Shown: in pieces, positions 1-64,000 of the stretch | Layout of the letters: each line of letters starts with the position of its first letter | How positions within the stretch are numbered: the stretch's first letter is position 1 | From: Hydrogenophilus sp. | Lineage (GTDB): Bacteria; Pseudomonadota; Gammaproteobacteria; Burkholderiales; Thiobacillaceae | Reading direction: 5' to 3' | Length of the DNA: 64,000 nt | NCBI GenBank assembly: GCA_020692235.1 | Contig: JAIMKU010000003.1 | Location: 358 to 64,357, forward strand | Made by a program: the position numbers and the translations under genes | Notes under the pieces: model-generated | The model's input: the letters and a program-made list of their open reading frames with translations, nothing else | Told to the model about the DNA's origin: nothing | Databases searched by the model: none

Positions 1-463
1 TCTCCGAGCCGCCACCCTTGGCCGCCAGGGTCACTTCGACTTTATCGCCGGGGACAATCTCATAATGAATCACCGCCGGGGTATTGTCGCGGGTGTTTTT
101 GCGTGCGCCGGCGGGGTCGGCCACCACCGAGGCGCGCAGCACGTTGTCCGGGTTCGTGTAGGCGCGGCGCACCCCTTCGTTGACCATGTCGCCAACGCCC
201 ATGGCGGCATCCCAGCGGACATCCATGCCGACCTTGACGAAGGCCATTACGATGCCGGTATCCTGGCAGATCGGCCGGTGTCCCTCTGCGCTCATGCGCG
301 AGTTGGTGAGGATTTGGGCAATGGCGTCGCGGGCGGCGGGCGACTGTTCCCGTTCGTAGGCCTTGCCCAGCGCCGTGATGAAGTCGAGCGGGTGATAGTA
401 GGAGATGTATTGCAGCGCATCGGCAACGCTGGCGATCAAGTCTTCTTGGCGGATGGTGGTCAT
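1..463 (-). CDS. fumA: Class I (Fe-S) fumarate hydratase, N-terminal part; runs off the window start
   Basis: Not in the ORF track. Manual translation from ATG at 463 gives MTTIRQEDLIASVADALQYISYYHP...RPICQDTG...AAKGGGSE. AGAGGA RBS upstream. Confidence 0.92.
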   Translation of the reverse strand, partial: MTTIRQEDLIASVADALQYISYYHPLDFITALGKAYEREQSPAARDAIAQILTNSRMSAEGHRPICQDTGIVMAFVKVGMDVRWDAAMGVGDMVNEGVRRAYTNPDNVLRASVVADPAGARKNTRDNTPAVIHYEIVPGDKVEVTLAAKGGGSE

Positions 464-477
464 GGCGATTTTTCCTC

Positions 478-3060
478 TTAAGTTCGCAGTTGCAGTAATA
501 GATCGGTTTCAAACTGGCGCGCCGTTTCTGGGTTTTCCAGTTCATCTCCGGCCATCAGAAAGGTGTCCTCGGCGCGTTCGCCAAGCGTTGTGATCTTGGC
601 CGTATGCAGATGGATACCGTGTTTTAGCAGGGTCTGCGCGATGCGCGACAACAGCCCAGGCCGGTCGCCGGCAGTGACCGAAAGGACATAGTAGACGTTT
701 TTTTCGTCCGGCTTGATGGAAATCTCCGGGGTAATCGGGAAATGTCTCAGATGACGACTCAAGCGTCCTTGCAGGGGCGGGTCGAGTGGCGCCGCGCCAA
801 GCAGCCGCTGCAATAGTTCGTGATTGATGAAATAGAGCAGGTCGCGGTAGTGGACGGCACGGTTGGCTTCGTCCAGCACGACGAAGCTGTCCAGCGCATA
901 GCCATGGCGACTGGTGTGGATCTTGGCATCGACGATATTGAAATCGTTGCGTTCAAAAAAACTGCAAATCCGGGCGAACAGGTCGTCCCGCTGCGGCGTG
1001 TAGATCATCACCTGGATGCCCTCGCCGGCGGGGCTCAGACGCGACTTGACGATGGTCTCGCCGGCGGCGGCCTTGCCGTATAGGTTGCGGCTGTGCCAAA
1101 CGATTTCCTGGGCGTCGTGACGCAGAAAATAGGCCGGCTCAAGTTCGGCCCAGAGTGCCTGAATGGTCTCGTGGTCGAAGTCATAAAGCCGGAGGATGTT
1201 GAGCGCCTCGGCCTGTCGCGTCAGCAAGTGGCTTTCCAGCGTGGCGGCGCCGCCGCCCAGGTGGCGATGCGTCGCCTGAAACAGGTCTTCCAGCAACTTG
1301 CCCTTCCAGGCATTCCAGACGGTCGGACTGGTACCGCGAATATCGGCCACGGTGAGCAGGTACAGCGCGATCAGGTGGCACTGGTCGCCGACCCGGATGG
1401 CGAACGCCTCGATCACGTCCGGGTCGCTGATGTCCTGCTTCTGAGCCGTGGCCGACATCACCAGATGGTTCGCCACCAGCCAGACCACCAGTTCGGTTTC
1501 CACCTCGGTGACCTGGTGCAATTTGCAGAAACGTTCCGCTTCCTCCGCGCCCAACATAGAGTGGTCGCCGTTACGCCCCTTGGCGATGTCGTGGAATAGC
1601 CCGGCCAGATAGAGCGTCTCGGGCTGTTCGAAGGCGCCAATCAGTTCGCTGCATAAGGGAAGTTCATGGGCGAACCGGGGCGCCATCATGCGCCGCAGAT
1701 TGCGGATCACCATCATGATGTGTCCATCGACCGTATAGACATGGAACAGGTCATGCTGCATCTGCCCGACGATCCGGCCGAATGCCGGTATATAGCGCCC
1801 CAGGATGCCGAGCTGGTTCATTCGGCGCAGCTCGTGAGTGATGCCGTGGGGTTGCCGCATGATTGCCATGAACAGCTCGCGGTGGCGCGTCTCGCGGCGG
1901 AAGCGGCCGTCGATCAGCGACGCCGAACGCCATAGGGCGCGCAGGGTGGTGGCGCTCATGCCGCTCAGCTTGGGTTGCTGCTGCATGACCAGGAAGCCCT
2001 CCAGGATGGCACCCGGATCGCGCTGAAAGACGTTGTCGTCGGCGATCTCAAGCAGCCCGTTGCGGGCCTGAAAATTCGCATCGATGCGGGTGACCACTTG
2101 CGAGTCGGCGGGAAAGATTCGCTTGCGCAGGGTCCTCAGCAGGATTTCGTTGAACAGGCTGACCGCCTTGGCGGTGCGGTAATAGCGCTGCATCAGTTGC
2201 TCACTGGCAATGCGCCGCGCCGCGTGGCGACCCTTTTCCGTCCCGGTCAAACCATATTGTTCGGCAAGCGGCATCTGGTAGTCGAACAGCAGCCTGTCCT
2301 CGCGCCGGCGGGCGAGATAATGCAGACGGATGCGAAGATTCTCCAGCAGCCGTTGGTGGCGGTGGATTTGCCGGGCTTCCTGGGCGGTGATGATGGCCTT
2401 GAGCGTAAGTTGCTCCCATGAGCCGCCGAGCCCCATGGCGCCGCTGATCCACAAGATGTTCTGCAAATCCCGCAGGCCGCCGGGGCTTTCCTTCAGGTTC
2501 GGCTCCAGGTTATTGGCGGTATCGTGAAAACGGGCGTGACGTTGCTGCTGTTCCTGGAGCTTTGCCTCGAAAAATTCGCGCGGGTTCAGACGACGCCGCA
2601 CGGCGCTGTCAAGGTCCCGGAAAAGCTCGCCGTCGCCGGTCAGAAAGCGCGCTTCGAGCAAGTTGGTCTGGACGGTAATGTCCTGGGCCTCTTCCATGCA
2701 CTCCGGTAGTGTGCGCACGCTGTGCCCGACATCCAGACCGATATCCCAGAGCAGACCGACCAGCCGTTCGACATCCGGGTCATGAACGGCATCCGGGTGC
2801 TCCGGCAGGAGGATCAGCAGGTCGATGTCAGAACCGGGGAAAAGCTGTTTACGGCCATAACCGCCAACCGCGATAAGCGCCATGTCCGGCGCCAGGGAAA
2901 GTTGCCGCCAGATCGCAATCAGCAGCTTATCCACCAGCCTGCTATGGCCGTGCAGCAGGGTCTCGGCATCACCGTTTTCCAGATAGGCCCGGCGCAGTTC
3001 GTCCCGACCCGCTTGCAGGGTCCCACGCCAGTAAGCCGCGTCCGGAGGTGGAGGATTCAT
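478..3060 (-). CDS. glnD: [Protein-PII] uridylyltransferase
   Basis: 860 aa; AVGGYGR..LFPGSDIDLL NTase motif, NLKESPGGLRD, HLFHVYTVDGH HD region, C-terminal ACT domains (DRPGLL). Confidence 0.97.
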   Translation of the reverse strand: MNPPPPDAAYWRGTLQAGRDELRRAYLENGDAETLLHGHSRLVDKLLIAIWRQLSLAPDMALIAVGGYGRKQLFPGSDIDLLILLPEHPDAVHDPDVERLVGLLWDIGLDVGHSVRTLPECMEEAQDITVQTNLLEARFLTGDGELFRDLDSAVRRRLNPREFFEAKLQEQQQRHARFHDTANNLEPNLKESPGGLRDLQNILWISGAMGLGGSWEQLTLKAIITAQEARQIHRHQRLLENLRIRLHYLARRREDRLLFDYQMPLAEQYGLTGTEKGRHAARRIASEQLMQRYYRTAKAVSLFNEILLRTLRKRIFPADSQVVTRIDANFQARNGLLEIADDNVFQRDPGAILEGFLVMQQQPKLSGMSATTLRALWRSASLIDGRFRRETRHRELFMAIMRQPHGITHELRRMNQLGILGRYIPAFGRIVGQMQHDLFHVYTVDGHIMMVIRNLRRMMAPRFAHELPLCSELIGAFEQPETLYLAGLFHDIAKGRNGDHSMLGAEEAERFCKLHQVTEVETELVVWLVANHLVMSATAQKQDISDPDVIEAFAIRVGDQCHLIALYLLTVADIRGTSPTVWNAWKGKLLEDLFQATHRHLGGGAATLESHLLTRQAEALNILRLYDFDHETIQALWAELEPAYFLRHDAQEIVWHSRNLYGKAAAGETIVKSRLSPAGEGIQVMIYTPQRDDLFARICSFFERNDFNIVDAKIHTSRHGYALDSFVVLDEANRAVHYRDLLYFINHELLQRLLGAAPLDPPLQGRLSRHLRHFPITPEISIKPDEKNVYYVLSVTAGDRPGLLSRIAQTLLKHGIHLHTAKITTLGERAEDTFLMAGDELENPETARQFETDLLLQLRT

Positions 3061-3097
3061 AGTGCTCGGTGATGTGGCCAGAAATACGCTTACGCCT

Positions 3098-6000
3098 TCA
3101 GAACCGGTAATTCAGTTCCATCGTGTATTGAGTGGCCCGGTTTCGATCGAACATGTCGTTGCTGGAAAAACGTGCCAGCCAATGCTTATCGCGGGATTCC
3201 CGGAAAACATCCAGGGCGCCACCGAGGCCGGCGCGCAGAGGCATGACGTTGGCCTCGTCCTGGTAGCGGCGTGTGCGATGGGTCAGCAGCCCCGCCACAT
3301 ACCAGCCGTCGGGGTTCACCCAGGTGGCGCCGACGGCGATCGTGTGGCGCGGCAGATAGGGAATGGCCAGAGCGGCATCGGTGGAGTTATGCGAATCGGT
3401 GTAGCTATAACGGGCTATCGCCGCCCATTCGCTGTTCAGTATGCGATTGACGGCGATACCGGCGCTGCGGATGGTGCCGCCGGCATAGTCCGGGGTGTCC
3501 ACGAACTCATACGAATCGCCCCGCATCAGGGAACCATAGTCCCGTGGCCGCAGCTTGTTCAGGCTTTCCAGCTCGCTGACGGTAAACGGCCGGATACCTA
3601 ACCTATGGTTGTCAATATCCCGATAGTCCAGATAGCCGGTGAGGAAGGTGTCGGGGTTGCTTTCCCATTCGCCTTGCACGCGGACACGGTTCAGCTCGCC
3701 GCCACGGCTCACCAGGCGGTCGTCCAATGGGATGCCGGCGCTGGCCACCGGCCCCAGGCTGCTGAAGGTGCTGGGCCTTAGCCAGTTCTGCCAGGCGAAG
3801 CGCAGGCGCAGTTGCTCATTGGCACGGTAGACCAGGCCGACGCGGGGACTGATCCGTCGGATATTCTGGCGCTCGGCGACGGGCACGGGCGAACCCGGCG
3901 TATCAAGGATGAAGTCGGTGACCAGACTGTCAGCCTGACGATCCTGCTGCTGATAAGCGATCGCCCAATCCAGAACCAGCTTCGGAGCGAACCGATAGAC
4001 GTCCGAAACATAGACATCCAGCGAGCGCTCGCGGATGCGGTTGTCGGCATGTTGTATCCAAAACCCCGGCAGACCCGATGAGGCAAACAGGTCCGACCTC
4101 AATAGACCATCCGTGCGACGCAACCCATAGTCGGCACCCCAACCGATTTGGTGTCCGCCCTCGGTCTCGAAGCCATGGCGGAAGGCGAACTCGGGCACGG
4201 AAACGGCCACCCTGGAAACGATAGGGTCGCCGCCCAGCGTACCGCCGGTATCTTCAGCGGAAGAGAAATAGCCCGCCTTGAGCCAGACCTGAGAGGTCGG
4301 CGCCAGCTTGTGGCTGAAACCGATGTCCAGACGACGGGAGTCCAACCGGTCAGCCACGTCGTAGTCGCCAAAGCCTGGCAGGTTGCCCACCGGCCGGCTG
4401 TCCTGGCGGCTGCCATCGGCGAATACGAATACGCCATTGTCATAGTTAGGCTTGATGCCGAAGGCGGCGGTAAAGACGTTCAGGTCATAGGGCCGGTCGA
4501 GCAGGTTCCAGTTGACGTTTTCATAGCCCAGGTACCAGGCCATGGGCTTCGGCTCGACCCGATAACCGCTGTACTCCACCTGCGGGCTGAAACCGTCCAG
4601 ACGGTCGGAGCGGGTATAGCGCAAGCCCAGGTTCAGGTTGTTGGCCGGGCCCGGTATCAGGCTCTTGAAGCGATTGCCGGCACCGAATACCGTGGGATCA
4701 GAAATCAGGCCCTGAAACAGTTCTGAGTTTTTGCTGAACAGGCCGTTGTAGCGGTCGGCCAGAAACAGATGGCTGCCGGCCCAGAGTGGATCGTAGGACT
4801 CCTGGGCATAACCGCGCGCCCATTCCTCCATGCCCATGAATGCGAAGGCCTGGCCCAGATTGGCGCTGCCCTGCCGGTCGTTGGCCAACTGATTGAGCGA
4901 CTTGAGAAAGGGTAGCCGGTGCATGGCCTGGCGCGCGGCTTCGACGGCGGCGGCCGGGCGCATCAGGTCGGAGTGGATCATTGCCGCCATGAAGTACGGC
5001 AAGGGATCCTTGTCGTCCAATTCACTGGCCCGGGCCAGTTCCTGTTGAGCCGCCCCGATCTCGCCCATCTGGTAATAGGCCACGGCGCCATAGACATGGG
5101 CACGGGCGTAGCGGGGTTCCATGACGCCGGCCTTGAGGAAGGCGTCCAGGGCCTGGCGGGGATGACCCAGCTTAAGTTCAAGCACCCCCAGACCGGTCAG
5201 GGCAACGAAATCCGCCGGGTTGTTTGCCAGGGCCGCGCGATAGGTGTTTTCGGCCTGGGCGAATTCGTTGGCGAGGGTTTCCAGAGTGGCCAATTCGCCC
5301 TGGTAGCCGATGCCCGTCGGGTTCAGGGCAAGGGCCTGGATCAGGTCGGCCCGCGCCTCGCGTATATATTCCCGTTCGCCATAGGCGGCGCCGCGGCCAT
5401 ACCAGGCCCGGTCGTCGTCCGGCTTGAGACCGATGGCCAGACCGTAGGCGGGAAAAGCTGCCGCGACGTCGCCTTCGCGGCGGGCGATGTCGGCCCGCGC
5501 CAGCCAGGCGTCATAGGACGCCAGATCGGCGTCTATGGCCTGTTCGGCAACCCGGGCGGCCTCGATGGCACGATCATCGAGCAACAGCAACCGGGCTTGC
5601 TGGGCGTAAAGCCGGGGGTCGTCCGGGAAACGTTGCAGGCCCTGCCGGATTTGTTCAAGGGCCGCTGCGATGTCACCCTCCTGGACGGCCAGATCGGAGA
5701 GTAACAACCAAGGCGCGGGTTGCTTCAGGTCGTAGCGTCGAGTCGTGACCTGTAATACCGCCAGGGCGGCGCCGAGGTCCTGGCTCAGGATCAGACGCCC
5801 GATATCGGCGTAGACCCAGGCCTCGGATGCCTTCAGCGACTGGGCCCGTTGCAGCCAAGCGGTCGCGCCCTTGGCGTCGTTATCGTGCAAGGCAACGTAG
5901 GCCAGGCCGAGCATGGCCTCGGCGTCTTCGGGCCGGGCCTGGCGAGCGGCGCCGAATTCGTTTTCGGCATCGCGCCAACGGCCCAGGTCCGCCAGAATGC

Positions 6001-6712
6001 GGCCCCGTTGCACTCGCGTGGCAGGATCGCCGGCGCTCGTCTCGCTCAAGCGTTGGCGCAGGTCGGGAAGGCCGGCGCCGTCCAGGGTGACATGGCGCAA
6101 GGGGTCCACTTGGTAGGCGGTAACCCATTGCACCCGCGCCTTGAGATTTTGTACCACCAGCTTGATCGGGGCCTTGCCCGGCTCCGCCATGGCCTGCTCG
6201 TTGGCCGCCACGCTGATGCGGCCGAGGTCGTTGTAGAACTCCACCTTGCCGCTGAATACCGAGAGCCGGGAACGGCCGTCTTCGGCCACCTCCATTTCCC
6301 AATCGGTGCCACGCAGACCGGCGACAGCCGTAGGCGTTTGCCAGGTAAATTGCCTGGGCGGGGTCTTGGACTGCACCCAGGCCCGGCCGAGTAGTTGACG
6401 AAACGCGGTCTGTCCGGGGGAACGCGGTTTGGCCTGAACCGCTTGAATTTCAAGTACGCTCTTTTCGTTCAGGCGAACCTGGGTATGGTCGTCGAGCAGC
6501 AGGGCCACGCGGCTGTGCGGGCCGGTGCGCACGGTCTGTCCAGGGCGCAGTCTTTGCTTGACGGCAACCGCCTGCCAGGCCGCGCCTGCCTCGCTCAGAT
6601 ATTCCACATGGCCTTGCGGATCGACGACCGTGGCCGCGCCGGCGATGCCCTCGCCGTGCGCGGCAAGACTCGACAACAGGCCAATCAGCAGGGCAACGAT
6701 AGGGAGCGACAT
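3098..6712 (-). CDS. Exported FecR-domain / TPR-repeat / TonB-receptor-like beta-barrel protein
   Basis: 1204 aa; signal peptide, FecR-like N-terminus (TGPHSRVALLLDD...TPTAVAGLRGT), many TPR-like helices, beta-strand-rich C-terminus ending in YRF. Confidence 0.75.
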   Translation of the reverse strand: MSLPIVALLIGLLSSLAAHGEGIAGAATVVDPQGHVEYLSEAGAAWQAVAVKQRLRPGQTVRTGPHSRVALLLDDHTQVRLNEKSVLEIQAVQAKPRSPGQTAFRQLLGRAWVQSKTPPRQFTWQTPTAVAGLRGTDWEMEVAEDGRSRLSVFSGKVEFYNDLGRISVAANEQAMAEPGKAPIKLVVQNLKARVQWVTAYQVDPLRHVTLDGAGLPDLRQRLSETSAGDPATRVQRGRILADLGRWRDAENEFGAARQARPEDAEAMLGLAYVALHDNDAKGATAWLQRAQSLKASEAWVYADIGRLILSQDLGAALAVLQVTTRRYDLKQPAPWLLLSDLAVQEGDIAAALEQIRQGLQRFPDDPRLYAQQARLLLLDDRAIEAARVAEQAIDADLASYDAWLARADIARREGDVAAAFPAYGLAIGLKPDDDRAWYGRGAAYGEREYIREARADLIQALALNPTGIGYQGELATLETLANEFAQAENTYRAALANNPADFVALTGLGVLELKLGHPRQALDAFLKAGVMEPRYARAHVYGAVAYYQMGEIGAAQQELARASELDDKDPLPYFMAAMIHSDLMRPAAAVEAARQAMHRLPFLKSLNQLANDRQGSANLGQAFAFMGMEEWARGYAQESYDPLWAGSHLFLADRYNGLFSKNSELFQGLISDPTVFGAGNRFKSLIPGPANNLNLGLRYTRSDRLDGFSPQVEYSGYRVEPKPMAWYLGYENVNWNLLDRPYDLNVFTAAFGIKPNYDNGVFVFADGSRQDSRPVGNLPGFGDYDVADRLDSRRLDIGFSHKLAPTSQVWLKAGYFSSAEDTGGTLGGDPIVSRVAVSVPEFAFRHGFETEGGHQIGWGADYGLRRTDGLLRSDLFASSGLPGFWIQHADNRIRERSLDVYVSDVYRFAPKLVLDWAIAYQQQDRQADSLVTDFILDTPGSPVPVAERQNIRRISPRVGLVYRANEQLRLRFAWQNWLRPSTFSSLGPVASAGIPLDDRLVSRGGELNRVRVQGEWESNPDTFLTGYLDYRDIDNHRLGIRPFTVSELESLNKLRPRDYGSLMRGDSYEFVDTPDYAGGTIRSAGIAVNRILNSEWAAIARYSYTDSHNSTDAALAIPYLPRHTIAVGATWVNPDGWYVAGLLTHRTRRYQDEANVMPLRAGLGGALDVFRESRDKHWLARFSSNDMFDRNRATQYTMELNYRF

Positions 6713-6764
6713 GATCGAGTAGCCGCTTGGTTGGGGTCAGCAGCAACCGGAACCGGCGCCAAGC

Positions 6765-7183
6765 TCAACGCATGTTCTTGAGGGCATACTGGCTGACCTG
6801 ATTCTGTTGGGCCAGGGCGCGGCCCAGCACGGTGGCCAAGTTGCCGCTGGCCTTACCCTTGAGCAGACGAAGGGCGGTCAGGTCTTTGCTGAGTTGATCC
6901 ACCGCCGGGGTTAGCGTTGTCGGCGCGGCAGCGGGAGAAGACGACTTGAGCTGGATGAATTTCTCCAGGCTCTGGCCGGCCTTGTCCAGGGCCTTGGTGT
7001 ATTGGGGCACCAGCGGATTGGCGGCATAGGGTTTGACCGCGGCCAGATAATCGACCCTGGCCTTTGCCCACTGTCCCCGTACTTGAGTCGCCACGTCCGC
7101 CGAGGTGGCGGCCCAGGCCGCCAAGGGCGCCGCCAAACCAAGCAGCAGGGTCATAAGGATGAGGCGGACGGTATTTTTTTCAT
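6765..7183 (-). CDS. Small secreted helical hypothetical protein; probable start is out of frame by 1 nt in an A7 run
   Basis: GGAG RBS then ATG at 7183 followed by A7. An A8 run would give MKKNTVRLILMTLLLGLAAPLAAWA (signal peptide) in frame with the ORF ending at 6765. Confidence 0.6.
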
Positions 7184-7231
7184 GGCGATGACTCCAGGTT
7201 CCCAAACGGTTATAGGGGCGGAGCGGCCAGC

Positions 7232-7299
7232 AAAAAAACCGAGTTTCGCCCGCCCCCGTTACAGCCTACCCTCGATTGGGCTCAGGGGGCGGTTTTTTT
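7232..7299. terminator. Intrinsic-terminator-like hairpin downstream of icd
   Basis: CCGCCCCC (7250-7257) / GGGGGCGG (7285-7292) stem flanked by A7 (7232-7238) and T7 (7293-7299). Confidence 0.6.
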
Positions 7300-7322
7300 C
7301 AAGACGCATGGGGTCTTTGTGC

Positions 7323-9572
<2,250 letters not shown>

Positions 9573-9582
9573 TTACTGGAGG

Positions 9583-11523
9583 TCAGGCCGCCTGCTGGCT
9601 GGCAAACAAAGAAAGCGCGCCGCCGGCACGGATCATGGGGACGTCCTCCTTGCCCTGGGCGAGTTTGAGCGGAATCTCACCGACGCCGCCAACTACCAGC
9701 TTGAGCTGGCCACTTTCCAGATGGGTGGTGTCGAGCGCGACCTTGGCACCTTGTTCGATGCGTTCGAGGTCGGCCGGGTTTTCGAAGGTCAGCGCCAGGA
9801 TGCCGAAGTTGGCGAGGTTGGCGAGGTGGATGCGCTCGAAGCCTTTTGCCACGATGGCGCGCACCCCCAGGATGCGCGGACACAGCCCGGCGTGCTCGCG
9901 GGAGCTGCCCATGCCATAGCCGTCGCCGGCCACCAGAAAGCCGTGGCCGCCGGCGTCGCGCAGGGCCGCCGCGCGGGTGCTGAAGGTCTTGTCGGCCTGG
10001 ATGAAGGTGGCCTGTTTGGCATATTCGTCGGCGTTGGAACGCAACGACAGATACTTGCCGGCGGGCTGGATCAGGTCGGTGGTGACTTCGTCGCCGAGCT
10101 TGAGCAGAACCTCGCCTTCCAGCTTTGCGGGGAGTCCCGATAACGTCGGCAGGGGGACGATGCCGGGGCCGTAATGGATGGCCACCTTGGCGGCCTCGGC
10201 GGGCGGCAGCGGCGCCACATAGGTAGCCATGTCGACCACCGGCGGGACTTGCTTGTAGGCAAGATCGCCGCTGAAGAGATCACGCGGGTCGGTGAGTCTA
10301 CCCATGACCGCGCTGGCGGCGGCGGTGACCGGGCTGACCAGATGGACAGCCGCGCTCTCGGTGCCCGAACGGCCGGCAAAGTTGCGGTTGGCGGTGGACA
10401 GCATCACGCCGTTGCTGGGCGGGCTGAAGCCTTGGCCGATACAGGCGCTACAGGCGTTTTCCATGATCCGCACCCCGGCGGCGTAGAACACCTCCATGTA
10501 GCCGGCCGCCGCCAGTTGCCGGGCGATGGCCTGCGAACCGGGGGCGATGGCGGTGTCTACCTTGACCCGTTTGCCGCGAAGAATCTCGCCGACGCGGGCC
10601 AGGTTGGCGTAGTTGGCGTTGGTGCAACTGCCAATGAACACTGCGTCGATGGGCATTCCGGCGTGCTTGGCGACCGGTTCCATGGCCTTCAGGCGCGGGT
10701 AAAGCGCGATGGTGGGCACTAGCGACGACAGGTCGATCTCGACCGTGCGGCTATAGCTTGCGCCGGCGTCAGCGACCATGGGCTGGAAGTCCTTGGTGCG
10801 CTGCCGGCCTTCGAGGTAGGCCCGGGTGACCTCATCCGAAGGGAAGATCGAGAAGGCGACGCCGCTCTCGGTGCCCATGTTGGCGACCGTGGCACGGTCG
10901 GTGACATTCAGGCTCTTCAGACCCGGCCCGGTGTACTCCAGGCAGATGCCCTTGTTGCCCTTGATGCCGATGACGCTGAGTACGTTCAGGATCACGTCCT
11001 TGGCCAGAACACCCGGATGCAGGGCGCCGGTGAGGTGAACCTCCACCACGTTCGGCATCTCGATCTTGTACGGGGTGCCAGCCATGGCGAAGCTCACGTC
11101 GGTGCCGCCGGCGCCCAAGGCCAGCATCCCCATACCGCCAGCGTTGGTGGTATGGGAATCGGAACCGAGGACCGACTTGCCGGGAACCGCGAAGTCTTCC
11201 AGAAACACGCTGTGGCAGATGCCATTGCCGCCGCGCGAGAACCAGCAGCCGTATTTCTTGGCGAAGCTTTCCAGATAGCGATGGTCATCGCCGTCGATGT
11301 AGCCGACTTGCAGCATCTTGTGATCAATAACGATGACTGCGGTGGTCTTTACCCGGTCAATGCCCATCTTCTCGAAGGCCAGCGCGGCGGCAGTGCCGGT
11401 GGCGTCCTGATAGAGGGTATGAGTGAATTGAATCTCCAGCGTCTGCCCCGGTTCGGGCAGTTGGCTCGGCTTACCGGCTGCGTTGGCCAGAAGTATCTTC
11501 TGTGCGACGTTAAGTGCGTTCAT
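9583..11523 (-). CDS. acn: Aconitate hydratase (short ~650 aa type)
   Basis: GNGICH, GSDSHT, IGSCTN, CSACIG Fe-S ligands, swivel domain with YGMGSSREHA. Start set at the RBS-preceded ATG at 11523. Confidence 0.9.
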   Translation of the reverse strand: MNALNVAQKILLANAAGKPSQLPEPGQTLEIQFTHTLYQDATGTAAALAFEKMGIDRVKTTAVIVIDHKMLQVGYIDGDDHRYLESFAKKYGCWFSRGGNGICHSVFLEDFAVPGKSVLGSDSHTTNAGGMGMLALGAGGTDVSFAMAGTPYKIEMPNVVEVHLTGALHPGVLAKDVILNVLSVIGIKGNKGICLEYTGPGLKSLNVTDRATVANMGTESGVAFSIFPSDEVTRAYLEGRQRTKDFQPMVADAGASYSRTVEIDLSSLVPTIALYPRLKAMEPVAKHAGMPIDAVFIGSCTNANYANLARVGEILRGKRVKVDTAIAPGSQAIARQLAAAGYMEVFYAAGVRIMENACSACIGQGFSPPSNGVMLSTANRNFAGRSGTESAAVHLVSPVTAAASAVMGRLTDPRDLFSGDLAYKQVPPVVDMATYVAPLPPAEAAKVAIHYGPGIVPLPTLSGLPAKLEGEVLLKLGDEVTTDLIQPAGKYLSLRSNADEYAKQATFIQADKTFSTRAAALRDAGGHGFLVAGDGYGMGSSREHAGLCPRILGVRAIVAKGFERIHLANLANFGILALTFENPADLERIEQGAKVALDTTHLESGQLKLVVGGVGEIPLKLAQGKEDVPMIRAGGALSLFASQQAA

Positions 11524-11569
11524 AGTCTCCACCTTTGTCTATCGGTTGGGTTGATTTCGTAACCGTTCG

Positions 11570-14272
11570 TTAAGAAACGTGGCTGCATTGCGAGGCCGGG
11601 GTGCGGGTATCCATGTTGCGACCGCGATTGATGTGGTCGTCTATTTCACCGGCGCAGCCCGCCATGCGGCCAAACAGGAACGAGGTAAAGGCTGCCGTCT
11701 CCAGCGAGCTCTCACCCAGTTTGCCCTTGCGGAAGCGCGGCCACAGCAGTTTCAACAGCAGCGTGGCGATGACGGCATCGATGTTGACGCAGAAGACGTT
11801 CTTGGTCACACCGTTGTCGAACAAGGCCTGAACCACGGCCTTGTAGTAATCGTGAAAGACGTTCTTCTCGCCCCGCTCCGCGAACAACTGCGCGATGTAA
11901 ACCTCGCGCGGGTCATGGTTGACCACATGACCCTTGAATACCGGGTGGTTGACGCCGGGTATGTTGCGCACCGGCTGGCCAATCGCCTTGCCGGCCTTCT
12001 TCTCGTCGCCGAAGCGCTTGGCAAAACTCGTCGCCATTGCCTTGAGGTCGAGGCCGTGGTCGGCGGCACCGGCATCGGCCAGCTTGGTGTCGCCAAAGCT
12101 CTCGATCAGGAACTGGATGCCCTCGTAACCATTGCCGCCATGAGCGAAGCCGGTATGGGTGAGGAAGCCGAGCATGGCCTTGTTGATCTGCGCCCGCTCC
12201 GGCGATTCCGGACCGTCGGCCGATACCGCGCCCTTGCAGCCCTGGGCCGAGATGGTGCCGACGCCGTTGGAGATGATGAGGCCCAGCATCACCTGGAACG
12301 GGAACAGGCTGGCCGCTGTCGGCCGCTCGCCCATCAGGGCAAGATAGGCCAGCTCGGTAACGCTCCAGGATTCCAGCATCTCCTGATTGGCGATGCCGCA
12401 AAACTTGCCGGCCTGGTGCTTCTTGGCCTCGGCCGCCGCGCCGATAATCACCGCAAACAGGTGGGCATACCAAGGCAGATCGCGCACCGTCAGACGAGAG
12501 ATGCGTTTACGTATCAACGGCTCCCAGGCAATGGTCGTGGTCAACGCGGCAATCACTGCGTCTGTCGTTAGGTGTCCCTTCAGGGTACGCAGGTAGCGCA
12601 CAAAGGCCGATTTGCCGTGACGTTTGTCGAAGGCCTTGAGCATCGCCTCGGCCAAGGGGTCCGGGGCGCTGCCCAACAGGGTGGCAAGTTGCTTGGCACT
12701 GGCTTTTGCGGGGGCAATCTTGGCCCGTTCGTCTGCGCCGGCCGTCAGACCCGAGTGAGCGAATAGATCGATCAGGGTGTCGGCGGCCCGTCGCGCCCCA
12801 TCGACGCGCTTCGGACCGAGCAGGGCAACCGCTACGCCGATTGCCGTGTTGGGGGCGTTGCCGGCCTCGCGTGCCGCGTCGGCGGCGGCCAGCATGACTT
12901 CGCCGTGCAGGTTGACCCGCGCCGCAACCGCCAGGTTGAACAAGGCGTTATCGTTGGCGTCGTTGAGCTCCCGGACCAGCGACAGGCACAGGTTGGACTC
13001 CAGTGGCTGTTTGGCGGTATCCAGAATGGAGATACCGTTGACCTTGGTGATCTGGGTCTTCGGGTCCATCACCGAGCTGCCCGAGCAGTCCTTCATCGAC
13101 TGGCGCGGGAAGATGGCGCCCACCAGCTTGAGCAGTTCAGCGATCTGCGCGTCGTAGGGCGGCAGCGCCTTGACCACGGGGATATCCAGCTCGGCCGGCA
13201 GCTTCAGGCCCTGGTCGTCGCCGAACCACGGTTTCAGCTCCAGGTTGCCTTCGGGCGGGAAATCCCGCTCGACACCGTTCAGGTGCATGACTGCGGTCAG
13301 CGCCAGCGGTATGTGGGCGATATTGGTGACCACCGCACCGCGCTTCGAGCACACCGGGTGCTCTGGCGTGAACAGTTCGGTCACCCCGAATTTTTCCATG
13401 AACCAACGCTCTTTGGCCAAGGCGCCATCGCCCGATCCGGCGATGGCGCCGGCGTGGCCGACCGCCCGTGTCAGATTCGCCTTCCAGCGACCAACCACAC
13501 AGGCCACCACCGGCTTGTCAAAGGTAACATCTTCTTCGTAATAGCCGCCCGGCTCTGCATACATCACTGCCGCCTTGGTGCGCGCATCGTTGGCCATGGC
13601 GTAGGCGAACTCGGGGGCGGCGTAGTGGATGTAGACGTCCTTGCCGCTGGAGATCAACGTCGTCGTGCCCCAGCCGCCGATCGTCAGGTAATTGGCAATG
13701 GTGGTGGTGAAGTTGCCGGAGTTGGAGTAGATGGCGATGGAGCCTTTGCGCAAGGTCTCGGCGGGGTTATCGCCGCCCAGCGCGCCGCCGATGCGCACAT
13801 GGTTCCACGAATCCGCCACGCCCAGACAGTTGGCGCCGAAGATGTCCACCCCGCGCTGCTGACCGAGCGCCCGGATCTCACGGGCGTCATGCACCGATGT
13901 CTTCTCGGTGAGGATGACGACCTTGTCGACCTCGGGGTTGATCCGGATCAGCTCAGCGACGCCGTCGCGGACAGCGGATGGCGGCAGATAGACCACGCCG
14001 ACGTTGAATTTATGCCCGGCCTCCAGACCCTCGCGCACGTTGTTGTAGACCGGGATGTCGCCCAGCGGCGTCTCCAGGACTTGGCCGCGGCGCCCAGGCA
14101 TGGTGCCGAAGACCACGTTGCCGCCTGAATAGGTATGGCTGATCGGGGTGACCGAACGGGATTCGTTGCCCAGTATGTTCAGTACGCAGATGCGATCATC
14201 CGGGGTCGCAATCTCGGCCAGGGAACGAATTCCGACGAAGTATTTGAAGTGTACGATGCCAGGCTTTCTCAT
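11570..14272 (-). CDS. aclA: ATP-citrate lyase alpha subunit (long form)
   Basis: 900 aa; CoA-binding/SucD-like N-terminus (IFGANCLG, SNSGNFTT, VGHAGA phospho-His), citrate-synthase-like C-terminus (AHGGNG, PGVNHPVFK, VNIDAVIA). Confidence 0.92.
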   Translation of the reverse strand: MRKPGIVHFKYFVGIRSLAEIATPDDRICVLNILGNESRSVTPISHTYSGGNVVFGTMPGRRGQVLETPLGDIPVYNNVREGLEAGHKFNVGVVYLPPSAVRDGVAELIRINPEVDKVVILTEKTSVHDAREIRALGQQRGVDIFGANCLGVADSWNHVRIGGALGGDNPAETLRKGSIAIYSNSGNFTTTIANYLTIGGWGTTTLISSGKDVYIHYAAPEFAYAMANDARTKAAVMYAEPGGYYEEDVTFDKPVVACVVGRWKANLTRAVGHAGAIAGSGDGALAKERWFMEKFGVTELFTPEHPVCSKRGAVVTNIAHIPLALTAVMHLNGVERDFPPEGNLELKPWFGDDQGLKLPAELDIPVVKALPPYDAQIAELLKLVGAIFPRQSMKDCSGSSVMDPKTQITKVNGISILDTAKQPLESNLCLSLVRELNDANDNALFNLAVAARVNLHGEVMLAAADAAREAGNAPNTAIGVAVALLGPKRVDGARRAADTLIDLFAHSGLTAGADERAKIAPAKASAKQLATLLGSAPDPLAEAMLKAFDKRHGKSAFVRYLRTLKGHLTTDAVIAALTTTIAWEPLIRKRISRLTVRDLPWYAHLFAVIIGAAAEAKKHQAGKFCGIANQEMLESWSVTELAYLALMGERPTAASLFPFQVMLGLIISNGVGTISAQGCKGAVSADGPESPERAQINKAMLGFLTHTGFAHGGNGYEGIQFLIESFGDTKLADAGAADHGLDLKAMATSFAKRFGDEKKAGKAIGQPVRNIPGVNHPVFKGHVVNHDPREVYIAQLFAERGEKNVFHDYYKAVVQALFDNGVTKNVFCVNIDAVIATLLLKLLWPRFRKGKLGESSLETAAFTSFLFGRMAGCAGEIDDHINRGRNMDTRTPASQCSHVS

Positions 14273-14359
14273 TGCTTGTTACCTTTCGTCCATACGGCCA
14301 GGGGTGGGAAAATCACATCCAGCAAGCCGCTTTTCATGTGTTTTGGATTCTCGGTTGGA

Positions 14360-15640
14360 TCAGGCGTCGGTGGGTAGACCCAGCATCGTCGCAACCTGGG
14401 CCCGACCACCGCTCTTCATCCAGCGATCCGCCTCCTGGGCATAGGTCACCACATCGGTCATCGCCGAGTCGTAGCCGAACACCCGATAAGGCAGGCGCAA
14501 TGCGTCGAGGACATCCTTGAAGGCGCCCATGCCGCGAATCAAATTGGGGCCGCCACGACCGATCACCACGTAGACCGGCGTTGGTCCATGCTCGCTGAAG
14601 TACTCGCGCAGGGCATCGGCCATCGCCCGGAAGGTGACGAAGATGTCGGTGTTGTTGGCCTTACCGCCGATCACGAACAATACGTTCGACTGCTTGAGGT
14701 AGTATTTGAGGCAGATACGCATCACCTCTTTCATCTTCTCGTAGGGCGGATTGCCGCCGAAATCGGAAGAGATGATGGCATCGCTGCCCAGTACCTCGGT
14801 GACCAGAGAATTCGCGCCGCCGCCAAAGGTCGGCGCCAGGATGGTGCCTTTATCGTTGATGACATAGACATCGCTCTGGCCCTGGTAGGTGCGCAGTTCG
14901 TTGATATCCTGCTCGAAGTCGCTGACCTCGGTCATGAACAGGTCGGAAGGCAGGTTCAGGCGGCTGACCCGCGGATCGTCGCGGTCGAAGCCGCACTTGA
15001 AGTCGCAGGCCACCGGCAACAGGTGACCCGGCCGGTTTTCCGTCATCCGGATGGGATTGAGTTCCAGCGTCGTCATGCCGTAATGGTGAAACAGGTCCCA
15101 CAGCTTGGGCAGGTGCTGTACCAGCGGCGACACGATCTCACGCGGCGCCCCCAGGTCGGACAGCGCGTTGGAAATAACGAACGACGAGAGGCCGGTCAGC
15201 GGATCGAAAGGCACTTCGACGATCTGGCTCTTGTCCAGCTCCTCGATGTCCATGCCGCCGTGGTGAGTGAGCGTCATGGCTGGCGCCCGGTAACGGGTCG
15301 AGTCGGTGATCGAGAAATAGACCTCGTGGTTGGCCGGAACGGCACCCTCGAAGGTGACCCCGCGCGACTTGTAAACGGCTTTGCCTGACCGGTGCTCAAC
15401 AAAGTAGAGCCGTTCCTTCTCGGCCAACGCCGTTTTCAGATCGCTGGCGCGGCCGAGCAGCCCGGACTTGCCCTTTTTGCCCACGCCGCCCTTGAAGATC
15501 GGCTTGATGAAGACCGAACCGCAACGGTCGATCAGACTGTGGATTTCATTTTCGCCAGCCTCCGGGCCGAGTACCTCGGCGGCCGGAAAATCGACGATCT
15601 TGAGCATCCGTGCTCCATAGAGCATGCCACTGATGTTCAT
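14360..15640 (-). CDS. aclB: ATP-citrate lyase beta subunit
   Basis: 426 aa; ATP-grasp (FIKPIFKGGVGKKGKSGL, LELNP) and citrate-binding domain (FGGGANS, DFGGNP, IGGKANNTD, GRGGPN). Confidence 0.93.
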   Translation of the reverse strand: MNISGMLYGARMLKIVDFPAAEVLGPEAGENEIHSLIDRCGSVFIKPIFKGGVGKKGKSGLLGRASDLKTALAEKERLYFVEHRSGKAVYKSRGVTFEGAVPANHEVYFSITDSTRYRAPAMTLTHHGGMDIEELDKSQIVEVPFDPLTGLSSFVISNALSDLGAPREIVSPLVQHLPKLWDLFHHYGMTTLELNPIRMTENRPGHLLPVACDFKCGFDRDDPRVSRLNLPSDLFMTEVSDFEQDINELRTYQGQSDVYVINDKGTILAPTFGGGANSLVTEVLGSDAIISSDFGGNPPYEKMKEVMRICLKYYLKQSNVLFVIGGKANNTDIFVTFRAMADALREYFSEHGPTPVYVVIGRGGPNLIRGMGAFKDVLDALRLPYRVFGYDSAMTDVVTYAQEADRWMKSGGRAQVATMLGLPTDA

Positions 15641-15740
15641 GGTTTACTTGCCTCTCCATTAATCAAATCCCAGCCACCGCAACTAAAGGGCACACTTGCC
15701 GCGTCCCCGCTCGAAACCCGTCGATACGAAACCATAAAAA

Positions 15741-16565
15741 CTAGTACTCCTCCGGCAGATTCTTCAACTGAGCCCACGAATAGACCGGCCCTTTGACGCA
15801 TACGTAGTCCTTGCCGACATTGCAGCGGCCGCACTTGCCCAGGCCGCATTTCATCTTGTTTTCCAGGGTCGTGTAGATCTGCTCGTCGGCGAAGCCAAGC
15901 TGGCTCAGATTCTGAATCACATACTTAATCATGATCGGCGGCCCACAGGTGACGGCGATGGCGTTATCGGGCGAAGGTTCCTTGTCCATCACGTTGGCCG
16001 GCACAAAACCGCAGTAGGCATCCCAGCCATCCTCGGCCTTGTCCACCGACAAATGGACGTCAGCGACGCCACGCAGCTTTTCCAGCTCCGACTTGTACAT
16101 GATGTCGCGCGGCGAACGGCCACCGTAGAACACGGTGATATTCTTGAACAGGTCGCGTTGCGCCACCGCCGTGGTAATCACCGGCCAGATCGGCGCCAGA
16201 CCGCTACCGCCGCCGATGAAACAAAGATTTCTGCCCCGCCAGTCATCGACCGGGAAACTGTTGCCGTAGGGGCCGCGAATACCGACCACGTCGCCCACCG
16301 CCAGATCGTGGAAGGCGGCGCTGACCCGCCCCACCCGCATGATGGAAAACTGCTTGTAGTCCTTGACCAGCGGCGAGGAGGCGATCGAGATCATCATTTC
16401 GCCGCGCCCGAACACCGATAGCATGGCGCACTGGCCGCACTCATGTTCGAAGCTGCCGCCGTTCAGCGGCTCGACCCGGAAGGTCTTGATAGCGCGTTCG
16501 CCGGGCACCTCTTCCTTGATGAAGGTGATCCGGGCCAGTTCTGGCAGATAGATGTTAGCCGGCAT
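15741..16565 (-). CDS. flxA: FlxA/AsrB-like FAD/NAD(P)-binding oxidoreductase
   Basis: 274 aa; GQCAMLS, RGPYGNSF, GGGSGLAP, CGPPIM, MKCGLGKCGRC (2Fe-2S). Confidence 0.85.
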   Translation of the reverse strand: MPANIYLPELARITFIKEEVPGERAIKTFRVEPLNGGSFEHECGQCAMLSVFGRGEMMISIASSPLVKDYKQFSIMRVGRVSAAFHDLAVGDVVGIRGPYGNSFPVDDWRGRNLCFIGGGSGLAPIWPVITTAVAQRDLFKNITVFYGGRSPRDIMYKSELEKLRGVADVHLSVDKAEDGWDAYCGFVPANVMDKEPSPDNAIAVTCGPPIMIKYVIQNLSQLGFADEQIYTTLENKMKCGLGKCGRCNVGKDYVCVKGPVYSWAQLKNLPEEY

Positions 16566-17589
16566 GTTCGGTTACCTTGTTGACCACATGGACGATGTCG
16601 ATCCCGACCGGGCAGTCGCTGATGCAGCGGCCGCAACCGGTGCATTGATGCATCCCGAAATTCTCGAAGAAATACTGAAACTTGTGGCACACCCGCTGGC
16701 GCAGCCGGGCACCGACGCTGGGCCTCGGATTGTGACCCGAGGTATGCATGGTGAAGTCGGGAAACTGGCAGTTGTCCCAGGTCCGTACCCGGCTGCCCTT
16801 GAGCGGCGCCGCACCGGTGACTTCGTCGTTGATATCGAAGCAGTGGCAAGTCGGGCACAGAAAGGTGCAGATGCCGCAGCCGATACAGGCTTGCGCCAGT
16901 TCTTCCCAGAGTGGCGACTTGAAACTGGCCTTGAGTTTGGCCGGCGCCCCATCAGCATCGTGAATCGCCCGTTGCGGCTGGGCGACGGCCTCGGCGTGCA
17001 GGTCTTTCAAGCGCTGGCGGTCAGCAACCTCCGGCTTCTTCAGCAGGTCACCCGCGACGGTCATCAATGCCTTGCCGGTCTCGGTGACCGCGGCCACGAA
17101 ATAGCGCTCGCCCAAGTCAGTCATCAGGACATCGAGACCGTCGCTGCCGACCGGCGAGCCGCCAACCGACAGGCAAAAGCAATTGCTGCTTACCGGCTTG
17201 TTGCAGGCCAGACCGACATAAGCCATGTTGTTGCGCCGCGTCTGATAGTAGGGGTCATCGACATGGTCGGCGAACACCCGATCCATGCGCACCGTGCCAC
17301 GACCGTCACAGGGACGCACGCCGAACGCCACGCGGCGCTTGCCTTGCGGCAGTTTCTGCGTCAATCGCGGCGCTTCGCCCTTGATCTGCTCGAAGGTGAA
17401 AAACACCTCCCGCTGGGGAAAAGCGAAGCCCTTGGGCGGCTGTTTGGTGTTGGGGTGATCGAGTCGGACAGCGCCGGCGACCGGCCGAAATGCCCAGACG
17501 TCGTCTTCGACCGCCGGCGCGAACGCATCCCAGTCGGTCAAGACGGCGATCCAGTCGTCCAGGCGTTGTTTATCGAGTATCTTTTCCAT
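16555..17589 (-). CDS. flxB: FlxB/AsrA-like 4Fe-4S dicluster protein
   Basis: Start MEKILDK at 17589; FGVRPCDG, CIGCGICTFLCPTCHCF, CTGCGRCISDCP. Confidence 0.85.
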   Translation of the reverse strand: MEKILDKQRLDDWIAVLTDWDAFAPAVEDDVWAFRPVAGAVRLDHPNTKQPPKGFAFPQREVFFTFEQIKGEAPRLTQKLPQGKRRVAFGVRPCDGRGTVRMDRVFADHVDDPYYQTRRNNMAYVGLACNKPVSSNCFCLSVGGSPVGSDGLDVLMTDLGERYFVAAVTETGKALMTVAGDLLKKPEVADRQRLKDLHAEAVAQPQRAIHDADGAPAKLKASFKSPLWEELAQACIGCGICTFLCPTCHCFDINDEVTGAAPLKGSRVRTWDNCQFPDFTMHTSGHNPRPSVGARLRQRVCHKFQYFFENFGMHQCTGCGRCISDCPVGIDIVHVVNKVTEHAG

Positions 17590-17593
17590 GCGC

Positions 17594-18625
17594 TTACCTG
17601 ATGAATTGACCGGGGTCGTCGTCGCGGAAGGAGGCCACCAGCGAGGGTCCGCCGATGCTCGCCCCAGGCTCATAGCCGAAGCGTTCGCGGGCCTCCAGTT
17701 CCATCTTGTTGTTGAGCAGGCGCAGCGGGATATTGACCGGGCAGACCCGTTCGCACTCACCGCAGTCGATGCAGCGGCCAGCCAGGTGCATCGCGCGCGT
17801 CATGTGGTAGGTGATGTTTTCGGAACGCACCGCCGAGCGCTCGATCCAGCGAATGCGATTGGCCTTTTCCTCGGCCGTGGTATCCGGCGCTACCGGGAAG
17901 GTGATGCTGTCCACCACGCACTCATCGCAGTAACACATCGGGCACACCGAGCGGCAGGCGAAGCAGCGGATGCAGCGCTCGAACTGACGGCGCCAGAATG
18001 CCCAGCGATCGACCGCACTGAGCGCCTCGAAACGGCCCAGCGCGGTAAATGGCGCCGCCAGTTGGCGTCCGGTCTTGTCCTCGCCGAACGCCACGTTGTG
18101 TTCCTTGGGGAAGGGCTCGCGGCATTCCAGGCAGCGATCCGCCATGACCTCACTGGCCGGCAACCTCACCTCACCCGCCGCGGTCGTGACAACCAGCTCG
18201 TCGCCGTCGAAGACGGCGCTCAATGCCTGGGCGCCATTCAGGAGCCGAGCCAGTTTGTATTCGACCAGTACGCCGCCACCTTCGCAGGACACGCCGATGA
18301 TGTAAACCTCATCGCGCTTGAAGTAGTGCTCCTGCATCAGCACGACGATGGCACGGGCGTCGCAGCCCTTGGCGATGATGGCGATAGGCAAGGTCGGGGT
18401 CCGTTGCGCATGGGCCAGCGCCTTGCGATCCTCGACCAGGTAGAGCGCCAGGTTGTGGAAGCAGGTGGCATCCCAGACCAATTCATCGGCCTGTTCCGGA
18501 TCGGTGATGGTGACCGGTTCGGCAAGCATGCCCCGGCTGCCGCGCCGGTAGCCGATGACGGCGCGAACCTCGCCCCTGGTCAACAGGTCGCGCGCCGCGT
18601 CACGGATACTCTGAACATCGATCAT
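17594..18625 (-). CDS. flxC: FlxC / FdhB-like 4Fe-4S protein
   Basis: 343 aa; KGCD, CIRCFACRSVCPMCYC, CIDCGECERVCP. Confidence 0.82.
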   Translation of the reverse strand: MIDVQSIRDAARDLLTRGEVRAVIGYRRGSRGMLAEPVTITDPEQADELVWDATCFHNLALYLVEDRKALAHAQRTPTLPIAIIAKGCDARAIVVLMQEHYFKRDEVYIIGVSCEGGGVLVEYKLARLLNGAQALSAVFDGDELVVTTAAGEVRLPASEVMADRCLECREPFPKEHNVAFGEDKTGRQLAAPFTALGRFEALSAVDRWAFWRRQFERCIRCFACRSVCPMCYCDECVVDSITFPVAPDTTAEEKANRIRWIERSAVRSENITYHMTRAMHLAGRCIDCGECERVCPVNIPLRLLNNKMELEARERFGYEPGASIGGPSLVASFRDDDPGQFIR

Positions 18626-19053
18626 GTGCGGTCCGCCTTCAATTTGTCCTGCGGCCCAAGCGGCTTGAGGTCGGCGACAAAGTCCTTGACGACCTGGGCG
18701 TACTTGGCGCCTTCGGCGGCCGACACCCAGGACATCCGGAGCCGATCCGGCTCGACGCCGACCATCTCAAGCAGTTCCTTGATTAAGTAAATCTTGCGCC
18801 GCGCCAGGTAGTTGCCCTCGATGTAGTGGCAGTCGCCGATATGGCAGCCCGACAGCAGGACGCCGTCCGCCCCCTTGTTGAAGGCCGACAGGATGTAGAG
18901 CGGCGAAATGCTGCCCGAGCATGGTACGGTGATCGGCGTCGCGTTGGCCGGGTACTGAATCCGCGAGACTCCGGCCAAGTCGCTGCCCGCCGACGAGCAC
19001 CACTTGCACAGGAAGGCGACGATCTTGGGTTCGTAAGCTTGTTCTTCCGACAT
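18622..19053 (-). CDS. flxD: FlxD/MvhD 2Fe-2S subunit
   Basis: FLCKWCS, VPCSG, GCHIGDCHY, WVSAAEG. Start set at MSEEQ. Confidence 0.92.
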   Translation of the reverse strand: MSEEQAYEPKIVAFLCKWCSSAGSDLAGVSRIQYPANATPITVPCSGSISPLYILSAFNKGADGVLLSGCHIGDCHYIEGNYLARRKIYLIKELLEMVGVEPDRLRMSWVSAAEGAKYAQVVKDFVADLKPLGPQDKLKADRT

Positions 19054-19067
19054 CGGTTTCCCTTCCA

Positions 19068-21017
19068 TCAAGCCAAACAGGCTTCGATCATCTCGAAGAC
19101 CTGCATCTGGGTGGCATTTTTAACCTCGATGGCGGCGCGCAGGCAGGTGGCCGTGCAACTGCCGCAACCTTCGCAAAGCACTTCGTTCACTACTGCCTTG
19201 CCGTTCTCCAGCCGGATCGCGTGGTAGGGGCAGGCGGTGACGCACATCTCGCAGCCGGTGCAATGGGAGCGGCGCACGCGGGCGACGGTTGGCGCATGGC
19301 TGAGGGTCGCCTGCGACAGCAACGCGATCACCTTGGCGGCGGCGGCGCCGGCCTGGGCAACGGTTTCGGGAATGTCCTTCGGGCCTTGGGCGGCACCGGC
19401 CAGGAAGATGCCGGCGGTGACGCTTTCGACCGGCCTCAGCTTGGGGTGGGCCTCAGCCAGGAAGCCATCCTTGTCGCGGCCGATCTTGAGCACCTTGGCG
19501 GCCTGAGCCGTACCCTTGGAGGGTTGCATGGCGAGTGCCAGCACCACCATGTCGGCGTCGATCTCGACGTTCTGGCCGGTCAGCGTGTCGGTACCGAGCA
19601 CCTTGACCTTGCCGTTATGCCGGTAGAGTTTGGAAACGCGACCGCGCAGATAAATGGCCCCGTCCTCCTCCATGGTGCGCTGCACAAACTCCTCGTAGCC
19701 CTTGCCGCCGGAGCGGATGTCGATGTAGAACACATAGGCGCGGCCATCCGGGACATGGTGTTTGTAGAGGGTGGCGTGTTTGGCGGTGTACATGCAGCAA
19801 ATCTTCGAGCAGTAGGCGCAGTGCTGAGCCGGGTCGCGCGAGCCGACACACTGGATGAACACCACGTCCTTGGGCACCTTGTGGTCGGAGGGTCGCAGCA
19901 CATGACCGCTGGTTGCGCCCGAGGCCGAACACAGACGCTCGAATTGCAGGCCATCGAGCACGTCCTCGACCTTGCCGTAGCCGTACTCGGCAATATTTTC
20001 CTGGGGATAGAGATCGAAGCCGGTGGCCACGACGATGGCGCCCACCTCTTCGACCACCGTCTCGGGCCGCATGTCATAGTTGATCGCATCGGCCTCGCAA
20101 GCATCCTTGCACTTGCCGCAACGGATCGGGTTCAAACCCAAACACGCCTCCTCGTCGAGCGTGTAGCTGGCCGGGATCGCCTGCGCATAAGGGATGTAGA
20201 TGGCGCGTCGGGCGGTCAGGCCAAGCTCGTATTCGTTGGGCACCACCACCGGGCAGACCTGGGTGCAGTCATCGCAGATATTGCACTTCTCGGGATCGAC
20301 AAAGGTCGGCTTCTTGAGAATTTTGGCCTTGAAGTTGCCCACCGAGCCGGAGACTTCCTGCACCTCGCAGTAGGTCATTACCTTGATCTTGGGGTGACGC
20401 GACACCTCCACCATCTTGGGCGACAGGATGCACTGCGAGCAGTCCAGGGTGGGGAAGGTTTCGGAGAGCTGGAGCATGTGGCCGCCGAGGGTGGCCTGTC
20501 TCTCGACCAGGATCACCTCCAGACCGGCGTTGGCCATATCGAGGGATGCCTGGATGCCGGCGATGCCGCCACCGATGACCATCACTCGGCGGGTGACCGG
20601 GACGGCAATCGGCTCCAGTGACTGGTTGCGGCCGGCCCGGCGCACGGCGCTGCGCGAAATCTTGATCGCCTTCTCGGTGCCCACATCGCGATCCTTGTGC
20701 ACCCAGGCGCACTGCTCGCGAATGTTGGCGATTTCGCAGGTGAAGCCGCTGATACCGGCACGGGTGGTGTTATCGCGAAAGGTCTTCTCATGCAGTGACG
20801 GCGAACAGCAGGAGACCACGACGCTATCCAACTGGTTATCCTTGATCGCCTGAATGACCGCGTTCTGACCGGGGTCGGAACACATGTAGACGTAGTCCTG
20901 GGAATAGACGACGGTCTCCTCGGCGGACATCTCCTTGACCACTCGCGCCACATCGACCGTGGCGGCGATGTTGTTGCCGCAGTGACAGACGAATACCCCA
21001 GTGCGCTTTTTGGTCAT
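19068..21017 (-). CDS. hdrA: Heterodisulfide reductase subunit A (flavin-based bifurcating subunit)
   Basis: 649 aa; VFVCHCG, NIREQCAWVH, VIGGGIAG, TFPTLDCSQC, CSKICCMY, several CxxCxxC ferredoxin motifs. Confidence 0.95.
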   Translation of the reverse strand: MTKKRTGVFVCHCGNNIAATVDVARVVKEMSAEETVVYSQDYVYMCSDPGQNAVIQAIKDNQLDSVVVSCCSPSLHEKTFRDNTTRAGISGFTCEIANIREQCAWVHKDRDVGTEKAIKISRSAVRRAGRNQSLEPIAVPVTRRVMVIGGGIAGIQASLDMANAGLEVILVERQATLGGHMLQLSETFPTLDCSQCILSPKMVEVSRHPKIKVMTYCEVQEVSGSVGNFKAKILKKPTFVDPEKCNICDDCTQVCPVVVPNEYELGLTARRAIYIPYAQAIPASYTLDEEACLGLNPIRCGKCKDACEADAINYDMRPETVVEEVGAIVVATGFDLYPQENIAEYGYGKVEDVLDGLQFERLCSASGATSGHVLRPSDHKVPKDVVFIQCVGSRDPAQHCAYCSKICCMYTAKHATLYKHHVPDGRAYVFYIDIRSGGKGYEEFVQRTMEEDGAIYLRGRVSKLYRHNGKVKVLGTDTLTGQNVEIDADMVVLALAMQPSKGTAQAAKVLKIGRDKDGFLAEAHPKLRPVESVTAGIFLAGAAQGPKDIPETVAQAGAAAAKVIALLSQATLSHAPTVARVRRSHCTGCEMCVTACPYHAIRLENGKAVVNEVLCEGCGSCTATCLRAAIEVKNATQMQVFEMIEACLA

Positions 21018-21577
21018 GATGCCGCACCGCCCGCGTTCAAGGTATTGATGCCGTGCTCATAACCCTTCTCGAAGGCCTTGATATTGGCCTTCAGAAAACG
21101 GTCGGGCACCAGGCCGGGCAGCGCCTTCTTCATGGCTTCGGCGGACACCACTTTGGTCACCGCGGTCAAGAAGCCCAGCGCCACCAGGTTGGTGAACAGC
21201 CGATTGCCCACTTCCTCGGCGAAACGGGTCGCCGGCACGCGATAGAGTTCGAGCTCAGGATGCTCGCCGCTTAGTTTCACCAGGTCCTGTTCGACGATCA
21301 GAATGCCGCCCTTGGGCAACTCACCGTAATACTTGTCGTAGGCCTCCTGGGATAGCGCCAGGAGAATCCCGGGGTGGGTGATGTAGGGATAGAGGACGCG
21401 TTCGTCGGAAACCACGAGTTGGGCCGCGCAGGCGCTGCCACGAGCCTCCGGGCCGAAGCTCTGGGTCATGGTGGCAAACTTGTCGTCATACAGAGACAGT
21501 GCCTTGCCGGTAATCAGGGCGCAGCGGATGATGCCCTGACCACCGAATCCCGAGAACCTGATTTCATGAGTGCTCAT
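21014..21577 (-). CDS. korG: 2-oxoacid:ferredoxin oxidoreductase gamma subunit
   Basis: IRFSGFGGQG, QSFGPEARG. Confidence 0.88.
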   Translation of the reverse strand: MSTHEIRFSGFGGQGIIRCALITGKALSLYDDKFATMTQSFGPEARGSACAAQLVVSDERVLYPYITHPGILLALSQEAYDKYYGELPKGGILIVEQDLVKLSGEHPELELYRVPATRFAEEVGNRLFTNLVALGFLTAVTKVVSAEAMKKALPGLVPDRFLKANIKAFEKGYEHGINTLNAGGAAS

Positions 21578-21588
21578 GCGCTCGCTTC

Positions 21589-22752
21589 CTACTTACGGGT
21601 CTTCTTGGCCGCAGCGGTTGCCGGGGCCTTTTTGGCCACAACCTTGACGGCGGATTTCCTGGCCACAGCGGTTGCCGAAGCCTTTTTCGCCGCTGCCTTG
21701 ACGGCAGGTTTCTTGGCCGCAGGTTTCTTGGCGGCGACCTTTTTTACCGGGGCCTTGGTTGCGACCTTCTTCACTGCCTTCACTGCCGCCTTTTCGGATG
21801 CGGCCTGTTCCGCCGCCAGCACGACAGCCCGACGGGCGGCAACCCTCTCCTTTTCGGCCTTTTCTTCGGCTTCCCGCTCTGGAATGGTCTTGCCATAAAG
21901 CTGGTAATCGTCGCCCACTAACCTGACGGCGCATTTATCGACCGCCTCCAGATAAGTAGGCTTGGCCTTGTCAACAAACTTGCCGACGACGATCTTGCCC
22001 TGGAAGTCGATAGCCGTCTCGCGGGTATCGCAGCCATGCTTGAGTACCGTGTTTTCCTGATAGTACTGAAGCATGTCGACGCCGTCGCCGAGGCGGTTGC
22101 GGCGCAGATAGAGCGTGGTGCAGGGCGAGATGATCTCGATGAAGGAGAAGCCCTTGTGGACCAGCGCTTCCTCCATCGACTGGGTGATATTACGCACATT
22201 CACCGAGGTCCAGCGGGCAATATAGGTGGCGCCGGCGGCATCGGCCAGTAACGGCAGACTGAACGGGTATTCGTAGTTACCGTAGGGCGTGGTCGAGGTG
22301 ATTGCCGAGGTTGGCGTGGTCGGCGTCACTTGGCCGCCGGTCATGCCGTAGGTGAAGTTATTGTTGCAGATGACCACAATATCCATGTTGCGCCGGGCGG
22401 CATGGATCAAGTGGTTGCCGCCGATACCCACCAGGTCGCCCTCACCACTGAACACCACCACCGTCAACTCGGGGTTGGCGAGCTTGATGCCGGTGGCCAC
22501 TGGAATGGCGCGGCCATGCGTGGTGTGGATCGAATCGAAATCGACATAGCCCGCCACCCGTCCGGTGCAACCGATGCCCGACACCACGACCAGCTTATTG
22601 TGGTCGATGCCGCTGCGTTTGATGGCCTCGGCGAAGGCGTTCACCTCGGAGCCAATGCCGCATCCGGGGCACCAGATATGCGGCATCCGCTCCATGCGCA
22701 GGACCCCGGACATGGGGCTGTCGTGTTTGAATTTTCCAATATCGGTAGTCAT
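21589..22752 (-). CDS. korB: 2-oxoacid:ferredoxin oxidoreductase beta subunit with a ~95 aa Lys/Ala-rich C-terminal extension
   Basis: WCPGCG, SGIGC, HTTHGR, GEGD..IG (ThDP), NNFTYGMTGGQ..PT, SPCTT; tail ...KKVAAKKPAAKKPAVKAAAKK... Confidence 0.9.
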   Translation of the reverse strand: MTTDIGKFKHDSPMSGVLRMERMPHIWCPGCGIGSEVNAFAEAIKRSGIDHNKLVVVSGIGCTGRVAGYVDFDSIHTTHGRAIPVATGIKLANPELTVVVFSGEGDLVGIGGNHLIHAARRNMDIVVICNNNFTYGMTGGQVTPTTPTSAITSTTPYGNYEYPFSLPLLADAAGATYIARWTSVNVRNITQSMEEALVHKGFSFIEIISPCTTLYLRRNRLGDGVDMLQYYQENTVLKHGCDTRETAIDFQGKIVVGKFVDKAKPTYLEAVDKCAVRLVGDDYQLYGKTIPEREAEEKAEKERVAARRAVVLAAEQAASEKAAVKAVKKVATKAPVKKVAAKKPAAKKPAVKAAAKKASATAVARKSAVKVVAKKAPATAAAKKTRK

Positions 22753-23915
22753 TGATTGGCCTTTCTGATGGCATCCAGGATGACCTCCGGGTCATGCACC
22801 GCACCACCACAGTGATTGACGCTGATAACCTTGCTCTTGCCGGCGGCACAGCGTTCCACCTCAAGCACCATCTGGCCGTAGTTGATCTCCGGCACCACGA
22901 ATGCCTTCACCTTACCAGTCAGTTCGCGGATGCGCTTCTCGCAGAACGGCCAGATGGTGATGAGCCGCAAGGAGCCGACCTTGATACCTTCCCTGCGGGC
23001 GTCCTGGATGGCCTTGACGGCGATGCGGGAGGTGATGCCATAGGACACCACCACGACATCGGCACCGTCGATCTGATCTTCGTCGAGACGGATGATCTGG
23101 TCGGCATTACTGCGTATCTTCTCCATCAGGTGGGTGATCACGATCTTGCTCTGCTCGGCGGTCATGACCGGGTAGCCGCGTTCGTCGTGAGTCAGACCGG
23201 TGATGTGGAAATGGTAGCCATCGCCGCACTGAGTCATGGGATGACCGCCTTGACCATCGAACTTGTATGGTCGGAAGTCGGCCTTGGGGCCACTGTAATT
23301 ATTGCGCGGTACCACCTGTATCTGGTCGGCCGGCGGGATGACGACCTTCTCGTGCATGTGGCCGACGGTTTCGTCGCTCAGGATGATGACCGGCACCCGG
23401 TAGAACTCGGACAGATTGAAGGCCTCGACGGCGACATCGAAGCATTCCTGCGGGCTATCCGGCGACATGGCGATGATGGCGTAATCGCCATGCGAGCCAT
23501 AGCGCGCCTGCATCATGTCCTGCTGGGCGGTCAATGTCGGCAGGCCGGTCGACGGGCCGCCACGCTGCACGTTGGCGATCACCAAGGGGGTTTCGGTCAT
23601 GGCCGCCAGGCCAATGTTCTCCACCATCAGGGAGAAGCCGGGGCCACAGGTCACGGTCATCGCCTTGCGACCGCCCCAGGCGGCGCCGATCAGGGCGGCG
23701 ATGGAGGCCAGCTCGTCCTCCATCTGAATGAATAGCGCACCGACCTCGGGCGCCCGCTCGGCGAAGCGCTCGGCCGTCTCGGTTGAGGGTGTGATGGGAT
23801 AGCCGGCAAAGAACCGGCAGCCGGCCGCCAGGGCGCCCTCGGCGATGGCTTGGTCACCATCCATGAAGTGCGGGCCGCTGTCGACCCCTTTGGGATCTGC
23901 GCTAACGGTGTTCAC
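22749..23915 (-). CDS. korA: 2-oxoacid:ferredoxin oxidoreductase alpha subunit
   Basis: FFAGYPITPSTE, QMEDELAS, VQRGGPSTGLPT; GTG start overlaps the korD stop (GTGA). Confidence 0.9.
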   Translation of the reverse strand: MNTVSADPKGVDSGPHFMDGDQAIAEGALAAGCRFFAGYPITPSTETAERFAERAPEVGALFIQMEDELASIAALIGAAWGGRKAMTVTCGPGFSLMVENIGLAAMTETPLVIANVQRGGPSTGLPTLTAQQDMMQARYGSHGDYAIIAMSPDSPQECFDVAVEAFNLSEFYRVPVIILSDETVGHMHEKVVIPPADQIQVVPRNNYSGPKADFRPYKFDGQGGHPMTQCGDGYHFHITGLTHDERGYPVMTAEQSKIVITHLMEKIRSNADQIIRLDEDQIDGADVVVVSYGITSRIAVKAIQDARREGIKVGSLRLITIWPFCEKRIRELTGKVKAFVVPEINYGQMVLEVERCAAGKSKVISVNHCGGAVHDPEVILDAIRKANQ

Positions 23916-24175
23916 TTTTCTGCTTCCCCTTTCGCAATTTCGTCATCCTTGGTCACGAAGATAGAAAACTCCGGACAGATCATTTGGCAATACTGGCAGT
24001 CATGGCATTTTTCCGGGTTCTTGGCATAGGGCGGGTGATAGCCCTTGGCATTGAATTCGGGCGAGATATCCAGCACGTTGGTCGGACAAAACTGGACACA
24101 AAAACCGCAGCCCTTGCACCAGATGTCGTTGATATAAACCGTGCCATGGAGTTGCTTGAGATTATTGAAGAACAC
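23912..24175 (-). CDS. korD: Ferredoxin-like delta subunit (2x 4Fe-4S)
   Basis: 87 aa; WCKGCGFCVQFCP and CHDCQYCQMICP. Confidence 0.88.
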   Translation of the reverse strand: MFFNNLKQLHGTVYINDIWCKGCGFCVQFCPTNVLDISPEFNAKGYHPPYAKNPEKCHDCQYCQMICPEFSIFVTKDDEIAKGEAEK

Positions 24176-24185
24176 GCCGCATCCC

Positions 24186-25064
24186 TCAGGCCAGGCCGCG
24201 GCCGGCCAAGGTCGGCCGCGGATCGATGTGATGGAGGTCGAAACGTAGCGCCGTATCGTCGCAGCCGAACGCCAACGCCATCAACTGGGTAAAGTAAAGC
24301 ACCGGCAGGTGATAAAAGTCCGGATTAAGGCGACGCGCGTCATCCTGCCGGAAGTCCAGATTGAAGGCGCACAGCGGGCAGCTCACCACCACCAGGTCGG
24401 CCTGTTCCTCGTGCGCCGAACCCATGATCTTGTCGGTGCGCTCAGCGATGATTTCCGGCTTGTCGACGGTGTGATAGGCGCCGCAACATTCGGTCTTCAA
24501 GGGAAACTGGACCGGGGTGGCGCCGAGGGCCGTAATCAGGTCCTCCATAATCGTCGGGTTTTCGACATCGTCGAAGGCGACCTCTTTCGGGCGCGCCAGC
24601 AGGCAGCCGTAGTAGCAGGCGACGCGCAGGCCCGCGAGCGGTTTTTTCACCTTCTCGGCCAGCTTGTCGAAACCGATCCGGTCGCGCAGGAATTCGAGTA
24701 GGTGCAGGACGTCAACATCGCCCTGGTATTTGGTTTCCTCTTGGTACAGAAACTCGTTGATGGTTGCCAGCGCATCGGGGCGCTTCTTGACGTCGATATT
24801 GGCACGTTTGAGGGTGTTGTAACACATGGCGCAAGTGGTCATGAACTCGCTGGCTTGGGCCTCTTTGACGCGAATCAGGTTGGTCACCGGCGCCACCCGA
24901 TTCATGATGTTGTCGGAGCCCAGCGCGTGTACCGTGCCACAACAGTTCCAGCGCGCCAGCTCCTCGACCTCGACATCCAGTTTCGCCATCGACGAGATGG
25001 TGGAAACGTCGAAATTCCGGGCCTGGTTCTTCAGTGTGCAGCCGGGATAATAAATAAGTTTCAT
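24186..25064 (-). CDS. hdrB: Heterodisulfide reductase subunit B
   Basis: 292 aa; YYPGC, WNCCG, YYGCLL, ECCGA, SCPLC (two CCG domains). Confidence 0.93.
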   Translation of the reverse strand: MKLIYYPGCTLKNQARNFDVSTISSMAKLDVEVEELARWNCCGTVHALGSDNIMNRVAPVTNLIRVKEAQASEFMTTCAMCYNTLKRANIDVKKRPDALATINEFLYQEETKYQGDVDVLHLLEFLRDRIGFDKLAEKVKKPLAGLRVACYYGCLLARPKEVAFDDVENPTIMEDLITALGATPVQFPLKTECCGAYHTVDKPEIIAERTDKIMGSAHEEQADLVVVSCPLCAFNLDFRQDDARRLNPDFYHLPVLYFTQLMALAFGCDDTALRFDLHHIDPRPTLAGRGLA

Positions 25065-25083
25065 CGGCGTATTTCCATTTCCA

Positions 25084-25503
25084 TCAGGATGTCTGCTTGC
25101 GCAGGGCGCTGATCAGGGCGATCGGCGGCAACGCGCCGATCGCCTCGGGAGATAGCGCCTGAATCTTGAGCTGGTCGTCGCGGTTAACTGTGCCCAGCAC
25201 GGTTTGGCGCAACGCTTCGATAACCTCGGCGATCCGGATATCCTTCGGGCAGCGGCTATTGCAGGTCATGCAGGATACGCAAATCCAGATGGCGCGGGTC
25301 GCCAGCAACTGTTTCTCCATGCCGAGTTGCGCCATGCGGATAATCCGGTTGGGCAGCACATCCATGTGCGCCGCCATCGGGCAACCGGCGGAGCACTTAC
25401 CGCACTGGTAGCAGGCCAGCAACTTCTGGCCGCTGACCTGTTCGATCTTGGCCACAAAGGTACCGCCAAACCGAGGCGAAGAAATGTGTAAGGTGGTATT
25501 CAT
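25084..25503 (-). CDS. hdrC: Heterodisulfide reductase subunit C (short)
   Basis: CYQCGKCSAGCP, IWICVSCMTCNSRCP. Start MNTT at 25503. Confidence 0.9.
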   Translation of the reverse strand: MNTTLHISSPRFGGTFVAKIEQVSGQKLLACYQCGKCSAGCPMAAHMDVLPNRIIRMAQLGMEKQLLATRAIWICVSCMTCNSRCPKDIRIAEVIEALRQTVLGTVNRDDQLKIQALSPEAIGALPPIALISALRKQTS

Positions 25504-25511
25504 GGTCCGCC

Positions 25512-26069
25512 TCAGTATTTCCCATCCATGCGGAACTCGGGCGAATCGAGCCACAACCCGACGTTCTGCACACTGTCCAGTTGGGCCTGGAGACTGTCGT
25601 AATGGAAGCCCTCTTCCTGGATTATTTTGCCGATCAGACTGAGCAGATCGCGATCCGTGGTGTGTTCTGAGATTTCCTTGTATATCTGAATGGCGCGCCG
25701 TTCCATCTCCATGGCCAAGCGCAGTGCCTGGGTATCGTCGGCAACCACTTCGTGACCGCGTTGCACAACGGCCGCTTGCAGCTCAGCGATAGTCTTCGAT
25801 GGCTGGACGAGCGCCGCTTCCTGCTCGGCAAGCCGCTGCCACTCCTCTTCACCAATGAGCGCGGCAAACAGTGTGTGGGTTTCCGCCACATGTTCCGTCT
25901 CCGCTGCCGCCAGGCGCAGGAACATGGCCTTGCCGGTAGGGTTCTGAGTTAACTCGGCCACATGACGGTAGAAACGCTCGCCGCCAAACTCGAAGCCGAT
26001 TGCGGTGCGCGCCAGTTCGATTACCTTATCGTCGATGTGAGTCATGGTTTTGACCGGCGCGTCAGGCAT
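25512..26069 (-). CDS. Ferritin-like / rubrerythrin-family di-iron protein
   Basis: EFGGERFY, ETEH, EMERRAIQIY, EEGFH di-iron-type motifs. Start overlaps the tfrA stop (ATGCCTGA) and has a GAGGA RBS. Confidence 0.8.
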   Translation of the reverse strand: MPDAPVKTMTHIDDKVIELARTAIGFEFGGERFYRHVAELTQNPTGKAMFLRLAAAETEHVAETHTLFAALIGEEEWQRLAEQEAALVQPSKTIAELQAAVVQRGHEVVADDTQALRLAMEMERRAIQIYKEISEHTTDRDLLSLIGKIIQEEGFHYDSLQAQLDSVQNVGLWLDSPEFRMDGKY

Positions 26070-27777
26070 CGGACCGATCCTCTTGCAGGCGGTTATGCAC
26101 CACCGAGGCGCCGGGCAGCACGTTGCCGCCACGCACCAGTTGCCGCTTTCTGACATCCTTGGGGGCGTAGGACGGCAACAGGATCGGGGCCACCAGATCG
26201 GTCTGCACGCCGGAATCAACCAGTTCCTTCTCGTAGTTATCGAGGTGTGCCAGGCTGAGTTTGCCGAGTTTGACGGTCTTGGCGTAGGCGCCGGCCGCCT
26301 GGCCGGCGCGCCGACCGAATACGTTGTAGTCGAGTACCGAATTGCCCATCAGCCGGTTGCGGCCATGCAGACCGCCGCTCGCTTCGCCGGCGACGTAGAG
26401 GCCGGGGATGTTGGTCTCGCAGCGGTCGTTGATCTCGACACCGCCGTTCTGGTAGTGCAGCGACGGGTAGACCAGCATCGGCAGTTTGTTGATGTCGATA
26501 CCGTAGCGGATGTACTGGCGGTACATGGCCGGGAACTGGTGGGCCACATAGCCTTCGCCGTGCAGCATGTCGATCAGCGGCGAGTCCAGCCACACGCCGA
26601 GTCGCCCCGACGGGGTCTCGATGCCGCCGCCGTTTTGCACACATTCGCGGATGATGGCCGAGGCCTCAATGTCGCGTGGCTCACGTGGGAAAACGAACAG
26701 CTCGCCATCCTTGTTCAGCGGTTGGCCGCCGGCACCACGTATCTTCTCGGTAATCAGGAAGCCTGCGATCTGCTCGGGGAAAGAGGCGCCGGTAGGGTGG
26801 TATTGCACCGAATCCATATACATCAGCTTGGCGCCGGCGCGGTAGGCCATCACCAATCCGTCGCCAGTGGCGCCATAGTGGTTGGTGGTGTCGAAGCCGC
26901 GAATGTGCAGGCGGCCGTAACCGCCGGTGGCGATCAGTGTGGACTTCGCCTTGACAGTAAAAAATTCTTCGCTGTCCATGCTGTAAAGAATGGCACCGGC
27001 GCAGCGGCCCTCGTCATCCATAATCAATTCCACCGCCGGCATGAATTCCTTGATGTCGATCATGTCGGGGTGGTTGCGCACCTCGTCCATCAGGGTGCGC
27101 ATAATCATGGCGCCGGTGTAGTCGCGGCACGAGACCATGCGCTTGCGCGAGGTGCCGCCGCCATGCAGCACCTGAATGGCGCCGTCTTCCTCCTTGTCCC
27201 ACACTACGCCCAGGTCTTCGAGCCACTTGACCACGCCGGGACCGTCTTCGGTGAGCGCCTTGACCAACTCCGGTTTATTCTCGAAGTGGCCGCCGCCAAT
27301 CGCGTCCAGATAGTGCCTGGTCGGCGAGTCGGTGCGCGACACGGCGGCCTGCATCCCACCCTGGGACATCATGGTATTGGCATCGCCCATACGTAGCTTG
27401 GTGGCGATCAGCGAGCGGATACCGTGTTGCTGCATGGCGGCCAGGGCGGCGTTGCAACCGGCACCGCCACCGCCGATGATGAGCAGGTCGGTTTCGATAT
27501 CCGGATGGTCGAGGTCCACCTGCTCGCTACGCAGCCAGGAGTGGGATTCCAGCAGATCCGCCACTTCGGTGGTCAGCTTTTCGCCCCGGTTGGGACCGAC
27601 GCGTACCGGCCGCAGTGCATCGGGTTTGTAGTCGGGATGAAAATTTTCCAGCACATTGCGCCGCTCTTCGGCGCTCATGGGCGGGTAAACGGGATCAGGC
27701 TTTCTGGCCAATTCCAGGCGAGCCGGCCGCGTCTGAACGACCTTGCGCAACGACTCTTCCATGTACTCTGGATACAT
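26062..27777 (-). CDS. tfrA: Soluble fumarate reductase flavoprotein (TfrA-like)
   Basis: 571 aa; IIGGGGAG, ANTMMSQGG, HGG.SRKR, QYHPT, TEKIRGAG, RDIEA, HYQNGG, LHGRNRLMGNS. Confidence 0.85.
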   Translation of the reverse strand: MYPEYMEESLRKVVQTRPARLELARKPDPVYPPMSAEERRNVLENFHPDYKPDALRPVRVGPNRGEKLTTEVADLLESHSWLRSEQVDLDHPDIETDLLIIGGGGAGCNAALAAMQQHGIRSLIATKLRMGDANTMMSQGGMQAAVSRTDSPTRHYLDAIGGGHFENKPELVKALTEDGPGVVKWLEDLGVVWDKEEDGAIQVLHGGGTSRKRMVSCRDYTGAMIMRTLMDEVRNHPDMIDIKEFMPAVELIMDDEGRCAGAILYSMDSEEFFTVKAKSTLIATGGYGRLHIRGFDTTNHYGATGDGLVMAYRAGAKLMYMDSVQYHPTGASFPEQIAGFLITEKIRGAGGQPLNKDGELFVFPREPRDIEASAIIRECVQNGGGIETPSGRLGVWLDSPLIDMLHGEGYVAHQFPAMYRQYIRYGIDINKLPMLVYPSLHYQNGGVEINDRCETNIPGLYVAGEASGGLHGRNRLMGNSVLDYNVFGRRAGQAAGAYAKTVKLGKLSLAHLDNYEKELVDSGVQTDLVAPILLPSYAPKDVRKRQLVRGGNVLPGASVVHNRLQEDRSDA

Positions 27778-27790
27778 CCTGATTCCCCTC

Positions 27791-28531
27791 TTATTCCGAA
27801 TCTCGTGCGTAATAGCGTTCCGACAAGGCTTCGCGGTCCATCGCCATCAGTTCGGCGTATTCCGCCTCATAGACACCCTCTTCCACCGCCTTGACGCGCT
27901 CCGCCAGTTCCGGGCTGTCCTTGCGCAGATAGCGGCCATAGAGGCGCTTCGCCAGGATGGCCATCAGGGGTTGGGTAATTTCGGCCGGGCAGCGCAACAT
28001 GCACAGACCGCAGACGACGCAGTCGAAGGACAGGTCCATCACCGCAGCGATGTCACCGCGCTTGGCGGCCTGGACGTAATCCATGACCTGGAGCCCCTGC
28101 GGACAGGACTTGGTGCAGGTGCCGCAGGCGACGCAGCGGAACACCGTCGGGTACATCTGCTGGATGGCGCTGACGTTCGGCCTGAGCTTCTCGATGTCGT
28201 AGATCGCCTTCTCGGCCGGAACAGAGGGTATCTGCGCCAGCGTCATGCCGTCCTCGACCAGGGTCATACAGGCCAGGCCGGCACGGATTTTGTAATCGCC
28301 GGGTAAACGGTAGAGGGTGGCGCAGGCGCCGCAATAGCCCTCGCGGCAACCGGCACCGCGGATGATCTGGTGGCCGGCATATTCGATGGCGCCCATGATG
28401 GTCGCCTCGGCCGGCACCTCATAGGCCTTGCCCATGATATATACCGTGATCAGTCGCTCCGCCGCCTCGCGCTCTCCGTCGACCGCCGAAGTCGATGGAC
28501 TGTTCGCTGTTCCCGCCGGCACGCCCGTCAT
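27791..28531 (-). CDS. tfrB: Fumarate reductase Fe-S subunit (TfrB-like, no membrane anchor)
   Basis: 246 aa; GCREGYCGAC...LAC (2Fe-2S), CVACGTCTKSCP, CVVCGLCMLRCP. Confidence 0.82.
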   Translation of the reverse strand: MTGVPAGTANSPSTSAVDGEREAAERLITVYIMGKAYEVPAEATIMGAIEYAGHQIIRGAGCREGYCGACATLYRLPGDYKIRAGLACMTLVEDGMTLAQIPSVPAEKAIYDIEKLRPNVSAIQQMYPTVFRCVACGTCTKSCPQGLQVMDYVQAAKRGDIAAVMDLSFDCVVCGLCMLRCPAEITQPLMAILAKRLYGRYLRKDSPELAERVKAVEEGVYEAEYAELMAMDREALSERYYARDSE

Positions 28532-28671
28532 ATGGACACCTTTATCATCTTGTCATCTTGCTTCCGCATTTCAGGATGCTTTAGTCGAATTGCGACCGAG
28601 GCCGAAACCCTTCGGCAAGGACGCTGGTCGGCGTCGTTGCTAAATTGGTTGGTCTACGACTTCAAGACCCA

Positions 28672-28722
28672 ATCATAAAGAGCTTCGTTAAGGGTTGACA
28701 ATAGAGGATGTCGATATACGAT
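28672..28722. promoter_or_regulatory. Back-to-back sigma70-like promoters with overlapping -35 hexamers
   Basis: Plus strand: TTGACA (28695-28700)-N16-TACGAT (28717-28722). Minus strand: TTGTCA (28701-28696)-N18-TATGAT (28677-28672). Confidence 0.6.
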
Positions 28723-28828
28723 AAAAAAAATTAAATTACCCTTCATGGCCATACCAATTATCGTTGTCGTTTAGCGATGCCATCGCGATCGCATCGAATA
28801 TTTCCACCTTGCCGACTAGGAGACCTTC

Positions 28829-30841
28829 ATGGCCAAAGCCCCCGTTCGAGTCGCCGTAACTGGCGCCGCTGGGCAGATCGGTTATGCGCTGCTGCCTCGC
28901 ATTGCCAGCGGCGAAATGCTCGGCAAGGATCAGCCCATCATTCTGCAATTGCTCGAATTGCCCATGGACAAGGCGCAAAAGGCATTGAAGGGCATGATGA
29001 TGGAGCTGGAGGATTGCGCCTTTCCGCTCTTGATCGACATGATCGGCACCTCGGACCCCATGGTTGCCTTCAGGGATGCCCAACAAGCCTTGCTGGTCGG
29101 CGCCAAGCCGCGCGGCGCCGGCATGGAACGCAAGGATCTGCTGCTGGAAAACCCCAAGATTTTCATTGAACAAGGCAAGGCCATTGATCTGGTTGCCTCC
29201 CGCGACGTCAAGGTGGTGGTGCTCGGCAACCCATCCAATACCAACGCCCTCGTCACCATGAACGCGGCCAGGAGTCTGCCCAGAACCAGCTTCACCTCGT
29301 TGATGCGGTTGGACCACAATCGCGCCGCCGGCAAACTCGCGCAGCGCCTGGGCAAGCCGATCACCAGCATCGAAAATATGGTGGTGTGGGGCAATCACTC
29401 GCCCGCCATGTATCCGGACATCCGCTTTGCCACTATCGACGGCAAACATCCCCGTGAACTGCTGAACGAGGAAGACTGGTACCGGAGTGAATTCATCGAC
29501 GAGATTGGCAAACGCGGCGCCGCCATCATCGACGTCCGTGGCCTATCCTCCGCCGCCTCCGCAGCAGTCGCGGTCATCGACCATATGCGTGACTGGAACC
29601 TGGGGTCCAACGGCCACTGGGTCACCATGGGCGTCGTCTCCGACGGCTCCTACGGTATCCCGGTGGGCATGATCTACGGTTTTCCCTGCACCACCGCCAA
29701 CGGCAAGTGGGAGATCGTCAAGAACCTGGAAATCGACGCCTTCTCGCGCACCAAAATGGACGCCTCGCTGAAAGAACTGCAAGAGGAATACATGATCGCG
29801 TCGAGTATCTTTGCGCCCGAAATCGCCGCGCAAAACGTCAAAGACCTGCTTCACCCAACCGACGTGCTCTACGCCGGTGGCCGCCCTTCGCCGCTGCTGG
29901 CTGCCTGCGAACACTATGCCGGCAGCGAGAAGCTACTTAGAAAAGCGCTCAAGATTCAAACCGAGCTACTGACCAACGAGCAGCCAGTCTTCGACATCAC
30001 CGCCGATTGTGAGGACGGCGCCCCCGCCGGCAAGGAACGGGAACACGCGGTCATGATCGCCGATCTGATCCTGTCCGACGACAATCGTTATGACCGCGTC
30101 GGCGTGCGCATCCACGATGTCGACCATCCGCACTGGCGCGACGAGTTGGAGATCATCATCGGCCGGGCCGGTCAGCGCGTGGCCTACATCGGCCTGTCCA
30201 AGCCGGAAAACGCCGACGACGTCCAAACCCAGATCAGCGCGCTCAATGAGCTAAGGGACCAATACGGCATTACCCGCGAGATACCCGTTCACGTCCTGAT
30301 CGAGACCCCGGGGGCGCTCCATGAAGTGTGGCAAATCGCCGGCCTACCGCATATCGAGGTCCTCAATTTCGGCATCATGGACTTCGTTTCCGAGCATCAC
30401 GGCGCCATTCCCGCCGCCGCCATGAGCTCGCCCGGCCAATTCAGCCACTCGCTTATCGTCCGCGCCAAGAGCGAGATCGTCGCCGCCGCACTGGCTCACG
30501 GCATCGTACCCAGCCACAACATCACCACCGAGATACGCGACCTCAACGTGGTGCGGGAAGATGCTCGCCGCGCCCGAATGGAGTTCGGCTTCCTGCGCAT
30601 GTGGAGCATCCATCCGAACCAGATACTGCCCATCGTCGAAGCCATGCAGCCGAACTTTGCCGAAGTCAACGAGGCCATCACCCTACTGATCGCCGCCCAA
30701 AACACCGCCTGGGGGCCAATCCAATGGGAAGGCAAGCTGCACGATCGTGCCTCCTACCGCTACTACTGGGAGCTACTACAACGCGCCCGCGCAACCGGGA
30801 TGGACATCCCGGCGGAGGTCGTCCAGCGTTTCTTTGCCTGA
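28829..30841 (+). CDS. mdh: Fusion of malate dehydrogenase and an HpcH/HpaI-CitE-family CoA-ester lyase
   Basis: 670 aa uninterrupted ORF. MDH half: [30 protein letters not shown]. Lyase half from about aa 335: [33 protein letters not shown]. Confidence 0.88.
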
Positions 30842-30942
30842 ACCGTTACCCAAACGGATCAGGCAGAATCAATCGACCCAAGCGATCGGCCTATCCGAGC
30901 CCGGCCCGTTTCATTGAACGTGTCGGCCATCCGAATACGCCG

Positions 30943-30965
30943 TGTGCGTAAATCTGACGTACAAT
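30943..30965 (+). promoter_or_regulatory. Probable autoregulatory operator overlapping the -10 of the TA operon
   Basis: TGTGCGT-N7-ACGTACA imperfect palindrome (1 mismatch) overlapping TACAAT (30960-30965). Confidence 0.5.
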
Positions 30966-30995
30966 GCTCTCGTCCGTAAATCGGGAGCAACAGCC

Positions 30996-31262
30996 ATGTC
31001 AGCAACCACCACCAATGAATCGTCGCGCATCAATTTGCGCACCAGCGCCGATACCAAAGCCATGATCGAGCGCGCCGCCGCGCTGATGGGGACGACCGTT
31101 TCCGGCTTCATGCTGCAGAACGCATACGAGGCGGCGCGGCGCGTGGTGTCGGACTACGACACCCTCATGCTCAGCCAGCGCGACTTTGAGGCATTCGCCG
31201 CCTCCATGGAAAAACCGCCCAAACCGAAAGCCGCATTGCGCAAACTCATGGCGCGCCGCTAA
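30996..31262 (+). CDS. DUF1778-family (TacA/AtaR-like) antitoxin
   Basis: 88 aa; SSRINLRTS...IERAAALMGTTVSGFML...LSQRDFEAFAASMEKPPKPKAALRKLM. Confidence 0.9.
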   Translation: MSATTTNESSRINLRTSADTKAMIERAAALMGTTVSGFMLQNAYEAARRVVSDYDTLMLSQRDFEAFAASMEKPPKPKAALRKLMARR

Positions 31263-31264
31263 AC

Positions 31265-31759
31265 GTGGCAGTCATCCAACTGCTCGGCAGGCAGCACAAC
31301 CGCAACGGGTTCGATTGCGGCGACGCGGCGCTGAACGATTTTTTGCAGCGCCAGGCAGGCCAGCAACAACGGCGCGGCTTCGGTAAAACCTATGTGGCAC
31401 TTGCCGATGATGGCGTAACCGTCATTGGCTTCGTCACAGTAAGCGCGGGCCAGATCGCCACGGCAGCGCTGCCCGCCCAGTCAAAGCTACCGCGCCACCC
31501 CGCCCCCATTTTGCGCATCGGTCGCCTGGCGGTGGATGCCCGCCATCAGGGCAAAGGCATCGGCCAAGACCTGCTGGCATTCGCATTGCGCCTGGCGGTG
31601 GAATTTTCGCAGCGCGTGGGGCTATATGCCGTTGTGGTCGATACCAAACACGAGAAGGCCAAAGCATTTTATGCCAAGCATGGATTCATCGCCTGCATGG
31701 ATAGTCCGCTGGCGCTGTATCTGCCGGTTGCCACGTTGGAGCAGGCTGCTGGGACTTAA
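31265..31759 (+). CDS. GNAT acetyltransferase toxin (TacT/AtaT-like)
   Basis: 164 aa; FDCGDAALNDFL, ILRIGRLAVDARHQGKGIG, VVVDTK...AFY.KHGF. Confidence 0.9.
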   Translation: MAVIQLLGRQHNRNGFDCGDAALNDFLQRQAGQQQRRGFGKTYVALADDGVTVIGFVTVSAGQIATAALPAQSKLPRHPAPILRIGRLAVDARHQGKGIGQDLLAFALRLAVEFSQRVGLYAVVVDTKHEKAKAFYAKHGFIACMDSPLALYLPVATLEQAAGT

Positions 31760-31800
31760 TTGAAGATGATGTGAATCGCTGGAGGACAAGAGGTGGAGTC

Positions 31801-32532
31801 TCAGCGGCCTACAGCCGCTTCCACCATCAGCCGTTTCATCTCCAGTACCGCGTTTTCCCAGCCCATGAAGAGGGCCTCGGCGACGATGGCGTGGCCGATA
31901 TTGAGTTCGGTCACGCCGGGGATGGCGGCAACGGCCTGGACGTTGTGGTAATTGAGGCCGTGGCCGGCGTTGACCTGTAGTCCCAAGGCCTGGCCTTGCT
32001 CGACGGCGGCGCGGATACGGGTCAGTTCCCGCGCCGCCCCGGCCTCGGTTGCGGCATCGGCGAAGCGGCCGGTGTGAATCTCCACCACTGGCGCGCCGAC
32101 GGTCCGCGCGGCGTGCAGTTGGGCCGGTTCCGGGTCGATGAACAACGACACCCGGATGCCGACCTCGGCAAACCGCCGGCAGGCATCGGTCATCCGCTCC
32201 TGTTGGCCGGCGACGTCGAGGCCGCCTTCGGTAGTCAATTCCAGGCGTTTTTCCGGCACCAGGCAGACGTCTTGCGGTTTGACCTGGAGGGCAATGGCGA
32301 CCATCTCTTCGGTGACCGCCATCTCCAGGTTCATCTTGGTGCGCAGGATGCCACGCAGGATGTGCACGTCGGCGTCCTGGATGTGGCGGCGATCTTCGCG
32401 CAGGTGCAGGGTAATGGAATCGGCACCGGCGCTCTCGGCCATCAGGGCGGCCTGGACCGGGCTGGGATAGCGGGTGCCGCGCGCCTGACGGAGCGTGGCG
32501 ACGTGGTCGATATTGACGCCCAATTTAATCAT
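31801..32532 (-). CDS. pdxJ: Pyridoxine 5'-phosphate synthase
   Basis: [31 protein letters not shown]. Confidence 0.97.
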
Positions 32533-32547
32533 GATGACTCGGTTTGA

Positions 32548-33255
32548 TCATATCTGTTGCAGGTCGATGAGCAGTTGACGGGTGAGCAGCGGTTTGTCGC
32601 TCAGGTAGTGGTTGATGAGTGCGCGCATGAGCAGTTTACCTTCGGCCAGGGTGCGCGGGTCGGAAAAATCCCCGGCGGCCAGGTCAAGCAGGGTCTTGCC
32701 GGCATAACCGGGACCGCCCTCGGTTACCACGACGCCGCGATCGAAGATGTAGCCATAACGCCGCTCCGGGCGCACCTCTTCGCCATCGACCAGGTGCGTC
32801 AGGGTCTGGGCATAGCCAAGCTCGGACAGCAGATCGAGTTCGAATCGGCGCAGTATGGCTTCGGCCTTATTTGCGCTAGCCAAGGCGGCCAGCGTCTCGG
32901 CATAGCGGTCGTACAAGCGTTCGTGTGGGTCGTCCAGCGGCAACAGCTTGAGCAGCAGTTCGTTGAGATAGAAACCGCACATCAGGGCACTGCCTTGCAA
33001 ACGCAGCTCGCCGCCCTGCCATTCGGCGGCGTGCAAGGTGCGCAGACTGCCCTTGCCAAACCATGACAGGAGCAGCGGCTGAAAACCGAGCAGGCGTGAT
33101 TTGATCGAGGACATGGGCCGCCGGGCGCCCCTCGCCACCAGGGCCAGGCGGCCGTGGTTACGGCTCAGGACCTCGACGATGAGACTGGTTTCCCGATAGT
33201 GCCGGGTATGGAGGATGAAGCCCGCTTCGTTATCGACCCGCTCGGCCATGTTCAT
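32548..33255 (-). CDS. recO: DNA repair protein RecO
   Basis: [25 protein letters not shown]; follows era. Confidence 0.95.
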
Positions 33256-34142
33256 TCATGGCCGAGCGACTTGATTAACGCGGCGTTGTCGGCCCAGCCG
33301 CTTTTAACCTTGGCCCAACACTGCAGGAATACCTTGGCATCGAACAGCTTTTCCATGTCCTGGCGGGCCTCGGTGGAGATACGCTTGAGATGCTCGCCGC
33401 CCTTGCCCAGCAGGATGGGTTTGTGCGCGTCGCGATCAACCCAGATCACGGCGTGGATGCGGCGCAGACCGGAAGGTTCGGTCTCGTATTGCTCGATCTC
33501 GACGGCAATTCCATAGGGAATTTCGTCGCCGGTCAGGCGGAACACCTTCTCGCGCAATATCTCCGCCGACAGGAAGCGCTCGCTGCGATCGGTGATGGCG
33601 TCGGCCTCGAAAAACGGCTCGGACTCGGGCAGGTATTTGCCAACGATGCCGAGCAGCCGGTCGCCGTCCTTGCGGTCCACCGCCGCCATCGGCACGATCT
33701 CGGCGAAATCGAAGCGGGTCGCGGTTTCCCTGAGGAACGGCAGTAGCCGGGTCTTGTCGGCCAGAGTGTCGATCTTGTTGACGATCAGGATGACCGGCTT
33801 GTCCGCCGGCAACAGCTTCAATACCTTCTCATCGGCGGGGGTGAGGCGCATCGCTTCGATGAGGAACAGCACTGCATCGACCTCGGACAGCACGTTTTTG
33901 ACCACCCGGTTCATCGACTGATTGAGGGCATTGCGATGCTCGGTCTGGAAACCGGGGGTATCGACGAAGACGAACTGCGCGTCGCCTTCGGAGCGCACCC
34001 CGAGGATGCGGTGGCGGGTGGTCTGCGGTTTGCTGGAAACGATGCTGACCTTGGCCCCGACCAGATTATTGATGAGGGTGGATTTGCCGACGTTGGGCCG
34101 GCCGATGACTGCGATATAGCCGGCCCGTGAAATGCCGGTCAT
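33252..34142 (-). CDS. era: GTPase Era
   Basis: [19 protein letters not shown] domain. Confidence 0.97.
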
Positions 34143-34828
34143 GTCTGGCTCAATTTGCCGTAAGCGGCCTGGGCCGCCGCCTGCTCGGCCGCCTTGCGGC
34201 TGGCGCCTTCGCCTTCGGTGACCAGTTTCAGGACATCAATCCGGCAAGCGATATGGAAGGTCTGGACATGGGCCTGGCCGGATGTTCCCAGCAGTTCATA
34301 GCTCGGCAGACCGTGGCGACGCGATTGCAGCCACTCCTGGAGCAAGGTCTTGGCATCCTTGCCCTGGGTGTCCGGATCGACCATTTCGATCCGGCCATCG
34401 AACAGTTTGGCGACGACCGCCTTGGCGGCCGCGAAACCGCCATCCAGATAGATGGCGCCGAGTACCGATTCCAGGGCATCCGCCAGGATGGACGGCCGCT
34501 CTGCGCCGCCGCTCTTCTGCTCGCCCTCGCCCAGGCGCAGACGATGTCCCAGACCTAGGTCGCGGGCAATCTCGTAAAGCGGCTGCTGATTCACCAGATT
34601 GGCGCGCATACGCGAGAGATGGCCCTCCTGGAGTTGTGGAAAGCGCTCATAGAGCATGGTGCCGACCAGGCAATTGAGGATGCTGTCGCCAAGAAATTCA
34701 AGCCGCTCGTTGTTCACCGCACTGTAGCTGCGGTGGGTCAACGCCTGGGTCAACAGGCTGGCCCGGCCGAAGCTATAACCTAGCCGGGTCTCCAGGGTTT
34801 TCAACCCAGTTGCCGTCATGCCGGCCAC
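34139..34828 (-). CDS. rnc: Ribonuclease III
   Basis: [16 protein letters not shown], dsRBD. Confidence 0.97.
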
Positions 34829-35190
34829 TACTCTTTTATTCTGGTCGAGGCCATCGCTTCCAGGTCCACGCAGACACTGACGCCGCCAACCAGGTGTTCC
34901 TTGCGATTGATCGGCACCGTCAGGGTCAACACGCCCTTGTCGCGTTCGATTACCAAATCCCGGGCGCTGATATCCTGGATGAAATTGACGTTGAGCCGCG
35001 CATCCAGGGTCTCGCGCAGGTCCGAGTCGGTCTGATCCGAGCCGGCAATCAGTATGTTTTCCAGCGTGTGTTTGACAGTGAAGTAATCGATATACGCCGG
35101 CACGATCTTGAAGCTAACCATGGCGGCGCTGGCCGCCAGCGCCAGCAGAAGCAGCAGGCCGATCAAGGTCAATCCGCGTTCTTGGTTCAT
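34828..35190 (-). CDS. DUF4845-family protein
   Basis: QERGLTLIG pilin-like start; conserved lepB-rnc position. Confidence 0.8.
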   Translation of the reverse strand: MNQERGLTLIGLLLLLALAASAAMVSFKIVPAYIDYFTVKHTLENILIAGSDQTDSDLRETLDARLNVNFIQDISARDLVIERDKGVLTLTVPINRKEHLVGGVSVCVDLEAMASTRIKE

Positions 35191-35198
35191 GTTGCCTC

Positions 35199-36005
35199 CT
35201 ATTTGATGAAGTGGCCTATACGGTTGAATTCACCAAAATTCCACCAGATCATGAATGCCTTGCCGACGATGTTGCGATCCGGCACGAAACCCCAATAGCG
35301 CGAATCGTTACTGGCATCGCGGTTGTCGCCCATCATGAAGTAGTGGCCTTCCGGCACCTTGCACCTGAAGCCCTGCTCATTGTAGGTGCAGTTGACCCGG
35401 TAGGGAAAATCGCCGCCCACCTGATACAGGATGACCGACGGCATATCGGCCTGGGTCATGGCGATGTGGTCGTGCTCACCCAGGCGCTCGTGCCAGGTCT
35501 GGCCAGTGATGTAGTTGAGGCCGCTGGCGACATAGCCGTAATCGCCCGCCTTGGTCGTCGCCACCGGCACGCCGTTGACGGTCAAGCGCTTATCCTTGTA
35601 TTCGACAATGTCGCCGGGCAGGCCGACCGTGCGCTTGATGTAATCCAGGCTGGGGTCGTTCGGATAGCGGAACACCATGACATCGCCGCGCTTGGGTTGG
35701 CCGACTTCAATGGCCTTCAGATTGACGATCGGCAAACGAACGCCATAGGCGTACTTGTTGACCAGGATGAAATCGCCGATCCGCAGGGTGGGCAACATGG
35801 AGCCGGATGGAATCTTGAACGGCTCAAACAGGAATGAGCGGATCAGGAACACCGCCAGTATGACCGGGAAGAAGCTCTTCGCGTAATCCACCAGCATGGG
35901 TAGTTTGGCGTCCTTGGCTCGGGTCCTGCCCGTGGTTAGGGCATCGATCAGCCAAATGACGCCGGCGATGACCAGGGCAACGAACAGTATCAACTCGAAG
36001 TTCAT
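35199..36005 (-). CDS. lepB: Signal peptidase I
   Basis: IPSGSM, YIKR, GDNRDASNDSRYWG. Confidence 0.96.
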   Translation of the reverse strand: MNFELILFVALVIAGVIWLIDALTTGRTRAKDAKLPMLVDYAKSFFPVILAVFLIRSFLFEPFKIPSGSMLPTLRIGDFILVNKYAYGVRLPIVNLKAIEVGQPKRGDVMVFRYPNDPSLDYIKRTVGLPGDIVEYKDKRLTVNGVPVATTKAGDYGYVASGLNYITGQTWHERLGEHDHIAMTQADMPSVILYQVGGDFPYRVNCTYNEQGFRCKVPEGHYFMMGDNRDASNDSRYWGFVPDRNIVGKAFMIWWNFGEFNRIGHFIK

Positions 36006-37801
36006 TATTTATCTCCAACTTGCAGAATAGCCAGAAAGGCCTCCTGCGGGATTTCTACATTACCGACCTGTTTCATGCGCTTCTTGCCTTCTTTCTGCTT
36101 TTCCAGCAGTTTCTTCTTGCGGGTAATGTCGCCGCCGTAACACTTGGCCAGCACATTCTTGCGCAGGGCCTTGACCGTCTCGCGGGCGATGATGTGGGCG
36201 CCGATGGCCGCCTGCACCGCCACGTCGAACATCTGCCGGGGGATCAGTTCGCGCATCTTGGCGACCAGTTCTCGGCCGCGATACTGCGAGGTCGAACGGT
36301 GCACAATCAACGACAGGGCATCGACCTTCTCGCCGTTGACCAGGACGTCCAGCTTGACCAGATCGTCGGCGCGGAACGCCTTGAATTCATAATCGAGCGA
36401 GGCATAGCCCCGGCTGGTGGACTTCAGACGGTCGAAGAAATCCATCACCACTTCATTGAGCGGCAGGTCGTACTTGAGCATGACCTGATGACCCAGGTAT
36501 TTCATGTCCACCTGAGCGCCCCGTTTCTGATTGCACAGGGTCATCACCTTGCCCAGGTATTCCTCCGGCACCAGGATGGTGGCGGTGATGATGGGCTCGC
36601 GCACCTCTTCCATCTTGGACGGGTCGGGCAATTTGGAGGGGTTCTCCAGGAGGACCACGCTGCCGTCCTTTATGACCACTTCGTATTCGACCGTGGGCGC
36701 CGTGGTGATAAGGTTCTGGCCGTATTCGCGCTCCAGGCGTTCCTGGACGATGTCCATGTGCAACAGCCCCAGAAAACCACACCGAAAACCGAAGCCGAGC
36801 GCCTGCGAGGTTTCCGGTTCGAAGTGCAGGCTGGCGTCGTTCAGTTGCAGCTTGGTCAGGGCGCCGCGCAACTGGTCGTACTCGTGCGAGTCCACTGGAT
36901 ACAGCCCGGCGAACACCTGCGACTTGAGCTCCTTGAAACCGGGCAGCGCCTTGGCGGCCGGGTTCGCAACCGTGGTAATGGTGTCGCCCACCTTGGCGCT
37001 GACCAGTTCCTTGATGCCGGCAGTAACGAAGCCAACCTGGCCGGCCGACAGTTGGTCCCTGGCGACCGACTTGGGCGTGAACACGCCAACCTGCTCGCAC
37101 AAGTGCTCAGCCCCAGTGGCCATGAAGCGTATCTTGTCCTTGGGCCGGAGCACACCATCGACCACCCGCACCAGCATCACCACACCGACATAGTTATCGA
37201 ACCAGGAATCGGTAATCAACGCCTTGAGCGGCGCGTCGGGGTCACCCACCGGCGGCGGGATGCGCGCCACCACGGCCTCCAGCACGTCCTCGATCCCCAG
37301 CCCGGTCTTGGCCGAACAGCGTACCGCATCGTCGGCCGGGATGCCGATGATGTCCTCGATCTCCTGGATCACCCGTTCCGGCTCCGCCGAGGGCAGGTCG
37401 ATCTTGTTCAAGACCGGCACCACCTCGACGCCCAGATCGATGGCGGTGTAGCAGTTGGCCACCGTCTGGGCCTCAACACCCTGAGACGCGTCGACCACCA
37501 ACAGCGCACCCTCGCAGGCCGACAGCGAGCGCGACACCTCGTAGGAGAAATCGACATGGCCCGGGGTATCGATCAAGTTGAACTGATATTCCTGGCCATC
37601 TTTCGCCCAATAACGCAAGGCCGCGGTCTGCGCCTTGATGGTGATGCCGCGCTCCCGCTCCAGGTCCATCGAATCGAGCACCTGCGCCTCCATCTCGCGA
37701 TCCGACAGGCCACCGCAAAGGTGAATGATGCGGTCGGCCAACGTCGATTTGCCGTGGTCAATGTGGGCGATGATGGAAAAGTTGCGGATATGCTGTATCA
37801 A
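36005..37801 (-). CDS. lepA: Elongation factor 4
   Basis: [30 protein letters not shown]; TTG start. Confidence 0.97.
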
Positions 37802-38103
37802 AGGCGGGTCGGGTTCGTGTCAGGGGCGCCATTCTACCCGAAGCAGGCGGCAAGCCCCGTTTTGCCGCTCCTTATCCGCCCCAGCCTCCGACCCGTCGAG
37901 GATCAGAGTTCGCGCCGAGCCGCCGCATCGCGTATGGCAGCGGCATGGTTGCTCCCTGCACGGCAGAGCAACACCGCCAGGCGGCGCGCCAAACGTGCAA
38001 TCGGGTGCGTAGTGGGCTCAGCCACCCGGTGAGAGCCCCCGAAGGCAGCAAACCCAGCCGGCATCAGGGTTTCCCATGGCAAACCAGCGGTCAACTGCGG
38101 TTT

Positions 38104-38271
38104 CTAGGAGCCTGTCGGACTTGAAGAATCGAAGCGCGAAATCGTCCGAACGAGGACAGATTTCGACGATTTCGCTGGGCAATAGTCGTTCTATTACCCA
38201 AGAAAGCGGCGGAATATGGGCCGTTCCGACGGTTTTGCAGCCGATTTCCTTTAAGTCCGACAGGCTCCTAG
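38104..38271. mobile_element. MITE-like non-coding element 1 (168 bp including the CTAG ends)
   Basis: Perfect 19-bp terminal inverted repeat CTAGGAGCCTGTCGGACTT / AAGTCCGACAGGCTCCTAG, internal hairpins, no transposase. Confidence 0.75.
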
Positions 38272-38326
38272 GATTATTCCCCAATGCCCGACAAAACATT
38301 CATGGGCTGCCTTGCGCACGTCTGCC

Positions 38327-38593
38327 TCAGTCCCTTGAAACGACACCAGGCCATGGATTCGCACCGAATCTGACCATGAGCTGCGCATCGTCGAGGAAAT
38401 AATGACAGATTTCCAGCCCATCCAGCGCCAGGACAGGGAGTAAACGGCCGTAACGCTCGGCCAGTTCCCCCTCCCATCCGACTTCGATTTCCCTGACGAC
38501 GAAATCCAGCTTGCCATGCAGGGATGCCAACCCGGCCCGCATCTCGTCGCAGAGATGACAGCCGGGTCGGGTGTAGAGAACGAGTCCCTTCAA
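38327..38593 (-). CDS. Glutaredoxin-like (DUF836) protein
   Basis: LYTRPGCHLCDEM...YGRLLPVL...EICHYFLD. Start placed at the TTG at 38593. Confidence 0.85.
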   Translation of the reverse strand: MKGLVLYTRPGCHLCDEMRAGLASLHGKLDFVVREIEVGWEGELAERYGRLLPVLALDGLEICHYFLDDAQLMVRFGANPWPGVVSRD

Positions 38594-38639
38594 GCGCTGC
38601 GCCGCGCCATCATCGCGCGCCTTGATGGCCAATCCGTGC

Positions 38640-40001
38640 TCAATCGAGGCGCAGCGGCACGTAGCTGGAGTAGTCGCCGCGTTTAACCAGCAGCGCCACG
38701 GTCTTGCGGCCCTTGACGTCGAGGGCGCCGGCCAATTCTTTGGCATCGTTCACCGCGACATTGCCGACCGCCATGATGATGTCGCCTGGCTGGATGCCGG
38801 CCCGCGCGGCCAGGCCGGTAGCCTCCTCAACCAGTACCCCGGACTCAATGCCCAACTGTTTTTTATGTTCCGGCCTGAGCGGGCTGACGGTGAGACCGGC
38901 CATATTGGATTGGGCATTGTTTACGCCGGCCGTCTTGCTGCTGGCCATTTCACCGACCTGCGCGGTGAGTTCGCGCGTCGCGCCCTTGCGCCAGACGGTT
39001 ATCCGCGCCTTGCTACCTGGCTTGGAGGCACCGACCAGGCGGGGCAGGTCGAATGAGGTATCGATCGGCTTGCCGTCGTACTCGATGATGATGTCCGACT
39101 GTTTGATGCCAGCCTTGTCGGCCGGGCTGTCCGGCTCGACCTCGGTCACCAGGGCGCCGGACGTTTTTTTCAGGCCGAACGATTCCGCCAGATCGGCGTT
39201 GATCTCCTGGATCGATACTCCGAGACGACCGCGACTGACCTTGCCGTCGGCCTTGATCTGGTTCGCCACATTCATGGCCACGTTGATGGGGATGGCAAAG
39301 GACAGGCCCATATAGCCGCCTGAACGGGAAACGATCTGGGAATTGATGCCCACCACCTCGCCGCGCATATTGAGCAGCGGCCCGCCGGAGTTGCCGGGAT
39401 TGACCGCTGCGTCGGTCTGGATGAATGGTACATAGTTTTCCTGGGGCAGCGACCGACCCTTGGCCGAGACGATGCCGGCGGTAACCGAATTCTCGAAGCC
39501 GAACGGCTCGCCGATCGCCAGCACCCACTCACCGACCTTCAACTGGCTGGGGTCGCCGATGCTGACCGGAGTCAGATTATCGGCGTTGATCTTGATCAGT
39601 GCGACATCGGTCGTTTTATCACTGCCAATAACCTTGGCCTGGAATTTGCGCCGGTCGTTCAGCTTGACCGTCACCTCGTCGGCGTCCGCCACCACATGAG
39701 CGTTGGTCAGGACGTAGCCATCCGCGCTGACGATAAAGCCAGAACCCTGACCGCGTTTGGGCATCCCGCGGCCATAGTCAGGGGTGGGCATCTCAGGTAT
39801 GCCGAAATGCTTGAAATACTGACGCATCTCGTTCGGCATCTGGGTTCCTGGCGCAGGTTTGCCGTCGATAACCGTGGTGATATTGACCACGGAGGGGGTG
39901 CTCTTCGCCACCAGGTCGGTAAAGTCGACCGGCGCCGCGCCTTGCGCGAACGCCATGACACTCATCGTCAATGCCAGCCATGCAACAAACGATCTAATCA
40001 T
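38640..40001 (-). CDS. mucD: Do/DegP-family periplasmic serine protease (MucD)
   Basis: GSGFIV, LTNAHVV, TDVAL, NPGNSGGPL, two PDZ domains. Confidence 0.93.
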   Translation of the reverse strand: MIRSFVAWLALTMSVMAFAQGAAPVDFTDLVAKSTPSVVNITTVIDGKPAPGTQMPNEMRQYFKHFGIPEMPTPDYGRGMPKRGQGSGFIVSADGYVLTNAHVVADADEVTVKLNDRRKFQAKVIGSDKTTDVALIKINADNLTPVSIGDPSQLKVGEWVLAIGEPFGFENSVTAGIVSAKGRSLPQENYVPFIQTDAAVNPGNSGGPLLNMRGEVVGINSQIVSRSGGYMGLSFAIPINVAMNVANQIKADGKVSRGRLGVSIQEINADLAESFGLKKTSGALVTEVEPDSPADKAGIKQSDIIIEYDGKPIDTSFDLPRLVGASKPGSKARITVWRKGATRELTAQVGEMASSKTAGVNNAQSNMAGLTVSPLRPEHKKQLGIESGVLVEEATGLAARAGIQPGDIIMAVGNVAVNDAKELAGALDVKGRKTVALLVKRGDYSSYVPLRLD

Positions 40002-40084
40002 GTTTCACCTCTTGCGAATGACCTAATCACAATTTTTGGGGCCGACCAAACCACCGCCGCCGACAACAGCAACCGGGGGCCTGT

Positions 40085-40513
40085 CTATGCTCGATGAGAC
40101 GAGCAATGCGCCTCGCCCCGGCGAAGGATGACCGGGGCGGTTTCGCTCCGACGCTGTTTCAGCCAGAACGCCGCGATCAGCAGGCCGGTCAGACTACCGG
40201 CGATGGCCTGAATCTCGCCCCAGACCGAGCCCAACAAGGCGCCGGCAAAGAGCAGGACAAGCGGTACCAGGTAGCCAAATAGCACCGCGCGATAGACTGC
40301 GCCATCCTCGATACCGATCACTACGGCCTCACCTACCTGAGCGCCGATTGGATTCAAAACCGGGTATTCGGGTTCCCTGGGATGCAGCAAACGGGCATAG
40401 AGCGAATTGCCGCAGCCCTTGCCGGCACAGGCGCCGCAGGATGATGGACTCTCTGAGCGAACCCAGGCCAGATCGGCCGAGACGCGCATCACACGGGCGG
40501 GATTTTCAATCAT
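40085..40513 (-). CDS. rseC: RseC/MucC-family protein
   Basis: SSCGACAGKGCG, two C-terminal TM helices, operon position. Confidence 0.88.
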   Translation of the reverse strand: MIENPARVMRVSADLAWVRSESPSSCGACAGKGCGNSLYARLLHPREPEYPVLNPIGAQVGEAVVIGIEDGAVYRAVLFGYLVPLVLLFAGALLGSVWGEIQAIAGSLTGLLIAAFWLKQRRSETAPVILRRGEAHCSSHRA

Positions 40514-40518
40514 GACGA

Positions 40519-41451
40519 CTAGCGCAGGTCGAGATTCCCGGCGACGAAGTTCACCGCCGGCGAGGGCGCGTCACCGACGACGGTGACCTGATAGTTGCCC
40601 AGCTTGCGGGTCAGTAGGTTCATCAGACCACGCGTGCTTTGGCCCTTGACGCTAACCATACGCTCTGGCGCCGGCTCTACAAACATGGAAATATGGCTCA
40701 GGCCGTCGCTGAATATCCAGTGTTCGACCTCGGCATCGCGGTTGGGCAAGCGGCGTTTAACTGCGGCCAATTGGCTGTAACCGGGCGGCAATTGCTTGAC
40801 CGTGATAGGACTATTCTCAACCGGGTGGAGGTCTTCCACGGACGACATCGAAGGCATGGCTACGGCGGCACGACTGGTCACGCCCTGGCGCACCTTGACA
40901 AAGGCGTATTGCAACAACGGTCGATCGTGGTCACCGACCATCACCGCCTTGAGCGGCAGACCGGTATATTGTTCGGCGCACAACCGATACCCCCAACGGT
41001 ATTGATCCTTGGGCACCATATCGACGAGTTGGCAGTTCTGGCCAGCCACCCGGATGGTTTTACCTAGACGGAGACTGTAGAAACCGACCAGCTTGACGAC
41101 GTTTCCCGGCAACAGATCAGGGAAATGCCGACTACCCATGCGTCGTTCCGCCTGCCAGCCTTTCGCCCCCCAGGCCAGGGTCACCGATTCGGTCCGGCTG
41201 CAACGCACCTCGCGGGGTTGGCCGTCGAGGACCACCAGACGGCTTTCGTTGGCGAGGCCGTTCGGGCGATTTTCCACCTGCACGGTCTGCATCCGGTCGC
41301 CCATCTGCATCACGAAGATGCCTTCATACGGCAGCTTGCGCGAGGCATCGGACATGCGTTTCAACCACGAAATCGCCTCTGAATCGGGGATCGCGCTATC
41401 GGCCCAGGCCGGCGCAACCATGATCGCCGCTAAACAGAACAGCCATTTCAT
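40519..41451 (-). CDS. rseB: RseB/MucB periplasmic regulator
   Basis: WLKRM, LPYEGIF, DQYRWGY, SDGLSHISMFVEP. Confidence 0.9.
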   Translation of the reverse strand: MKWLFCLAAIMVAPAWADSAIPDSEAISWLKRMSDASRKLPYEGIFVMQMGDRMQTVQVENRPNGLANESRLVVLDGQPREVRCSRTESVTLAWGAKGWQAERRMGSRHFPDLLPGNVVKLVGFYSLRLGKTIRVAGQNCQLVDMVPKDQYRWGYRLCAEQYTGLPLKAVMVGDHDRPLLQYAFVKVRQGVTSRAAVAMPSMSSVEDLHPVENSPITVKQLPPGYSQLAAVKRRLPNRDAEVEHWIFSDGLSHISMFVEPAPERMVSVKGQSTRGLMNLLTRKLGNYQVTVVGDAPSPAVNFVAGNLDLR

Positions 41452-42011
41452 CGAGCGTCACCGGACAGTGAAACCGGGGTGATGTGCATATCCGGCGCGC
41501 CGGCCACCGTGAATGCATAATCCTGATGCGCCGCCAGGTAAGGCGCCACCTCGTTCGCCGCCACATCCTGGGCCGCTGTCGGCCGAACCGGCTCATCGCC
41601 AACCACCTGGGGCATGTTCGGCGAACCGTTAACGGCAACCGGCACACCGGGGTTATTCGGCGCCATGCTCACGACGGTCCAGGCGATGACCACCACGGCA
41701 GCGGCCGCGGCCACCCAGTAGGCCGGCTGTCGATGCGATTTCGTCAGTGGCGCCAGAACCGTCGGCTCGGCCGCCAGGGCAGCCTTGACGCGCCGATCCA
41801 GTTTGGTCGTGTCCTGGACACAGCCTAGCAGCGCGTCGCCAATCAGGCCATATTCAGACCAACTCCGCTGGGCGCCCGCGTCCTTGCCCACCCGGGCAAT
41901 CGCCCGGCCGGCCTCATCATCGTCCAACTCGCCGTCCATCAGGGCTGAGAGCCAGGCGTCCGCCGCCGCGTCCTGGGGCTGCGCCCACTTGTGTGCTTGT
42001 GCCGTTGTCAT
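41448..42011 (-). CDS. rseA: Anti-sigma-E factor RseA
   Basis: LSALMDGEL, WSEYGLIGDAL, one TM helix, YLAAHQ. Confidence 0.88.
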   Translation of the reverse strand: MTTAQAHKWAQPQDAAADAWLSALMDGELDDDEAGRAIARVGKDAGAQRSWSEYGLIGDALLGCVQDTTKLDRRVKAALAAEPTVLAPLTKSHRQPAYWVAAAAAVVVIAWTVVSMAPNNPGVPVAVNGSPNMPQVVGDEPVRPTAAQDVAANEVAPYLAAHQDYAFTVAGAPDMHITPVSLSGDAR

Positions 42012-42013
42012 TA

Positions 42014-42610
42014 TTACCACCTCGTGTCCTGGGACGTGCCGAGCATCGGCCGTAACTTTGCGGCGATGGCCTCACGTGCCCGAAAAATCCTGGAGCGCAC
42101 CGTGCCGATGGGACAATTCATCGACTCGGCGATTTCCTCATAACTCAGCCCCTCCATCTCCCTCAGGGTGATGGCGGAACGCAATTCCTCCGGCAGGGCA
42201 TCGACCGCATCATTCACCGCCAGCGCGATCTGCTTGGACATCAACGCCGTCTCCGGCGTGTTGAGGTCCTGAACGACCAGTCGCTCATCCGGCTCGTCGT
42301 CGCCCATGGCCTGGTCGCTGAGCGTCGGCATGGTCTTTTTCCGGCCGGCCAGATAGTTCTTGGCGGTATTCACGCCAATCCGGTACAGCCAGGTATAGAA
42401 GGCCGCATCGCCGCGAAAGTTGGGCAGTGCCCGGTAGGCCTTGATAAAGGTCTCCTGGGCGATATCCTCGACCTCCTTCGTATTCTTCACCATGCGGGAT
42501 AGCAGGCGGAGCAGCCTACGCTGATACTTCTCCACCAGCATCTCAAAGGCGCGCTTGTCGCCTTGTCGCGCCCTTTCCACCAGTTGCCGGTCTATATCTT
42601 GCTCACTCAT
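42014..42610 (-). CDS. rpoE: ECF sigma factor RpoE
   Basis: DIAQETFIKAYRALPNFRGD, CPIGTVRSRIFRARE. Confidence 0.96.
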   Translation of the reverse strand: MSEQDIDRQLVERARQGDKRAFEMLVEKYQRRLLRLLSRMVKNTKEVEDIAQETFIKAYRALPNFRGDAAFYTWLYRIGVNTAKNYLAGRKKTMPTLSDQAMGDDEPDERLVVQDLNTPETALMSKQIALAVNDAVDALPEELRSAITLREMEGLSYEEIAESMNCPIGTVRSRIFRAREAIAAKLRPMLGTSQDTRW

Positions 42611-42707
42611 CGTTCATGCCATTGGCTGTATACTTCGCCAATGGCCTAACCCTTCTCAGTTCGGAATCGGGTTAGTATAATCGCCATGACCCGGCAATAA
42701 TGCCTGA

Positions 42708-42735
42708 CTGACCCCTCGGATTCGTTAGAAGTTCC
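42708..42735 (-). promoter_or_regulatory. Sigma-E-dependent autoregulatory promoter of rpoE
   Basis: GGAACTT-N16-GTCAG on the minus strand. An opposing TATAAT at 42676-42681 (+) fits nadB. Confidence 0.7.
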
Positions 42736-42750
42736 CAACCTGGCAAAACC

Positions 42751-44331
42751 ATGCAGCATTACGACGTACTCATCATCGGCTCCGGACTCGCGGCCTGCAC
42801 CCTGGCCTTATCCCTGCCGCAACAAACCAGGGTATTGATGATTACCAAAAAGGCCTTCGGCGACAGCGCCAGCGCCAAGTCTCAGGGTGGCATCGCCGCC
42901 GTGTTTTCCAGCCAGGACAGCTTCGCCGAGCACATCCGCGACACCCTGGTCGCCGGCGCCGGGCTGTGCGACGAGGAGGTGGTCCGTTATGTAGTGGAAC
43001 ATGGGACCGAGGCCATCAAGTGGCTGATCGAACAAGGCGTGCCGTTTGACCGTGGCGAACCGGGCCAGAACCAGGCTTACCACCTGACCCGGGAAGGCGG
43101 CCATAGTCAGCGGCGCATCTTCCACGTCGCCGACGCCACAGGCCAGAGCGTGCAGGATACTTTGCTGGCCAGGCTGCGCAGCGCGGCCAATATCGAATTG
43201 CGGGAGCGCCATATCGCCATCGACCTGATCGCCGGCAGGAAGCTCGGTCTAGCTGACAACCGGGTCTACGGCGCCTATGTACTGGACAGCGACGCCGACC
43301 AGGTCATAACCATTGCCGCCAGCCAGACGGTGCTGGCCACCGGCGGCGCCGGCAAGGTCTTTCTCTACACTACCAACCCGGACACCGCCACCGGCGACGG
43401 CATCGCCATGGCCTGGCGGGCCGGCTGCCGGGTGGCCAATCTGGAATTCATCCAGTTCCATCCGACCTGTCTATACCATCCGCAGGCCAAGTCCTTCCTG
43501 ATTACCGAGGCGATGCGCGGTGAAGGCGCCATCCTGCGCCTGCCCGACGGCACCCGCTTCATGGAGTCCCACGATTCGCGATTGGAGTTAGCGCCGCGCG
43601 ACATCGTCGCCCGTGCCATCGACTTGGAAATGAAAAAACGCGGCCTGGATTGCGTCTACCTGGACATCACCCACCAACCGGCCAAGTTCATCGTCAGTCA
43701 TTTTCCCAACATCTATGCCCGCTGCAAAGAGCTGGGCATCGACATCACCCAGGAATGGATACCCATCGCCCCCGCTGCCCACTACACCTGTGGCGGCATT
43801 GTCATCGACCGGCAGGGGCGGACCGATCTCGACAACCTGTATGCCATCGGTGAGACCACCTGTACCGGCCTGCACGGCGCCAATCGCCTGGCCTCCAACT
43901 CCCTGCTCGAATGCCTGGTTTACGGCCGCGCCGCCGCCACCGACATTGGCCAAAGGCAGCCGGCATCGGCGCCGGCACTGCATGGCTGGAACGAAAGCCG
44001 GGTCACCGATGCCGACGAGCAGATCGTCATCACCCATAACTGGCACGAACTGCGCAGATTCATGTGGGACTATGTCGGCATCGTCCGCACCAACAAACGA
44101 CTGGAACGCGCCGCCCACCGCATCCGCCTGTTGCGGAACGAGATCAACGAGTACTACAGCAACTTCCGGGTCACCAGCGACCTGATCGAGCTGCGTAACC
44201 TGGTCGAGACTGCCGATCTAATGGTCCGCTGCGCCCAGCAACGGCATGAGAGCCGTGGCTTGCACGCATCGAGGGATTACCCGGAGACGTTGCCGGTGGC
44301 TAAAAATACGCTACTGAAACCTGGGCCATAA
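42751..44331 (+). CDS. nadB: L-aspartate oxidase
   Basis: 526 aa; [29 protein letters not shown]; divergent from rpoE. Confidence 0.96.
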
Positions 44332-44360
44332 CCATTGTTTGCCGTCTTTAGGAGCCTGCC

Positions 44361-44981
44361 ATGCGCCCACTCACCCTTGTCCTGGTTCTGATCCTCTCCT
44401 GCTTCAACGCCGCTGCGCGCGCCGAGGTGGCGCTGCTGGTCCATGGCTATCTGGGCAGCGCCGCGTTGCGGGCGATCGGCGTTCGGCACCCGCATCAGTC
44501 GATCACCCTGGTCGGCCACTCGGCCGGCGGCGTGGTGGCCCGCATGGCGCTGGTGCGTGGCGGGGTCGGCAAGGTGGGCCGCTTGATTACCATCGCCGCA
44601 CCCAACCAGGGCACCGTGCGCGCCTTGCAGGCGGTCGATGCGACGCACCAGGGCGGCCCGATCGGGTTTCTGAAAGATATGCTCGGCGGCTCCGACTACT
44701 ATGCGGTCAAGGACTCCTGGCCAGTGCTGCTCGACCTGTCGCCGGCCACGCCGGGCAGCGCGCTGTACTGGTTGAACAACCAGCCGCAACCGGCGATTCG
44801 CTATGTCTCGATCATCCGCGCCGCCCCCTATGGACTGGGCGATGCCGTCGTGCCCGGCGCCAGTCAGGATTTGAACAGCATCCCCGCCTTGCACGGCAAG
44901 GCGCTAAGCATCGTCGTGCCGGCCGACCACGCCCTGACCCCGGCCGACGGCGCCATGCTGGCGCGGCTATTGGCCTCGTAA
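44361..44981 (+). pseudogene. Exported alpha/beta hydrolase (lipase/PGAP1-like), apparently internally deleted
   Basis: Signal peptide; LVHGYLGS lies only ~18 aa before the GHSAGG nucleophile elbow, much closer than usual in this fold. Confidence 0.55.
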
Positions 44982-44989
44982 ACCGGGGG

Positions 44990-45565
44990 CTACTTCCGGG
45001 CCAGCAGCTTCAAGGCCTGGCGAATGTTTTCCTCCAGGCTCAAGCCCGCCGGCAACTGTTTCAGCGCCGGCAGCGCCTCTTTGTCGCTGTAACCCAGCGC
45101 CATCAGGGCGTTGAGGGCGTCATGGGCGACGTTGACCGGGCTGTCAGCCGCACTCGGCAGGGCATCGACGAGCCGGCCTTTCAGCTCCAGCAACAGACGT
45201 TCGGCGGTCTTCTTGCCGACCCCCGGTATCTTCACCAGGCGCCAGGTTTCCTGCATCGCCACGGCCTGGGCAAGCTCGTCCACATTTAGCCCGGACAATA
45301 CCGACAGGGCCAGTTTCGGCCCGACCCCGGAAATCTTGATGAGTGTGCGAAATGCCTCGCGCTCCTTGACGGTGAGGAAGCCGTACAACTGCTGGGCATC
45401 CTCGCGCACGCTGAAATGGGTGAATAGCGTAACCGCCTCGCCCTGGGCCGGGAGGTTGTAGAAGGTGCTCATCGGCACATCGACCTCGTAGCCGACGCCA
45501 TGCACATCGACCAGGATTTGCGGCGGGTGTTTTTCCAGCAGGGTGCCGGTCAGTCTGCCTATCAT
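44990..45565 (-). CDS. ruvA: Holliday junction branch migration protein RuvA
   Basis: MIGRLTG...[34 protein letters not shown] overlaps the upstream stop. Confidence 0.96.
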
Positions 45566-46521
45566 GTGAACTTGTCCAATACCAGGCTGGCCGCAAGCAA
45601 TACAGCCAGCAGATGCGCGGCGCCAATGGTGGCGCGGATGGCCGGCACCAGCCGCGCGGGCTGGGCCGCGAATCGGCGTAGGTCGTTGGCCGCCTTGAAG
45701 GCCGGCCACCCGGCCGCCAGGGCGATCAGGCTCCAGAGCGGCAACCGGCCAGCGGCGATCAGGCCGATCAGCCAGCCCATCGCCAACAGCAGGATCAGAC
45801 CATAGCCATGAGCGGCCTGGTCGGGTGCCAGCCGGACCACCCAGTGGCGCTTGCCGACCGCCAGATCGGCGGCCCGGTCGGGAAACTGGTTCAGGTACAA
45901 AACATTGGTCACCATCAAGGCATAGGGCAAACCGATGAGCCAGGGCGCGACATGGTAAGCGCCGCGCTGAACGAAATCGGCGCCGACGACGATCAGCAGA
46001 AAGCCGGTCGCGACGCAAAGCTCGCCGAGACCCCGGCTATTGAGTTGCAGGGGTGGCGCGGAATAGGCCCAACCGATGGCGAGACCGGCCAGGCCGATCC
46101 AGAGCAGACCGGCGCCGGCATGACCCAGCAGCCACTGGCCGCCCAGCATCACCGCCAGGAACAGCGCCGCACCAAAGAGCAAGGTCTGGCGGGCGCTCAA
46201 GACGCCGTTCTGGATAAACCGGGAGCCCCCGGTAAATGGAAACAGGCGGTCGCTGTTCAGCTCATCGCTACCGTTCAGATGATCGTAGTAGTCGTTCAGT
46301 ACATTGACCCCGGCGTGGGCCAGCAGGGCCAGCAAAAAGCTAACGGGCGCAGTAAGGGCATTGAACGAAATACCGGAATGCCAGGCGCTGGCCAAGCCGA
46401 GCAAGACGCCGACCAGGGTGATGCTCAGAAAGGCCGGCCGGGTGGCCAGAAAATAACGCAGCAGGGGATTGCCCAGCCGCTCCAGGCTGGGTTCGGCGGC
46501 CAGCGCGGCGTTCTTGTTCAT
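45562..46521 (-). CDS. UbiA-family prenyltransferase, MenA-like
   Basis: 319 aa; [32 protein letters not shown]; many TM helices. Confidence 0.78.
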
Positions 46522-47036
46522 GACAGCCGGCCCGCCCGCCGCCGCCGACCGGCGGTGACCAGCGCGCCCAGCCCCATGCCACCGTGGGCGTGGCAGATCG
46601 CGCAGGCAAGGGCATCGGCGGCGTCGGCGCTGGGCGCGCCGGGCAGATTCAGCAGCCGAGTCACCATGTGGATCACCTGTTGCTTGTCGGCATGGCCATT
46701 GCCGACCACCGCCTGTTTGATTTGCAGCGCGGTGTACTCGAACACTGTTTGTCCGGCATGGGTCAGCGCCGCGATGGCCGCACCGCGCGCCTGGCCGAGC
46801 AACAGGGTGGATTGGGGATTGACGTTGACGAACACCTTTTCCACCGCCGCCGCCTCGGGGTTGAAGGCCGCCAGCACCTCGCCGATGCCGGCGAAGATGG
46901 TGGCGATCCGCGCCGGCAATTCATCGCCCTGGGTACGGATGACGCCGCTGGCGACGTAGGTCAAGCGCTGGCCCTCCTTGTCGATGACCCCATAGCCGGT
47001 TACCCGCAGGCCGGGGTCGATGCCCAGGAGGCGCAA
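46518..47036 (-). CDS. ruvC: Crossover junction endodeoxyribonuclease RuvC
   Basis: [40 protein letters not shown]. Confidence 0.95.
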
Positions 47037-47043
47037 GGCCGCA

Positions 47044-47772
47044 TTACTCCGGCAAAAGGGCGGAGATATAAGCCTCCTGCACGTCGTCGAGGTCGTCGAG
47101 CATGTCGAGCATCTTCTGGAACCGCACCGCATCGTCGCCCTCGACCTCGGTCTCGTTCATGGCCTTCATGGTGACCTCGGCCACTACCGGCTTGAGACCG
47201 GCCTTCTCCAGCGCCTCCTTGACGACCGTCAGATCGCCGGTGGGCGCGGTAATGACCTCGATGGAACCGTCATCGTTGCCGATGACATCCTCGGCGCCCG
47301 CCTCCAAGGCCACTTCCATGACCTTGTCCTCATCGGCGCCCAGTTCCAGGATGATCTGGCCGCAGTGCTTGAACTGGAACGCCACGCAACCGTCGGTGCC
47401 CATGTTGCCGCCATACTTGGCCAGGGCGTGACGGACGTCGGCCACGGTACGCACCCGGTTGTCGGTCAGGCAATCGACGATCACCGCCGCGCCACCGGGG
47501 CCATAGCCTTCGAAGCGGATTTCCTCGTAGCTGACGCCTTCCAGCTCGCCGGTGCCCTTCTTGACCGCCCGATCAATGTTGTCGTTGGGCATGTTCTCGG
47601 CCTTGGCCTTGTCGATGGCCAGGCGCAGCCGCGGGTTGAAGTTGGGGTCGCCGCCGCCCATCTTGGCTGCGACGGTGATTTCCCTGGCGTAGCGGGAAAA
47701 TATCTTGCCGCGCTTTTCGTCCTGACGCCCCTTACGGTGCTGAATGTTCGCCCATTTGCTATGTCCGGACAT
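47044..47772 (-). CDS. yebC: YebC/PmpR-family protein
   Basis: [20 protein letters not shown]. Confidence 0.96.
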
Positions 47773-47802
47773 GATGCGTGTCTTAAGTAAAAGGCCGTTA
47801 TT

Positions 47803-48426
47803 TTAACCTTGACGGCTTACCAAACCGGAGAAAAATAGGTCAATCATCGGCCCGGCCTGTTTGGCCAGGGAATAGGCCTCCGGCTCCAGGCCCCAATCGT
47901 GAATCAGGCCGTCGATGAAGGCCAGCAAGGCATTGGCGGCGAGCGGACAATCCAGGTCGGCGCGCACCTGGCCGCGCTGGCGGGCGTTTTCCAGGGCCAG
48001 ACGGAATACCTCGCGGGCGCCCTTGCGACACTCCTGGCGACGTTGAACATTGGGCGCCAGATCATCGACGTATTCGCACTTCAGGGTCAGGATTTCGAAC
48101 ACCCGACGGCAGCGGCCGTCCTGTTCCACCATGGCCAGGGCATGGACGCTGGCCCGGCGCAGCAGTCCAAGCGGGTCGGGCTGATCGGGGTCGGCCATGT
48201 TGTCCAGCAAGGCCTCCAGCGGCAAGGTGGCGCGGTCGCACATGGCGTTGAACAGGTCGGCCTTGTTCTCGAAATGCCAGTAGATGGCGCCCCGGGTGAC
48301 CCCGGCTTGCTGGGCAATCGCGGCCAGGGAGGTGCGCGACATGCCCTTGTTGCGGAATACGCCTTCGGCGGTATCGAGGATCAGGGAACGGGTTTCCTGC
48401 GCTTCTGCCTTGGTGCGACGAGCCAT
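47803..48426 (-). CDS. TetR/AcrR-family regulator
   Basis: MARRTKAEAQETR, AGVTRGAIYWHFENK. Confidence 0.93.
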   Translation of the reverse strand: MARRTKAEAQETRSLILDTAEGVFRNKGMSRTSLAAIAQQAGVTRGAIYWHFENKADLFNAMCDRATLPLEALLDNMADPDQPDPLGLLRRASVHALAMVEQDGRCRRVFEILTLKCEYVDDLAPNVQRRQECRKGAREVFRLALENARQRGQVRADLDCPLAANALLAFIDGLIHDWGLEPEAYSLAKQAGPMIDLFFSGLVSRQG

Positions 48427-48459
48427 AAGAATTAACCTGTTGGTAACAGTGTCATAGTT

Positions 48460-48479
48460 TACATACATTCTCGTATGTA
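48460..48479. promoter_or_regulatory. AcrR-type operator palindrome
   Basis: TACATAC-N6-GTATGTA upstream of the TetR gene, followed by TAGAAT; resembles the E. coli AcrR site. Confidence 0.72.
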
Positions 48480-48506
48480 TATAGAATGCAGCGCCCTTGA
48501 AACCGG

Positions 48507-48749
48507 ACGGTTTTCATCGTCAAGGATGGTGGCAAGCTTGCGGATGGCAAACCGAGACAAACGGCCGAGCAGCGCTTCATCGTCACCGGGCTGACGCGCG
48601 GCGATCAAGTAGCCGTCATCAAGGGCGTGAAGCCGGGCGAGACGGTTGTCACAGCCGGCCAGCTCAAGCTGCGCAACAACTCGACCATACTGGTGAACAA
48701 CAGCGTGACCCCGGCCAACGCGGCCAACCCGCAGATAGCCACGCCATGA
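48507..48749 (+). pseudogene. C-terminal remnant of an RND membrane-fusion protein
   Basis: Manual translation TVFIVK...AEQRFIVTGLTRGDQVAVIKGVKPGETVVTAGQLKLRNN...; no start codon or N-terminus. Confidence 0.8.
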
Positions 48750-48765
48750 ACGTTGCGAGCCGCAC

Positions 48766-49430
48766 ATGAAGACAAAATTTACCGACCTTTTCATCAAGCG
48801 CCCGGTGCAGCCCAGATTGCAGGCCGTGGAAGGTGTGCAAACGGCCGAGATTCTGGGTGCGAAAAACTTCGCCCTGCGGGCCTGGCTGAATCCACAAAAG
48901 CTCGCCGCCTACAGCCTGACCGCAACCGACATCTACGCGGCGCTGGCGGCCAACAACTACCTGGCCTCGACCGGCAACGCCAAAGGCCAGATGGTGCAGA
49001 TCAACCTGGCCGCCGATACCGACTTGAAGTCGCTCGACGGCTTCAAGAACCTGGTGGTGAAGTCGGCGGCCGGCCAGGTCGTGCGGCTGAACGATGTGGC
49101 CACGGTCGCCATGGGTGCGGACGATCATGAAACCGCCGTGGCCTTCGACGGCAAGGCCTCGGTATTCGTCGGCATTCAGGTCGCGCCAGGCGCCAACCTG
49201 CTCGACGTCGTCGCCCGGGTGCGCAAGGTCTTGCAGGACATCCAGTCGCAACTGCCGGTCGGCTTGAAGGGCGGCGTTATTTACGACTCGACCAAGTTCG
49301 TCAACGCCTCGATAAACGAGGTGGTCAAGACCCTGGCGGAGGCCGTTCTGATCGTCACCCTGGTGGTGTTTGCCTTCCTCGGCTCATTGCGTTCGGTAAT
49401 CATTCCCCTGATCGCTATTCCGCTATCCAT
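48766..49430 (+). pseudogene. RND permease remnant with internal and 3' deletions
   Basis: MKTKFTDLFIKRPV joins directly to QPRLQAVEGV...; homology ends at IIPLIAIPLS (end of TM3). Confidence 0.85.
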
Positions 49431-49566
49431 CTCCGACCTCGATTTGATTGCCGCCGGTGCATTGAGTACCGGTGTCGTCGCCGACCAGGGGGTGATAGGC
49501 CAAGGCAGGACCAGACAGGCCGAGCGCGGCGGCGAAAACGGTCAACAGCTCGAATCGGGTAGCCAT
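49423..49566 (-). pseudogene. 5' remnant of an exported/outer-membrane transporter-family protein
   Basis: Signal peptide plus YHPLVGDDTGTQ..GGNQIE, then an abrupt stop inside the RND remnant. Confidence 0.55.
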
Positions 49567-49574
49567 GAAGCCGG

Positions 49575-50231
49575 CTATCTCAGGCTGATGACCGGCCAGC
49601 CTGCGGCCTGGGCGTGGGCCAGGAGCGTGGCGTCCGGGTCGACCGCAACCGGGTGTCGCACCCGGGCGAGCAGGGGCAGGTCGTTGAGCGAATCGCTGTA
49701 GAACCAGCTCTCGGTGACGGTAGCCAAGTTTTCCCCTTGCCCGGTCAGCCATTGTTCCAGGCGCGTCACCTTGCCGTCCTTGAACGACGGCAGGCCGGAA
49801 ACCTTGCCAGTGAATTCGCCGCCCACCTGTTCCGGTTCGGTGGCGATGAGATGCTCGACCCCCAGGTAGTGGGCAATAGGTGCGGTGACGAAGCTATTGG
49901 TGGCGGTAACGATGACCCGGGTATCGCCGACATGTCGCGCCAGCAGGGCCGGTGCGCCCTTGGCGACCATCGGGACGATCCGGGTCCGCATGTATTCATC
50001 GTGCCAGGCATCCAGTTGGGCGCGGGGATGATGGGCCAGTGGCTTGAGCTGGAAGTCGAGAAACTCGTGAATGTCCAGGGTGCCGGACTTGTATTGGTCG
50101 TAAAACGTTTGATTTTTGGCCTCGTACAACTCCCGATCCAGGACGCCCTTCTCGATCAGGAACTGGGCCCACTCGAAATCGGAATCGCCCGCCAGCAGGG
50201 TGTTATCGAGGTCGAAAAGCGCAAGTCTCAT
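49575..50231 (-). CDS. HAD-IB family phosphatase
   Basis: LFDLDNTLL, VTAT, YSDSLNDLPLL. Confidence 0.92.
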   Translation of the reverse strand: MRLALFDLDNTLLAGDSDFEWAQFLIEKGVLDRELYEAKNQTFYDQYKSGTLDIHEFLDFQLKPLAHHPRAQLDAWHDEYMRTRIVPMVAKGAPALLARHVGDTRVIVTATNSFVTAPIAHYLGVEHLIATEPEQVGGEFTGKVSGLPSFKDGKVTRLEQWLTGQGENLATVTESWFYSDSLNDLPLLARVRHPVAVDPDATLLAHAQAAGWPVISLR

Positions 50232-50291
50232 TTCTCATATCCATCGGCGTTCTTTAGAATGGTCGCCAGTATATTCGAGGCTGCGCCGTGA

Positions 50292-50420
50292 ACCTTATTT
50301 CATCTTCTGATGGCCTGGGCCGAATCGTTCACCACCGGCATGATTATGCCGGTCCTGGTGATCTATCGGCCGGAATGGGTCGCCACCTTCGACGACAAAC
50401 GCTACCTGCAATCCAAATAA
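50292..50420 (+). pseudogene. C-terminal remnant of an ECF-permease/CbiM-like membrane protein
   Basis: (PYFI..)MAWAESFTTGMIMPVLVIYRPEWVATFDDKRYLQSK*; the rest of the gene is absent. Confidence 0.6.
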
Positions 50421-50445
50421 GCGAATGGAGGTCGATCTCGGCTAA

Positions 50446-50622
50446 ACCCAGATTGTTCATTAGGGCGTGCGCGGAAGGCGAGGTGGAGCGCGAGGCAGTT
50501 TGGGTGGTTGGAAGGAGGCCATAGCCCGGCTATGGCTGACGACCAAGCGCCCAAAATGGCCGCGATACGCCCGCCAGCCGTGTGCGCAGGCGCGATAGCG
50601 CCGCCTAATGAACAATCTGGGT
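50446..50622. mobile_element. MITE-like non-coding element 2 (177 bp)
   Basis: 19-bp TIR ACCCAGATTGTTCATTAGG / CCTAATGAACAATCTGGGT, flanked by TAA direct repeats (50443-45, 50623-25); internal hairpin GCCATAGC-CCG-GCTATGGC. Confidence 0.78.
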
Positions 50623-51086
50623 TAAAGGAGCAAATCCGGGACCAATGCCGCTTTCAGCGCGACATGCCGCTCGCCTCGGCGGGTCCGGTTGCTCAGCCAG
50701 ATAAAGCCACCTTTCTTAAGTGTCCACGGGGCCGATTCGCCGGACAACAATAGCGCTGCGACCTGGCCCAGCATGGGCTGATGACCCACGACCAGCACTG
50801 CGCATCCGGCATCCGGCCAGCCCGCCGCCACCAGCACCGTGGTCGGGTCGGCACCCGGTTCGATCGCCCGAACGGTCTCGAAGCGCCGGCCCAAACCGGC
50901 CGCCGTTTGCTGGGCGCGGAGCGCCGGACTGACCAGAATACGGCAGTCCTTGGCTAATCGAGCATCCAGCCATTTGCCAACCGCCAGGGCCTGCTTGCGC
51001 CCTTTGGCGGTCAACTCCCGATCCTGGTCGGGAAATTTCGGCCCAGGTTCCCGAGCCTCCGCATGACGCCACAAAATAAGGTCCAT
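50622..51086 (-). CDS. sixA: SixA-like histidine phosphatase
   Basis: MDLILWRHAEA, LVSPALRAQQTA, VVGHQP. Confidence 0.9.
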   Translation of the reverse strand: MDLILWRHAEAREPGPKFPDQDRELTAKGRKQALAVGKWLDARLAKDCRILVSPALRAQQTAAGLGRRFETVRAIEPGADPTTVLVAAGWPDAGCAVLVVGHQPMLGQVAALLLSGESAPWTLKKGGFIWLSNRTRRGERHVALKAALVPDLLL

Positions 51087-51446
51087 ATCATCCTCGATCA
51101 TTGCCCGGAGCCAATACCCGGTCATGGCAAGTCGGCCAAATTACCATCGTTCTATTACCGAGCCGTGACGGTAAACGGCCAAAATCGTCCCCAATGGCTC
51201 ACCGTCCCTTTGCGCCCTCGGAACAAGGCGGAAGGCCGGCAGACGCCGTCATATCGGCAAAAGGCCAATCCGTATTTTTTAGATTCAAAATATTATCTTA
51301 ATAAACAATTAGTTACAAAAACGTAAAACATAGAAAAACTTTATTTGCGAATAAATAACTTGGATTAGAGGGGGCGATGCACCATGCTATTGTGCTAATC
51401 TGATTGGTAATCTCAATTCCACAAACATTCAGCGTAAGGAGCCAGC

Positions 51447-52655
51447 ATGTCCCATCTCGTCAAACCCCACGGTGGTGGTGAACTCAAACCCCTGCGGCTC
51501 GAAGGCGCCGCCCGAAAAACCGAACTAGCCCGCGCCAAGGCGCTCAAGCAGGTGAAGATGTCCTCCCGCGAGACCGGCGACCTCATCATGATGGGCATCG
51601 GCGGTTTCACCCCGCTCGACGGTTTCATGACCAAGGCCGACTGGCAAGGCGTCTGTGATGGGATGAAAACAAGCAGCGGCCTGTTCTGGCCCATCCCGGT
51701 GACCCTTTCGACCGACGACGAGTCCATCAAGGACGGCGACGACATCGCCTTGGTCGGCGGTGAGAGCGGCGAGATCATGGGCACCATGAAGGTAACCGAG
51801 AAGTACACCATCGACAAGGCCCACGAGTGCATGCAGGTCTACAAGACCACCGACATCAAGCACCCCGGCATCAAGATGGTGATGGCCCAGGGCAAGTACA
51901 ACCTGGCCGGCCCGGTCAAGGTCCTGTCCGATGGCGGCTTCAAGGCCAAATACGGCGCGCAATTCATGACCCCCGCCGAGACCCGCGCCGCCTTTGAAAA
52001 AATGGGCTGGTCGAAGGTCGCCGCCTTCCAGACCCGCAACCCGATGCACCGCTCGCACGAATACCTGGTCAAGATCGCCATCGAGACCATGGATGGCGTG
52101 CTGATACACTCCCTGCTGGGCGCCCTGAAGCCAGGTGACATCCCGGCCGAGGTCCGTTCCGAGGCGATCTCCACCCTGGTCGAAAATTACTTCGCTCCCA
52201 ATACCGTCATTCAGGCCGGCTATCCGCTGGACATGCGCTATGCCGGTCCGCGTGAAGCCCTGTTGCACGCGCTGTTCCGCCAGAACTACGGCTGCTCGCA
52301 CCTGATCGTCGGTCGCGACCACGCTGGCGTGGGCGACTACTACGGCCCCTTCGACGCCCAGAAAATCTTCGACGAGATTCCCAAGGGCTCGCTGGAAACC
52401 CAGAACATGAACATCGACTGGACCTTCTGGTGCAAGAAGTGCGGCGGCATGGCCTCGCGGCGTACCTGCCCGCACACCAAGGATGACCGCATCCTGCTGT
52501 CCGGCACCAAGGTGCGCGCGATGCTATCCGAAGGCCAGGACCTGCCGGTCGAATTCAGTCGTCCGGAAGTCGCTGCGGTGCTCAAGAAGTACTACGCCAG
52601 CCTGACCAAGGAACAAAACGTCAAGATCGAACTCAAGGGCCACTCGGCCGCTTGA
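51447..52655 (+). CDS. sat: Sulfate adenylyltransferase (dissimilatory type)
   Basis: [25 protein letters not shown]...CPH. Confidence 0.96.
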
Positions 52656-52703
52656 TGTGGGGCGGGCTTTAGCCCGACGGGTCGGCCCAGTGGCCGGCCC
52701 ACA
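52656..52703. repeat. REP-like palindromic doublet (second copy degenerate)
   Basis: TGTGGGGCGGGCTTTAGCCCGAC...GTCGGCCC...GGCCCACA directly after the sat stop. Confidence 0.55.
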
Positions 52704-52827
52704 CTATGGAATTTAGAATACCGGACTCGCCGGAAGCGGAATCGCGATACGCCCCGGCTAAGGTGTGGTTCGGCGTCTGAACGGACCGCTGACACAGCGG
52801 ATTGTTAGCTAACAAGGAGAGTATGTA

Positions 52828-53301
52828 ATGCCTACCTATGTTCGTACCGACAAGTGCGACGGTTGCAAGGGCCAGGACAAGACCGCTTGCATGTACATCT
52901 GCCCGCACGACCTGATGAAGCTGGACAAGGATGGTTCGGAAACCGGTCACGCCATGAAGGCCTTCAACCAGGAACCCGATCAGTGCTGGGAATGTTATTC
53001 CTGCGTGAAGATTTGCCCGCAGCAGGCCATCGAAGTCCGCCACTACGCCGACATCGTTCCTCTGGGCGGTTCAGTTCAGCCTCTGCGCGGTTCCGACTCC
53101 ATCATGTGGACCATCAAGTTCCGTAATGGCACCCTGAAGCGCTTCAAGTTCCCGATCCGGACCACCCCCGAGGGCTCCATCGATCCCTACGCCGGCAAGC
53201 CCATGCCCAAGATAGCAGACATCGAAAAGCCTGGCTTCTTCACCAAGGGCTACGCCAAGGGCTATCGTGCCGGCAACCCGGCCGAATTGATACGCAAGTA
53301 A
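52828..53301 (+). CDS. aprB: Adenylylsulfate reductase beta subunit
   Basis: CDGCKGQDKTACMYICPHDLM, CWECYSCVKICP, WTIKFRNG..KRFKFPIRTT. Confidence 0.96.
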   Translation: MPTYVRTDKCDGCKGQDKTACMYICPHDLMKLDKDGSETGHAMKAFNQEPDQCWECYSCVKICPQQAIEVRHYADIVPLGGSVQPLRGSDSIMWTIKFRNGTLKRFKFPIRTTPEGSIDPYAGKPMPKIADIEKPGFFTKGYAKGYRAGNPAELIRK

Positions 53302-53320
53302 TCCAAGAAGGGGAAAGATA

Positions 53321-55330
53321 ATGGCTGATTTTTCTAATCCAGAAGTAGTTCAGGAAGAAGTTGACATCCTGATAATCGGTGGCGGTATGGCCTCTTGCGG
53401 CGCCGCCTATGAAGTCGTGCGTTGGGCCGAAGCCGCGAAAGCGGAAACCGGCGTTGATCTGAAGATCAAGTTGGTCGACAAGGCCGCCATTGACCGTTCC
53501 GGCGCCGTGGCTCAAGGCCTGTCCGCCATCAACACCTACATCGGCGATACGCAAGACCCCGCCGACTACGCTCGTATGGTCTCCAATGACTTGATGGGCA
53601 TCACCCGCGACGACCTGACCTATGACTGCGGTCGCCACGTCGACGACTCCGTGCACATGTTTGAAGAGTGGGGCCTGCCCATTTGGAAGACCGACGAAAA
53701 CGGCGAGCGTCACGACGGCGCCCAGGGCATGACCCCGCTGAAGGACGGCGGCAAGTGCGTACGTTCCGGCAAGTGGCAGATCATGATCAACGGCGAATCC
53801 TACAAGTGGATCGTCGCCGAGGCCGCCAAGAAGGCACTGGGTCTGGATCGCATTCAGGAACGCGTTTTCATCGTTCACCTGATCAACGACAAGAACGACC
53901 CCAACCGCATCGCCGGCGCAGCCGGTTTCTCCGTCCGCGAGAACAAGGTCTACATCTACAAGGCCAAGGCCATCCTGCTGGCCGCCGGCGGTTGCGTGAA
54001 CATCTTCCGTCCCCGTTCCGTTGGCGAAGGCCAAGGTCGTGTCTGGTACGCGGTGTGGAATGCCGGTTCGACCTACGCCATGGCTGCCGAGGCCGGCGCC
54101 GAGCTGACCATGATGGAAAACCGCTTCGTGCCCGCCCGCTTCAAGGACGGTTACGGCCCGGTCGGTACCTGGTTCCTGCTGTTCAAGGCTCAGGCCACCA
54201 ACGCCTTCGGCGAGGCCTACATGGCCAAGAACAAGGACATGCTGAACGACTACCCGCCCTATGGCCAGGCTGCCGTTCCCGCTTCCTGTCTGCGTAACCA
54301 CCTGATGTTGCACGAAATGCAGGAAGGTCGCGGCCCGATATGGATGGACACCATCACGGCCCTCGCCAAAATGCGCAAGAAACTGACCCCACGTGAAGTG
54401 AAGAACCTCGAGGCGGAAGCCTGGGAAGACTTCCTCGACATGTCCGTCGGCCAATGCGGCATCTGGGTCGGCGAAAACGTCGATCCGGGAAAGAAGAAGT
54501 CCGAGTTGATGCCGACCGAGCCCTACCTCCTGGGTTCGCACTCCGGTTGCTGTGGCATGTGGGTATCCGGCCCGACCGACGTCGGCGCGCCAACCAAGGA
54601 AGAGTATAGCGGCGTCCCCGCTCACCTGCCGAGCGGCTGGAGCTGGGGCTATCGTAGCATGACCACCGTCAAGGGCCTGTTCACGGCCGGTGATGGCGTC
54701 GGTGCCTCCGGCCACAAGTTCTCCTCCGGCTCCCATGCCGAAGGTCGTATCGCGGCCAAGGGCATGGTCAAGTATTGCTTGGACAACAAGGGCTTCAAAC
54801 CGGAATTCAACGAAACCCCGGAGCAAATTGCCGAGGTCATCTGGAAGCCGGTACGTAACTACCTGGAGTTCAAGGACTACACGACAGCGATCGATGTCAA
54901 CCCCAACTACATCACCCCGAAGATGTTGCAGTTCCGTCTGCAAAAGATCATGGACGAATATGTAGCCGGTATCGCCACCTACTACAAGACCAACAACGTC
55001 ATGCTCGACATCGCCGAAGAGAAGTTGGGTTTCCTGAAGGAAGACGCTCAGAAGATGCGTGCCAAGGACCTGCACGAACTGCTGCGCGCCTGGGAAAACT
55101 ACCACCGCATTCTGACGGCCGAAGCCCACATGAAGCACATCCAGTTCCGCGAAGAAAGCCGTTATCCCGGCTTCTACTACCGCATGGACAAGAACTTTGT
55201 CGATGAGAAAAACTGGCACTGCTTCGTCAACTCGATCTATGACAAGAAGACCCACACCTGGACCTGCTTCAAGCGCAAGCACGTCGACCTGGTCGACAAG
55301 TCCAAGCTGTTCAAGGCCGCTGCTCACTAA
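53321..55330 (+). CDS. aprA: Adenylylsulfate reductase alpha subunit
   Basis: RSGAVAQGLSAINTY, WQIMINGESYK, RFKDGYGPVG, EPYLLGSHSG, ESRYPGFYYR. Confidence 0.97.
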   Translation: MADFSNPEVVQEEVDILIIGGGMASCGAAYEVVRWAEAAKAETGVDLKIKLVDKAAIDRSGAVAQGLSAINTYIGDTQDPADYARMVSNDLMGITRDDLTYDCGRHVDDSVHMFEEWGLPIWKTDENGERHDGAQGMTPLKDGGKCVRSGKWQIMINGESYKWIVAEAAKKALGLDRIQERVFIVHLINDKNDPNRIAGAAGFSVRENKVYIYKAKAILLAAGGCVNIFRPRSVGEGQGRVWYAVWNAGSTYAMAAEAGAELTMMENRFVPARFKDGYGPVGTWFLLFKAQATNAFGEAYMAKNKDMLNDYPPYGQAAVPASCLRNHLMLHEMQEGRGPIWMDTITALAKMRKKLTPREVKNLEAEAWEDFLDMSVGQCGIWVGENVDPGKKKSELMPTEPYLLGSHSGCCGMWVSGPTDVGAPTKEEYSGVPAHLPSGWSWGYRSMTTVKGLFTAGDGVGASGHKFSSGSHAEGRIAAKGMVKYCLDNKGFKPEFNETPEQIAEVIWKPVRNYLEFKDYTTAIDVNPNYITPKMLQFRLQKIMDEYVAGIATYYKTNNVMLDIAEEKLGFLKEDAQKMRAKDLHELLRAWENYHRILTAEAHMKHIQFREESRYPGFYYRMDKNFVDEKNWHCFVNSIYDKKTHTWTCFKRKHVDLVDKSKLFKAAAH

Positions 55331-55344
55331 GCAGTACGCTTTAG

Positions 55345-55382
55345 CAAAAAAAGCCGGGCGCTCACAAGGCGCCCGGTTTTTG
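55345..55382 (+). terminator. Intrinsic terminator after aprA
   Basis: CCGGGCGC-N7-GCGCCCGG followed by TTTTT, with an A run upstream. Confidence 0.8.
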
Positions 55383-55405
55383 CTTTAAAGAACCTAAACC
55401 CTACC

Positions 55406-55461
55406 TGTAGGAGCGGCTTTAGCCGCGAATCGGAACGATTGCATCTGAAGTCGCTCCTACA
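55406..55461. repeat. GTAG-family REP doublet
   Basis: TGTAGGAGCGGCTTTAGCCGCGA...CTGAAGTCGCTCCTACA. Confidence 0.75.
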
Positions 55462-55486
55462 GGCAGACTAGATAAGCGAGACCGCC

Positions 55487-56434
55487 ATGCAAGACTACGA
55501 CGAGCGTTTCAAGAACCTGGCCAAGGACGCCCCCTTCGAGGCCAACCCGGTCATTCCAACGATGCTGGAAGGCGACGCGCCACTCCAATTCCGCTGTCAT
55601 CGCGGCGTCAAATGCTGGAACGCCTGTTGCAGCAACATCGACATCACCCTGACGCCCTATGACATAGTGCGCCTGAAAAACCATCTTGGTCTCTCATCCG
55701 GCGAATTTTTGCAAAAGTACACCGTGCCCTACGAGATCGACAAGGATGGCACCCCTGGGGTCAAACTGCGCAGCGTGGACGGCGGTTCCGCCTGTCAGTT
55801 TATGGTCGAGGAAGGTTGCAGCGTCTATGGCGACCGGCCCACCGCGTGCCGCTATTACCCCGTCGCCCTGCTATCGGTGCGCCGCTCCGACGAATATGTC
55901 GATCGTCTTTCATTCGCGAAGGTGACCGAAAAAACCTGCTTCGGCCACCAGGAACCGGACACCCAGACCATCGACGAATATCGCGCGGACCAGGGTGCGG
56001 TCGAATACGACGAGAAGGGCCGTGGCTGGCGGCAACTGATCCTCAAGAAAAAATCCGCCGGCCCCGCCGTCGGCAAGCCGCCCATGATCTCCAAGCAGTT
56101 GTTCTTCATGGCCAGCTATGACCTCGATCGCTTCCGCGCCTTCGTCATCAGCGAGTCATTCAACAAGACCTACGATATCCCGGTCGCCGAGATGGCCGAG
56201 CTGATCGCCGACGATGAAAAGTTGCTGGCCTTCGGCGACCGGTTCCTGCGCCAGGTACTGTTCAACGAACAGTCGATTACCGAGAAGGACGGCGCCTACG
56301 AGGCCCGGGTTGAGCGTCTCAAGGCCAAGGCCGAACAGATCCGTGCCGAGTTTGAGGCCAACCGCGACCAGATCGAAAACGAAAAATACTGCGCTCCGCC
56401 TGGCCAGCCCGGCGACTGCGGCTGCGGCGATTAA
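55487..56434 (+). CDS. YkgJ/FliB-family cysteine-cluster protein
   Basis: CHRGVKCWNACC, LTPYDIVRL, ACQF, CSVYGDRPTACRYYP, CFGH; C-terminal DCGCGD. Confidence 0.88.
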   Translation: MQDYDERFKNLAKDAPFEANPVIPTMLEGDAPLQFRCHRGVKCWNACCSNIDITLTPYDIVRLKNHLGLSSGEFLQKYTVPYEIDKDGTPGVKLRSVDGGSACQFMVEEGCSVYGDRPTACRYYPVALLSVRRSDEYVDRLSFAKVTEKTCFGHQEPDTQTIDEYRADQGAVEYDEKGRGWRQLILKKKSAGPAVGKPPMISKQLFFMASYDLDRFRAFVISESFNKTYDIPVAEMAELIADDEKLLAFGDRFLRQVLFNEQSITEKDGAYEARVERLKAKAEQIRAEFEANRDQIENEKYCAPPGQPGDCGCGD

Positions 56435-56747
56435 TGCCCCGTACCTTCGCACCCGAGGCCCACTACATCCTGAGCGAGCCCTATTACGAGCCGCTCGGCG
56501 ATGAGATCGTCATCTTCGAGGCGGCCTACCGGAACGCCCTGCCAATTCTGCTCAAAGGCCCAACCGGCTGCGGCAAGACCCGGTTCATGGAATACATGGC
56601 CTGGCGGCGAGGCTGGATGCCGATACCGAGGTGGAAGCCAGTCTGGCCCTGCTCGATGCCGCCTATGCCCTGCCCGACTTCCGGCCCTTTTGCTATCAAG
56701 GCGCGCTAAATGAGAACTCATGGCAGCGGATCAACGTCGCCCGTTAG
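56434..56747 (+). pseudogene. Truncated CbbQ/NorQ-type AAA+ ATPase joined to a probable vWA-partner fragment
   Basis: EPYY...LLKGPTGCGKTRFMEYMAWR, then homology stops at ~56607. Another frame gives RLDADTEVEASL...PFCYQGAL..., ending with TAG at 56747. Confidence 0.75.
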
Positions 56748-56893
56748 CCCGGATATTGCATGAATTCGCGTGATGATCGCGACGGCCATTGTTTGCAATG
56801 GGAATCTTGCGAAGAAGCGGCGTAGTTATTCATACGCCCGACTGAGCAAGACTTTCCAGTGCGGACAAGGGGCCAGCGAGGGCGCGCGAGTAT

Positions 56894-58648
56894 TCATGCA
56901 ATATCCGGGTTAGTTGCCAATACCGCCGCCCAAGACCGCCGATCTTCCGGGTACCGGGTGATGGCCCGAACCAGATCGCTCCGCCATTGCGGCCAATGGC
57001 TCTGGATGCGCGCGTAACAGGGCGAATCGGCGCCGAAATTGTGTTCCATATTGGCGCTGAAGCGCTTGAAGTCTGCGACTGCGACGGTGTCTATCCGCGA
57101 CCGATTCCACCACTGAGCCGGGTCGTTCAGAAGCGTCTTCAACTGGTCGAGTTGTTCAATGATGGCCCGATGTTTGGCCGCGTATTTTTCCAGCATCTCG
57201 GTATGCACCGCCTCGACCACCTCGGTAGTTACGGTCTCGGCCAAGGCCCGTTCCGGGAAGCCTGGCGACGTCAGCCGTTGCAGCGAAAACAGCATCACGT
57301 CGCCGTAGAACTGGCGTTCGAATTCGCCGCACAGTTCGATGGCCTCGGCCTGGACCTCGATACCGGGCCGAAACTCGGAGCGCCCGATGACCTCCACCGT
57401 CCGCTTGTGCAGCATGGGCAGGTTGGCTGACACGAAACGGCCGCCGATCTCCGACCGGACAATCCGGCCCAGGCTCGGGCCCAGCATCCGCAAGCGCAAA
57501 TCGGCAAAGGGGATGAAGTACTTCAGCGCCTCCGGCCGGAAGACGTAGTTGCCGGTATACACCGTGCGCGCCGGCTGGATGCTGGCAAGCGCCGCGAGTG
57601 GCGGGTAATAGGAGATACGGGTGGGATGCTCGCCGTAGAAGAAGCGCTTGAGCCGGCTGGCGAAGTGCGTAAAGCAATCCATGTCGCTATGCGCGCCGGC
57701 CAGGGTGCAGCGGTAGCGATAGGCGTCGCCGGCCGGTTTGAAACCGAACAGGTCGGCCATGTCGTGGTAGGCCGCCTCGCCCACGCGGCGCGACTCGAAG
57801 CGATGCTGGCCGCAGGGGCCTTGGCCGCCGCTGACGGCCATCCGACGCAGGAAGTCGATCACATCGTCGAGGAAGTTGCCGGCCATCACGGCGGGTGAAA
57901 CGGGCGGATCACCGACCACCTTGCCAGTCAACATCAGGGCGTCCGTTTGGCTGAATATCGCATCCAGCGCGTGGAAAAAGCTCAGGCCATAGACATCCTT
58001 ATCGCCTTCATCGGTGCTGACCTTGACCTTGAATTCCTGGTCGCTGTCGATGGCGTGGAACAACAGCCGCTCGGTGCCCCCCCACAGCGCGTTCAGCTTC
58101 AGGAAAGCGATATTGCGCATGACCGCCGAGCCCTTGTGCGCGAACGATTCCCGCGTTGCATGGCCCAAAATACCGGCCAGCCGTTCCCTTTCGTCCACGC
58201 TCAGCGAGTCCAGTAGTTCAAGTTGTTCGCTCAAGCCGAAATAGAGCGTATCGAGGCCTTGTCCGCTGCACTGGCAGGCAAGCGCCCGATGGGCTGCGAT
58301 ATTGGCTGCGTCGCGGCTATCGTCAGCAATGAACACCGCAACCTTTAAATACCGGCCGTCGCGCTGCCCGCCATAACCGAATAGCCGGCACAGTTCGAGC
58401 AGGCTATCGAGACAGATCTGTAAATGTCGCGGCCGATCGGCCACCGGGATGACAATAACGAAACGGTAGCGGTGGTCCTCACCCTGAGCCGCGATTTGCC
58501 GTTCCAGTTCCCGGTAGGCGGCTTGATAGGCGGGCAACAGCGCCTCGTTCAGGCCATCGCGCCAAAGCGCTTTTTCGATGGCAGCGATGGCCGTCTGTTG
58601 CGCCGCAATGCCTGGGTTATCGGTTCGACCGGTAGTCCGGGAAGGCAT
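56894..58648 (-). CDS. Hypothetical protein with GT-A (GT2-like) glycosyltransferase motifs
   Basis: 584 aa; VIVIPVADRPRHL..CLDSL, FIADDS, HKGSAVMRN, IDSD. Start overlaps the upstream gene by 32 nt. Confidence 0.6.
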   Translation of the reverse strand: MPSRTTGRTDNPGIAAQQTAIAAIEKALWRDGLNEALLPAYQAAYRELERQIAAQGEDHRYRFVIVIPVADRPRHLQICLDSLLELCRLFGYGGQRDGRYLKVAVFIADDSRDAANIAAHRALACQCSGQGLDTLYFGLSEQLELLDSLSVDERERLAGILGHATRESFAHKGSAVMRNIAFLKLNALWGGTERLLFHAIDSDQEFKVKVSTDEGDKDVYGLSFFHALDAIFSQTDALMLTGKVVGDPPVSPAVMAGNFLDDVIDFLRRMAVSGGQGPCGQHRFESRRVGEAAYHDMADLFGFKPAGDAYRYRCTLAGAHSDMDCFTHFASRLKRFFYGEHPTRISYYPPLAALASIQPARTVYTGNYVFRPEALKYFIPFADLRLRMLGPSLGRIVRSEIGGRFVSANLPMLHKRTVEVIGRSEFRPGIEVQAEAIELCGEFERQFYGDVMLFSLQRLTSPGFPERALAETVTTEVVEAVHTEMLEKYAAKHRAIIEQLDQLKTLLNDPAQWWNRSRIDTVAVADFKRFSANMEHNFGADSPCYARIQSHWPQWRSDLVRAITRYPEDRRSWAAVLATNPDIA

Positions 58649-60248
58649 TCTTGTCCAGCATGATTTCGATGAGGTTGATCGAGCCGGTTAGATCGGCCTT
58701 GGCGAACAGGGCATCGACATCGGCCTCCGCCTCGATCTTCCAGTGGCGGATGCCGAACGCCAGGGCCAGATAGGCAAAGTCCGGGTTGACGAAGTCGCAA
58801 TCGATGTAGCGCCCGCCATAAAGCTGAGACTGGTTCTTGCGGATCAGGCCCATGGCGGCGTTGTTGATGACCACGATATTGAGCGGAATGGCGTAATTGA
58901 CCGCGGTCATGATCTCCATGCAGCACATCTGGAAGCCACCGTCGCCGAGGATGGCGAAGGTTGGCCTGGGCTTGGCGAAGCGCGCCCCGATGGCTGCCGG
59001 GATGGCATGGCCAAGCGAGGAAATCCCGGAGTTGGGGAAATAGCGGTTGCTGAGCGCCGACTTGAAAAAACGCTGAGCGAAGATGATGTTGTCATCGAAG
59101 ATCTGGACATCCTCCTGGAACCGTGCCGCCAGCCTGGTAAAAAGATGCTCCATCAAGCGAAATTTTGCCGGGCTGGACGAGGCCGAGTGGCCGGCCAGCC
59201 GGTCGAGCGACTTGCTTGCCATAGCGGCCGTTTCGACCGCCGCCAGGAGGTCGTCCAGGACGGCGCCGAGATCGCCGTGGATGGCCAGATCGGCCTTGAA
59301 CACCTTTTCCAGTTGCCCCTCGTCGATGTCCACCTGAGCGATCTTTTTGCCGGCCAAAAGTGTGCCGTCCCACAGGTAGCTGGTGCGCTCGTTGAAGCTT
59401 GCCCCAAGGAATATGACCAGATCGGCATATTCGACGATATAACGGTAGGCCCGGCCATCCGAGGTCACCCCCAGGCTACCTAGCGACAGCCCGGCACCTT
59501 CGCTAATCACGCCCTTGGCCTTGAGGCTGGTGGCGACCGGGATATTGAGCGCCTCGCTCAAATGGGCGACGGCCGCCTGCGCGCCCGCCTGAACGCAGCC
59601 ATGACCGGCAATAATGACCGGGTAGCGCGCCTCGGCGATCAGAGCGGCCAGTTCAGAGGCCGGGGCGTGGCTTTTAAGCGCCGCCATAGGATGAAAATCA
59701 ATGCCGTCCAGCAGGTTATCCGGGACCTGTTCTTTCTGAACGTTATAGGGCACGCTGAGCAGCACCGGCCCGGGGGCCGCCGAGAGCAGAATCCGGGCTG
59801 CCCGGTTCAGCACCTGACCAAGGTAATCGGTGCGTTCGACGACCTTGTGATAGCGGGTAATGCCGCCGAACAGGGCCGTCTGATCGATGGCGCCGCCCTC
59901 GCCCGAGCTTTCCTGCAAACCGCCCTTACCGAAGATGTAGGTCGAGGTCTCGCCGGTGACGATCAGTATCGGTTGCTTGTCGGCATAGGCATTGGCGATG
60001 CCGGTCACTAGATTGGTAGCCCCCGGTCCGGCCGTAGCGAGGCAGGCGCCGATCCCGCCCGAGACGCGGGCGAAGCCGCCGGCCATGAACGCCGCGCCCT
60101 GCTCGTGCTTGGCCAAAACGCTCTTGATCGGCGAGTCATACAGGCAGTCGTAGACGGGCAGGATATGGGCGCCCGGAATACCAAAAACGTGGCTCACGCC
60201 GAGACGTTCCATGAACCGGACCAGCAATTCGCTGACTGTAGTTTTCAT
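58617..60248 (-). CDS. ThDP-dependent enzyme, acetolactate-synthase-like superfamily
   Basis: FGIPGAH, KHEQGAAFMA, TAGPGATN, GDGGFQM...NN. Start set at MKTTVSE. Confidence 0.88.
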   Translation of the reverse strand: MKTTVSELLVRFMERLGVSHVFGIPGAHILPVYDCLYDSPIKSVLAKHEQGAAFMAGGFARVSGGIGACLATAGPGATNLVTGIANAYADKQPILIVTGETSTYIFGKGGLQESSGEGGAIDQTALFGGITRYHKVVERTDYLGQVLNRAARILLSAAPGPVLLSVPYNVQKEQVPDNLLDGIDFHPMAALKSHAPASELAALIAEARYPVIIAGHGCVQAGAQAAVAHLSEALNIPVATSLKAKGVISEGAGLSLGSLGVTSDGRAYRYIVEYADLVIFLGASFNERTSYLWDGTLLAGKKIAQVDIDEGQLEKVFKADLAIHGDLGAVLDDLLAAVETAAMASKSLDRLAGHSASSSPAKFRLMEHLFTRLAARFQEDVQIFDDNIIFAQRFFKSALSNRYFPNSGISSLGHAIPAAIGARFAKPRPTFAILGDGGFQMCCMEIMTAVNYAIPLNIVVINNAAMGLIRKNQSQLYGGRYIDCDFVNPDFAYLALAFGIRHWKIEAEADVDALFAKADLTGSINLIEIMLDKNAFPDYRSNR

Positions 60249-60398
60249 CTCATTCCCGCCCAGCTCCGCGCGTGCCCCGTTGCTGCGGGCTTTTTGACAA
60301 GACGGTAAGGCAAAGTCTGGATTTGAGCATAAGCCGGACCGTAGCGAAACCCGCTGCGGATTCATTAATGAGGATTAAGGGGCGGCGGCCAGCCGTAT

Positions 60399-60740
60399 TC
60401 AGACCTTCTTCAAAAAACAGGCCTTAAGCATGAAGCTGCCGGCATCCATCTTGCAGTCCACTTCATGGTCGCCGCCAACCAGGCGGATGCTCTTGACCTT
60501 GGCGCATTGCTTAAGCGTGATCAACGAGCCCTTGACCTTGAGGTCCTTGATTAGCACCACCGAGTCGCCGTCGCTCAGTACCGTACCGTTGGCATCCTTG
60601 ACTACGGCGCCCGCATCGGCGTCGGCGTGCGCCGCCTGGGCCATCGGCCACTCATGGCCGCAGTCGGCGCAAACATAGTTGTCGCCGTCCGGGTAGGTGT
60701 TCTCCATGGCGCATTGTGGGCAGGGTTGGATAGTGGACAT
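60399..60740 (-). CDS. yjdM: PhnA/YjdM zinc-ribbon protein
   Basis: CPQC...YVCADCGHEW, KDANG..L.DGDSVVLIKDLKVKG. Confidence 0.92.
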   Translation of the reverse strand: MSTIQPCPQCAMENTYPDGDNYVCADCGHEWPMAQAAHADADAGAVVKDANGTVLSDGDSVVLIKDLKVKGSLITLKQCAKVKSIRLVGGDHEVDCKMDAGSFMLKACFLKKV

Positions 60741-60861
60741 GATTACCGTCAAACTCCGAGTGATTCGAACAAGGCCGAAGGATACCCGATCCCGCCCTGG
60801 CCGGCGCGGCGCCTTATAATTCCGACAATCCCTGCCATTGGCCCAATCAAGGACGTCCATC

Positions 60862-62175
60862 GTGCAATCCCATAAAGACACGCTCATCGGCAAGATTCGC
60901 GACAAGACCGCAGTAATCGGCGTGGTCGGGCTGGGCTACGTCGGCCTGCCGCTGGCGCTGCGCTACAGTGAAGCGGGCTTCCGGGTGCTCGGCATCGACA
61001 TCGACCCGGCCAAGATCGACACCCTGACGCGGGGCGAAAACTATATCGAACACATCCCGGTCGAGGCCATCCGCGCCGCCAACGCCAGCGGCTTTGACTG
61101 CACCACCGATTTCGCTCGCGCCCATGATGCCGATGCACTCATTATTTGCGTACCGACGCCGCTCAACCGGTTCCGCGAGCCAGACCTGAGCTTCGTCCTC
61201 AATACCACCGAGGCCCTGACCCCGCACTTGCGGCCAGGGCAAATCCTGTCCCTGGAAAGCACCACCTATCCCGGCACCACCGACGAGGAACTTCTGCCCC
61301 GGATCGAAGCGCGCGGCCTCAAGGTGGGTAAAGAGGTGTTCCTCTGCTTCTCGCCGGAGCGAGAAGACCCAGGCAATCCGGATTTTGTCACCCGCACCAT
61401 TGCCAAGGTCTGCGGCGGCGTCACACCGGCCTGTCTCGAAGTGGGACTGGCGCTCTACGGCCAGGCCATCGATCAGGTGGTGCCGGTCAGTTCGACCCGC
61501 GTCGCAGAGATGACCAAGCTGCTGGAAAACATCCACCGCGCCGTTAATATCGGCCTGGTCAACGAGTTGAAGATCGTCTGCGACCGGATGGCCATCGACA
61601 TCCACGAGGTGATCCGCGCGGCCGCCACCAAACCGTTTGGCTTTGTGCCCTACTACCCCGGCCCCGGCCTGGGCGGCCACTGCATCCCCATCGACCCCTT
61701 CTACCTGACCTGGAAAGCGCGCGAATACGGCGTCCATACCCGGTTCATCGAGCTGGCCGGCGAGGTCAACAGCCACATGCCGGAATGGGTGCTAGGCAAG
61801 ATCGGCGACGCCCTGAACGTGCGCGGCAAGACCATCAAGGGCTGTCGAGTGCTGGTCCTGGGCATCGCCTACAAAAAGAACATCGATGACACCCGTGAAT
61901 CGCCCTCGGTGGCGATGATGGAGCTGCTACGCACCAAGGGCGCAGAGGTTGCCTACAGTGACCCCCATGTGCCGGTCTTCCCGAAGATGCGCGAACACCA
62001 TTTCGATTTGCGCAGCGTGCCGCTCGATCCGGAGAGCGTCGCGGGCTACGACGTGCTGCTCCTGGCTACCAACCACGATGCCTTCGATTACCCCATGCTC
62101 GGCCTTTATGCCAAGCTGATCGTCGATACCCGTGGCGTTTATATGGAGCCGGCGCCCAATATCGTCAAGGCTTGA
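60862..62175 (+). CDS. Nucleotide-sugar dehydrogenase (UDP-GlcNAc 6-dehydrogenase, WbpA-like)
   Basis: [44 protein letters not shown] start with AAGGA RBS. Confidence 0.9.
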
Positions 62176-62240
62176 ACTCAGCGAGCCAAATTGACAAGAT
62201 CAATCTTCGAACCATCTCTTACCGAGTCCATATCCGAGCC

Positions 62241-62927
62241 ATGCGCCTGTTAATCATCGAAGACAACCGCGATATCACCGCCAACCTGATGGATTTTCTC
62301 GAGGCCCGCGGCCATGTGGTGGATATGGCGGGCGACGGCGTGGGCGGCTTGCATCTCGCACTGACCAACGATTACGACGCCATCGTATTGGACCTCATGC
62401 TGCCCGGAATGGATGGTCTGACGCTGTGCCGCAAGCTACGCACCGAGGCCGAGCGGCATACGCCGGTCCTTATGTTGACGGCGCGCGACTCGCTCGACGA
62501 CAAGATTCAGGGACTGGAGGCCGGCGCCGACGATTATGTGGTCAAGCCATTCGCCCTGCGTGAGGTGGAAACCCGTCTGCGCACCATCGCCCGGCGCGGC
62601 CTGCCCCAGGGCCAGGCGCAAAAGCTGCGGGTGGCCGACCTGAGCTATGACATCGGCACCTACCGGGTGATGCGCGGCGAACAGGCCATCGACCTGCCGC
62701 CCATCCCGCTCAAATTGCTGGAATTACTGATGCGCGCCTCGCCGCAGGTGGTCACGCGGCAACAGATGGAGGCCGTCGTATGGGCCGACCATCCGCCCGA
62801 TAGCGACGCCCTCAAGGCCCATCTGCATATCCTGCGCGACGCCATCGACAAGGCCTTCGTCACCCACCTGCTGCGCACCGTGCGCGGGGTCGGTTACCAG
62901 ATCGCGGACCCCAATGCGGCGGCATAG
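62241..62927 (+). CDS. OmpR-family response regulator (ColR-like)
   Basis: LIIEDN, VLDLMLPGMDG, LTAR, ADDYVVKPF, RTVRGVGY. Confidence 0.93.
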   Translation: MRLLIIEDNRDITANLMDFLEARGHVVDMAGDGVGGLHLALTNDYDAIVLDLMLPGMDGLTLCRKLRTEAERHTPVLMLTARDSLDDKIQGLEAGADDYVVKPFALREVETRLRTIARRGLPQGQAQKLRVADLSYDIGTYRVMRGEQAIDLPPIPLKLLELLMRASPQVVTRQQMEAVVWADHPPDSDALKAHLHILRDAIDKAFVTHLLRTVRGVGYQIADPNAAA

Positions 62928-63915
62928 CCTGCGGCGGCGCGCCGCCTTCTACTTCGCCGCCTTCGGCGCCCTGTCGAGCCTCTTGTTCGCGGCCGGCATC
63001 TACTTTGCCGTTGGCGAATCGGCTCGTCTGGCACGGGATGAGTATTTCCTTTATGGCCTGGGTGCCGCCGGGCTGCTGCTCACCTGGCTGATCGCCCAGA
63101 GCGGTATCTGGCTTGCCCGACGAGCCGTGGCGCCAGTCGTCGACCTGGCTGCCCGTATCGCTGCCAGCGAACCCGGCCAGTCGGCCAAGGCGCTTTCCCT
63201 GGACGACATCGGTGAACTGGCCCAGGTCCTGGAACGCTACCTGGAACGCATCCGCGGTTGCGCCGAGCGAGAACGGGCATTCGCCTCCGACGTCAGCCAC
63301 GAACTGCGTACCCCGCTGGCCGTAATTCGCGGCGCGGTGGAGGTACTGGAAGACGACGCCGGTCTGAACGAAAGTCAACGCAACCGCCTCACCCGCATCG
63401 ACCGGGCCAGCTTTGACATGACCGAACTGACTAGCGCCCTGCTGCGCATGTCGCGCGAGGAAAACGGCCTGACGCCGCCTCCGGATAACTGTTCCTTCGC
63501 CTCGGTGGTCCGGGAGTCGGTGGAAAAATACCGTTCGTTGGATGGCGCAATCGCCATCGACATCGACCTGAATATCGTCGATGCGCCGCTCCTGCCAGTG
63601 GAAAAGGGACTGGCCACGGTGGTGGTCAACAACCTGATCGGCAATGCCATACTTCACGCCCAATCCAGCCAGGTCCACGTTTGCCTGGAACGCAGCCGCC
63701 TGGTTATTAGCGATTCCGGCAAAGGCATCGCCAAGGCGGATATGGAGCACATCTTCCAGCGCCACTATCGCGGCCCGGATTCGCAGGGCTCCGGCATCGG
63801 CCTATCTCTGGTCAAACGGATCTGCGATCTGCATGGCTGGGAGATCGTCATCGACAGCACGCCCGGCCTAGGCACCGCAGCGCAATTATTCTTCGGCAAA
63901 CGGCCCGCGACTTGA
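62914..63915 (+). CDS. Sensor histidine kinase with almost no periplasmic domain
   Basis: 333 aa; two TMs ~12 aa apart, HAMP, SDVSHELRTPL, NLIGNA, DSGKGI, GSGIGLS. Confidence 0.85.
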   Translation: MRRHSLRRRAAFYFAAFGALSSLLFAAGIYFAVGESARLARDEYFLYGLGAAGLLLTWLIAQSGIWLARRAVAPVVDLAARIAASEPGQSAKALSLDDIGELAQVLERYLERIRGCAERERAFASDVSHELRTPLAVIRGAVEVLEDDAGLNESQRNRLTRIDRASFDMTELTSALLRMSREENGLTPPPDNCSFASVVRESVEKYRSLDGAIAIDIDLNIVDAPLLPVEKGLATVVVNNLIGNAILHAQSSQVHVCLERSRLVISDSGKGIAKADMEHIFQRHYRGPDSQGSGIGLSLVKRICDLHGWEIVIDSTPGLGTAAQLFFGKRPAT

Positions 63916-64000
63916 AACAAGTCCCTATTAAATTTATTGCTGATATTTACCAAATCTTTACCTTGCCACAACCTTTGCTTCACCTTGGGTGGTCTAGGAT

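Follow-up and report, generated by a model that had tools for sequence, protein, structure and literature searches.

The gene cluster closest to the one analysed here was described by Rubin-Blum, Dubilier and Kleiner in tubeworm symbionts, Thioflavicoccus mobilis and the MAG RIFOXYD12_FULL_61_37, together with the proposal of a complex in which electrons from NADH are bifurcated between OGOR and fumarate reductase (Rubin-Blum et al., 2019; PMC6315080). The hypothesis was restated in 2024, in a study that reported operon-like co-expression of the cluster (Mitchell et al., 2024; PMC11636981), and again in 2026, when a survey still called the bifurcation idea "suggested"; no biochemical or structural test of such a complex was found in the searched literature. 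The layout and the idea of a single bifurcating complex have thus been known since 2019, and the preliminary description of the present DNA, which presented it as a candidate NADH-driven bifurcating supercomplex, offered a plausible and partly supported reading but not an original one.

Parts of this apparatus have been described elsewhere. FlxABCD-HdrABC of Desulfovibrio vulgaris has the same seven-subunit domain set (FlxA for NAD(P)H and FAD, the Fe-S proteins FlxB and FlxC, an MvhD-like FlxD, full-length HdrA, HdrC and a CCG-type HdrB); its genes are reported to be contiguous and its acceptor to be DsrC, whereas here the order is inverted (hdrCB ... hdrA-flxDCBA) and split by korDABG, the proposed acceptor is fumarate via TfrAB, no alcohol dehydrogenase is adjacent, and the lineage is one of aerobic-to-microaerobic lithoautotrophs rather than sulfate reducers (Ramos et al., 2015). 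Methanothermobacter TfrAB (NF004900/NF004898) is likewise soluble and anchor-less, with non-covalent FAD, one [2Fe-2S] and two [4Fe-4S] clusters and a CCG module in the system, but its TfrB bears a C-terminal HdrB-like CCG part that is here a separate HdrB with HdrC alongside, and its TfrA is without the 93 extra N-terminal residues found here. Bacteria would not be expected to contain CoM or CoB. The Fdh-Hdr-Fmd supercomplex from Methanospirillum hungatei (PDB 7BKB) offers a precedent for a bifurcating HdrABC core that passes electrons straight to a CO2-fixing enzyme of low potential, with no need of free ferredoxin. The present HdrA and HdrB are clearly homologous to its chains (E = 1e-184 and 7e-43), although that system works with formate, CoM-S-S-CoB and Fmd, while NADH, fumarate and OGOR are the partners proposed here. 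Pseudoclostridium thermosuccinogenes has a "succinate operon" that unites genes for fumarase, an AB-type fumarate reductase and Flx-Hdr, for which it was independently proposed that reducing fumarate is coupled to reducing ferredoxin (PMC7282089, citing Koendjbiharie and van Kranenburg, 2019); that organism is a Firmicute living by fermentation, and its operon has no kor genes between the others and lies outside an rTCA context. The soluble, NADH-linked, five-subunit FrdABCDE of Hydrogenobacter thermophilus likewise serves the rTCA cycle, but has other accessory subunits and is not reported to bifurcate (Miura et al., 2008).

The window, i.e., the whole stretch of 64,000 nucleotides that was analysed, derives from an aquifer MAG of Hydrogenophilus sp., and the cluster consists of reverse-TCA carbon-fixation genes. 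From 28531 to 15741 the minus strand carries an uninterrupted tfrB-tfrA-(ferritin-like gene)-hdrC-hdrB-korDABG-hdrA-flxDCBA run according to Pfam and NCBIfam scans, and the gene calls publicly deposited for this contig (GCA_017973955.1, JAEMOC010000056.1) concur. The features are as follows.

28672–28722, both strands: pair of divergently oriented promoter-like sites between tfrB and mdh (minus TTGTCA-18-TATGAT; plus TTGACA-16-TACGAT)
27791–28531, minus: tfrB-like Fe-S subunit, 246 aa, [2Fe-2S] and two CxxCxxCxxxC [4Fe-4S] motifs
26062–27777, minus: tfrA-like fumarate reductase flavoprotein, 571 aa, with a conserved N-terminal extension of 93 aa and a short C-terminus
25512–26069, minus: rubrerythrin/ferritin-like four-helix protein, 185 aa, no Cys, between tfrA and hdrC
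25084–25503, minus: hdrC, 139 aa, two [4Fe-4S], eight Cys (Pfam/NCBIfam)
24186–25064, minus: hdrB, 292 aa, two CCG domains (HdrB model, E = 5e-53)
23912–24175, minus: korD, 87 aa, two [4Fe-4S], delta chain of a 2-oxoacid:ferredoxin oxidoreductase with four subunits
22749–23915, minus: korA, alpha subunit, 388 aa (PRK08659, 546 bits, cut-off 411)
21589–22752, minus: korB, TPP-binding beta subunit, 387 aa, with an Ala/Lys-rich low-complexity C-terminal tail of about 100 aa
21014–21577, minus: korG, gamma subunit, 187 aa (Pfam/NCBIfam)
19068–21017, minus: hdrA, full-length FAD/Fe-S flavoprotein, 649 aa, proposed bifurcation site
18622–19071, minus: flxD, MvhD-like [2Fe-2S] protein, 149 aa from a TTG start (public call: ATG at 19053, 143 aa)
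17594–18625, minus: flxC, Fe-S protein, 343 aa, 16 Cys (domain scan)
16555–17589, minus: flxB, Fe-S protein, 344 aa, AsrA- and sulfhydrogenase beta-like
15741–16565, minus: flxA, 274 aa, [2Fe-2S] subunit that binds FAD and NAD(P)H (domain scan)
7323–15640, minus: downstream co-directional rTCA genes; RNA contigs from relatives span flxA/aclB and aclB/aclA
14360–15640, minus: type II aclB, downstream of flxA
11570–14272, minus: aclA, 900 aa, downstream of aclB
9583–11532, minus: aconitase (acn), downstream of aclA
7323–9548, minus: monomeric IDH (idh), downstream of acn

All genes named in the preliminary description were identified on the minus strand, with the kor genes between hdrCB and hdrA, but it had omitted the ferritin-like ORF (26069–25512) and, in confining the operon to 15741–28531, had ended a real run too early, as aclBA, acn and idh continue on the same strand (gaps of 100, 87, 37 and 34 nt from flxA through aclB, aclA and acn to idh). 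Junctions across the 14 genes range from a 19-nt gap to an 11-nt overlap (from tfrB to flxA, gaps positive and overlaps negative: +13, -8, +8, +19, +10, -4, -4, +11, -4, -4, -4, +4, -11), and those it had singled out (21014/21017, 22749/22752, 23912/23915 and 18622/18625) are each an exact 4-nt overlap. Upstream of tfrB, in divergent orientation, is an MDH gene whose product includes a CitE-like domain as a fusion. The genes, their interleaving and the adjacency of type II aclBA, acn, idh and MDH are those of the cluster of Rubin-Blum et al. (2019): the order in RIFOXYD12_FULL_61_37 (locus L064) is identical including rbr, and that in Lamellibrachia symbionts (loci L074 and L076) and Thiococcus is the same without rbr. 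In contrast to the 2019 cluster, in which pntAB and rnf are integrated, neither was found among the ORFs scanned in the window (small ORFs were covered in part, and the genes may lie elsewhere in the genome); the present lineage is also different, an aquifer MAG, and its KorB carries the Ala/Lys-rich tail.

Between 11 and 30 kb only two sigma-70-like sites occur, both in the spacer that separates the divergent tfrB and mdh genes. Predicted intrinsic terminators within the operon are no more frequent than in shuffled sequence, and a search of the entire window with Rfam matched neither a leader nor a riboswitch. Metatranscriptome contigs of close relatives from an aquifer (90–95% identity, DNA carry-over being possible) span tfrA-rbr-hdrC-hdrB, hdrB/korD, korD/korA, korG/hdrA and flxC/B/A. 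One promoter region, no terminator excess and these junction-spanning contigs support the earlier view of the cluster as one transcription unit.

The Fe-S subunit of the fumarate reductase has its [2Fe-2S] ligands at C62, C67, C70 and C88, and all 12 of its cysteines are invariant across 16 homologues. In the flavoprotein the catalytic residues are intact (H327 in HPTG, R347 in RGAGG, H441 in HYQNGG, and R473/R475), while Asn134 occupies the position of the covalent-FAD histidine of SdhA/FrdA; the FAD is therefore predicted to be non-covalent, as expected for a reductase. Hydropathy scanning found no convincing transmembrane segment in any product of the cluster, the top value, in TfrB, lying on its cluster-binding motif, so the absence of a membrane anchor holds within the cluster. 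The name tfrBA given earlier is a loose label, since the proteins reach only 37 (TfrB) and 338 bits (TfrA) against methanogen model cut-offs of 385 and 718. Domain and motif scans detected no CCG domain in TfrB, nor in the best 150 representatives of its family, and "thiol:fumarate reductase" is a misleading name for this enzyme because its Fe-S subunit is without that thiol-handling domain. The methanogen TfrB model of 488 aa aligns by its N-terminal part to TfrB and by its C-terminal part to the adjacent HdrB, which makes it reasonable to suggest that HdrBC stands in for the CCG part that TfrB is without.

In HdrB the full set of ten CCG cysteines is retained (9, 41, 42, 78 and 81; 154, 193, 194, 229 and 232). 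It also matches the SdhE model of type-E SQR/MFR (SdhABE; E = 1e-48), although its 166 bits against a cut-off of 500 fall short of an equivalog-level match, and neither SdhF nor a membrane subunit was found. HdrA aligns over residues 2–646 to residues 2–648 of 5ODC chain A (E = 9e-193), with the FAD domain and the N-terminal, inserted and C-terminal Fe-S domains all present, and its sequence makes it a full-length homologue of the bifurcating methanogen HdrA; the HdrA2 model covers HdrA plus FlxD. The Flx subunits were identified at the domain level, the model libraries holding no Flx-specific curated model, and FlxB is a weak paralogue of FlxC. Alpha, TPP-binding beta, gamma and delta (two [4Fe-4S]) Kor subunits are encoded together. 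OGOR-type models are their best matches, though under the cut-offs (379 vs. 579, 246 vs. 364 and 62 vs. 125 bits); PorA-type models score far lower, and a generic alpha model alone passes its cut-off. The C-terminal tail of KorB was considered as a docking domain and rejected, being of low complexity, variable in length and confined to a Gallionellaceae-like clade; its weak ValRS match is compositional.

TfrB relatives are encoded by 543 species-representative genomes, many of them MAGs of Gallionellaceae, Sulfuricellaceae and Sideroxydans, with identities of 97% in a 'Hydrogenophilales' MAG, 80–91% in Gallionellaceae/Sulfuricellaceae MAGs and 65–70% in symbionts and Chromatiaceae; a Gallionellaceae pangenome study of 2023 considered RuBisCO only. 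In the 80 best related loci of such genomes (TfrB identity down to 61%), about 62 of which were long enough to judge, hdrC-hdrB-korDABG-hdrA is contiguous in 55, in three permutations, which argues for a layout that is more than chance. More distant relatives of TfrB, whose settings likewise favour the bifurcating reading set out below, are encoded beside hdrCB in Desulfofundulus, beside hdrCB and hdrA in Bathyarchaeota, beside kor, hdrA::mvhD and hdrCB in an Anaerolineales (Chloroflexi) MAG and an archaeal MAG, and beside hdrA-mvhD-frhB in other cases. The ferritin-like gene, whose ATG overlaps the tfrA stop by 8 nt and which is translationally coupled to tfrA, was found in 40 of the 55 loci with a conserved core. 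Its orthologues keep the Glu ligands, yet most of them have R or Q in place of the two His ligands, so a role as conserved di-iron peroxidase is doubtful; one might speculate that the protein is an adaptor or protective subunit.

Taken together, the first 14 genes of this rTCA operon of about 21 kb would specify a fumarate reductase, soluble and with no anchor, that is connected to a module for flavin-based electron bifurcation, a reading that we hold to be somewhat more probable than not. FlxA would take hydride from NAD(P)H, and FlxB, FlxC and the MvhD-like FlxD would relay the electrons to the FAD of HdrA. The high-potential electron would pass through HdrC, HdrB and TfrB to the non-covalent FAD of TfrA, where fumarate would be reduced; the low-potential electron would leave by the ferredoxin domains of HdrA, reach ferredoxin or directly KorD, and power the reductive carboxylation of succinyl-CoA by KorABG. 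The net reaction would be 2 NADH + fumarate + 2 Fd(ox) -> 2 NAD+ + succinate + 2 Fd(red), a stoichiometry that matches the needs of the two reductive steps of the rTCA cycle, which are 1:1. The analysis establishes gene content, cofactor motifs, operon structure and conservation; electron path, donor (NADH or NADPH) and bifurcation itself are inferred, and a physical docking of Kor in a supercomplex is speculative.

Several observations weigh against the wiring of fumarate reductase to a bifurcating module. In Endoriftia the differential-expression pattern of tfrAB is unlike that of the rest of the cluster (PMC11636981); WOR-3 relatives have fumAB-tfrBA with no Hdr adjacent; in one Gallionella MAG a deletion of hdr, kor and flx, save for an flxA remnant, has brought tfrBA and aclBA together; and no Kor-Hdr or Tfr-Hdr fusion was found in a Rosetta-stone test of the 80 loci, TfrB::TfrA being the only fusion among the 150 TfrB family representatives. 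To these are added the want of a biochemical or structural test in the searched literature, the derivation of the RNA from contigs of relatives, and the complete disulfide-reductase-type site of HdrB, with which a thiol/disulfide intermediate would be compatible.

A stronger form of the bifurcating reading, possible but doubtful in our judgement, has OGOR sitting physically in one Flx-Hdr-Tfr-Kor megacomplex, a bacterial counterpart of the methanogen Fdh-Hdr-Fmd, in which HdrA would feed KorD without free ferredoxin and both rTCA steps would be served; Tfr-HdrCB-HdrA-Kor, an association seen here in Proteobacteria, the Anaerolineales MAG and the archaeal MAG, would then be an old cross-domain module with exchangeable donors (Flx, FrhB or NuoEF-like), and the ferritin-like protein with its degenerate di-iron site an adaptor.

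An unlikely alternative is a set of separate co-regulated enzymes, in which FlxABCD-HdrABC would bifurcate NADH electrons to soluble ferredoxin and to a disulfide (of a DsrC-like protein or a small thiol), the thiol would feed fumarate reduction, Kor would use free ferredoxin, and the interleaving would reflect co-expression only. This alternative is given in the literature and agrees with the ten cysteines of heterodisulfide-reducing clusters in HdrB, with the lack of gene fusions and with the somewhat different regulation of tfrAB in Endoriftia. However, TfrAB alone has no recognisable thiol-oxidising site, because TfrB is without a CCG domain; the cluster has a single hdrBC pair, on which both the reduction of the carrier and its re-oxidation would fall; the operon contains no gene resembling DsrC or TusE; and in every arrangement seen with Hdr, tfrA is immediately followed by hdrC or tfrB immediately preceded by hdrB. 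Rhodomicrobium-type loci read flxBA-aclBA-idh-x-tfrBA-hdrC (within a 10-kb flank).

It is less probable again that HdrCB-TfrBA is a self-contained four-subunit soluble fumarate reductase with its own donor, a split methanogen TfrAB or a soluble cousin of SdhABE/MFR, and HdrA-FlxABCD an independent unit. Desulfofundulus thermobenzoicus has a stand-alone hdrC-hdrB-tfrB-tfrA with no hdrA or flx within 9 kb, and HdrB scores nearly as well with the MFR SdhE model as with the HdrB model. Yet HdrA without HdrBC would miss its usual high-potential exit, hdrA and flx accompany hdrCB and tfrBA through three rearrangements in 55 of the loci long enough to judge, and in archaeal clusters tfrBA stands directly beside hdrA-mvhD without hdrBC, which ties Tfr to HdrA itself. 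An oxidative or confurcating direction, in which Kor would oxidise 2-oxoglutarate and the merged electrons reduce NAD+ and/or fumarate in a branched or oxidative TCA cycle rather than in CO2 fixation, is very improbable: Kor-type enzymes are reversible, and the Anaerolineales and archaeal kor-hdrA-hdrCB-tfrBA clusters have no adjacent NADH module in organisms not known for rTCA autotrophy, but the present operon is shared with type II ATP-citrate lyase, aconitase and IDH next to a divergent MDH, TfrA is without covalent FAD as is typical of reductases, and cluster expression in Endoriftia follows rTCA conditions (PMC11636981).

To the published proposal the present analysis adds that the cluster is far more widespread than reported, with a TfrB relative in those 543 genomes, and that the association of Tfr, HdrCB, HdrA and Kor recurs across domains; it further adds the molecular details of a TfrB without CCG, a TfrA without the covalent-FAD histidine, an HdrB with ten CCG cysteines and a full-length HdrA, as well as aquifer metatranscriptome contigs that span hdrB/korD and korG/hdrA. 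If the bifurcating reading is true, two steps of the reverse TCA cycle, fumarate reduction and the carboxylation that depends on ferredoxin, would run on NADH as their sole source of power, exergonic fumarate reduction paying for the low-potential ferredoxin. As already stated by Rubin-Blum et al. (2019), microaerophiles that oxidise sulfur or iron would thereby have a source of low-potential ferredoxin, which would account for their supply, and the pathway would cost less energy.

An uninterrupted run of genes occupies the minus strand from 28531 to 15741, and identification by Pfam and NCBIfam gave the following products, listed from the tfrB end:

Minus strand, TfrB, an SdhB/TfrB-like Fe-S protein of 246 aa
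26062-27777, minus strand, TfrA, a flavoprotein of the fumarate reductase type, 571 aa
26069-25512, minus strand, a rubrerythrin/ferritin-like protein (rbr) of 185 aa
Minus strand, HdrC, then HdrB
Minus strand, Kor, the delta, alpha, beta and gamma subunits of a four-subunit 2-oxoacid:ferredoxin oxidoreductase
Minus strand, HdrA
Minus strand, FlxD (MvhD-like), then FlxC, FlxB and FlxA

Publicly available gene predictions for this contig (GCA_017973955.1, JAEMOC010000056.1, from an aquifer metagenome) agree on this gene set. All genes named in the preliminary description were thus recovered, although its list had left out the ferritin-like gene, whose ATG overlaps the tfrA stop codon. Junctions are tight throughout (widest gap 19 nt, longest overlap 11 nt), and the four that had been singled out as overlapping or nearly abutting are each an exact 4-nt overlap; no convincing transmembrane segment was found in any product of the run, in agreement with the reported lack of a membrane anchor. 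The extent proposed for the operon, 15741-28531, holds for the run itself but not for its end point, as genes for type II aclB/aclA, for aconitase and for a monomeric IDH follow flxA in the same direction. The observed gene layout is real and well above chance.

Only two sigma-70-like sites occur in 11-30 kb, back to back within the tfrB/mdh spacer, and terminator-like sites in the operon region showed no excess over shuffled sequence. RNA data came from two aquifer metatranscriptome runs, whose contigs derive from relatives (90-95% identity) rather than from the window strain; together they span all of 11-29 kb, and the following junctions are bridged:

24793-26370, tfrA-rbr-hdrC-hdrB
24003-24351, hdrB/korD
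23760-24011, korD/korA
20979-21352, korG/hdrA
15967-17939, flxC/B/A
aclB/aclA

These contigs back a single operon, in a supportive rather than conclusive way since they belong to relatives and DNA carry-over is possible. RNA coverage of intergenic regions and shared regulation have been described for the homologous cluster of Endoriftia, with tfrAB somewhat deviant (Mitchell et al., 2024, PMC11636981).

All 12 TfrB cysteines are invariant and make up a [2Fe-2S] motif plus two CxxCxxCxxxC motifs; neither the domain scan nor the motif check detected a CCG domain in TfrB. The methanogen TfrB model (488 aa) aligns with TfrB over positions 19-187 and with the adjoining HdrB over 263-464, so the methanogen protein looks like a fusion of TfrB-like and HdrB-like parts. 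TfrA carries the catalytic motifs HPTG, RGxGG, HYxxGG and NRL, while Asn134 occupies the position of the covalent-FAD histidine of SdhA and FrdA, a pattern typical of soluble reductases. Its C-terminal helical domain is shorter than usual, and residues 1-93 form a Cys-free N-terminal extension that 78 relatives share but the methanogen TfrA model and SdhA/FrdA lack; this extension could be a subunit-docking arm. Both proteins fell far short of the curated thresholds for the methanogen families; “thiol:fumarate reductase” is therefore a label of convenience here, membership not being demonstrated.

Among the remaining subunits, HdrB retains all ten cysteines belonging to its two CCG motifs, HdrA matches the bifurcating HdrA of known structure over its whole length, and the HdrA2 model (an HdrA::MvhD fusion) covers HdrA plus FlxD. 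FlxA combines an NAD(P)H/FAD domain with a [2Fe-2S] site, and FlxB and FlxC are cysteine-rich, weak paralogues of each other. The best-supported reading is flavin-based bifurcation from NAD(P)H to fumarate and to ferredoxin or KorD. NAD(P)H would enter at FlxA and its electrons would pass via FlxB, FlxC and FlxD to the HdrA FAD, from which one electron would run downhill through HdrC, HdrB, TfrB and TfrA to fumarate and the other uphill to ferredoxin or KorD. With textbook potentials of about -320 mV for NAD, +30 mV for fumarate and -450 to -500 mV for rTCA ferredoxins, the summed bifurcation is exergonic, and the two reductive rTCA steps require electrons in the same 1:1 ratio as the split would give. 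A thiol carrier that diffuses freely from one enzyme to another, with which the intact active-site cysteines of HdrB would be compatible, is less likely, because TfrB has no CCG domain and the operon holds a single hdrBC pair; both points favour a TfrAB-HdrBC assembly. Within the bifurcation reading, direct docking of Kor to the complex is the weakest link, and no gene fusion supporting it was found in the best 80 of 543 loci.

Two subunits showed further peculiarities. The KorB C-terminus (21589-21900, minus strand) is an Ala/Lys-rich tail of about 100 aa, like histone H1 or AlgP, within which the relatives' metatranscriptome contigs skip 123 nt; in the Gallionellaceae-like clade KorB is mostly 383-490 aa long, with a few loci at about 310-326 aa, and outside that clade it has 288-339 aa. 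The ferritin-like protein (25512-26069, minus strand) has the ligand set E, ExxH, E, ExxH. Across 50 orthologues Arg or Gln mostly replaces the two His residues, while the C-terminal motif YDxxQxQxDS...WLDxPEFRxD is nearly invariant; this points to a structural or adaptor function and away from a conserved catalytic di-iron site.

Species-representative genomes were scanned with a TfrB alignment, giving 543 loci, and the window proteins were mapped onto the best 80 to read gene order. The order tfrBA-rbr-hdrCB-korDABG-hdrA-flx was present in 40 of these 80, including a “Hydrogenophilales” MAG with 97% TfrB identity, many Gallionellaceae, Sideroxydans, Sulfuricellaceae, Nitrosomonadales and Rhodocyclaceae MAGs, and also Thiotrichales, Thiodictyon and RIFOXYD12_FULL_61_37. 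A version lacking rbr occurred in eight (Lamellibrachia symbionts, Sedimenticolaceae, Thiococcus pfennigii, alphaproteobacteria), the permuted order hdrCB-korDABG-hdrA-flxDCBA-tfrBA in seven (MAGs labelled Aminicenantes or Eubacteriales), and a Rhodomicrobium type, flxBA-aclBA-idh-x-tfrBA-hdrC, in another seven, its remaining genes lying beyond the fetched flank. The other 18 were too short to judge. Counted among them is a Gallionella MAG (L037, 10001-20739) with tfrBA joined directly to aclBA-acn-idh and a 64-residue flxA remnant between; rbr-hdrCB-kor-hdrA-flxDCB seems to have been deleted en bloc there, or the arrangement is possibly an assembly artefact.

Beyond these relatives, the CCG-less TfrB family comprises 681 representatives at 50% clustering, and genomic context was inspected for nine distant members. 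Desulfofundulus has hdrC-hdrB-tfrB-tfrA by themselves, a Bathyarchaeota contig hdrCB-tfrBA-hdrA, an Anaerolineales MAG korDABG-hdrA::mvhD-hdrCB-tfrBA with no flx genes, and an archaeal MAG hdrA::mvhD-korDABG divergent from hdrCB-tfrBA. Methanomassiliicoccales show hdrA-mvhD-frhB-tfrBA, a further contig has this order with NuoEF-like genes ahead, and three WOR-3 contigs carry fumAB-tfrBA with no Hdr. The AB-type fumarate reductase is thus repeatedly a companion of HdrA-based modules with differing donor modules, and Kor is added to such modules in no fewer than three lineages that are very far apart; as genomic context, these recurrences widen the comparative case for a functional link. Two archaeal-type clusters (L084, 4102-11375; L089, 1-11377) read fdx-hdrA (about 1000 aa)-mvhD-frhB-tfrB-tfrA, one opening with NuoE/F/G-like genes; as they have no hdrBC, F420H2- or NADH-fed HdrA systems ending directly in this fumarate reductase are suggested.

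Other genes of the window deserve mention. Diverging from the tfrB promoter region, 28829-30841 (plus strand) encodes a 670-aa malate dehydrogenase fused to an HpcH/HpaI domain (CitE, malyl-CoA or citramalyl-CoA lyase-like), and 13 of the related loci, from Hydrogenophilales, Gallionellaceae, Sideroxydans, Sulfuricellaceae and similar MAGs, have a gene at the equivalent divergent place whose product matches it over the full length with 71% identity or more. Directly after it, at 30942-31759 (plus strand), Pfam identified a TacA-like antitoxin gene and a GNAT acetyltransferase gene, which look like a TacAT-type toxin-antitoxin pair. At 51447-55330 (plus strand), an ATP sulfurylase gene (sat) precedes one for a 669-aa FAD_binding_2 protein, probably AprA, and the two fit a sulfur-oxidising lifestyle; a 695-aa ORF antisense to the latter, with no family match, is probably spurious. 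Adjoining a TetR-family regulator, a 311-aa ORF (48766-49701, plus strand) aligns to the AcrB/AcrD/AcrF model of 1021 positions over 156-369 alone, and probably represents a gene fragment from an RND efflux pump.

The gene cluster and the bifurcation hypothesis have already been published (Rubin-Blum, Dubilier and Kleiner, 2019, PMC6315080), with rubrerythrin named in the Fig. 2 legend, and co-expression data were added by Mitchell et al. (2024). A Flx-Hdr-coupled fumarate reductase was proposed independently for Pseudoclostridium thermosuccinogenes (PMC7282089), a 2026 survey still calls the bifurcating complex a suggestion, and the literature searched yielded no biochemical or structural test of the cluster. 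Reading the run as an NADH-driven bifurcating supercomplex, as the preliminary description did, is therefore reasonable and somewhat strengthened, and is a rediscovery of a published hypothesis that is itself still a proposal. Groundwater MAGs of Gallionellaceae, Sideroxydans, Sulfuricellaceae and Nitrosomonadales commonly contain the complete rTCA/Hdr-Flx cluster (loci L002-L048), and a 2023 Gallionellaceae pangenome paper examined RuBisCO alone for carbon fixation. The window adds one more case, from an aquifer lineage near Gallionellaceae and Sulfuricellaceae, where the cluster appears to be under-reported.

What the first reader, a model, noticed from the sequence alone, without database searches (positions are those of the whole stretch)
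21589..21880. Histone-H1-like Lys/Ala tail on KorB
Seen: after the normal beta-subunit end come an E/K-rich helix (EREAEEKAEKE) and ~70 aa of AAKKP-type repeats ending KKTRK, in frame and with the stop just before korG. Established: such tails occur in AlgP, PhaF and Hc-type proteins that bind DNA or other polyanions. Inference: it could tether the CO2-fixing enzyme to the nucleoid, polyphosphate or acidic Fe-S partners, or promote condensate-like assembly. I do not know of this tail on a 2-oxoacid oxidoreductase.
Basis: partly seen in the sequence, partly recalled or inferred. Interest (0 to 1): 0.68.

Follow-up and report, generated by a model that had tools for sequence, protein, structure and literature searches.

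The report
Histone-like lysine tail on KorB
The beta subunit of a CO2-fixing 2-oxoglutarate:ferredoxin oxidoreductase carries a real, strongly positive, disordered Lys/Ala tail found in over a hundred related groundwater bacteria but missing in its nearest relatives, so it is an optional add-on, probably for sticking to DNA, RNA or polyphosphate, with an untested role.

Summary
korB (21589-22752, minus strand, 387 aa) has a normal TPP/[4Fe-4S] beta-subunit core (aa 1-292). It is followed by an E/K-rich predicted helix (aa ~290-321) and a 66-aa Lys/Ala segment (aa 322-387). Its last 65 residues hold 20 K, 2 R and no D/E; tail net +22. The stop lies 11 nt before korG.

It is not an assembly artefact. 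Of the 120 closest cluster representatives, 114 carry such a tail (76-188 aa, +17 to +44). A second study's contig has the same tail length, and metatranscriptomes of relatives contain tail-coding RNA.

The tail is confined to one Gallionellaceae/Nitrosomonadales-type clade. No solved OFOR has it, and no other 50%-identity representative does.

The helix is older. Tubeworm-symbiont and alphaproteobacterial KorBs in the same frd-hdrCB-korDABG-hdrA-flxDCBA rTCA cluster share it, followed there by a short acidic tail.

The K/A segment is evolutionarily labile. It contains DNA tandem repeats, behaves as a single ~200-nt indel, and is absent from the closest relative (93% core identity). It is therefore dispensable for catalysis.

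It resembles AlgP/PhaF/H1 tails in composition only (HC2 Pfam: 8.8 vs 40 bits). The best reading is a non-specific polyanion-binding tail; its physiological role is untested. It is a new variant of a known kind, of moderate interest.

The parts
21589..22752 (-). korB: 2-oxoacid (2-oxoglutarate):ferredoxin oxidoreductase beta subunit, 387 aa, including the tail
   Evidence: ORF. Pfam TPP_enzyme_C at aa 68-207. PDB 8ys5_C OGOR beta matches at E 4e-58. Cys28/31/62/211 and the GEGD...NNN TPP motif are invariant in the alignment.
21877..22752 (-). Catalytic core of KorB, aa 1-292, net charge -2
21790..21885 (-). E/K-rich then Ala-rich predicted alpha-helix, aa 290-321 (PEREAEEKAEKERVAARRAVVLAAEQAASEKA)
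   Evidence: AF2 secondary structure H290-321, pLDDT 61-68. R293 E294 A295 E296 K298 A299 E300 R307 R308 are invariant in 46 homologues. The helix is also present in outgroup KorBs that carry acidic tails.
21592..21789 (-). Lys/Ala-rich, predicted disordered polycationic segment, aa 322-387. Its last 65 residues (aa 323-387) hold 20 K and 2 R with no D/E, and it ends in KKTRK.
   Evidence: Homologues carry 76-188-aa versions.
21602..21735 (.). DNA tandem repeats inside the tail-coding region: 54-nt period x2.2 (82% match) and 15-nt period x2.6 (KPAAK units)
   Evidence: Tandem Repeats Finder
21578..21600 (-). korB 3' end (ACC CGT AAG TAG) plus the 11-nt spacer GAAGCGAGCGC. This is the likely Shine-Dalgarno and initiation region of korG and is nearly invariant at the nucleotide level.
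   Evidence: The short-tail variants read through this spacer.
21014..21577 (-). korG (gamma subunit)
   Evidence: Pfam POR and NCBIfam NF006323
22749..23915 (-). korA (alpha subunit)
   Evidence: Pfam POR_N and PFOR_II. NCBIfam NF006412 scores 546 bits, above its cut-off of 411.
23912..24175 (-). korD (delta subunit, 2x[4Fe-4S] ferredoxin-like)
15741..21017 (-). hdrA (19068-21017), mvhD/flxD (18622-19071), flxC, flxB and flxA: the Hdr-Flx-type putative electron-bifurcating module directly downstream of korG
   Evidence: Synteny is conserved in relatives.
24186..28531 (-). hdrB (24186-25064), hdrC (25084-25554), rubrerythrin (25512-26219), and a soluble fumarate-reductase-like flavoprotein (26062-27777) with its Fe-S subunit (27791-28531), all upstream of korD

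Best explanation
The extension is a genuine, translated C-terminal appendage of the OGOR beta subunit, made of two modules.

(i) An older E/K-rich helix. It is typical of KorB proteins encoded in the Endoriftia-type frd-hdr-kor-hdr-flx rTCA cluster.

(ii) A younger Lys/Ala(/Pro/Val)-rich polycation. It is clade-specific, intrinsically disordered, and about +0.3 charge per residue. It grew by tandem duplication of the DNA and is kept by selection for composition rather than sequence.

The most likely mechanism is that the tail acts as a non-specific electrostatic tether, as H1-like tails of AlgP, PhaF and PhaM do. It would bind cellular polyanions (nucleoid DNA, RNA or polyphosphate). If the enzyme is dimeric like other OFORs, there would be two tails per complex. 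The tail would then hold the otherwise acidic OGOR at or in such polyanion phases rather than changing its catalysis.

Shown here: the existence, anatomy, conservation of composition, clade restriction and natural dispensability of the tail. Inferred: disorder (weak AF2 model), polyanion binding, any localisation, and any benefit.
For: Reality of the tail:
- The ORF is continuous.
- Contigs from the same study are identical. An independent study's contig (depth 221) has 45 substitutions and no gaps over 2 kb, so its tail is the same length.
- RNA contigs of relatives run from the korB core into the tail and from the tail into korG.

Conservation:
- 114 of 120 closest cluster representatives carry a tail of 76-188 aa, net +17 to +44.
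- The pooled distal composition is A 35%, K 32%, P 10%, V 9%, T 7%, D+E 0.5%.
- At most a few of the 114 long tails end aberrantly; only P0008 looks like a clear frame or stop disruption.

Selection on composition:
- The six amino-acid differences from the sister strain stay within A/V/K/R/S/P and keep the charge.
- A frameshift would give long P/R-rich or G/E-rich tails, and these are essentially not seen.

Specificity: no other K/A tract occurs in 380 kb of window plus loci.

Charge: KorA -13, KorB core -2, KorG -1 and KorD -3 sum to about -19 per protomer, against +22 for the tail.

Disorder: coil with pLDDT around 40 after the helix 290-321.

Analogy:
- AlgP's KPAA C-terminal domain (protein net +55) binds DNA and localises to polyP granules (PMC9239181).
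- PhaF's KPAA disordered region binds RNA, and this depends on its lysines (PMC12818456).
- The tail aligns in several registers, at 54% identity, with a bona fide HC2-family histone-H1-like protein.
- It also hits the Lys/Ala C-terminus of a ValRS model.
Against: - No binding, localisation or phenotype data exist for any KorB tail.
- The closest relatives lack the tail (core 93% identical; Hydrogenophilales and Sulfuricella MAGs). Single 90%-identity clusters mix forms of 307 to 482 aa. Any function is therefore accessory and often lost.
- The tail tolerates a foreign 20-aa palindrome-encoded insert.
- It fails the HC2 profile and has only one exact KPAA and one KPAV unit.
- Why a soluble enzyme would profit from nucleoid or polyP association is unclear.
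- Relatives in other classes carry an acidic tail at the same place. That could mean the sign of the charge is not critical.
Confidence: 0.45

Rival explanations
1. The tail is a tolerated low-complexity expansion with little or no specific function. Replication slippage at a permissive, surface-exposed C-terminus produced a K/A tract. It is nearly neutral, or acts at most as a generic solubility or charge-balancing 'bristle'.
For: - DNA tandem repeats of 54 and 15 nt lie inside the tail.
- Tail length ranges from 76 to 188 aa.
- Strain-level length heterogeneity and contig breaks occur in the tail in metagenomes.
- The tail is absent from the nearest relatives as a single indel of about 200 nt.
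- An in-frame palindromic insert is tolerated, once or twice per tail.
- The conserved KKTRK end is explained by nucleotide conservation of the korG initiation region.
- Other KorB lineages have unrelated C-terminal extensions or gamma-subunit fusions, so this terminus is permissive.
Against: - Composition is tightly held over more than 100 diverged sequences, with D+E 0.5% and K 32%.
- The reading frame is kept almost always, although frameshifts would not create early stops.
- Replacements are conservative for charge.
- No other protein in 380 kb has such a tract, so it is not a genome-wide drift.
- A +20 to +44 polycation is unlikely to be physiologically inert.
Confidence: 0.25
2. The tail recruits an acidic redox partner electrostatically. 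It captures the strongly acidic low-potential ferredoxin, or docks the Hdr-Flx or fumarate-reductase modules. This keeps reduced ferredoxin close to OGOR, as a 'ferredoxin leash' or a supercomplex glue.
For: - korDABG is embedded between hdrCB and hdrA-flxDCBA, next to a soluble Frd.
- In Endoriftia this cluster has been proposed to form an electron-bifurcating assembly that feeds ferredoxin to OGOR, and its genes are co-expressed (PMC13147460, PMC11636981).
- The helix part of the extension is specific to KorBs of this cluster type.
- The tail carries enough charge to bind several acidic ferredoxins (general knowledge, inference).
Against: - No cluster protein differs in charge or gains an acidic tract between tail-bearing and tail-less loci.
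- The window holds no acidic tract and no stand-alone acidic ferredoxin gene.
- The same cluster works in other lineages with an acidic KorB tail, and in close relatives with none.
- In the cell, DNA, RNA and polyP are far more abundant polyanions and would compete (inference).
- I know of no precedent for a long disordered Lys tail as a ferredoxin receptor.
Confidence: 0.15
3. The tail binds RNA and acts in cis or trans on translation, as PhaF does. The KPAA-like tail would bind mRNA near a Shine-Dalgarno sequence, for example that of korG 11 nt downstream, and tune synthesis of korG-hdrA-flx or of other transcripts.
For: - The KPAA disordered region of PhaF binds RNA upstream of Shine-Dalgarno sequences and activates translation (PMC12818456).
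- The korB stop overlaps the putative korG Shine-Dalgarno in a highly conserved nucleotide block.
- The tail contains KPAA and KPAV units.
Against: - Only one or two exact KPAA-type units are present.
- Tail-less relatives keep the same operon with a similar spacer.
- There is no evidence that an enzyme subunit in a large complex acts as a translational regulator.
- This reading rests purely on analogy.
Confidence: 0.08
4. The tail is an artefact: a mis-assembly, a frameshift or a wrong gene call, with the true KorB ending at about aa 292-320.
For: - Low-complexity repeats are prone to assembly error.
- Metagenome contigs fragment in this region in some runs.
Against: - Identical contigs occur in three runs.
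- A same-length tail occurs in another study at depth 221.
- There are 114 independent homologues in the same frame.
- RNA contigs cross the region.
- No in-frame stop precedes 21591.
Confidence: 0.01

Closest known systems
AlgP and PhaF C-terminal KPAA-repeat domains of Pseudomonas (histone-H1-like tails); also PhaM, mycobacterial Ku/HupB/TopA PAKKA tails and chlamydial Hc1/Hc2
   Same: - All are C-terminal, predicted disordered tracts rich in Lys, Ala and Pro, with high positive charge.
- Repeat number varies greatly between close relatives, and the repeats arise from tandem DNA repeats.
- These tails are known to bind DNA, polyP (AlgP; PMC9239181) and RNA (PhaF; PMC12818456).
- The KorB tail aligns with an HC2-family protein at 54% identity in several registers.
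   Different: - The host protein here is a central metabolic enzyme, not a nucleoid, granule or regulatory protein.
- Repeats are irregular, with only one KPAA and one KPAV. The tail has more Val and Thr and fewer Pro.
- The window's tail is shorter: +22, against +55 for AlgP.
- It fails the HC2 Pfam profile (8.8 vs 40 bits).
- Binding has not been tested.
Canonical four-subunit 2-oxoglutarate/2-oxoacid:ferredoxin oxidoreductases (KorDABG/OorDABC; solved beta subunits 8YS5, 5B46-48, 6N2N)
   Same: - The TPP-binding beta core, the four Cys ligands of the [4Fe-4S] cluster and the GxGD...NN(N) TPP motif.
- The delta-alpha-beta-gamma operon order.
   Different: - Solved beta subunits are 273-305 aa and end where the KorB core ends. 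None has the helix or the tail.
- NCBIfam equivalog scores for KorB lie below their cut-offs (246 vs 364), so this is a divergent subfamily.
KorB of the Endoriftia-type rTCA/Hdr-Flx cluster (tubeworm symbionts, Rhodomicrobiaceae and other Alphaproteobacteria)
   Same: - The frdAB-hdrCB-korDABG-hdrA-flxDCBA synteny is the same, and the cores are 70-73% identical.
- The same E/K-rich helix follows ...YGKT/S.PE.
- The cluster is described in PMC11636981 and PMC13147460.
   Different: - There the helix is followed by a short acidic tail (for example ...EDEEAQMMAEDMGVDEEGL, ...DDPVDHGGDDD).
- Here it is followed by a long basic one, which is a charge inversion.
- A rubrerythrin gene sits in the cluster only in the betaproteobacterial clade.
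Valine-tRNA ligase with a Lys/Ala-rich C-terminal appendix (NCBIfam NF011492, PRK14900)
   Same: An enzyme carrying a C-terminal K/A tract of about 90 residues. The KorB tail (aa 296-386) matches model positions 954-1043 at E 2e-9.
   Different: - The match is compositional, and the rest of the protein is unrelated.
- In tRNA ligases such appendices plausibly bind the tRNA substrate (general knowledge). OGOR has no nucleic-acid substrate.

Membership tests
2-oxoacid:ferredoxin oxidoreductase beta subunit (KorB/OorB) | C-terminal-type TPP-binding domain (PF02775) with the GxGD...NN motif | tested here: met
   PF02775 at E 1.3e-31, aa 68-207. G103-E-G-D106...N130-N131-N132 are invariant in 46 homologues.
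2-oxoacid:ferredoxin oxidoreductase beta subunit (KorB/OorB) | Four conserved Cys ligating the proximal [4Fe-4S] cluster | tested here: met
   C28, C31, C62 and C211 are invariant. The CPGCG motif aligns with that of solved OFOR beta chains. The ligand role is taken from the published OFOR structures (my own knowledge).
2-oxoacid:ferredoxin oxidoreductase beta subunit (KorB/OorB) | Score above the curated NCBIfam equivalog or subfamily cut-off | tested here: not met
   The best hit, NF007207, scores 246 bits against a cut-off of 364. TIGR02177 scores 216 against 261.9. This is a divergent subfamily. The alpha subunit does pass (NF006412, 546 vs 411).
2-oxoacid:ferredoxin oxidoreductase beta subunit (KorB/OorB) | Encoded with the alpha, gamma and delta subunits in one operon | tested here: met
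   korD-korA-korB-korG are contiguous, with overlapping or 11-nt junctions.
2-oxoacid:ferredoxin oxidoreductase beta subunit (KorB/OorB) | Specificity for 2-oxoglutarate and CO2-fixing direction | not testable with these tools
   Inferred only from the rTCA context: aclAB, aconitase, IDH and frd in the same cluster.
Histone-H1-like Lys/Ala/Pro tails (AlgP/PhaF CTD; Pfam HC2 PF07382) | Composition dominated by K, A and P, with almost no acidic residues | tested here: met
   The last 65 residues are 72% K+A+P with no D/E. Pooled over homologues, K+A+P is 77%.
Histone-H1-like Lys/Ala/Pro tails (AlgP/PhaF CTD; Pfam HC2 PF07382) | Regular short tandem repeats (KPAA or PAKKA type) | tested here: inconclusive
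   One KPAA and one KPAV unit are present. DNA repeats of 15 nt x2.6 and 54 nt x2.2 occur. Otherwise the tract is irregular.
Histone-H1-like Lys/Ala/Pro tails (AlgP/PhaF CTD; Pfam HC2 PF07382) | Significant match to the family profile | tested here: not met
   HC2 scores E 2.2 and 8.8 bits against a cut-off of 40 for the window's tail, and gives no hit for a 188-aa homologous tail. A tail-only search of 5.8 billion proteins gave nothing at E<=1e-3.
Histone-H1-like Lys/Ala/Pro tails (AlgP/PhaF CTD; Pfam HC2 PF07382) | Intrinsic disorder | tested here: inconclusive
   AF2 gives coil with pLDDT 39-47 for aa 322-387, but the whole model is poor (mean pLDDT 52.6).
Histone-H1-like Lys/Ala/Pro tails (AlgP/PhaF CTD; Pfam HC2 PF07382) | Binding of DNA, RNA or polyphosphate | not testable with these tools
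   Needs EMSA or localisation experiments.
Endoriftia-type rTCA gene cluster with an Hdr-Flx module | Synteny frdAB-hdrCB-korDABG-hdrA-flxDCBA next to aclAB, aconitase and IDH | tested here: met
   Pfam annotation of window 7323-28531. The same order is found in Escarpia symbiont, Rhodomicrobiaceae and other loci. The cluster is described in PMC11636981 and PMC13147460.
Endoriftia-type rTCA gene cluster with an Hdr-Flx module | Flavin-based electron bifurcation supplying ferredoxin to OGOR | not testable with these tools
   This is a hypothesis in the literature only.

The most novel reading that the evidence does not exclude
The polycationic tails (two per complex if the enzyme is dimeric like other OFORs) organise low-potential electron flow in space. 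They would condense with polyphosphate or RNA, or hold several acidic ferredoxins. Either way they would create a membrane-less micro-environment around OGOR and the co-encoded Hdr-Flx/Frd module. That environment would keep reduced ferredoxin and the O2-labile enzyme together in microaerophilic iron- and sulfur-oxidising Betaproteobacteria. It would be a condensate-type solution for running the rTCA cycle near oxygen.
Probability: 0.1. Interest if true: 0.8.

Novelty: new variant of a known kind. Interest (0 to 1): 0.5.

Why it matters
Histone-H1-like Lys/Ala tails in bacteria are known mainly from nucleoid, granule and regulatory proteins such as AlgP, PhaF, PhaM, Ku and HupB. Finding one on the TPP/Fe-S subunit of a key CO2-fixing enzyme would extend these tails to core metabolism. 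It occurs in more than a hundred environmental Gallionellaceae- and Nitrosomonadales-type sequences.

It also offers a natural experiment. Tail-bearing and tail-less enzymes more than 90% identical co-occur in aquifers, and the sister lineages carry an acidic tail at the same position.

If the tail localises or condenses the enzyme, or holds ferredoxin, it would bear on how O2-sensitive rTCA enzymes work in microaerophiles. It would also bear on the proposed OGOR/Hdr-Flx supercomplex. If it does nothing, it is a clean example of a large charged low-complexity expansion tolerated on an essential enzyme.

There is also a practical point. Tryptic proteomics will largely miss such tails, and annotation pipelines label these proteins as ordinary KorB.

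Tried and rejected
- A tail-only search of the 5.8-billion-protein set found 2104 word-sharing candidates, none at E<=1e-3. It gave no list of other protein families with this tail.
- A tail-only Pfam scan at E<=10 gave only a non-significant HC2 hit.
- The AlphaFold2 model of KorB came out poor (mean pLDDT 52.6, shallow alignment of sequences more than 72% identical, monomer without partners). I used only its secondary structure and ran no fold search.
- I looked for a co-evolving acidic partner by comparing lengths and net charges of all 13 cluster proteins between tail-bearing, tail-less and outgroup loci. There was no consistent difference. No acidic tract and no stand-alone acidic ferredoxin was found in the window.
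- I considered that the conserved C-terminal KKTRK is a peptide motif. I rejected it as the main explanation, because ACC CGT AAG TAG GAAG is invariant at the nucleotide level while the two preceding Lys codons vary.
- I considered the tail a remnant of a beta-gamma fusion linker. The beta-gamma fusions among the representatives have short linkers that are not K/A-rich.
- I considered a genome-wide K/A habit. There was no other such tract in 380 kb.
- Literature searches for a Lys-rich tail on a ferredoxin oxidoreductase, or for an rTCA/korB report in Gallionellaceae, found nothing relevant.
- I looked for a cultured carrier of the tail. All named members are MAGs.
- The neighbour-joining tree places the tail-less forms inside the tailed clade. 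It has no support values, so the direction of change (loss, gain or recombination) stays open.
Full report
**1.

On the minus strand, ORF 21589..22752 encodes a 387-aa protein. Pfam finds the C-terminal-type TPP-binding domain at aa 68-207. The best PDB relative is an OGOR beta subunit of 273 aa (8ys5_C, E 4e-58). Other solved OFOR beta chains are 292-305 aa, and none extends past the equivalent of aa ~290.

After ...DDYQLYGKTIPE comes REAEEKAEKERVAARRAVVLAAEQAASEK. Then follows AAVKAVKKVATKAPVKKVAAKKPAAKKPAVKAAAKKASATAVARKSAVKVVAKKAPATAAAKKTRK and the stop. The 95-aa extension is net +22. Its first 30 residues are net 0. Its last 65 contain 20 K, 2 R, 23 A, 10 V, 4 P, 4 T, 2 S and no acidic residue. 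The 292-aa core is net -2.

The stop (21591-21589) lies 11 nt before the korG ATG at 21577. AlphaFold2 predicts a helix at 290-321 and coil with pLDDT around 40 after it. The model is poor overall (mean pLDDT 52.6), so I use only this coarse statement.

The tract is the only K/A-rich stretch in six-frame translations of the 64-kb window. The same is true of 316 kb of fetched loci, except for one protein that was fetched because it is K/A-rich.

**2. It is not an artefact**

Contigs from three runs of one aquifer study are identical to the window here. A 2777-nt contig from a different groundwater study (depth 221) covers 21001-23000 with 45 substitutions and no gaps, so it has the same tail length. 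The tail differences listed for that contig give six replacements: V>A, A>V, R>K, S>P and V>A twice. All stay within the tail's vocabulary and keep the charge.

Two aquifer metatranscriptomes hold contigs of relatives about 88-90% identical. These run from the korB core into the tail, and from the tail (a version 123 nt shorter) into korG. They also hold a tail-less variant ending ...EQTEANE*. Contigs show presence of RNA, not expression level.

**3. Context**

korB sits in korD-korA-korB-korG. Upstream lie hdrC, hdrB, a rubrerythrin and a soluble fumarate-reductase-like pair. Downstream lie hdrA, mvhD/flxD and flxCBA. Further downstream are aclB, a 900-aa aclA, aconitase and a monomeric IDH, all on the minus strand.

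This is the rTCA/Hdr-Flx cluster described for the Riftia symbiont. There an electron-bifurcating assembly feeding fumarate reduction and OGOR has been proposed, and the genes are co-expressed (PMC11636981, PMC13147460).

The rest of the window is ordinary chromosome: glnD, pdxJ, recO, era, rnc, lepB, lepA, degP-like, rseB, nadB-like and sat.

Nearest relatives are MAGs labelled Gallionella, Gallionellaceae, Sideroxydans, Nitrosomonadales, Sulfuricella, Hydrogenophilales and one Sulfuricaulis, from groundwater-type samples. No isolate was found.

**4. Distribution**

- *Close homologues.* Among the 120 best 90%-identity cluster representatives (72-100% identical), 114 carry a tail of 76-188 aa (median 122) and net +17 to +44 (median +31). 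Pooled distal composition is A 35%, K 32%, P 10%, V 9%, T 7%, D+E 0.5%. Ninety-eight end in KKTRK. The window's tail is at the short end.
- *Wider KorB family.* Among the 150 best 50%-identity representatives out of 1.84 billion proteins, only the representative of this clade (P0121) and a fragment of it (P0128) have the tract. The longer hits are beta-gamma fusions or carry unrelated extensions.
- *Species genomes.* In the same cluster, KorBs of Escarpia symbionts, Rhodomicrobiaceae, a Rhodocyclaceae MAG and two Alphaproteobacteria (67-73% identical) keep an E/K-rich helix after ...YG(K/M)(T/S).PE. They then end in a short acidic tail. More distant KorBs (Ignavibacteriales, Zixibacteria, Solibacteraceae) have no extension at all.

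So the helix is the older, cluster-associated feature. The K/A polycation is a later addition in one clade.

**5. The K/A segment is labile**

- It contains DNA tandem repeats: 54 nt x2.2 at 82% match, and 15 nt x2.6.
- The relative with the most similar core (P0007 = L001, 93%, with flanking genes 84-95% identical) lacks it. So do Sulfuricella-type sequences.
- The DNA comparison fits a single indel of about 200 nt. The short forms go from ...LAEQ straight into what is the korB-korG spacer in the window. That spacer is then translated as ...EANE* or ...EASA*, ending at the TGA that overlaps the korG ATG.
- Single 90%-identity clusters contain forms of 307 to 482 aa.
- In a neighbour-joining tree of the cores, the tail-less forms sit inside the tailed clade, which suggests loss or recombination. 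The tree has no support values.
- In some metagenomes the contigs break inside the tail, which points to strain-level length variants.

The tail is therefore not needed for OGOR catalysis.

**6. Yet it is not free-running junk**

Composition is held across more than 100 diverged versions. Frameshifts would not meet early stops; they would give long P/R-rich or G/E-rich tails. Such ends are almost never seen, P0008 being the clear exception. Neighbouring genes have no such tracts.

The conserved KKTRK end should not be over-read. ACC CGT AAG TAG GAA(G/T)CGAGCGC ATG is nearly invariant as nucleotides, while the preceding Lys codons vary. In one locus the GTAAGTAGGAA block moved with korG. It is most simply the korG initiation region.

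**7. Mechanism**

A disordered tract with about 0.3 positive charges per residue and no acidic residues will bind polyanions. That is what the analogous tails do:
- AlgP's KPAA domain binds DNA and localises to polyP granules (PMC9239181).
- PhaF's KPAA region binds RNA in a lysine-dependent way (PMC12818456).

The four OGOR subunits without the tail sum to about -19 per protomer, so the tail flips the local electrostatics. I therefore favour a non-specific tether to DNA, RNA or polyP that positions or concentrates the enzyme (confidence 0.45 for this as the selected function).

Rivals:
- A tolerated slippage expansion with at most a generic solubility effect (0.25).
- Electrostatic capture of acidic ferredoxin or of Hdr-Flx/Frd (0.15). 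I found no charge-compensating partner in the cluster and no acidic tract or acidic ferredoxin gene in the window. The same cluster also works with acidic or absent tails.
- PhaF-like RNA binding that affects korG translation (0.08).
- An artefact (0.01).

**8. Comparison with what is known**

The tail works like, but is not a demonstrable member of, the H1-like tail families:
- HC2 scores 8.8 bits against a cut-off of 40.
- The similarity to a true HC2-family protein (54% identity, several registers) is compositional.
- So is the similarity to the K/A end of a ValRS model.

KorB itself is a clear OFOR beta subunit by domain, motifs, Cys ligands and operon, but it lies below the NCBIfam equivalog cut-offs. 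I found no report of such a tail on any 2-oxoacid oxidoreductase. Databases name these proteins plain KorB.

**9. Verdict**

This is a real, widespread, clade-specific and unreported appendage on a key rTCA enzyme. It is a new variant of known kinds (OFOR beta subunit plus H1-like tail). Its function is inferred only by analogy, and it is naturally dispensable. Interest is moderate (0.5). The natural tail-bearing, tail-less and acidic-tail series makes it readily testable.

Noticed in passing
L005:7018-7077 (also L022, L024, L026, L027, L029; not in the window's own korB): A 60-nt AT-richer palindrome sits inside the K/A tails of 13-15 of the 120 homologues. Its sequence is AAAACGAAGTTTCAGAGCAAGGTAATGCCTGCGAAGCAGGCGTTAGCTGGAACTAAAAAG, and it folds as a hairpin of -21 kcal/mol. 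It lies at different positions in different tails and twice in P0274/P0278. It is always in frame and reads KTKFQSKVMPAKQALAGTKK. A metagenome scan found the same element, in the same frame, at the 5' end of a small unrelated gene with weak BrnA/CopG-antitoxin similarity (L023, L025, L028). It looks like a small mobile or recombining element.
   Followed up: partly
window 7323-28531 (minus strand): This stretch holds most of an rTCA gene cluster of the Endoriftia type: frdAB-like, hdrCB, korDABG, hdrA, flxDCBA, aclB, a 900-aa aclA, aconitase and a monomeric IDH. The nearest relatives are Gallionellaceae-, Sulfuricella- and Nitrosomonadales-type Betaproteobacteria, a group usually described as using the Calvin cycle. 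The Gallionellaceae pangenome paper does not contain the term rTCA.
   Followed up: partly
window 25512-26219 (minus strand): A rubrerythrin gene lies between the frd-like genes and hdrC. It is found only in the betaproteobacterial versions of the cluster, both tail-bearing and tail-less. It is absent from the tubeworm-symbiont and alphaproteobacterial versions. It may be an oxidative-stress adaptation of the cluster.
   Followed up: no
window 21790-21885; L007-L013 and L020 near position 6860-6980: There is a charge inversion at one position. All KorBs of this cluster type share an E/K-rich helix after the core. Outside the betaproteobacterial clade it is followed by a short acidic tail (net -4 to -12 for the whole protein end). 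Inside the clade it is followed by a +17 to +44 basic tail.
   Followed up: partly
window 21578-21600; L002, L004, L006, L022, L024: The last codons of korB plus the spacer (ACC CGT AAG TAG GAAGCGAGCGC ATG) are almost invariant as nucleotides. In L006 the GTAAGTAGGAA block is displaced together with korG, behind an extra codon and a new stop. In tail-less relatives the spacer itself is translated (EANE*/EASA*), ending at a TGA that overlaps the korG ATG.
   Followed up: yes
window 11570-14272 (minus strand): The putative AclA is 900 aa. At E<=1e-5, Pfam gives only a weak Succ_CoA_lig match (8e-9) and no citrate-synthase-like domain. This may be the divergent 'type II' ATP-citrate lyase.
   Followed up: no
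window 53240-55327 and 56894-58648 (minus strand); 28736-29449 (minus strand): These long ORFs (695, 584 and 237 aa) have no Pfam match at E<=1e-5. The first overlaps an equally long plus-strand ORF (53321-55330), so the coding strand is unresolved.
   Followed up: no
P0165 (368 aa) and P0235 (420 aa); beta-gamma fusions P0124, P0126 and others: Other KorB lineages carry unrelated C-terminal extensions (Pro/Arg-rich, or helical repeats) or are fused to the gamma subunit. The beta C-terminus therefore appears to be a generally permissive, surface-exposed site in OFORs.
   Followed up: no

Follow-up and report, generated by a model that had tools for sequence, protein, structure and literature searches.

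A malate dehydrogenase (MDH) and a CitE-like CoA-ester lyase are encoded as one polypeptide in the window, by which we mean the whole 64,000-nt stretch of Hydrogenophilus DNA analysed here. Positions 28829..30841 (+) form a single uninterrupted frame that begins with ATG, encodes 670 amino acids (aa) without a stop or a change of frame, and ends with the TGA stop codon at 30839..30841 (+). The fusion is real and is under strong purifying selection. Our leading but tentative reading is that it is a genuine bifunctional enzyme kept by selection, in which the lyase half may handle malyl-CoA at the malate node. The architecture, which combines two known families, appears to be undescribed; our literature search found no paper on a malate dehydrogenase fused to a CitE-like protein. 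The fusion acts as a 'Rosetta stone' that ties an orphan clade with two crystal structures to the step at which the (reverse) citric acid cycle interconverts oxaloacetate and malate.

The fused reading frame

An earlier note on this DNA had described a 670-aa in-frame MDH-lyase gene, and the same gene is found both in the window and in independent assemblies. Full-length fused homologues, for which the note had proposed a search, occur in the same frame in over 12 assemblies made independently in several studies. In the loci L001 and L008, which share 95-96% nucleotide identity with the window, the fusion frame is identical and free of indels; it is also intact in L004, L009, L089 and L090-L096, and in eight protein clusters (P0121-P0128). 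The note had further proposed a check of the reads across the junction at ~29790-29850. Logan contigs from three runs cover window positions 29400-30200 with 0 differences, a contig from a fourth run is a variant of this stretch that differs by substitutions only, and metatranscriptome contigs (~93% alike) cross the junction ungapped. No indel or stop occurs there in the DNA or RNA contigs, which, being contigs and not raw reads, could hide rare variants. Independent assemblies and both sets of contigs agree, and we therefore reject the idea that faulty sequencing or assembly created the junction.

Selection on the fused gene is evident from the comparison of the window with L001, in which omega is 0.058 for the whole fusion, 0.081 for the MDH half and 0.046 for the lyase half. 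Linker codons 323-345 differ by 5 synonymous and 0 non-synonymous changes (omega 0), and omega at the junction is 0-0.02. The AlphaFold monomer model contains two confident domains separated by a flexible linker of ~27 residues (pTM 0.54), and it predicts no fixed contact or orientation between the domains. In the NCBI records for L001 and L004, only the C-terminal 325-331 aa of the ORF are called, which hides the fusion.

The malate dehydrogenase half

Residues 1-322 (28829..29794, +) constitute a malate dehydrogenase domain according to profile matches, motifs and the AlphaFold model, in which pLDDT is mostly 85-95. The domain scores 499 bits against the NCBIfam malate dehydrogenase equivalog NF003916 (cut-off 271; residues 1-322 aligned with model positions 1-321 of 328) and 433.8 bits against TIGR01759 (cut-off 345.65), and it matches both Pfam Ldh_1_N and Ldh_1_C. 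By score and motifs it is a full member of the PRK05442/TIGR01759 group of bacterial NAD-MDHs (Thermus and betaproteobacterial type). The window and every fused relative carry the motifs GAAGQIG (residues 12-18), PRGAGMER (94), RLDHNRA (160) and WGNHS (187), and the residues kept include Glu43 (in LQLLELP), Arg95/Arg101 (PRGAGMER), Asp162/Arg165 (RLDHNRA) and His190 (WGNHS). We take GAAGQIG to be the NAD-binding GxxGxxG and the remaining motifs to hold the substrate arginines and the catalytic His-Asp pair. The half departs from its family at the C terminus, where the canonical tail (...EE(R/Q)DGVKHLFA and a stop) is absent and is replaced from residue 322 on, so that the last 8 canonical residues (...DGVKHLFA) are exchanged for linker; the last MDH helix is still predicted by AlphaFold, at residues 304-327.

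The lyase half

Residues 337-670 (29837..30838, +) form a CitE-like CoA-ester lyase domain of the 3QQW/3R4I clade, as judged from PDB and Pfam matches and from mapping of the active site. Residues ~341-670 match PDB entry 3QQW, a 'putative citrate lyase', along its entire chain with an E value of 3e-130 (domain residues 17-345 aligned with 6-330 of the 332 chain residues), and the half matches 3R4I end-to-end with an E value of 3e-109; residues 393-583 match Pfam HpcH_HpaI (PF03328) at 30.1 bits (cut-off 25). Profile matches and motifs thus agree with the intact MDH motifs and the complete lyase domain that the earlier note had read from the sequence. On the basis of these matches, the lyase half is a member of a small betaproteobacterial CitE-like clade without an assigned function. 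At E <= 1e-30 the 3QQW/3R4I family comprises 161 clusters in a set of 1.84 billion representatives, and no other fusion partner domain was seen for the clade in the best 150 of 1722 matches among those representatives. Both 3QQW (Ralstonia eutropha JMP134) and 3R4I (Burkholderia xenovorans 'citrate lyase') are structural genomics entries that belong with the C-terminal half down to the clade-specific N-terminal segment LHP..LYAG...AACEH.AGSEKL; each stands alone with ~335 aa and is listed simply as 'CitE-like' (PMC3832036), whereas the lyase of the fusion is covalently joined to MDH. Apart from that listing, our literature search returned nothing on what 3QQW/3R4I or an mdh-adjacent citE in Betaproteobacteria might do, and the literature found on the rTCA cycle in Hydrogenophilales and Gallionellaceae contained nothing on a CitE-like lyase gene.

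For the active site we mapped the catalytic residues listed in PMC3832036 through an alignment to R. sphaeroides malyl-CoA lyase (4L9Y). Asp393, Glu395 and Asp396 (DCEDG), Arg427 (GVRIH), Glu492 (LIET), Asp518 (GIMDF) and the lid residue Asp639 (LHDRAS) of the fusion correspond to Asp42, Glu44, Asp45, Arg76, Glu141, Asp168 and Asp299 of that enzyme (7/7). The catalytic and Mg-binding residues of 4L9Y/4L9Z, including lid Asp299, are therefore all common to the fusion, and the active-site residues of the lyase half are conserved in all fused proteins. The lid Asp, found in all copies, differs from the Glu that typifies the R. sphaeroides malyl-CoA thioesterase clade, Mcl2 (PMC3832036). As a means of telling lyase from thioesterase, the lid residue is uninformative, since Asp is common to lyases, malate synthases and CLYBL, and CLYBL hydrolyses malyl-CoA in spite of its Asp. 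Because the NAD site, the MDH His/Asp/Arg set and the seven lyase residues are conserved, we infer that both halves should be active.

Curated models of characterised CitE-like enzymes all score the lyase half far below their cut-offs. The best, NF038242 ((S)-citramalyl-CoA lyase RipC/Ccl), gives 43.2 bits against 375; NF041626, the haloarchaeal L-malyl-CoA/beta-methylmalyl-CoA lyase model, gives 29 bits against 500; and TIGR01588 (CitE, the citrate lyase beta subunit) gives 24.5 bits against 443.4. CitE belongs to the same superfamily, with the same aldol-type chemistry, and automatic annotation gives its name to the stand-alone relatives, but the fusion lies far outside its scoring range. 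The nearest characterised relatives are the malyl-CoA lyases 4L9Y (7e-16), 5UGR (5e-10) and 4L7Z (2e-8), followed at a greater distance by CLYBL (4e-4). Even the match to 4L9Y is weak (61 bits), and unlike the malyl-CoA lyases the fusion has no ethylmalonyl-CoA or 3-hydroxypropionate pathway context at its locus.

Linker and origin of the fusion

The linker spans residues 323-355 (29795..29893, +) and is made up of the mdh tail read in the +1 frame, a spacer of ~20 nt, the old lyase start (Val337) and the first lyase residues; the short linker of 16 residues noted earlier is found at residues 325-340. Its pLDDT is below 50 at residues 329-355. Across the fused clade the sequence of the linker is variable, and its length is constant within 1-2 residues.

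The founding frameshift site lies at codons Tyr321-Met322 (29789..29794, +), where the fused gene has 2 nt more than its closest unfused relatives; in the alignment to the fused genes, the unfused L005 and L122 both have a 2-nt gap there. Unfused MDHs end in KEL.EE(R/Q)DGVKHLFA and a stop, and fused ones continue as KELQEEY(M/T)IAS..(F/C).PE. The old mdh stop, TGA, aligns within (CC)N GAA, which encodes Pro330-Glu331 of the fusion, and reading through L005 in the lyase frame gives MLASGICSPDF..., in agreement with the fused linker. Reconstructed from these alignments, the fusion is shown to have originated by a 2-nt insertion. In the ancestor, mdh and a CitE-like lyase gene were ~20 nt apart. 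The insertion, placed right after the ...Glu-Glu-Tyr321 codons, shifted the mdh frame, with the result that MDH lost its last 8 residues (...ACIRHLFA) to new sequence and the mdh stop TGA came to be read as (CC)T-GA(A), Pro-Glu. Translation then crossed the spacer and entered the lyase gene, the start codon of which decayed to Val, Ile or Pro as the junction turned into a flexible linker. A single 2-nt insertion was sufficient, as no stop interrupted the lyase frame along the mdh tail. The gene is thus a clean, datable fusion in which 2 nt turned a stop codon into linker residues.

The sequence also contains GAGGAA followed, after 5 nt, by the ATG of Met322 (29783..29794, +). This arrangement is confined to the lineage of the window, L001, L008 and P0121, and position 322 is Thr or Val in the other fused proteins. 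Speculatively, it might serve as an internal ribosome-binding site and start that yields a free 349-aa lyase.

Distribution and gene neighbourhoods

The fusion is carried by a small group of groundwater sulfur and iron bacteria. The 13 fused sequences are monophyletic in 99/100 neighbour-joining bootstraps, and by this phylogeny the fusion arose once; the clade has since reached ~20% amino-acid divergence with no reversion. Among 80 GTDB species loci, 57 have the order mdh-stop-lyase, 2 are fused and 21 lack mdh upstream, which accords with the earlier statement that mdh and the lyase gene are often separate neighbours in Betaproteobacteria.

Genes of the lyase clade cluster at the oxaloacetate/malate node, where they lie beside mdh, beside pyruvate carboxylase or divergent from a fumarate reductase/2-oxoglutarate synthase (frd-kor) operon. 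The fused gene itself adjoins an operon of the frd-kor-ACL type not only in the window but in L001, L004, L008, L009, L089, L090-L092 and L096, and in L089 fumarase follows it immediately downstream. Four Gallionellaceae loci have a stand-alone lyase gene divergent from frd-kor with no mdh there, and the gene order pycA-pycB-lyase-pntAB is found in Gallionellaceae. Rhodocyclaceae loci (e.g., Dechloromonas, Azonexus, Accumulibacter) have the lyase gene within TCA clusters, together with sdh/mdh/acnB. The fused loci L093 and L095 have ubiB and a solute symporter as neighbours and no TCA genes in the stretch examined. Beside the lyase gene there is no succinyl-CoA synthetase gene in any locus examined, and no itaconate, CoA-transferase or glyoxylate-forming genes in the loci examined. 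On the noisy, error-ridden contig L088, gltA and sucAB are present, and prpB, prpC and prpD lie directly downstream.

Regulatory signals and the divergent operon

In the window the fused gene is divergent from a reductive-TCA-type operon (7323..28531, −; from gene annotation), as the earlier note had it. A 297-nt intergenic region separates the two, and the first gene of the operon is frdB (27791-28531, −). The intergenic region contains a putative sigma-70-like promoter, TTGACA-16 nt-TACGAT (28695..28722, +), which matches the consensus at 10/12 positions, although such matches are no more numerous than in shuffled sequence. A mirror site for the frd operon (28701-28672, −) is a candidate by consensus match only. 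The promoter stretch of the window is also conserved in L001, and a Shine-Dalgarno sequence, AGGAG (28818..28822, +), can be read 6 nt before the ATG.

From its promoter, the divergent operon runs frdB, frdA, rubrerythrin, hdrC-like, hdrB-like, korA, korB, korG, hdrA, a 4Fe-4S protein, hydB/hydG-like genes, an aclB-like gene, an aclA-like gene of 900 aa, aconitase and monomeric IDH. The ACL-like pair (11570-15640) lies ~15 kb from the fused gene. The N-terminus of the large ACL-like subunit (900 aa) matches the citryl-CoA synthetase small subunit 6HXQ_A at 5e-33 versus 2e-11 for ACL alpha. Its C-terminal domain has sub-threshold matches to citryl-CoA lyase (28.8 bits) and Citrate_synt (17.9 bits) and no above-threshold citrate-synthase fold in Pfam or PDB sequence searches; the motifs PGVNHPVF..HDPRE and VNIDAV look similar to those that hold the catalytic His and Asp in citrate synthase. 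The citrate-cleaving system encoded in the operon is of the same type as the postulated type II ACL of Magnetococcus (Mmc1_3638/3639) and the citryl-CoA synthetase and lyase of Hydrogenobacter. In those systems the lyase domain has the citrate-synthase fold, not the CitE fold, and nothing here indicates that a CitE-like partner is needed. No genes for the CitD acyl carrier or the CitF transferase were found among the window ORFs that were annotated, a subset of all ORFs in the window.

Proposed function at the malate node

We tentatively favour malyl-CoA handling, the alternative named in the earlier note, over citryl-CoA cleavage as the role of the lyase half, which probably does not carry out the cycle's cleavage of citrate. 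Malyl-CoA, the hydroxy analogue of succinyl-CoA, is a side product that succinyl-CoA synthetase makes from malate. The lyase half would remove or convert (S)-malyl-CoA, its proposed substrate, by hydrolysis or cleavage, and any malate formed would pass straight back to the attached MDH. The malyl-CoA lyases, as the nearest characterised sequences, speak for such a role. The functional model that we favour is human CLYBL, an efficient and specific malyl-CoA thioesterase that clears the malyl-CoA arising from succinyl-CoA ligase and the 2-oxoglutarate dehydrogenase complex (bioRxiv 10.1101/2024.09.25.614871). Like the fusion, CLYBL is CitE-like and has a lid Asp; it stands outside any citrate lyase complex and acts at the TCA cycle. 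Unlike the fusion, it is mitochondrial and unfused, is very distant in sequence, and is also a citramalyl-CoA lyase in itaconate breakdown. If the bacterial domain does clear malyl-CoA, the metabolite-repair function newly proposed for human CLYBL extends to bacteria.

Several observations count against a malyl-CoA substrate: (i) The conserved residues fit a lyase or a thioesterase, and malyl-, citryl- or citramalyl-CoA alike. (ii) The pyruvate carboxylase neighbour in Gallionellaceae points to oxaloacetate, and not malate, as the metabolite in common, which citryl-CoA chemistry fits at least equally well. (iii) The loci examined lack an adjacent succinyl-CoA synthetase gene, and the lid residue is Asp and not the Glu of the Mcl2 type.

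MDHs of the fusion's family are dimers, and CitE-like enzymes are usually dimers of trimers. For the latter, the trimer is obligatory owing to a C-terminal lid swap (PMC3832036), and the 3QQW and 3R4I structures have six chains each. Because a dimeric and an obligately trimeric enzyme are joined, geometric reasoning suggests a hexamer-based particle in which the two activities would be held at a fixed 1:1 stoichiometry.

Alternative explanations

The earlier note had suggested that citryl-CoA cleavage would supply oxaloacetate channelled to MDH. The lyase half would then be a CitE-type citryl-CoA lyase that, as partner of the adjacent CCS/ACL-like ligase, yields acetyl-CoA and oxaloacetate, and prompt reduction of the latter by the attached MDH would pull citrate cleavage forward in the reverse TCA cycle. 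We regard this as possible but unlikely. Most of the long fused loci are divergent from the frd-kor-ACL operon, the stand-alone lyases of the four Gallionellaceae loci without mdh occupy the same divergent position, and the most frequent neighbours, MDH and pyruvate carboxylase, have oxaloacetate in common. The large ACL-like subunit is also far closer at its N-terminus to the citryl-CoA synthetase small subunit than to ACL alpha, its C-terminal domain is too divergent for an above-threshold citrate-synthase fold, and the literature speaks of type II ACL only as 'postulated' (PMC6783814). However, that C-terminus still matches citryl-CoA lyase and Citrate_synt weakly and carries His and Asp motifs, which gives the subunit a citrate-synthase-like domain of its own. 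The lyase half, for its part, fails the model for true CitE (24.5 bits against 443) and has malyl-CoA lyases as its nearest characterised relatives. Its clade is common in Rhodocyclaceae, has its nearest structures in Cupriavidus (R. eutropha JMP134) and Burkholderia, and is mostly found in oxidative-TCA or anaplerotic loci with neighbours such as sdh and acnB, and two of the fused loci (L093 and L095) are without rTCA context. Should the domain split citryl-CoA, the poorly understood form of the reverse TCA cycle that runs through 'type II ACL' would be drawn differently.

It also seems improbable that the fusion is a tolerated accident, in which a frameshift joined a packed, co-transcribed pair of independent enzymes and was harmless or only equalised their expression. 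One 2-nt insertion is enough to produce it, the fusion is limited to one narrow clade while 57/80 species loci keep the genes apart, no fixed domain contact is predicted (pTM 0.54) and the linker sequence is free to vary. Yet the fusion has survived the divergence of its clade with zero reversions in 13 sequences, the linker has kept its length to within 1-2 residues, and omega at the junction is near zero. In addition, the adjacency of mdh and the lyase gene is conserved across Betaproteobacteria, which argues for a functional link.

More doubtful is a three-part citrate cleavage, in which the CCS-like 'type II ACL' ligase would make citryl-CoA, the CitE-fold domain would split it and the attached MDH would reduce the oxaloacetate. 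If true, the fusion is a natural MDH-lyase metabolon with the first CitE-type citryl-CoA lyase in an autotrophic cycle, and the orphan 3QQW/3R4I clade gains a function.

We assign a lower probability still to another substrate or reaction of the lyase half, namely (S)-citramalyl-CoA, beta-methylmalyl-CoA, a malate-synthase-like condensation of glyoxylate and acetyl-CoA, or a CoA-independent decarboxylation or enolisation of oxaloacetate. The best curated HMM is RipC/Ccl (43 bits), prpB, prpC and prpD lie directly downstream at L088, on an error-ridden contig, and CitE-like enzymes are promiscuous (PMC3832036). Against these points, every match to a curated model is far under its cut-off, the genes expected for itaconate, CoA transfer or glyoxylate formation do not adjoin the lyase in the loci examined, and an oxaloacetate decarboxylase in one operon with pyruvate carboxylase would make a futile pair.

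An artefact or pseudogene, whether a junction error or a decaying mdh that lacks its stop, can be dismissed almost entirely: NCBI calls only the C-terminal part in L001 and L004, and noisy contigs hold error-driven pseudo-fusions of the same gene pair (P0130/L088, P0340), but the frame recurs across studies, in independent assemblies as well as RNA contigs, the MDH half has an omega of 0.08 with catalytic motifs intact in all copies, and this conservation is explained without invoking another mdh.

Two candidates for an independent second origin of the fusion were rejected. P0130 (669 aa, 56% identity) comes from L088, where sdhA, prpB, prpC and aconitase are all fragmented, and it looks like an indel artefact; P0340 is a frame-scrambled read-through that likewise looks like an indel artefact.

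The fused protein and its domains

The mdh–lyase gene is one uninterrupted, ATG-started frame of 670 aa at 28829..30841 (+), as the earlier note had described it. Residues 1–322 form a full-length MDH (NCBIfam equivalog NF003916, 499 bits versus a cut-off of 271) in which Pfam finds both Ldh_1_N and Ldh_1_C, and the linker quoted in that note lies at residues 325–340. The lyase half (residues ~341–670) aligns end to end with PDB entry 3QQW, a “putative citrate lyase” (E 3e-130) and likewise with 3R4I (E 3e-109), and passes the Pfam HpcH_HpaI threshold (30.1 bits, threshold 25). The MDH motifs GAAGQIG, PRG.GMER, RLDHNRA and WGNHS are kept by all fused proteins. In alignment to R. sphaeroides malyl-CoA lyase (4L9Y), the lyase half retains all seven superfamily active-site residues: Asp393, Glu395, Asp396, Arg427, Glu492, Asp518 and the lid residue Asp639. 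According to Zarzycki and Kerfeld, these seven are conserved across the CitE-like superfamily and malate synthases (PMC3832036).

An AlphaFold2 model of the fused protein, built with a 61-sequence alignment, resolves both domains with confidence (mean pLDDT 85). The pLDDT is <50 at residues 329–355, and the orientation of the domains relative to each other is not fixed (pTM 0.54). Across the fused clade the linker varies in sequence and is constant in length to within 1–2 residues. The MDH family of the N-terminal half is dimeric. Because CitE-like enzymes are in turn obligate trimers, usually dimers of trimers (PMC3832036), one may reasonably infer that the fused protein would form a hexamer-based particle. 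A GAGGAA stretch is followed 5 nt later by the ATG of Met322 (29783–29794, +), a candidate internal start that could yield free lyase; Met322 is limited to the lineage of the window, the related loci L001 and L008 and the protein cluster P0121, and is Thr or Val in other fused proteins.

Authenticity and selection

The same 670-codon frame is present with no indel in locus L001 (MAG “Hydrogenophilaceae bacterium CG1_02_62_390”), whose DNA is 95% identical to the window, and an intact fused frame is also found in L008, L009, L004, L089 and seven metagenome loci (L090–L096). At the junction, Logan contigs from three aquifer-metagenome runs cover 29400–30200 with zero differences, and the contig of a fourth run is a variant of this region with substitutions only; metatranscriptome contigs ~93% alike span the junction gap-free, one of them covering 28829–30058 (contigs rather than raw reads in both cases, so that minority variants may exist). 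The agreement of relatives' assemblies, Logan contigs and RNA contigs rules out an artefact. The mdh–lyase architecture appears to be new, built from two known families, and rare: among 5.8 billion proteins there are eight clusters of full-length fused homologues (P0121–P0128; 670–672 aa, 80–96% identity), and two further fused proteins in the collection are interrupted by contig ends.

The fusion is under selection; in a comparison of the window with L001, the MDH has a dN/dS of 0.081 and the lyase one of 0.046, and linker codons 323–345 have five synonymous and zero non-synonymous changes. It is invisible in the public records of L001 and L004 because NCBI annotation calls only the C-terminal part of the 670/671-aa ORF (331 aa at L001 6001–6996, 325 aa at L004 8001–8978), leaving the MDH part without any protein. 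Two other apparent fusions were set aside: P0130 (locus L088), since the same assembly also breaks each of sdhA, prpB, prpC and aconitase into pieces, and P0340, which is frame-scrambled and error-ridden. Both are a warning that the mdh/lyase pair fuses easily through indel errors.

Origin of the fusion

The MDHs of unfused relatives end in ...KEL(Q/T)EE(R/Q)DGVKHLFA followed by a stop, and fused proteins have ...KELQEEY(M/T)IAS(S/T).(F/C).PE...Q...(D/N)L.HP at the same place. In the closest unfused relatives, L005 and L122, the mdh stop TGA is followed by the lyase ATG within ~20 nt (19 nt in L005), and even in these unfused genes no stop interrupts the lyase frame upstream across the mdh tail. 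In L005 this frame translates as MLASGICSPDFTKTPH-MNSLLHP, recognisably the fused linker. Nucleotide alignment places 2 extra nt in the fused genes directly 3' of the Glu-Glu-Tyr codons and aligns the old TGA to (CC)N-GAA, read Pro-Glu; the former lyase start codon is now Val, Ile or Pro. In a neighbor-joining tree of lyase domains, all 13 fused sequences form one clade (99/100 bootstraps), sister to stand-alone Gallionellaceae-type genes. The fusion thus arose a single time.

The lyase clade and its gene neighbourhoods

The lyase half falls short of the curated models for CitE proper (24.5 bits versus a cut-off of 443), RipC/Ccl (43 versus 375) and malyl-CoA lyase (29 versus 500). Its clade is compact: a search of 1.84 billion representatives at E <= 1e-30 gives 161 clusters (50% identity). 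It contains two structural-genomics structures, 3QQW and 3R4I, both without assigned function; the best 150 of 1722 matches among these representatives include no second fusion partner. A pointer to the function of this orphan clade, embedded in betaproteobacterial TCA clusters, is one main value of the fusion.

That mdh and a citE-like gene are often separate neighbours was borne out: in 57 of 80 GTDB species loci the order is mdh, stop, lyase, inside an sdh/acnB TCA cluster (Rhodocyclaceae, Dechloromonas, Azonexus, Accumulibacter, Methyloversatilis and others). In many Gallionellaceae the lyase lies 3' of two pyruvate carboxylase genes and 5' of pntAB. The gene order pycA-pycB-lyase-pntA-pntB-aldehyde dehydrogenase is conserved, close to PFOR and PPDK, in L006/L007, L011 and L012 (Ca. 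Ferrigenium straubiae and further Nitrosomonadales); L012 differs in that an inserted restriction-modification methylase gene separates pycB from the lyase. In four Gallionellaceae MAGs (L014, L018, L020, L022; Sideroxyarcus, Sideroxydans, Gallionella), a stand-alone lyase with no mdh is divergent from the frd-hdrCB-korABG-hdrA operon that the window also carries. The common denominator of these neighbourhoods is the oxaloacetate/malate node rather than the reverse cycle as such.

On the 397-kb JGI contig of L089, a class I fumarase gene (12057–13574) lies directly 3' of the fused gene; the enzymes that lead from oxaloacetate through malate to fumarate are thus encoded in a single transcription unit, across from the fumarate reductase operon. 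The earliest-branching fused lineage (L093 and L095; P0127-like, 672–675 aa open frame) has no TCA or reverse-TCA neighbours within the stretch examined; there the fused gene sits between a ubiB/Tim44-like pair and a sodium:solute symporter with an ABC transporter. P0145, a 573-aa protein on a 77.7-kb ENA contig, combines PEP_mutase/isocitrate-lyase with MDH domains and is a candidate for a further MDH fusion, at the glyoxylate/malate node.

The divergent operon and the lyase substrate

The fused gene is indeed divergent from a reverse-TCA operon, whose first gene is frdB (27791–28531, −). This complete reductive-TCA-style operon (7323–28531, −) of a betaproteobacterial genome encodes frdB, frdA, rubrerythrin, hdrC/B-like genes, korABG (2-oxoglutarate:ferredoxin oxidoreductase), hdrA, hydrogenase-like subunits (sulfhydrogenase-like beta and gamma), an ACL-like pair, aconitase and monomeric IDH; its fumarate reductase is of the soluble type, with HdrB/C-like subunits and rubrerythrin. 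The literature searched gave no description of such an operon in Hydrogenophilales/Gallionellaceae relatives.

The earlier note's interpretation stands in part: its alternative, malyl-CoA, now ranks above the citryl-CoA cleavage that it preferred. We tentatively place malyl-CoA first for three reasons. (i) Among characterised sequences, malyl-CoA lyases come closest. (ii) Bacterial succinyl-CoA ligase is reported to form malyl-CoA from malate as a side product. Human CLYBL, which is CitE-like and shares the lid Asp of the lyase half, removes it, hydrolysing malyl-CoA efficiently and specifically as a thioesterase (bioRxiv 10.1101/2024.09.25.614871). (iii) In a reverse cycle, succinyl-CoA synthetase would run in the ester-forming direction with malate present, and the need for malyl-CoA clearance would therefore be high.

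The remaining probability, beyond malyl-CoA and citryl-CoA and somewhat larger than that of malyl-CoA, we assign to other substrates. Splitting of citryl-CoA by the lyase domain appears unlikely, and the ACL-like pair (11570–15640, −) bears on it in both directions. The pair resembles type II ACL; its 426-aa small subunit carries ATP-grasp and Citrate_bind domains. Three points speak for citryl-CoA splitting: type II ACL is so far only postulated in the literature (PMC6783814); the N-terminus of the 900-aa large subunit matches 6HXQ_A, the small subunit of citryl-CoA synthetase, better (5e-33) than it does ACL alpha (2e-11); and oxaloacetate is common to MDH and pyruvate carboxylase. Against it, the large subunit has its own C-terminal domain with citryl-CoA lyase and Citrate_synt matches, both sub-threshold (residues 300–900 have no PDB sequence match), and its PGVNHPVF..HDPRE and VNIDAV motifs resemble, in our own reading, the motifs around the catalytic His and Asp of citrate synthase; moreover, members of the lyase clade are widespread in loci with oxidative-TCA or anaplerotic neighbours. 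Were the citryl-CoA model true, the finding would be of greater interest. Whatever the substrate, we think it improbable that the fusion has no kinetic meaning. The other main value of the fusion is as a simple test case for the “type II ACL” reverse TCA cycle.

Other genes of the window

Between the fused gene and pdxJ, a gene pair at 30942–31759 (+) encodes a 106-aa antitoxin of the TacA type and a 164-aa toxin-like GNAT acetyltransferase protein. This pair looks like a recent insertion, because it is missing at that spot in the 95%-identical L001 and L008, in which pdxJ directly adjoins the fused gene. The genes sat (ATP sulfurylase), aprB and aprA (adenylyl-sulfate reductase) at 51447–55330 (+) are consistent with a sulfur-oxidising lifestyle. 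A 311-aa ORF at 48766–49701 (+) matches only positions ~150–370 of ~1020-aa RND efflux permeases and is probably a gene fragment.

Follow-up and report, generated by a model that had tools for sequence, protein, structure and literature searches.

GT75 proteins, collected in PF03214 and represented by MtdL (PDB 7xpu) and rice UAM2 (8cid), are NDP-pyranose mutases that combine a GT-A domain at the N-terminus with an extra core and a helix domain at the C-terminus. The residue roles and the domain architecture of MtdL have been described (PMC9937993). The GT75 arginine loop, H-R-G-(F/Y)-P, sits between the DXD and GDPD motifs and carries the nucleophilic, autoglycosylated arginine, which is R159 in MtdL (PMC9937993).

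Mannosyl-/glucosyl-3-phosphoglycerate synthases and mannosylglycerate synthase are likewise soluble GT-A enzymes, and they glycosylate small alpha-hydroxy-acid acceptors. Among ThDP-dependent enzymes, the large subunits of AHAS (IlvB/IlvI, TIGR00118; PDB 6lpi) and BbmA (8x3x) have in common a three-domain architecture, a catalytic HEQ glutamate and the GDGGF..NN ThDP motif. YerE, an ALS-like ThDP enzyme, adds a pyruvate-derived C2 branch to an NDP-keto-sugar.

Here, we analyze a stretch of 64,000 nucleotides from Hydrogenophilus sp., called the window in the following, in which the gene of a ThDP-dependent enzyme overlaps that of an unnamed protein of 584 residues, called X584. This module is kept together in hundreds of sulfur-oxidizing bacteria. 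A literature search on the module in sulfur oxidizers gave no match, and none of the characterized homologues of the pair is close enough for function transfer.

Results and Discussion

The features of the window are collected in Table 1. The overlap of the two reading frames was found as originally predicted: the ATG of X584 lies inside the ThDP codons ..AAG AAT GCC.., and the ThDP stop codon TAA follows 32 nt later. Among 78 related loci, 35 have the same 32-nt overlap, more than have any other arrangement, and translational coupling through it is probable. The GC3 of both genes matches that of the neighboring genes. For the ThDP gene, the longest open reading frame runs from 58617 to 60365 on the minus strand. 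However, the GGGCGGGAA stretch stands before the ATG at 60248, which is that of Met40 in this frame, and the alignment of the homologues starts at the same residue, so that the start at 60248, giving 543 residues, is likely and is preferred. Around the operon, Rfam gave no match and promoter-like sites were absent, while terminator-like sites were no commoner than in shuffled sequences.

Table 1. Positions of the module, its flanking genes and related features in the window.
Feature	Position	Strand	Basis and remarks
sat (51447-52655), aprB (52828-53301), aprA (53321-55330), YkgJ-type CxxCxxCC protein (55487-56434)	51447-56434	+	Family profiles; convergent on the module
Truncated cbbQ remnant, between the CxxCxxCC gene and X584	56446-56613	+	tblastn, 64% identity to residues 17-72 of a 281-aa CbbQ
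X584, unnamed 584-aa protein, predicted GT-A fold, GT75-like architecture, soluble	56894-58648	-	Predicted structure, fold search
32-nt overlap of the ThDP and X584 reading frames	58617-58648	-	ORF coordinates, sequence
ThDP-dependent enzyme, ALS/AHAS superfamily, BbmA-like, 543 aa	58617-60248	-	Domain profiles, NCBIfam scores, PDB relative
yjdM/phnA zinc-ribbon gene, upstream of the ThDP gene	60399-60728	-	Family profiles
Nucleotide-sugar 6-dehydrogenase, weakly associated	60838-62175	+	TIGR03026, 405 bits

The pairing of the two genes is strongly conserved. Of 81 named loci, 79 have them side by side and the other two end at a contig edge, and the ThDP gene stands directly upstream of X584 in 18 of 20 loci of relatives. 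Of 41 relatives, 22 are X584-positive; 21 of these have a ThDP orthologue, and a fragmented copy was found in addition, whereas the 19 X584-negative genomes have no ThDP orthologue. The orthologues are thus confined to genomes with X584. Two genomes (G017 and G020) have both genes unlinked. A fusion of the two genes was also considered, on account of open frames of ~1070 aa in three genomes (G005, G007 and G010). These frames arise by extension upstream, in a genome of high GC, and the stop codon of the ThDP frame is present in every locus. A search for longer homologues (1023-2920 aa) gave none either, which is weak evidence.

We now turn to the identity of the ThDP enzyme. All three domains, TPP_enzyme_N (PF02776, E 1e-36), M (PF00205, E 4e-34) and C (PF02775, E 1e-31), are found in it, which places it in the POX/ALS-type superfamily, and the HEQ glutamate and the GDGGF..NN motif are also present. 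The best NCBIfam match is TIGR00118, with 346.7 bits against a cut-off of 538.35, and the enzyme is below the cut-offs of all other NCBIfam profiles too. In contrast, contig C27 of the same genome carries a canonical ilvI (TIGR00118, 855.9 bits) followed by ilvH, the latter being the sole small subunit of the genome (TIGR00119). Since ilvIH is present on another contig, the enzyme in the window is not the housekeeping acetolactate synthase, and its identity to the IlvI of the same genome is 29%. The original prediction had described it as ALS-like, with neither a small subunit nor ilv neighbors, and this is confirmed; the neighbors are yjdM and X584. The best solved relative is BbmA (E 3e-88, full length), and the insert FGKG(G/A)LQES is common to the two proteins. 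This likeness is at the level of sequence and domains and transfers no reaction type to the enzyme of the window, which may be a carboligase, a decarboxylase or a lyase. A literature search gave no paper on the function of BbmA or CsmA.

Profile searches with X584 against Pfam and NCBIfam, phmmer against the PDB, and hmmsearch of the family profile against the PDB gave no meaningful match. The protein had been described as carrying GT2-like motifs. The sequence part of this description turned out to be weak, as X584 of the window has no match to PF00535 (GT2) at E <= 0.01 and 16 of 59 family members have weak ones, below gathering quality (best E 9e-4). The GT-A fold that came with it is, on the other hand, upheld by structure prediction. 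The AF2 model has a pLDDT of 93.4 and a pTM of 0.93, and Foldseek relates it to GT2-type GT-A folds with E about 1e-5, so that X584 is predicted with high confidence to have this fold. VIA-align gives MtdL as the top match (Z 18.8, 294 of its 371 residues, rmsd 2.8) and UAM2 as the second one (Z 17.0, 284 aa), both spanning residues 58-584 of X584, compared with Z 14-16 for GT2 structures. The model is thus closest in fold to the GT75 mutases and not to ordinary GT2 transferases, and neither family is detectable by sequence. The compatible-solute synthases mentioned above are also among the fold matches (Z 11.6-13.7), but many GT2 enzymes, as well as GT75, score higher; their sequences are not similar to that of X584, and they lack a ThDP partner. 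Among the named Atlas families, DUF6271 comes nearest (score 0.93), and the literature search on it gave nothing.

X584 has no transmembrane segment, and its layout is that of GT75. Its invariant or near-invariant residues are D109/D110, R178/N179, D201-S-D203, G246-D247, D296, H341, R344, R387, H414 and R416; among them, D203 is invariant, and D201-S-D203 comes after a beta strand. Using hhalign, R178-N179 aligns with R90-N91 of MtdL, D201-S-D203 with D109-D111, and G246-D247-P with G192-D193-P, which means that the R-N nucleotide motif, the DXD and the G-D-P motif of GT75 are present. In the residue map between the two families, reproducibility is limited to the DXD/R-N block and the GDP motif. 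The alignment of the X584 family with 34 prokaryotic RGPs has a probability of 8.5% (E 0.004) and covers residues 101-235, and that of the C-terminal halves of X584 and GT75 a probability of 0.4%. By manual mapping, H414-x-R416, at the end of strand 405-414, and R387, 27 residues earlier, have the spacing of H287-x-R289 and R257 in MtdL and may be their counterparts; hhalign of the sub-regions gave no support for this.

There are also clear differences from GT75. The sequence identity is at most 16%, and X584 is ~200 aa longer, owing to an extension of two helices at the N-terminus and to an insert of ~90 aa (residues 256-345). This insert, which is not a GT75 feature, bears the invariant D296, H341 and R344. 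X584 furthermore always has a ThDP enzyme as partner, which GT75 proteins do not.

The X584 family comprises at least 1780 clusters at 90% identity, and the pair is carried by at least 563 species genomes. Those that are named are nearly all sulfur oxidizers, including Thiobacillus, Sulfuricella, Sulfuritalea, Sulfurisoma, Sedimenticolaceae, Thiohalomonadales and a tubeworm symbiont. In a sample of 400 genomes of the class, aprA is present in 19 of 20 carriers and in 89 of 379 non-carriers, an association that is ecological and that the Fisher test overstates, as the genomes are related. Conversely, only ~17% of the aprA-bearing genomes of this sample carry the module, which argues that the function of Apr is independent of it.

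The four-gene block with sat and aprBA stands beside the module in four further loci (L068, L104, L120 and L127) and partly in two more (L130 and L137), and aprA lies within 8 kb of X584 in the genomes G084, G371 and G204. The cbbQ remnant has a weak AAA_5 P-loop match, and an intact cbbQ-cbbO pair flanks the module in several Rhodocyclaceae loci. The yjdM/phnA neighbor, on the other hand, is found only in the window and in L059, L060 and L066, which make up the small clade of the window itself.

In most loci, a third gene follows X584, and the original reading as a two-gene pathway was therefore not borne out. This gene is a PaaK-like ligase in 54 of 114 loci and a small sulfotransferase in 26; in 16 of the latter, a convergent methyltransferase stands beside the sulfotransferase. 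In the class sample, the sulfotransferase-like gene adjoins X584 in 10 of the 11 genomes where the two co-occur. The genome of the window (G000) has a sulfotransferase-like gene (62% identity to that of locus L125) and a Methyltransf_24 gene on contig C11, and an APS kinase on C3. Across the genus (n=12 genomes), X584 and the sulfotransferase are present in all 12 and the ligase in none, and no remnant of the ligase was found in the window or its genome. Shared flanks between the C11 locus and the sulfotransferase-type modules of the same genus, which would be a sign of in-place deletion of the core pair, were not found.

The sulfotransferase-like protein has ~180-184 residues, and its model has a pLDDT of 92.5. 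VIA-align matches it to 4gox, an OLS domain (Z 13.6), to TPSTs (Z 12.9) and to P-loop kinases (Z about 10), and Foldseek to TPST, 3-OST and CurM sulfotransferases (E 6e-5 to 1e-3). The best fold matches of the 184-aa protein on C11 are thus the activating sulfotransferase domains of OLS and CurM (4gox, 4gbm) and the TPSTs. The protein is ~100 aa shorter than these enzymes and contains a P-loop-like NTGRCGSTT motif; weak Sulfotransfer_3 matches occur in 4 of 27 members of its family. According to the model, it has a sulfotransferase fold and may be PAPS-dependent.

The nucleotide-sugar dehydrogenase that had been noted near the pair is real. It is below the WecC and TviB cut-offs, is divergent from the module and is separated from it by the yjdM/phnA gene. 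Of the 81 loci, only four (the window, L104, L132 and L133) have an orthologue close to the module, and the link is hence weak, one of proximity only, as had been stated from the outset.

On this basis, we propose that the ThDP enzyme and X584 are the invariant core of a cytoplasmic small-molecule pathway in sulfur-oxidizing Beta- and Gammaproteobacteria, a proposal, including its steps, to which we assign about even chances. What the analysis obtained are the two overlapping genes, their folds, the joint inheritance of the pair and its restriction to genomes with aprA; substrates, product and sequence of steps we infer. Starting from a 2-oxo acid, the BbmA-like enzyme would decarboxylate it and make or trim a C-C bond, to yield an intermediate of the alpha-hydroxy-ketone (acyloin) type. 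Next, X584, as a soluble Mn2+- and NDP-binding GT-A enzyme, would couple this intermediate to an NDP-activated group, most likely a sugar. Since its best fold matches are mutases and not transferases, glycosyl transfer by X584 is an assumption. Lineage-specific tailoring would then follow, by a PAPS-type small sulfotransferase and an O-methyltransferase or, alternatively, by a PaaK-like adenylating ligase. In the genome of the window, the core pair would come from a ligase-type lineage, with no ligase, and the sulfotransferase-methyltransferase pair would be the one on C11; the APS kinase would supply PAPS for the sulfotransferase. Our best guess for the product is a glycoconjugate derived from an acyloin or an oxo acid, with sulfation and methylation as later steps, and the acyloin-derived glycoconjugate of the original prediction is accordingly the best available reading.

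Other explanations have to be weighed against this proposal. One is that an ordinary acetolactate synthase stands by chance beside an unrelated glycosyltransferase. Although TIGR00118 is the top NCBIfam match, the score far under its cut-off, the canonical ilvIH elsewhere, the low identity to IlvI, the same phyletic pattern of both genes and their near-constant adjacency leave this option a negligible probability, and as far as computation can do so it is already refuted. Another is that X584 is still an NDP-sugar pyranose-furanose mutase, or a self-glycosylating protein like GT75, in which another arginine, e.g. the invariant R344 in GEHPTR, is used; it would then supply a furanosyl donor or serve as a glycosyl carrier. 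That the two top structural matches are mutases, which align over almost the entire chain in both cases, and that the DXD and GDP motifs are retained speaks for this option, and D296, H341 and R344 of the insert could reach the active site. However, X584 has in the alignments no colinear counterpart of the nucleophilic arginine of GT75. No arginine is conserved at >= 90% between D203 and G246, where GT75 has its H-R-G-(F/Y)-P loop (H147-R148-G149, without variation across the aligned RGPs), and the next invariant one in sequence order is R344. The MtdL partners of the nucleophilic arginine, D195 and D260, correspond to Pro249 (hhalign) and to Gly/Pro (manual alignment), respectively. In addition, PF03214 gave nothing in the genome of the window, while the same profile detects a true RGP in the genome G692. 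We thus regard a mutase or self-glycosylating function as quite improbable.

The two remaining options concern the activated group. In the YerE-type reaction put forward in the original prediction, the ThDP enzyme would attach a two-carbon branch from pyruvate to an NDP-4-keto-sugar, and the branched sugar would then be transferred by X584. The shared ALS-like superfamily, the predicted NDP-binding GT-A fold and the dehydrogenase near the module in four unrelated lineages are compatible with it. The likeness to YerE is, however, at the superfamily level and in the concept of a ThDP enzyme that works with nucleotide sugars. No NDP-sugar biosynthesis genes are conserved neighbors; no NDP-hexose 4,6-dehydratase or nucleotidyltransferase, and no NDP-4-keto-sugar gene, is among the recurrent neighbor clusters that were annotated, which are part of all clusters. 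The nearby dehydrogenase makes uronic acids and not 4-keto sugars, the soluble X584 has no linked polysaccharide or lipid-carrier genes, and BbmA is not known to act on sugar nucleotides. The branched-sugar reading found little support and is unlikely. We likewise consider it unlikely that X584 instead uses a non-sugar nucleotide-activated group of the APS-pathway sulfur oxidizers (APS/PAPS or an acyl-adenylate), the product then being an acyloin in sulfated, sulfonated or acylated form, with a tie to the sulfite/APS pool of the cytoplasm. The nesting of the module within aprA-bearing genomes and the repeatedly adjoining sat-aprBA block would fit, as would the use of adenine-nucleotide mixed anhydrides by both third genes, the PAPS-type sulfotransferase and the adenylate-forming ligase. 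On the other hand, GT-A enzymes with DXD and Mn2+ are known to bind NDP-sugars and not APS, and the small share of aprA-bearing genomes that carry the module also speaks against it.

Conclusion

Returning to the proposed core pathway, a more specific picture, which we offer tentatively and consider possible but rather doubtful, is that of a new soluble metabolite confined to sulfur oxidizers with the cytoplasmic sulfite/APS route, sulfated and methylated in the genome of the window and in many others, with a role in sulfur oxidation or symbiosis. Its scaffold would be made by a new catalytic type of GT-A enzyme, GT75-like, which has lost the mutase arginine, has gained its own His/Arg/Asp insert and acts on a ThDP-derived acyloin. 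The window also bears on evolution, in that core pair and tailoring genes can come apart and pass between lineages; this argues for a modular logic of scaffold plus tailoring.

Despite its size, the X584 family is unnamed and lacks a model in both Pfam and NCBIfam, and it is present in environmentally important sulfur oxidizers such as Thiobacillus, Sulfuricella, Sedimenticolaceae and tubeworm symbionts. Finding the product would enrich the biochemistry of chemolithoautotrophs by a new metabolite and, probably, by a reaction type that is new for the GT-A/GT75 fold, and thousands of "hypothetical proteins" could then be annotated.

The core pair and its conservation

The ThDP enzyme and the 584-residue protein X584 are encoded in tandem on the minus strand (see the table). 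The 32-nt overlap originally noted is borne out by the reading frames: the ATG of X584 lies inside the last codons of the ThDP gene, whose stop follows 32 nt further on. The longest ThDP ORF contains an internal ATG at 60248, behind a purine-rich stretch, and because homologues align from this position the protein is, judged from the sequence, most likely 543 residues long. The GC3 of both genes is in line with that of the neighbouring genes. To the left of the pair and convergent on it lie genes assigned by family to sat, aprB, aprA and a YkgJ-type CxxCxxCC protein.

Features of the window at and around the core pair
Feature	Position	Strand	Basis or description
YkgJ-type CxxCxxCC (PF03692) protein, 315 aa	55487-56434	plus	directly after aprA
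Truncated cbbQ (RuBisCO activase) remnant	56446-56613	plus	64% identical to residues 17-72 of a 281-aa CbbQ; lies after the CxxCxxCC gene and before X584
X584 ORF	56894-58648	minus	ORF reading
ThDP enzyme ORF, longest reading	58617-60365	minus	ORF reading
Nucleotide-sugar dehydrogenase	60838-62175	plus	divergent from the pair; yjdM between

Gene-neighbourhood analysis confirms that the pair is conserved. The ThDP gene is directly upstream of X584 in 18 of 20 loci of relatives, and in 79 of 81 loci when 80 named loci and the window are taken together; in both exceptions the locus is truncated where the contig ends. Overlap by 32 nt is the most frequent arrangement (35/78 loci). The two genes are never fused, a stop closing the ThDP frame in every locus read, and no longer homologues that would suggest a ThDP-X584 fusion were found. 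Among 41 relatives, X584 is present in 22, of which 21 have the ThDP orthologue and one a fragmented copy, and the orthologue occurs in none of the 19 X584-negative relatives; the two phyletic patterns thus coincide. In two genomes (G017 and G020) both core genes are present and unlinked.

The ThDP enzyme and the fold of X584

All three ThDP-enzyme domains are present in the ThDP enzyme. With the model for biosynthetic acetolactate synthase it reaches 346.7 bits, where 538 bits are required, and it reaches the cut-off of no other curated model among all those compared. The same genome has a canonical ilvI (856 bits) on another contig (C27), with ilvH after it, and the identity of the ThDP enzyme to this IlvI is only 29%. 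The protein is thus ALS-like, as predicted, and not an ordinary acetolactate synthase. Its closest solved relative, matched end to end with E 3e-88, is PDB chain 8x3x, which bears the name BbmA and on whose role the literature searched yielded nothing; E. coli AHAS I comes next (E 9e-70). An FGKG(G/A)LQES insert is common to the ThDP enzyme and BbmA and absent from AHAS.

Sequence searches with X584 gave no match in Pfam, NCBIfam or the PDB. Its family is large and compact: clustering at 90% identity gives at least 1780 clusters, almost all of them annotated as 'hypothetical', and there are no named distant relatives among the 286 representatives at 50% identity. No hydrophobic stretch of membrane-helix length is present in X584. 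The AlphaFold prediction, made from 59 diverse family members, is very confident (pLDDT 93.4, pTM 0.93), and Foldseek places it among GT-A/GT2 enzymes with E about 1e-5. In an all-against-all structural search, the top match is the GT75 NDP-pyranose mutase MtdL (7XPU; Z 18.8, 294 residues, rmsd 2.8), followed by another such mutase, rice UAM2 (Z 17.0), both covering model residues 58-584, while ordinary GT2 enzymes rank lower (Z 14-16, with fewer aligned residues or worse rmsd). The protein-language Atlas, with DUF6271 (0.93) and GT2 and RGP (0.88), points the same way. The GT-A fold is confirmed by structure prediction, with GT75 mutases and not ordinary GT2 enzymes as its nearest matches.

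In MtdL, the metal motif is a DDD at residues 109-111, the nucleophile is the autoglycosylated Arg159 with partners Asp195 and Asp260, the Mn ligand is His287, accompanied by Arg289 and His292, and Ser228/Gln229 and Arg257 are also defined (PMC9937993). For the comparison, MtdL residues 81-313 were read from its alignment to a genuine RGP of bacterial origin, and 34 RGP sequences were aligned. The match between the X584 family and the RGP profile is weak (probability 8.5%, E 0.004). R178-N179 and D201-S-D203 of X584 align reproducibly to the RGP R-N and DDD motifs, and in a second run G246-D247-P aligns to the G-D-P of the RGP GDPD. RGPs have an invariant H-R-G loop between the DDD and GDPD motifs; in the X584 family alignment, no conserved arginine lies between D201-S-D203 and G246-D247-P. 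This segment is about 40 residues shorter than in RGPs, the position of MtdL D195 is taken by Pro249, and after the GDP motif X584 has an insert, about 90 residues long, in which D296, H341 and R344 are invariant. In a manual mapping, which carries no statistical support, R387 and H414-x-R416 (where strand 405-414 ends) are spaced as are R257 and H287-x-R289 in MtdL and may correspond to them. X584 falls outside GT75 on two counts, the family profile and the catalytic arginine, while its frame is GT75-like. It looks like a GT75-type scaffold for the binding of NDP and Mn2+ that lacks a colinear mutase nucleophile.

Third genes

The pair had been taken for a two-gene pathway, which does not hold, since most loci have a recognisable third gene after X584. 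In 54 of 114 loci this is a PaaK-like adenylate-forming ligase and in 26 a protein of about 180 residues; nothing recognisable follows in 23, and in 11 the position is lost to a contig end. The ~180-aa protein gives weak Sulfotransfer_3 matches in 4 of 27 members. Its model is confident (pLDDT 92.5) and resembles an olefin-synthase sulfotransferase domain (Z 13.6) and tyrosylprotein sulfotransferases (Z 12.9), with P-loop kinases scoring lower (Z about 10); Foldseek returns 3-OST and CurM sulfotransferases (E 6e-5 to 1e-3). A Methyltransf_24 gene lies convergent beside it in 16 of the 26 loci. In a class sample of 400 genomes, the sulfotransferase-like gene occurs in 15, of which 11 also have X584, adjacent in 10.

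In Thiobacillus loci L073, L074 and L077, the ligase is separated from X584 by an inserted PIN-domain (vapC-like) gene. Also in Thiobacillus, the ligase-type module is followed by a second PF03692 protein, of 215 aa, accompanied by MOSC and DUF1415 genes. In some Hydrogenophilaceae (L091, L092, L123) a DUF924 gene comes after X584, and one database protein of 763 aa (P0101) matches both X584 and DUF924, which could reflect either a fusion or an artefact of gene calling.

Sulfur oxidation

The named carriers of the module are symbionts and chemolithoautotrophs that oxidise sulfur or iron; Thiobacillus denitrificans and Sulfurisoma sediminicola are cultured carriers. In the class sample, aprA is found in 19 of 20 carriers (17 GTDB families) against 89 of 379 non-carriers, an association that the p-value overstates because the genomes are related; the sole aprA-negative carrier has a genome completeness of 74%. 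Carriers are in this sense nested among aprA-bearing genomes. The block sat-aprB-aprA-CxxCxxCC stands beside the module in the window and recurs in the same gene order in loci L068, L104, L120 and L127. In three genomes (G084, G371, G204) no more than 8 kb separate aprA from the module. The CxxCxxCC (PF03692) protein is a possible, so far overlooked partner of APS reductase. In several loci of Rhodocyclaceae the module is flanked by intact cbbQ-cbbO.

Proposed pathway and alternatives

We propose, giving it about an even chance, that the core pair forms the scaffold in an uncharacterised cytoplasmic pathway. The ThDP enzyme would yield an acyloin or oxo-acid intermediate, which X584 would link to a group activated by NDP, most probably a sugar. 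Sulfation and methylation of the product would follow, or in other lineages its acylation by the ligase.

A YerE-type branched sugar is an unlikely alternative. The nucleotide-sugar dehydrogenase noted near the pair is real; such a gene is found near the module in only 4 of 81 loci, from four different lineages. Non-sugar chemistry with APS, PAPS or acyl-AMP likewise has a small probability. That X584 keeps a GT75-type mutase or self-glycosylation activity by way of another arginine is rated as quite improbable. An ordinary ALS adjacent by chance is very improbable indeed. The superfamilies are known; in the databases and literature searched, no description turned up of the X584 family, of its pairing with the ThDP enzyme or of the pathway.

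A split module in Hydrogenophilus sp.

In the window, X584 is followed by no third gene but by the cbbQ remnant, and no PaaK-like ligase is found anywhere in the genome. A sulfotransferase-like gene with a convergent Methyltransf_24 gene is located on contig C11 (about 46485-47726; L141 6485-7726), with an M48 peptidase gene on one side and the end of the contig on the other. These two are the module's tailoring genes, lying apart from its core. An APS kinase gene on contig C3 could supply PAPS.

X584 and the sulfotransferase are present in each of the 12 genomes of the genus, the ligase in none. In a FastTree phylogeny of 109 X584 sequences, that of the window groups with G008, G003, G009 and a Parasulfuritortus MAG with 100% local support. 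This group sits inside a larger clade of 58 rows, also with full support, whose remaining members are ligase-type. The X584 of other members of the genus is only distantly related and of the sulfotransferase type, the sulfotransferase gene lying next to it, so that one GTDB genus holds two distant X584 lineages. This suggests replacement of the core pair by horizontal transfer. The simplest reading is that in this sub-lineage a ligase-type core took the place of the resident one and its ligase was lost, while the tailoring pair already present remained at another site. The genome, 1.8 Mb at 97% completeness against 2.3-3.9 Mb elsewhere in the genus, fits a reduced genome with loss, rearrangement and the gene remnants of the window. 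The module is split in this genome and has probably been exchanged, and replacement of the core with the tailoring pair left behind would suggest an exchangeable core with variable tailoring.
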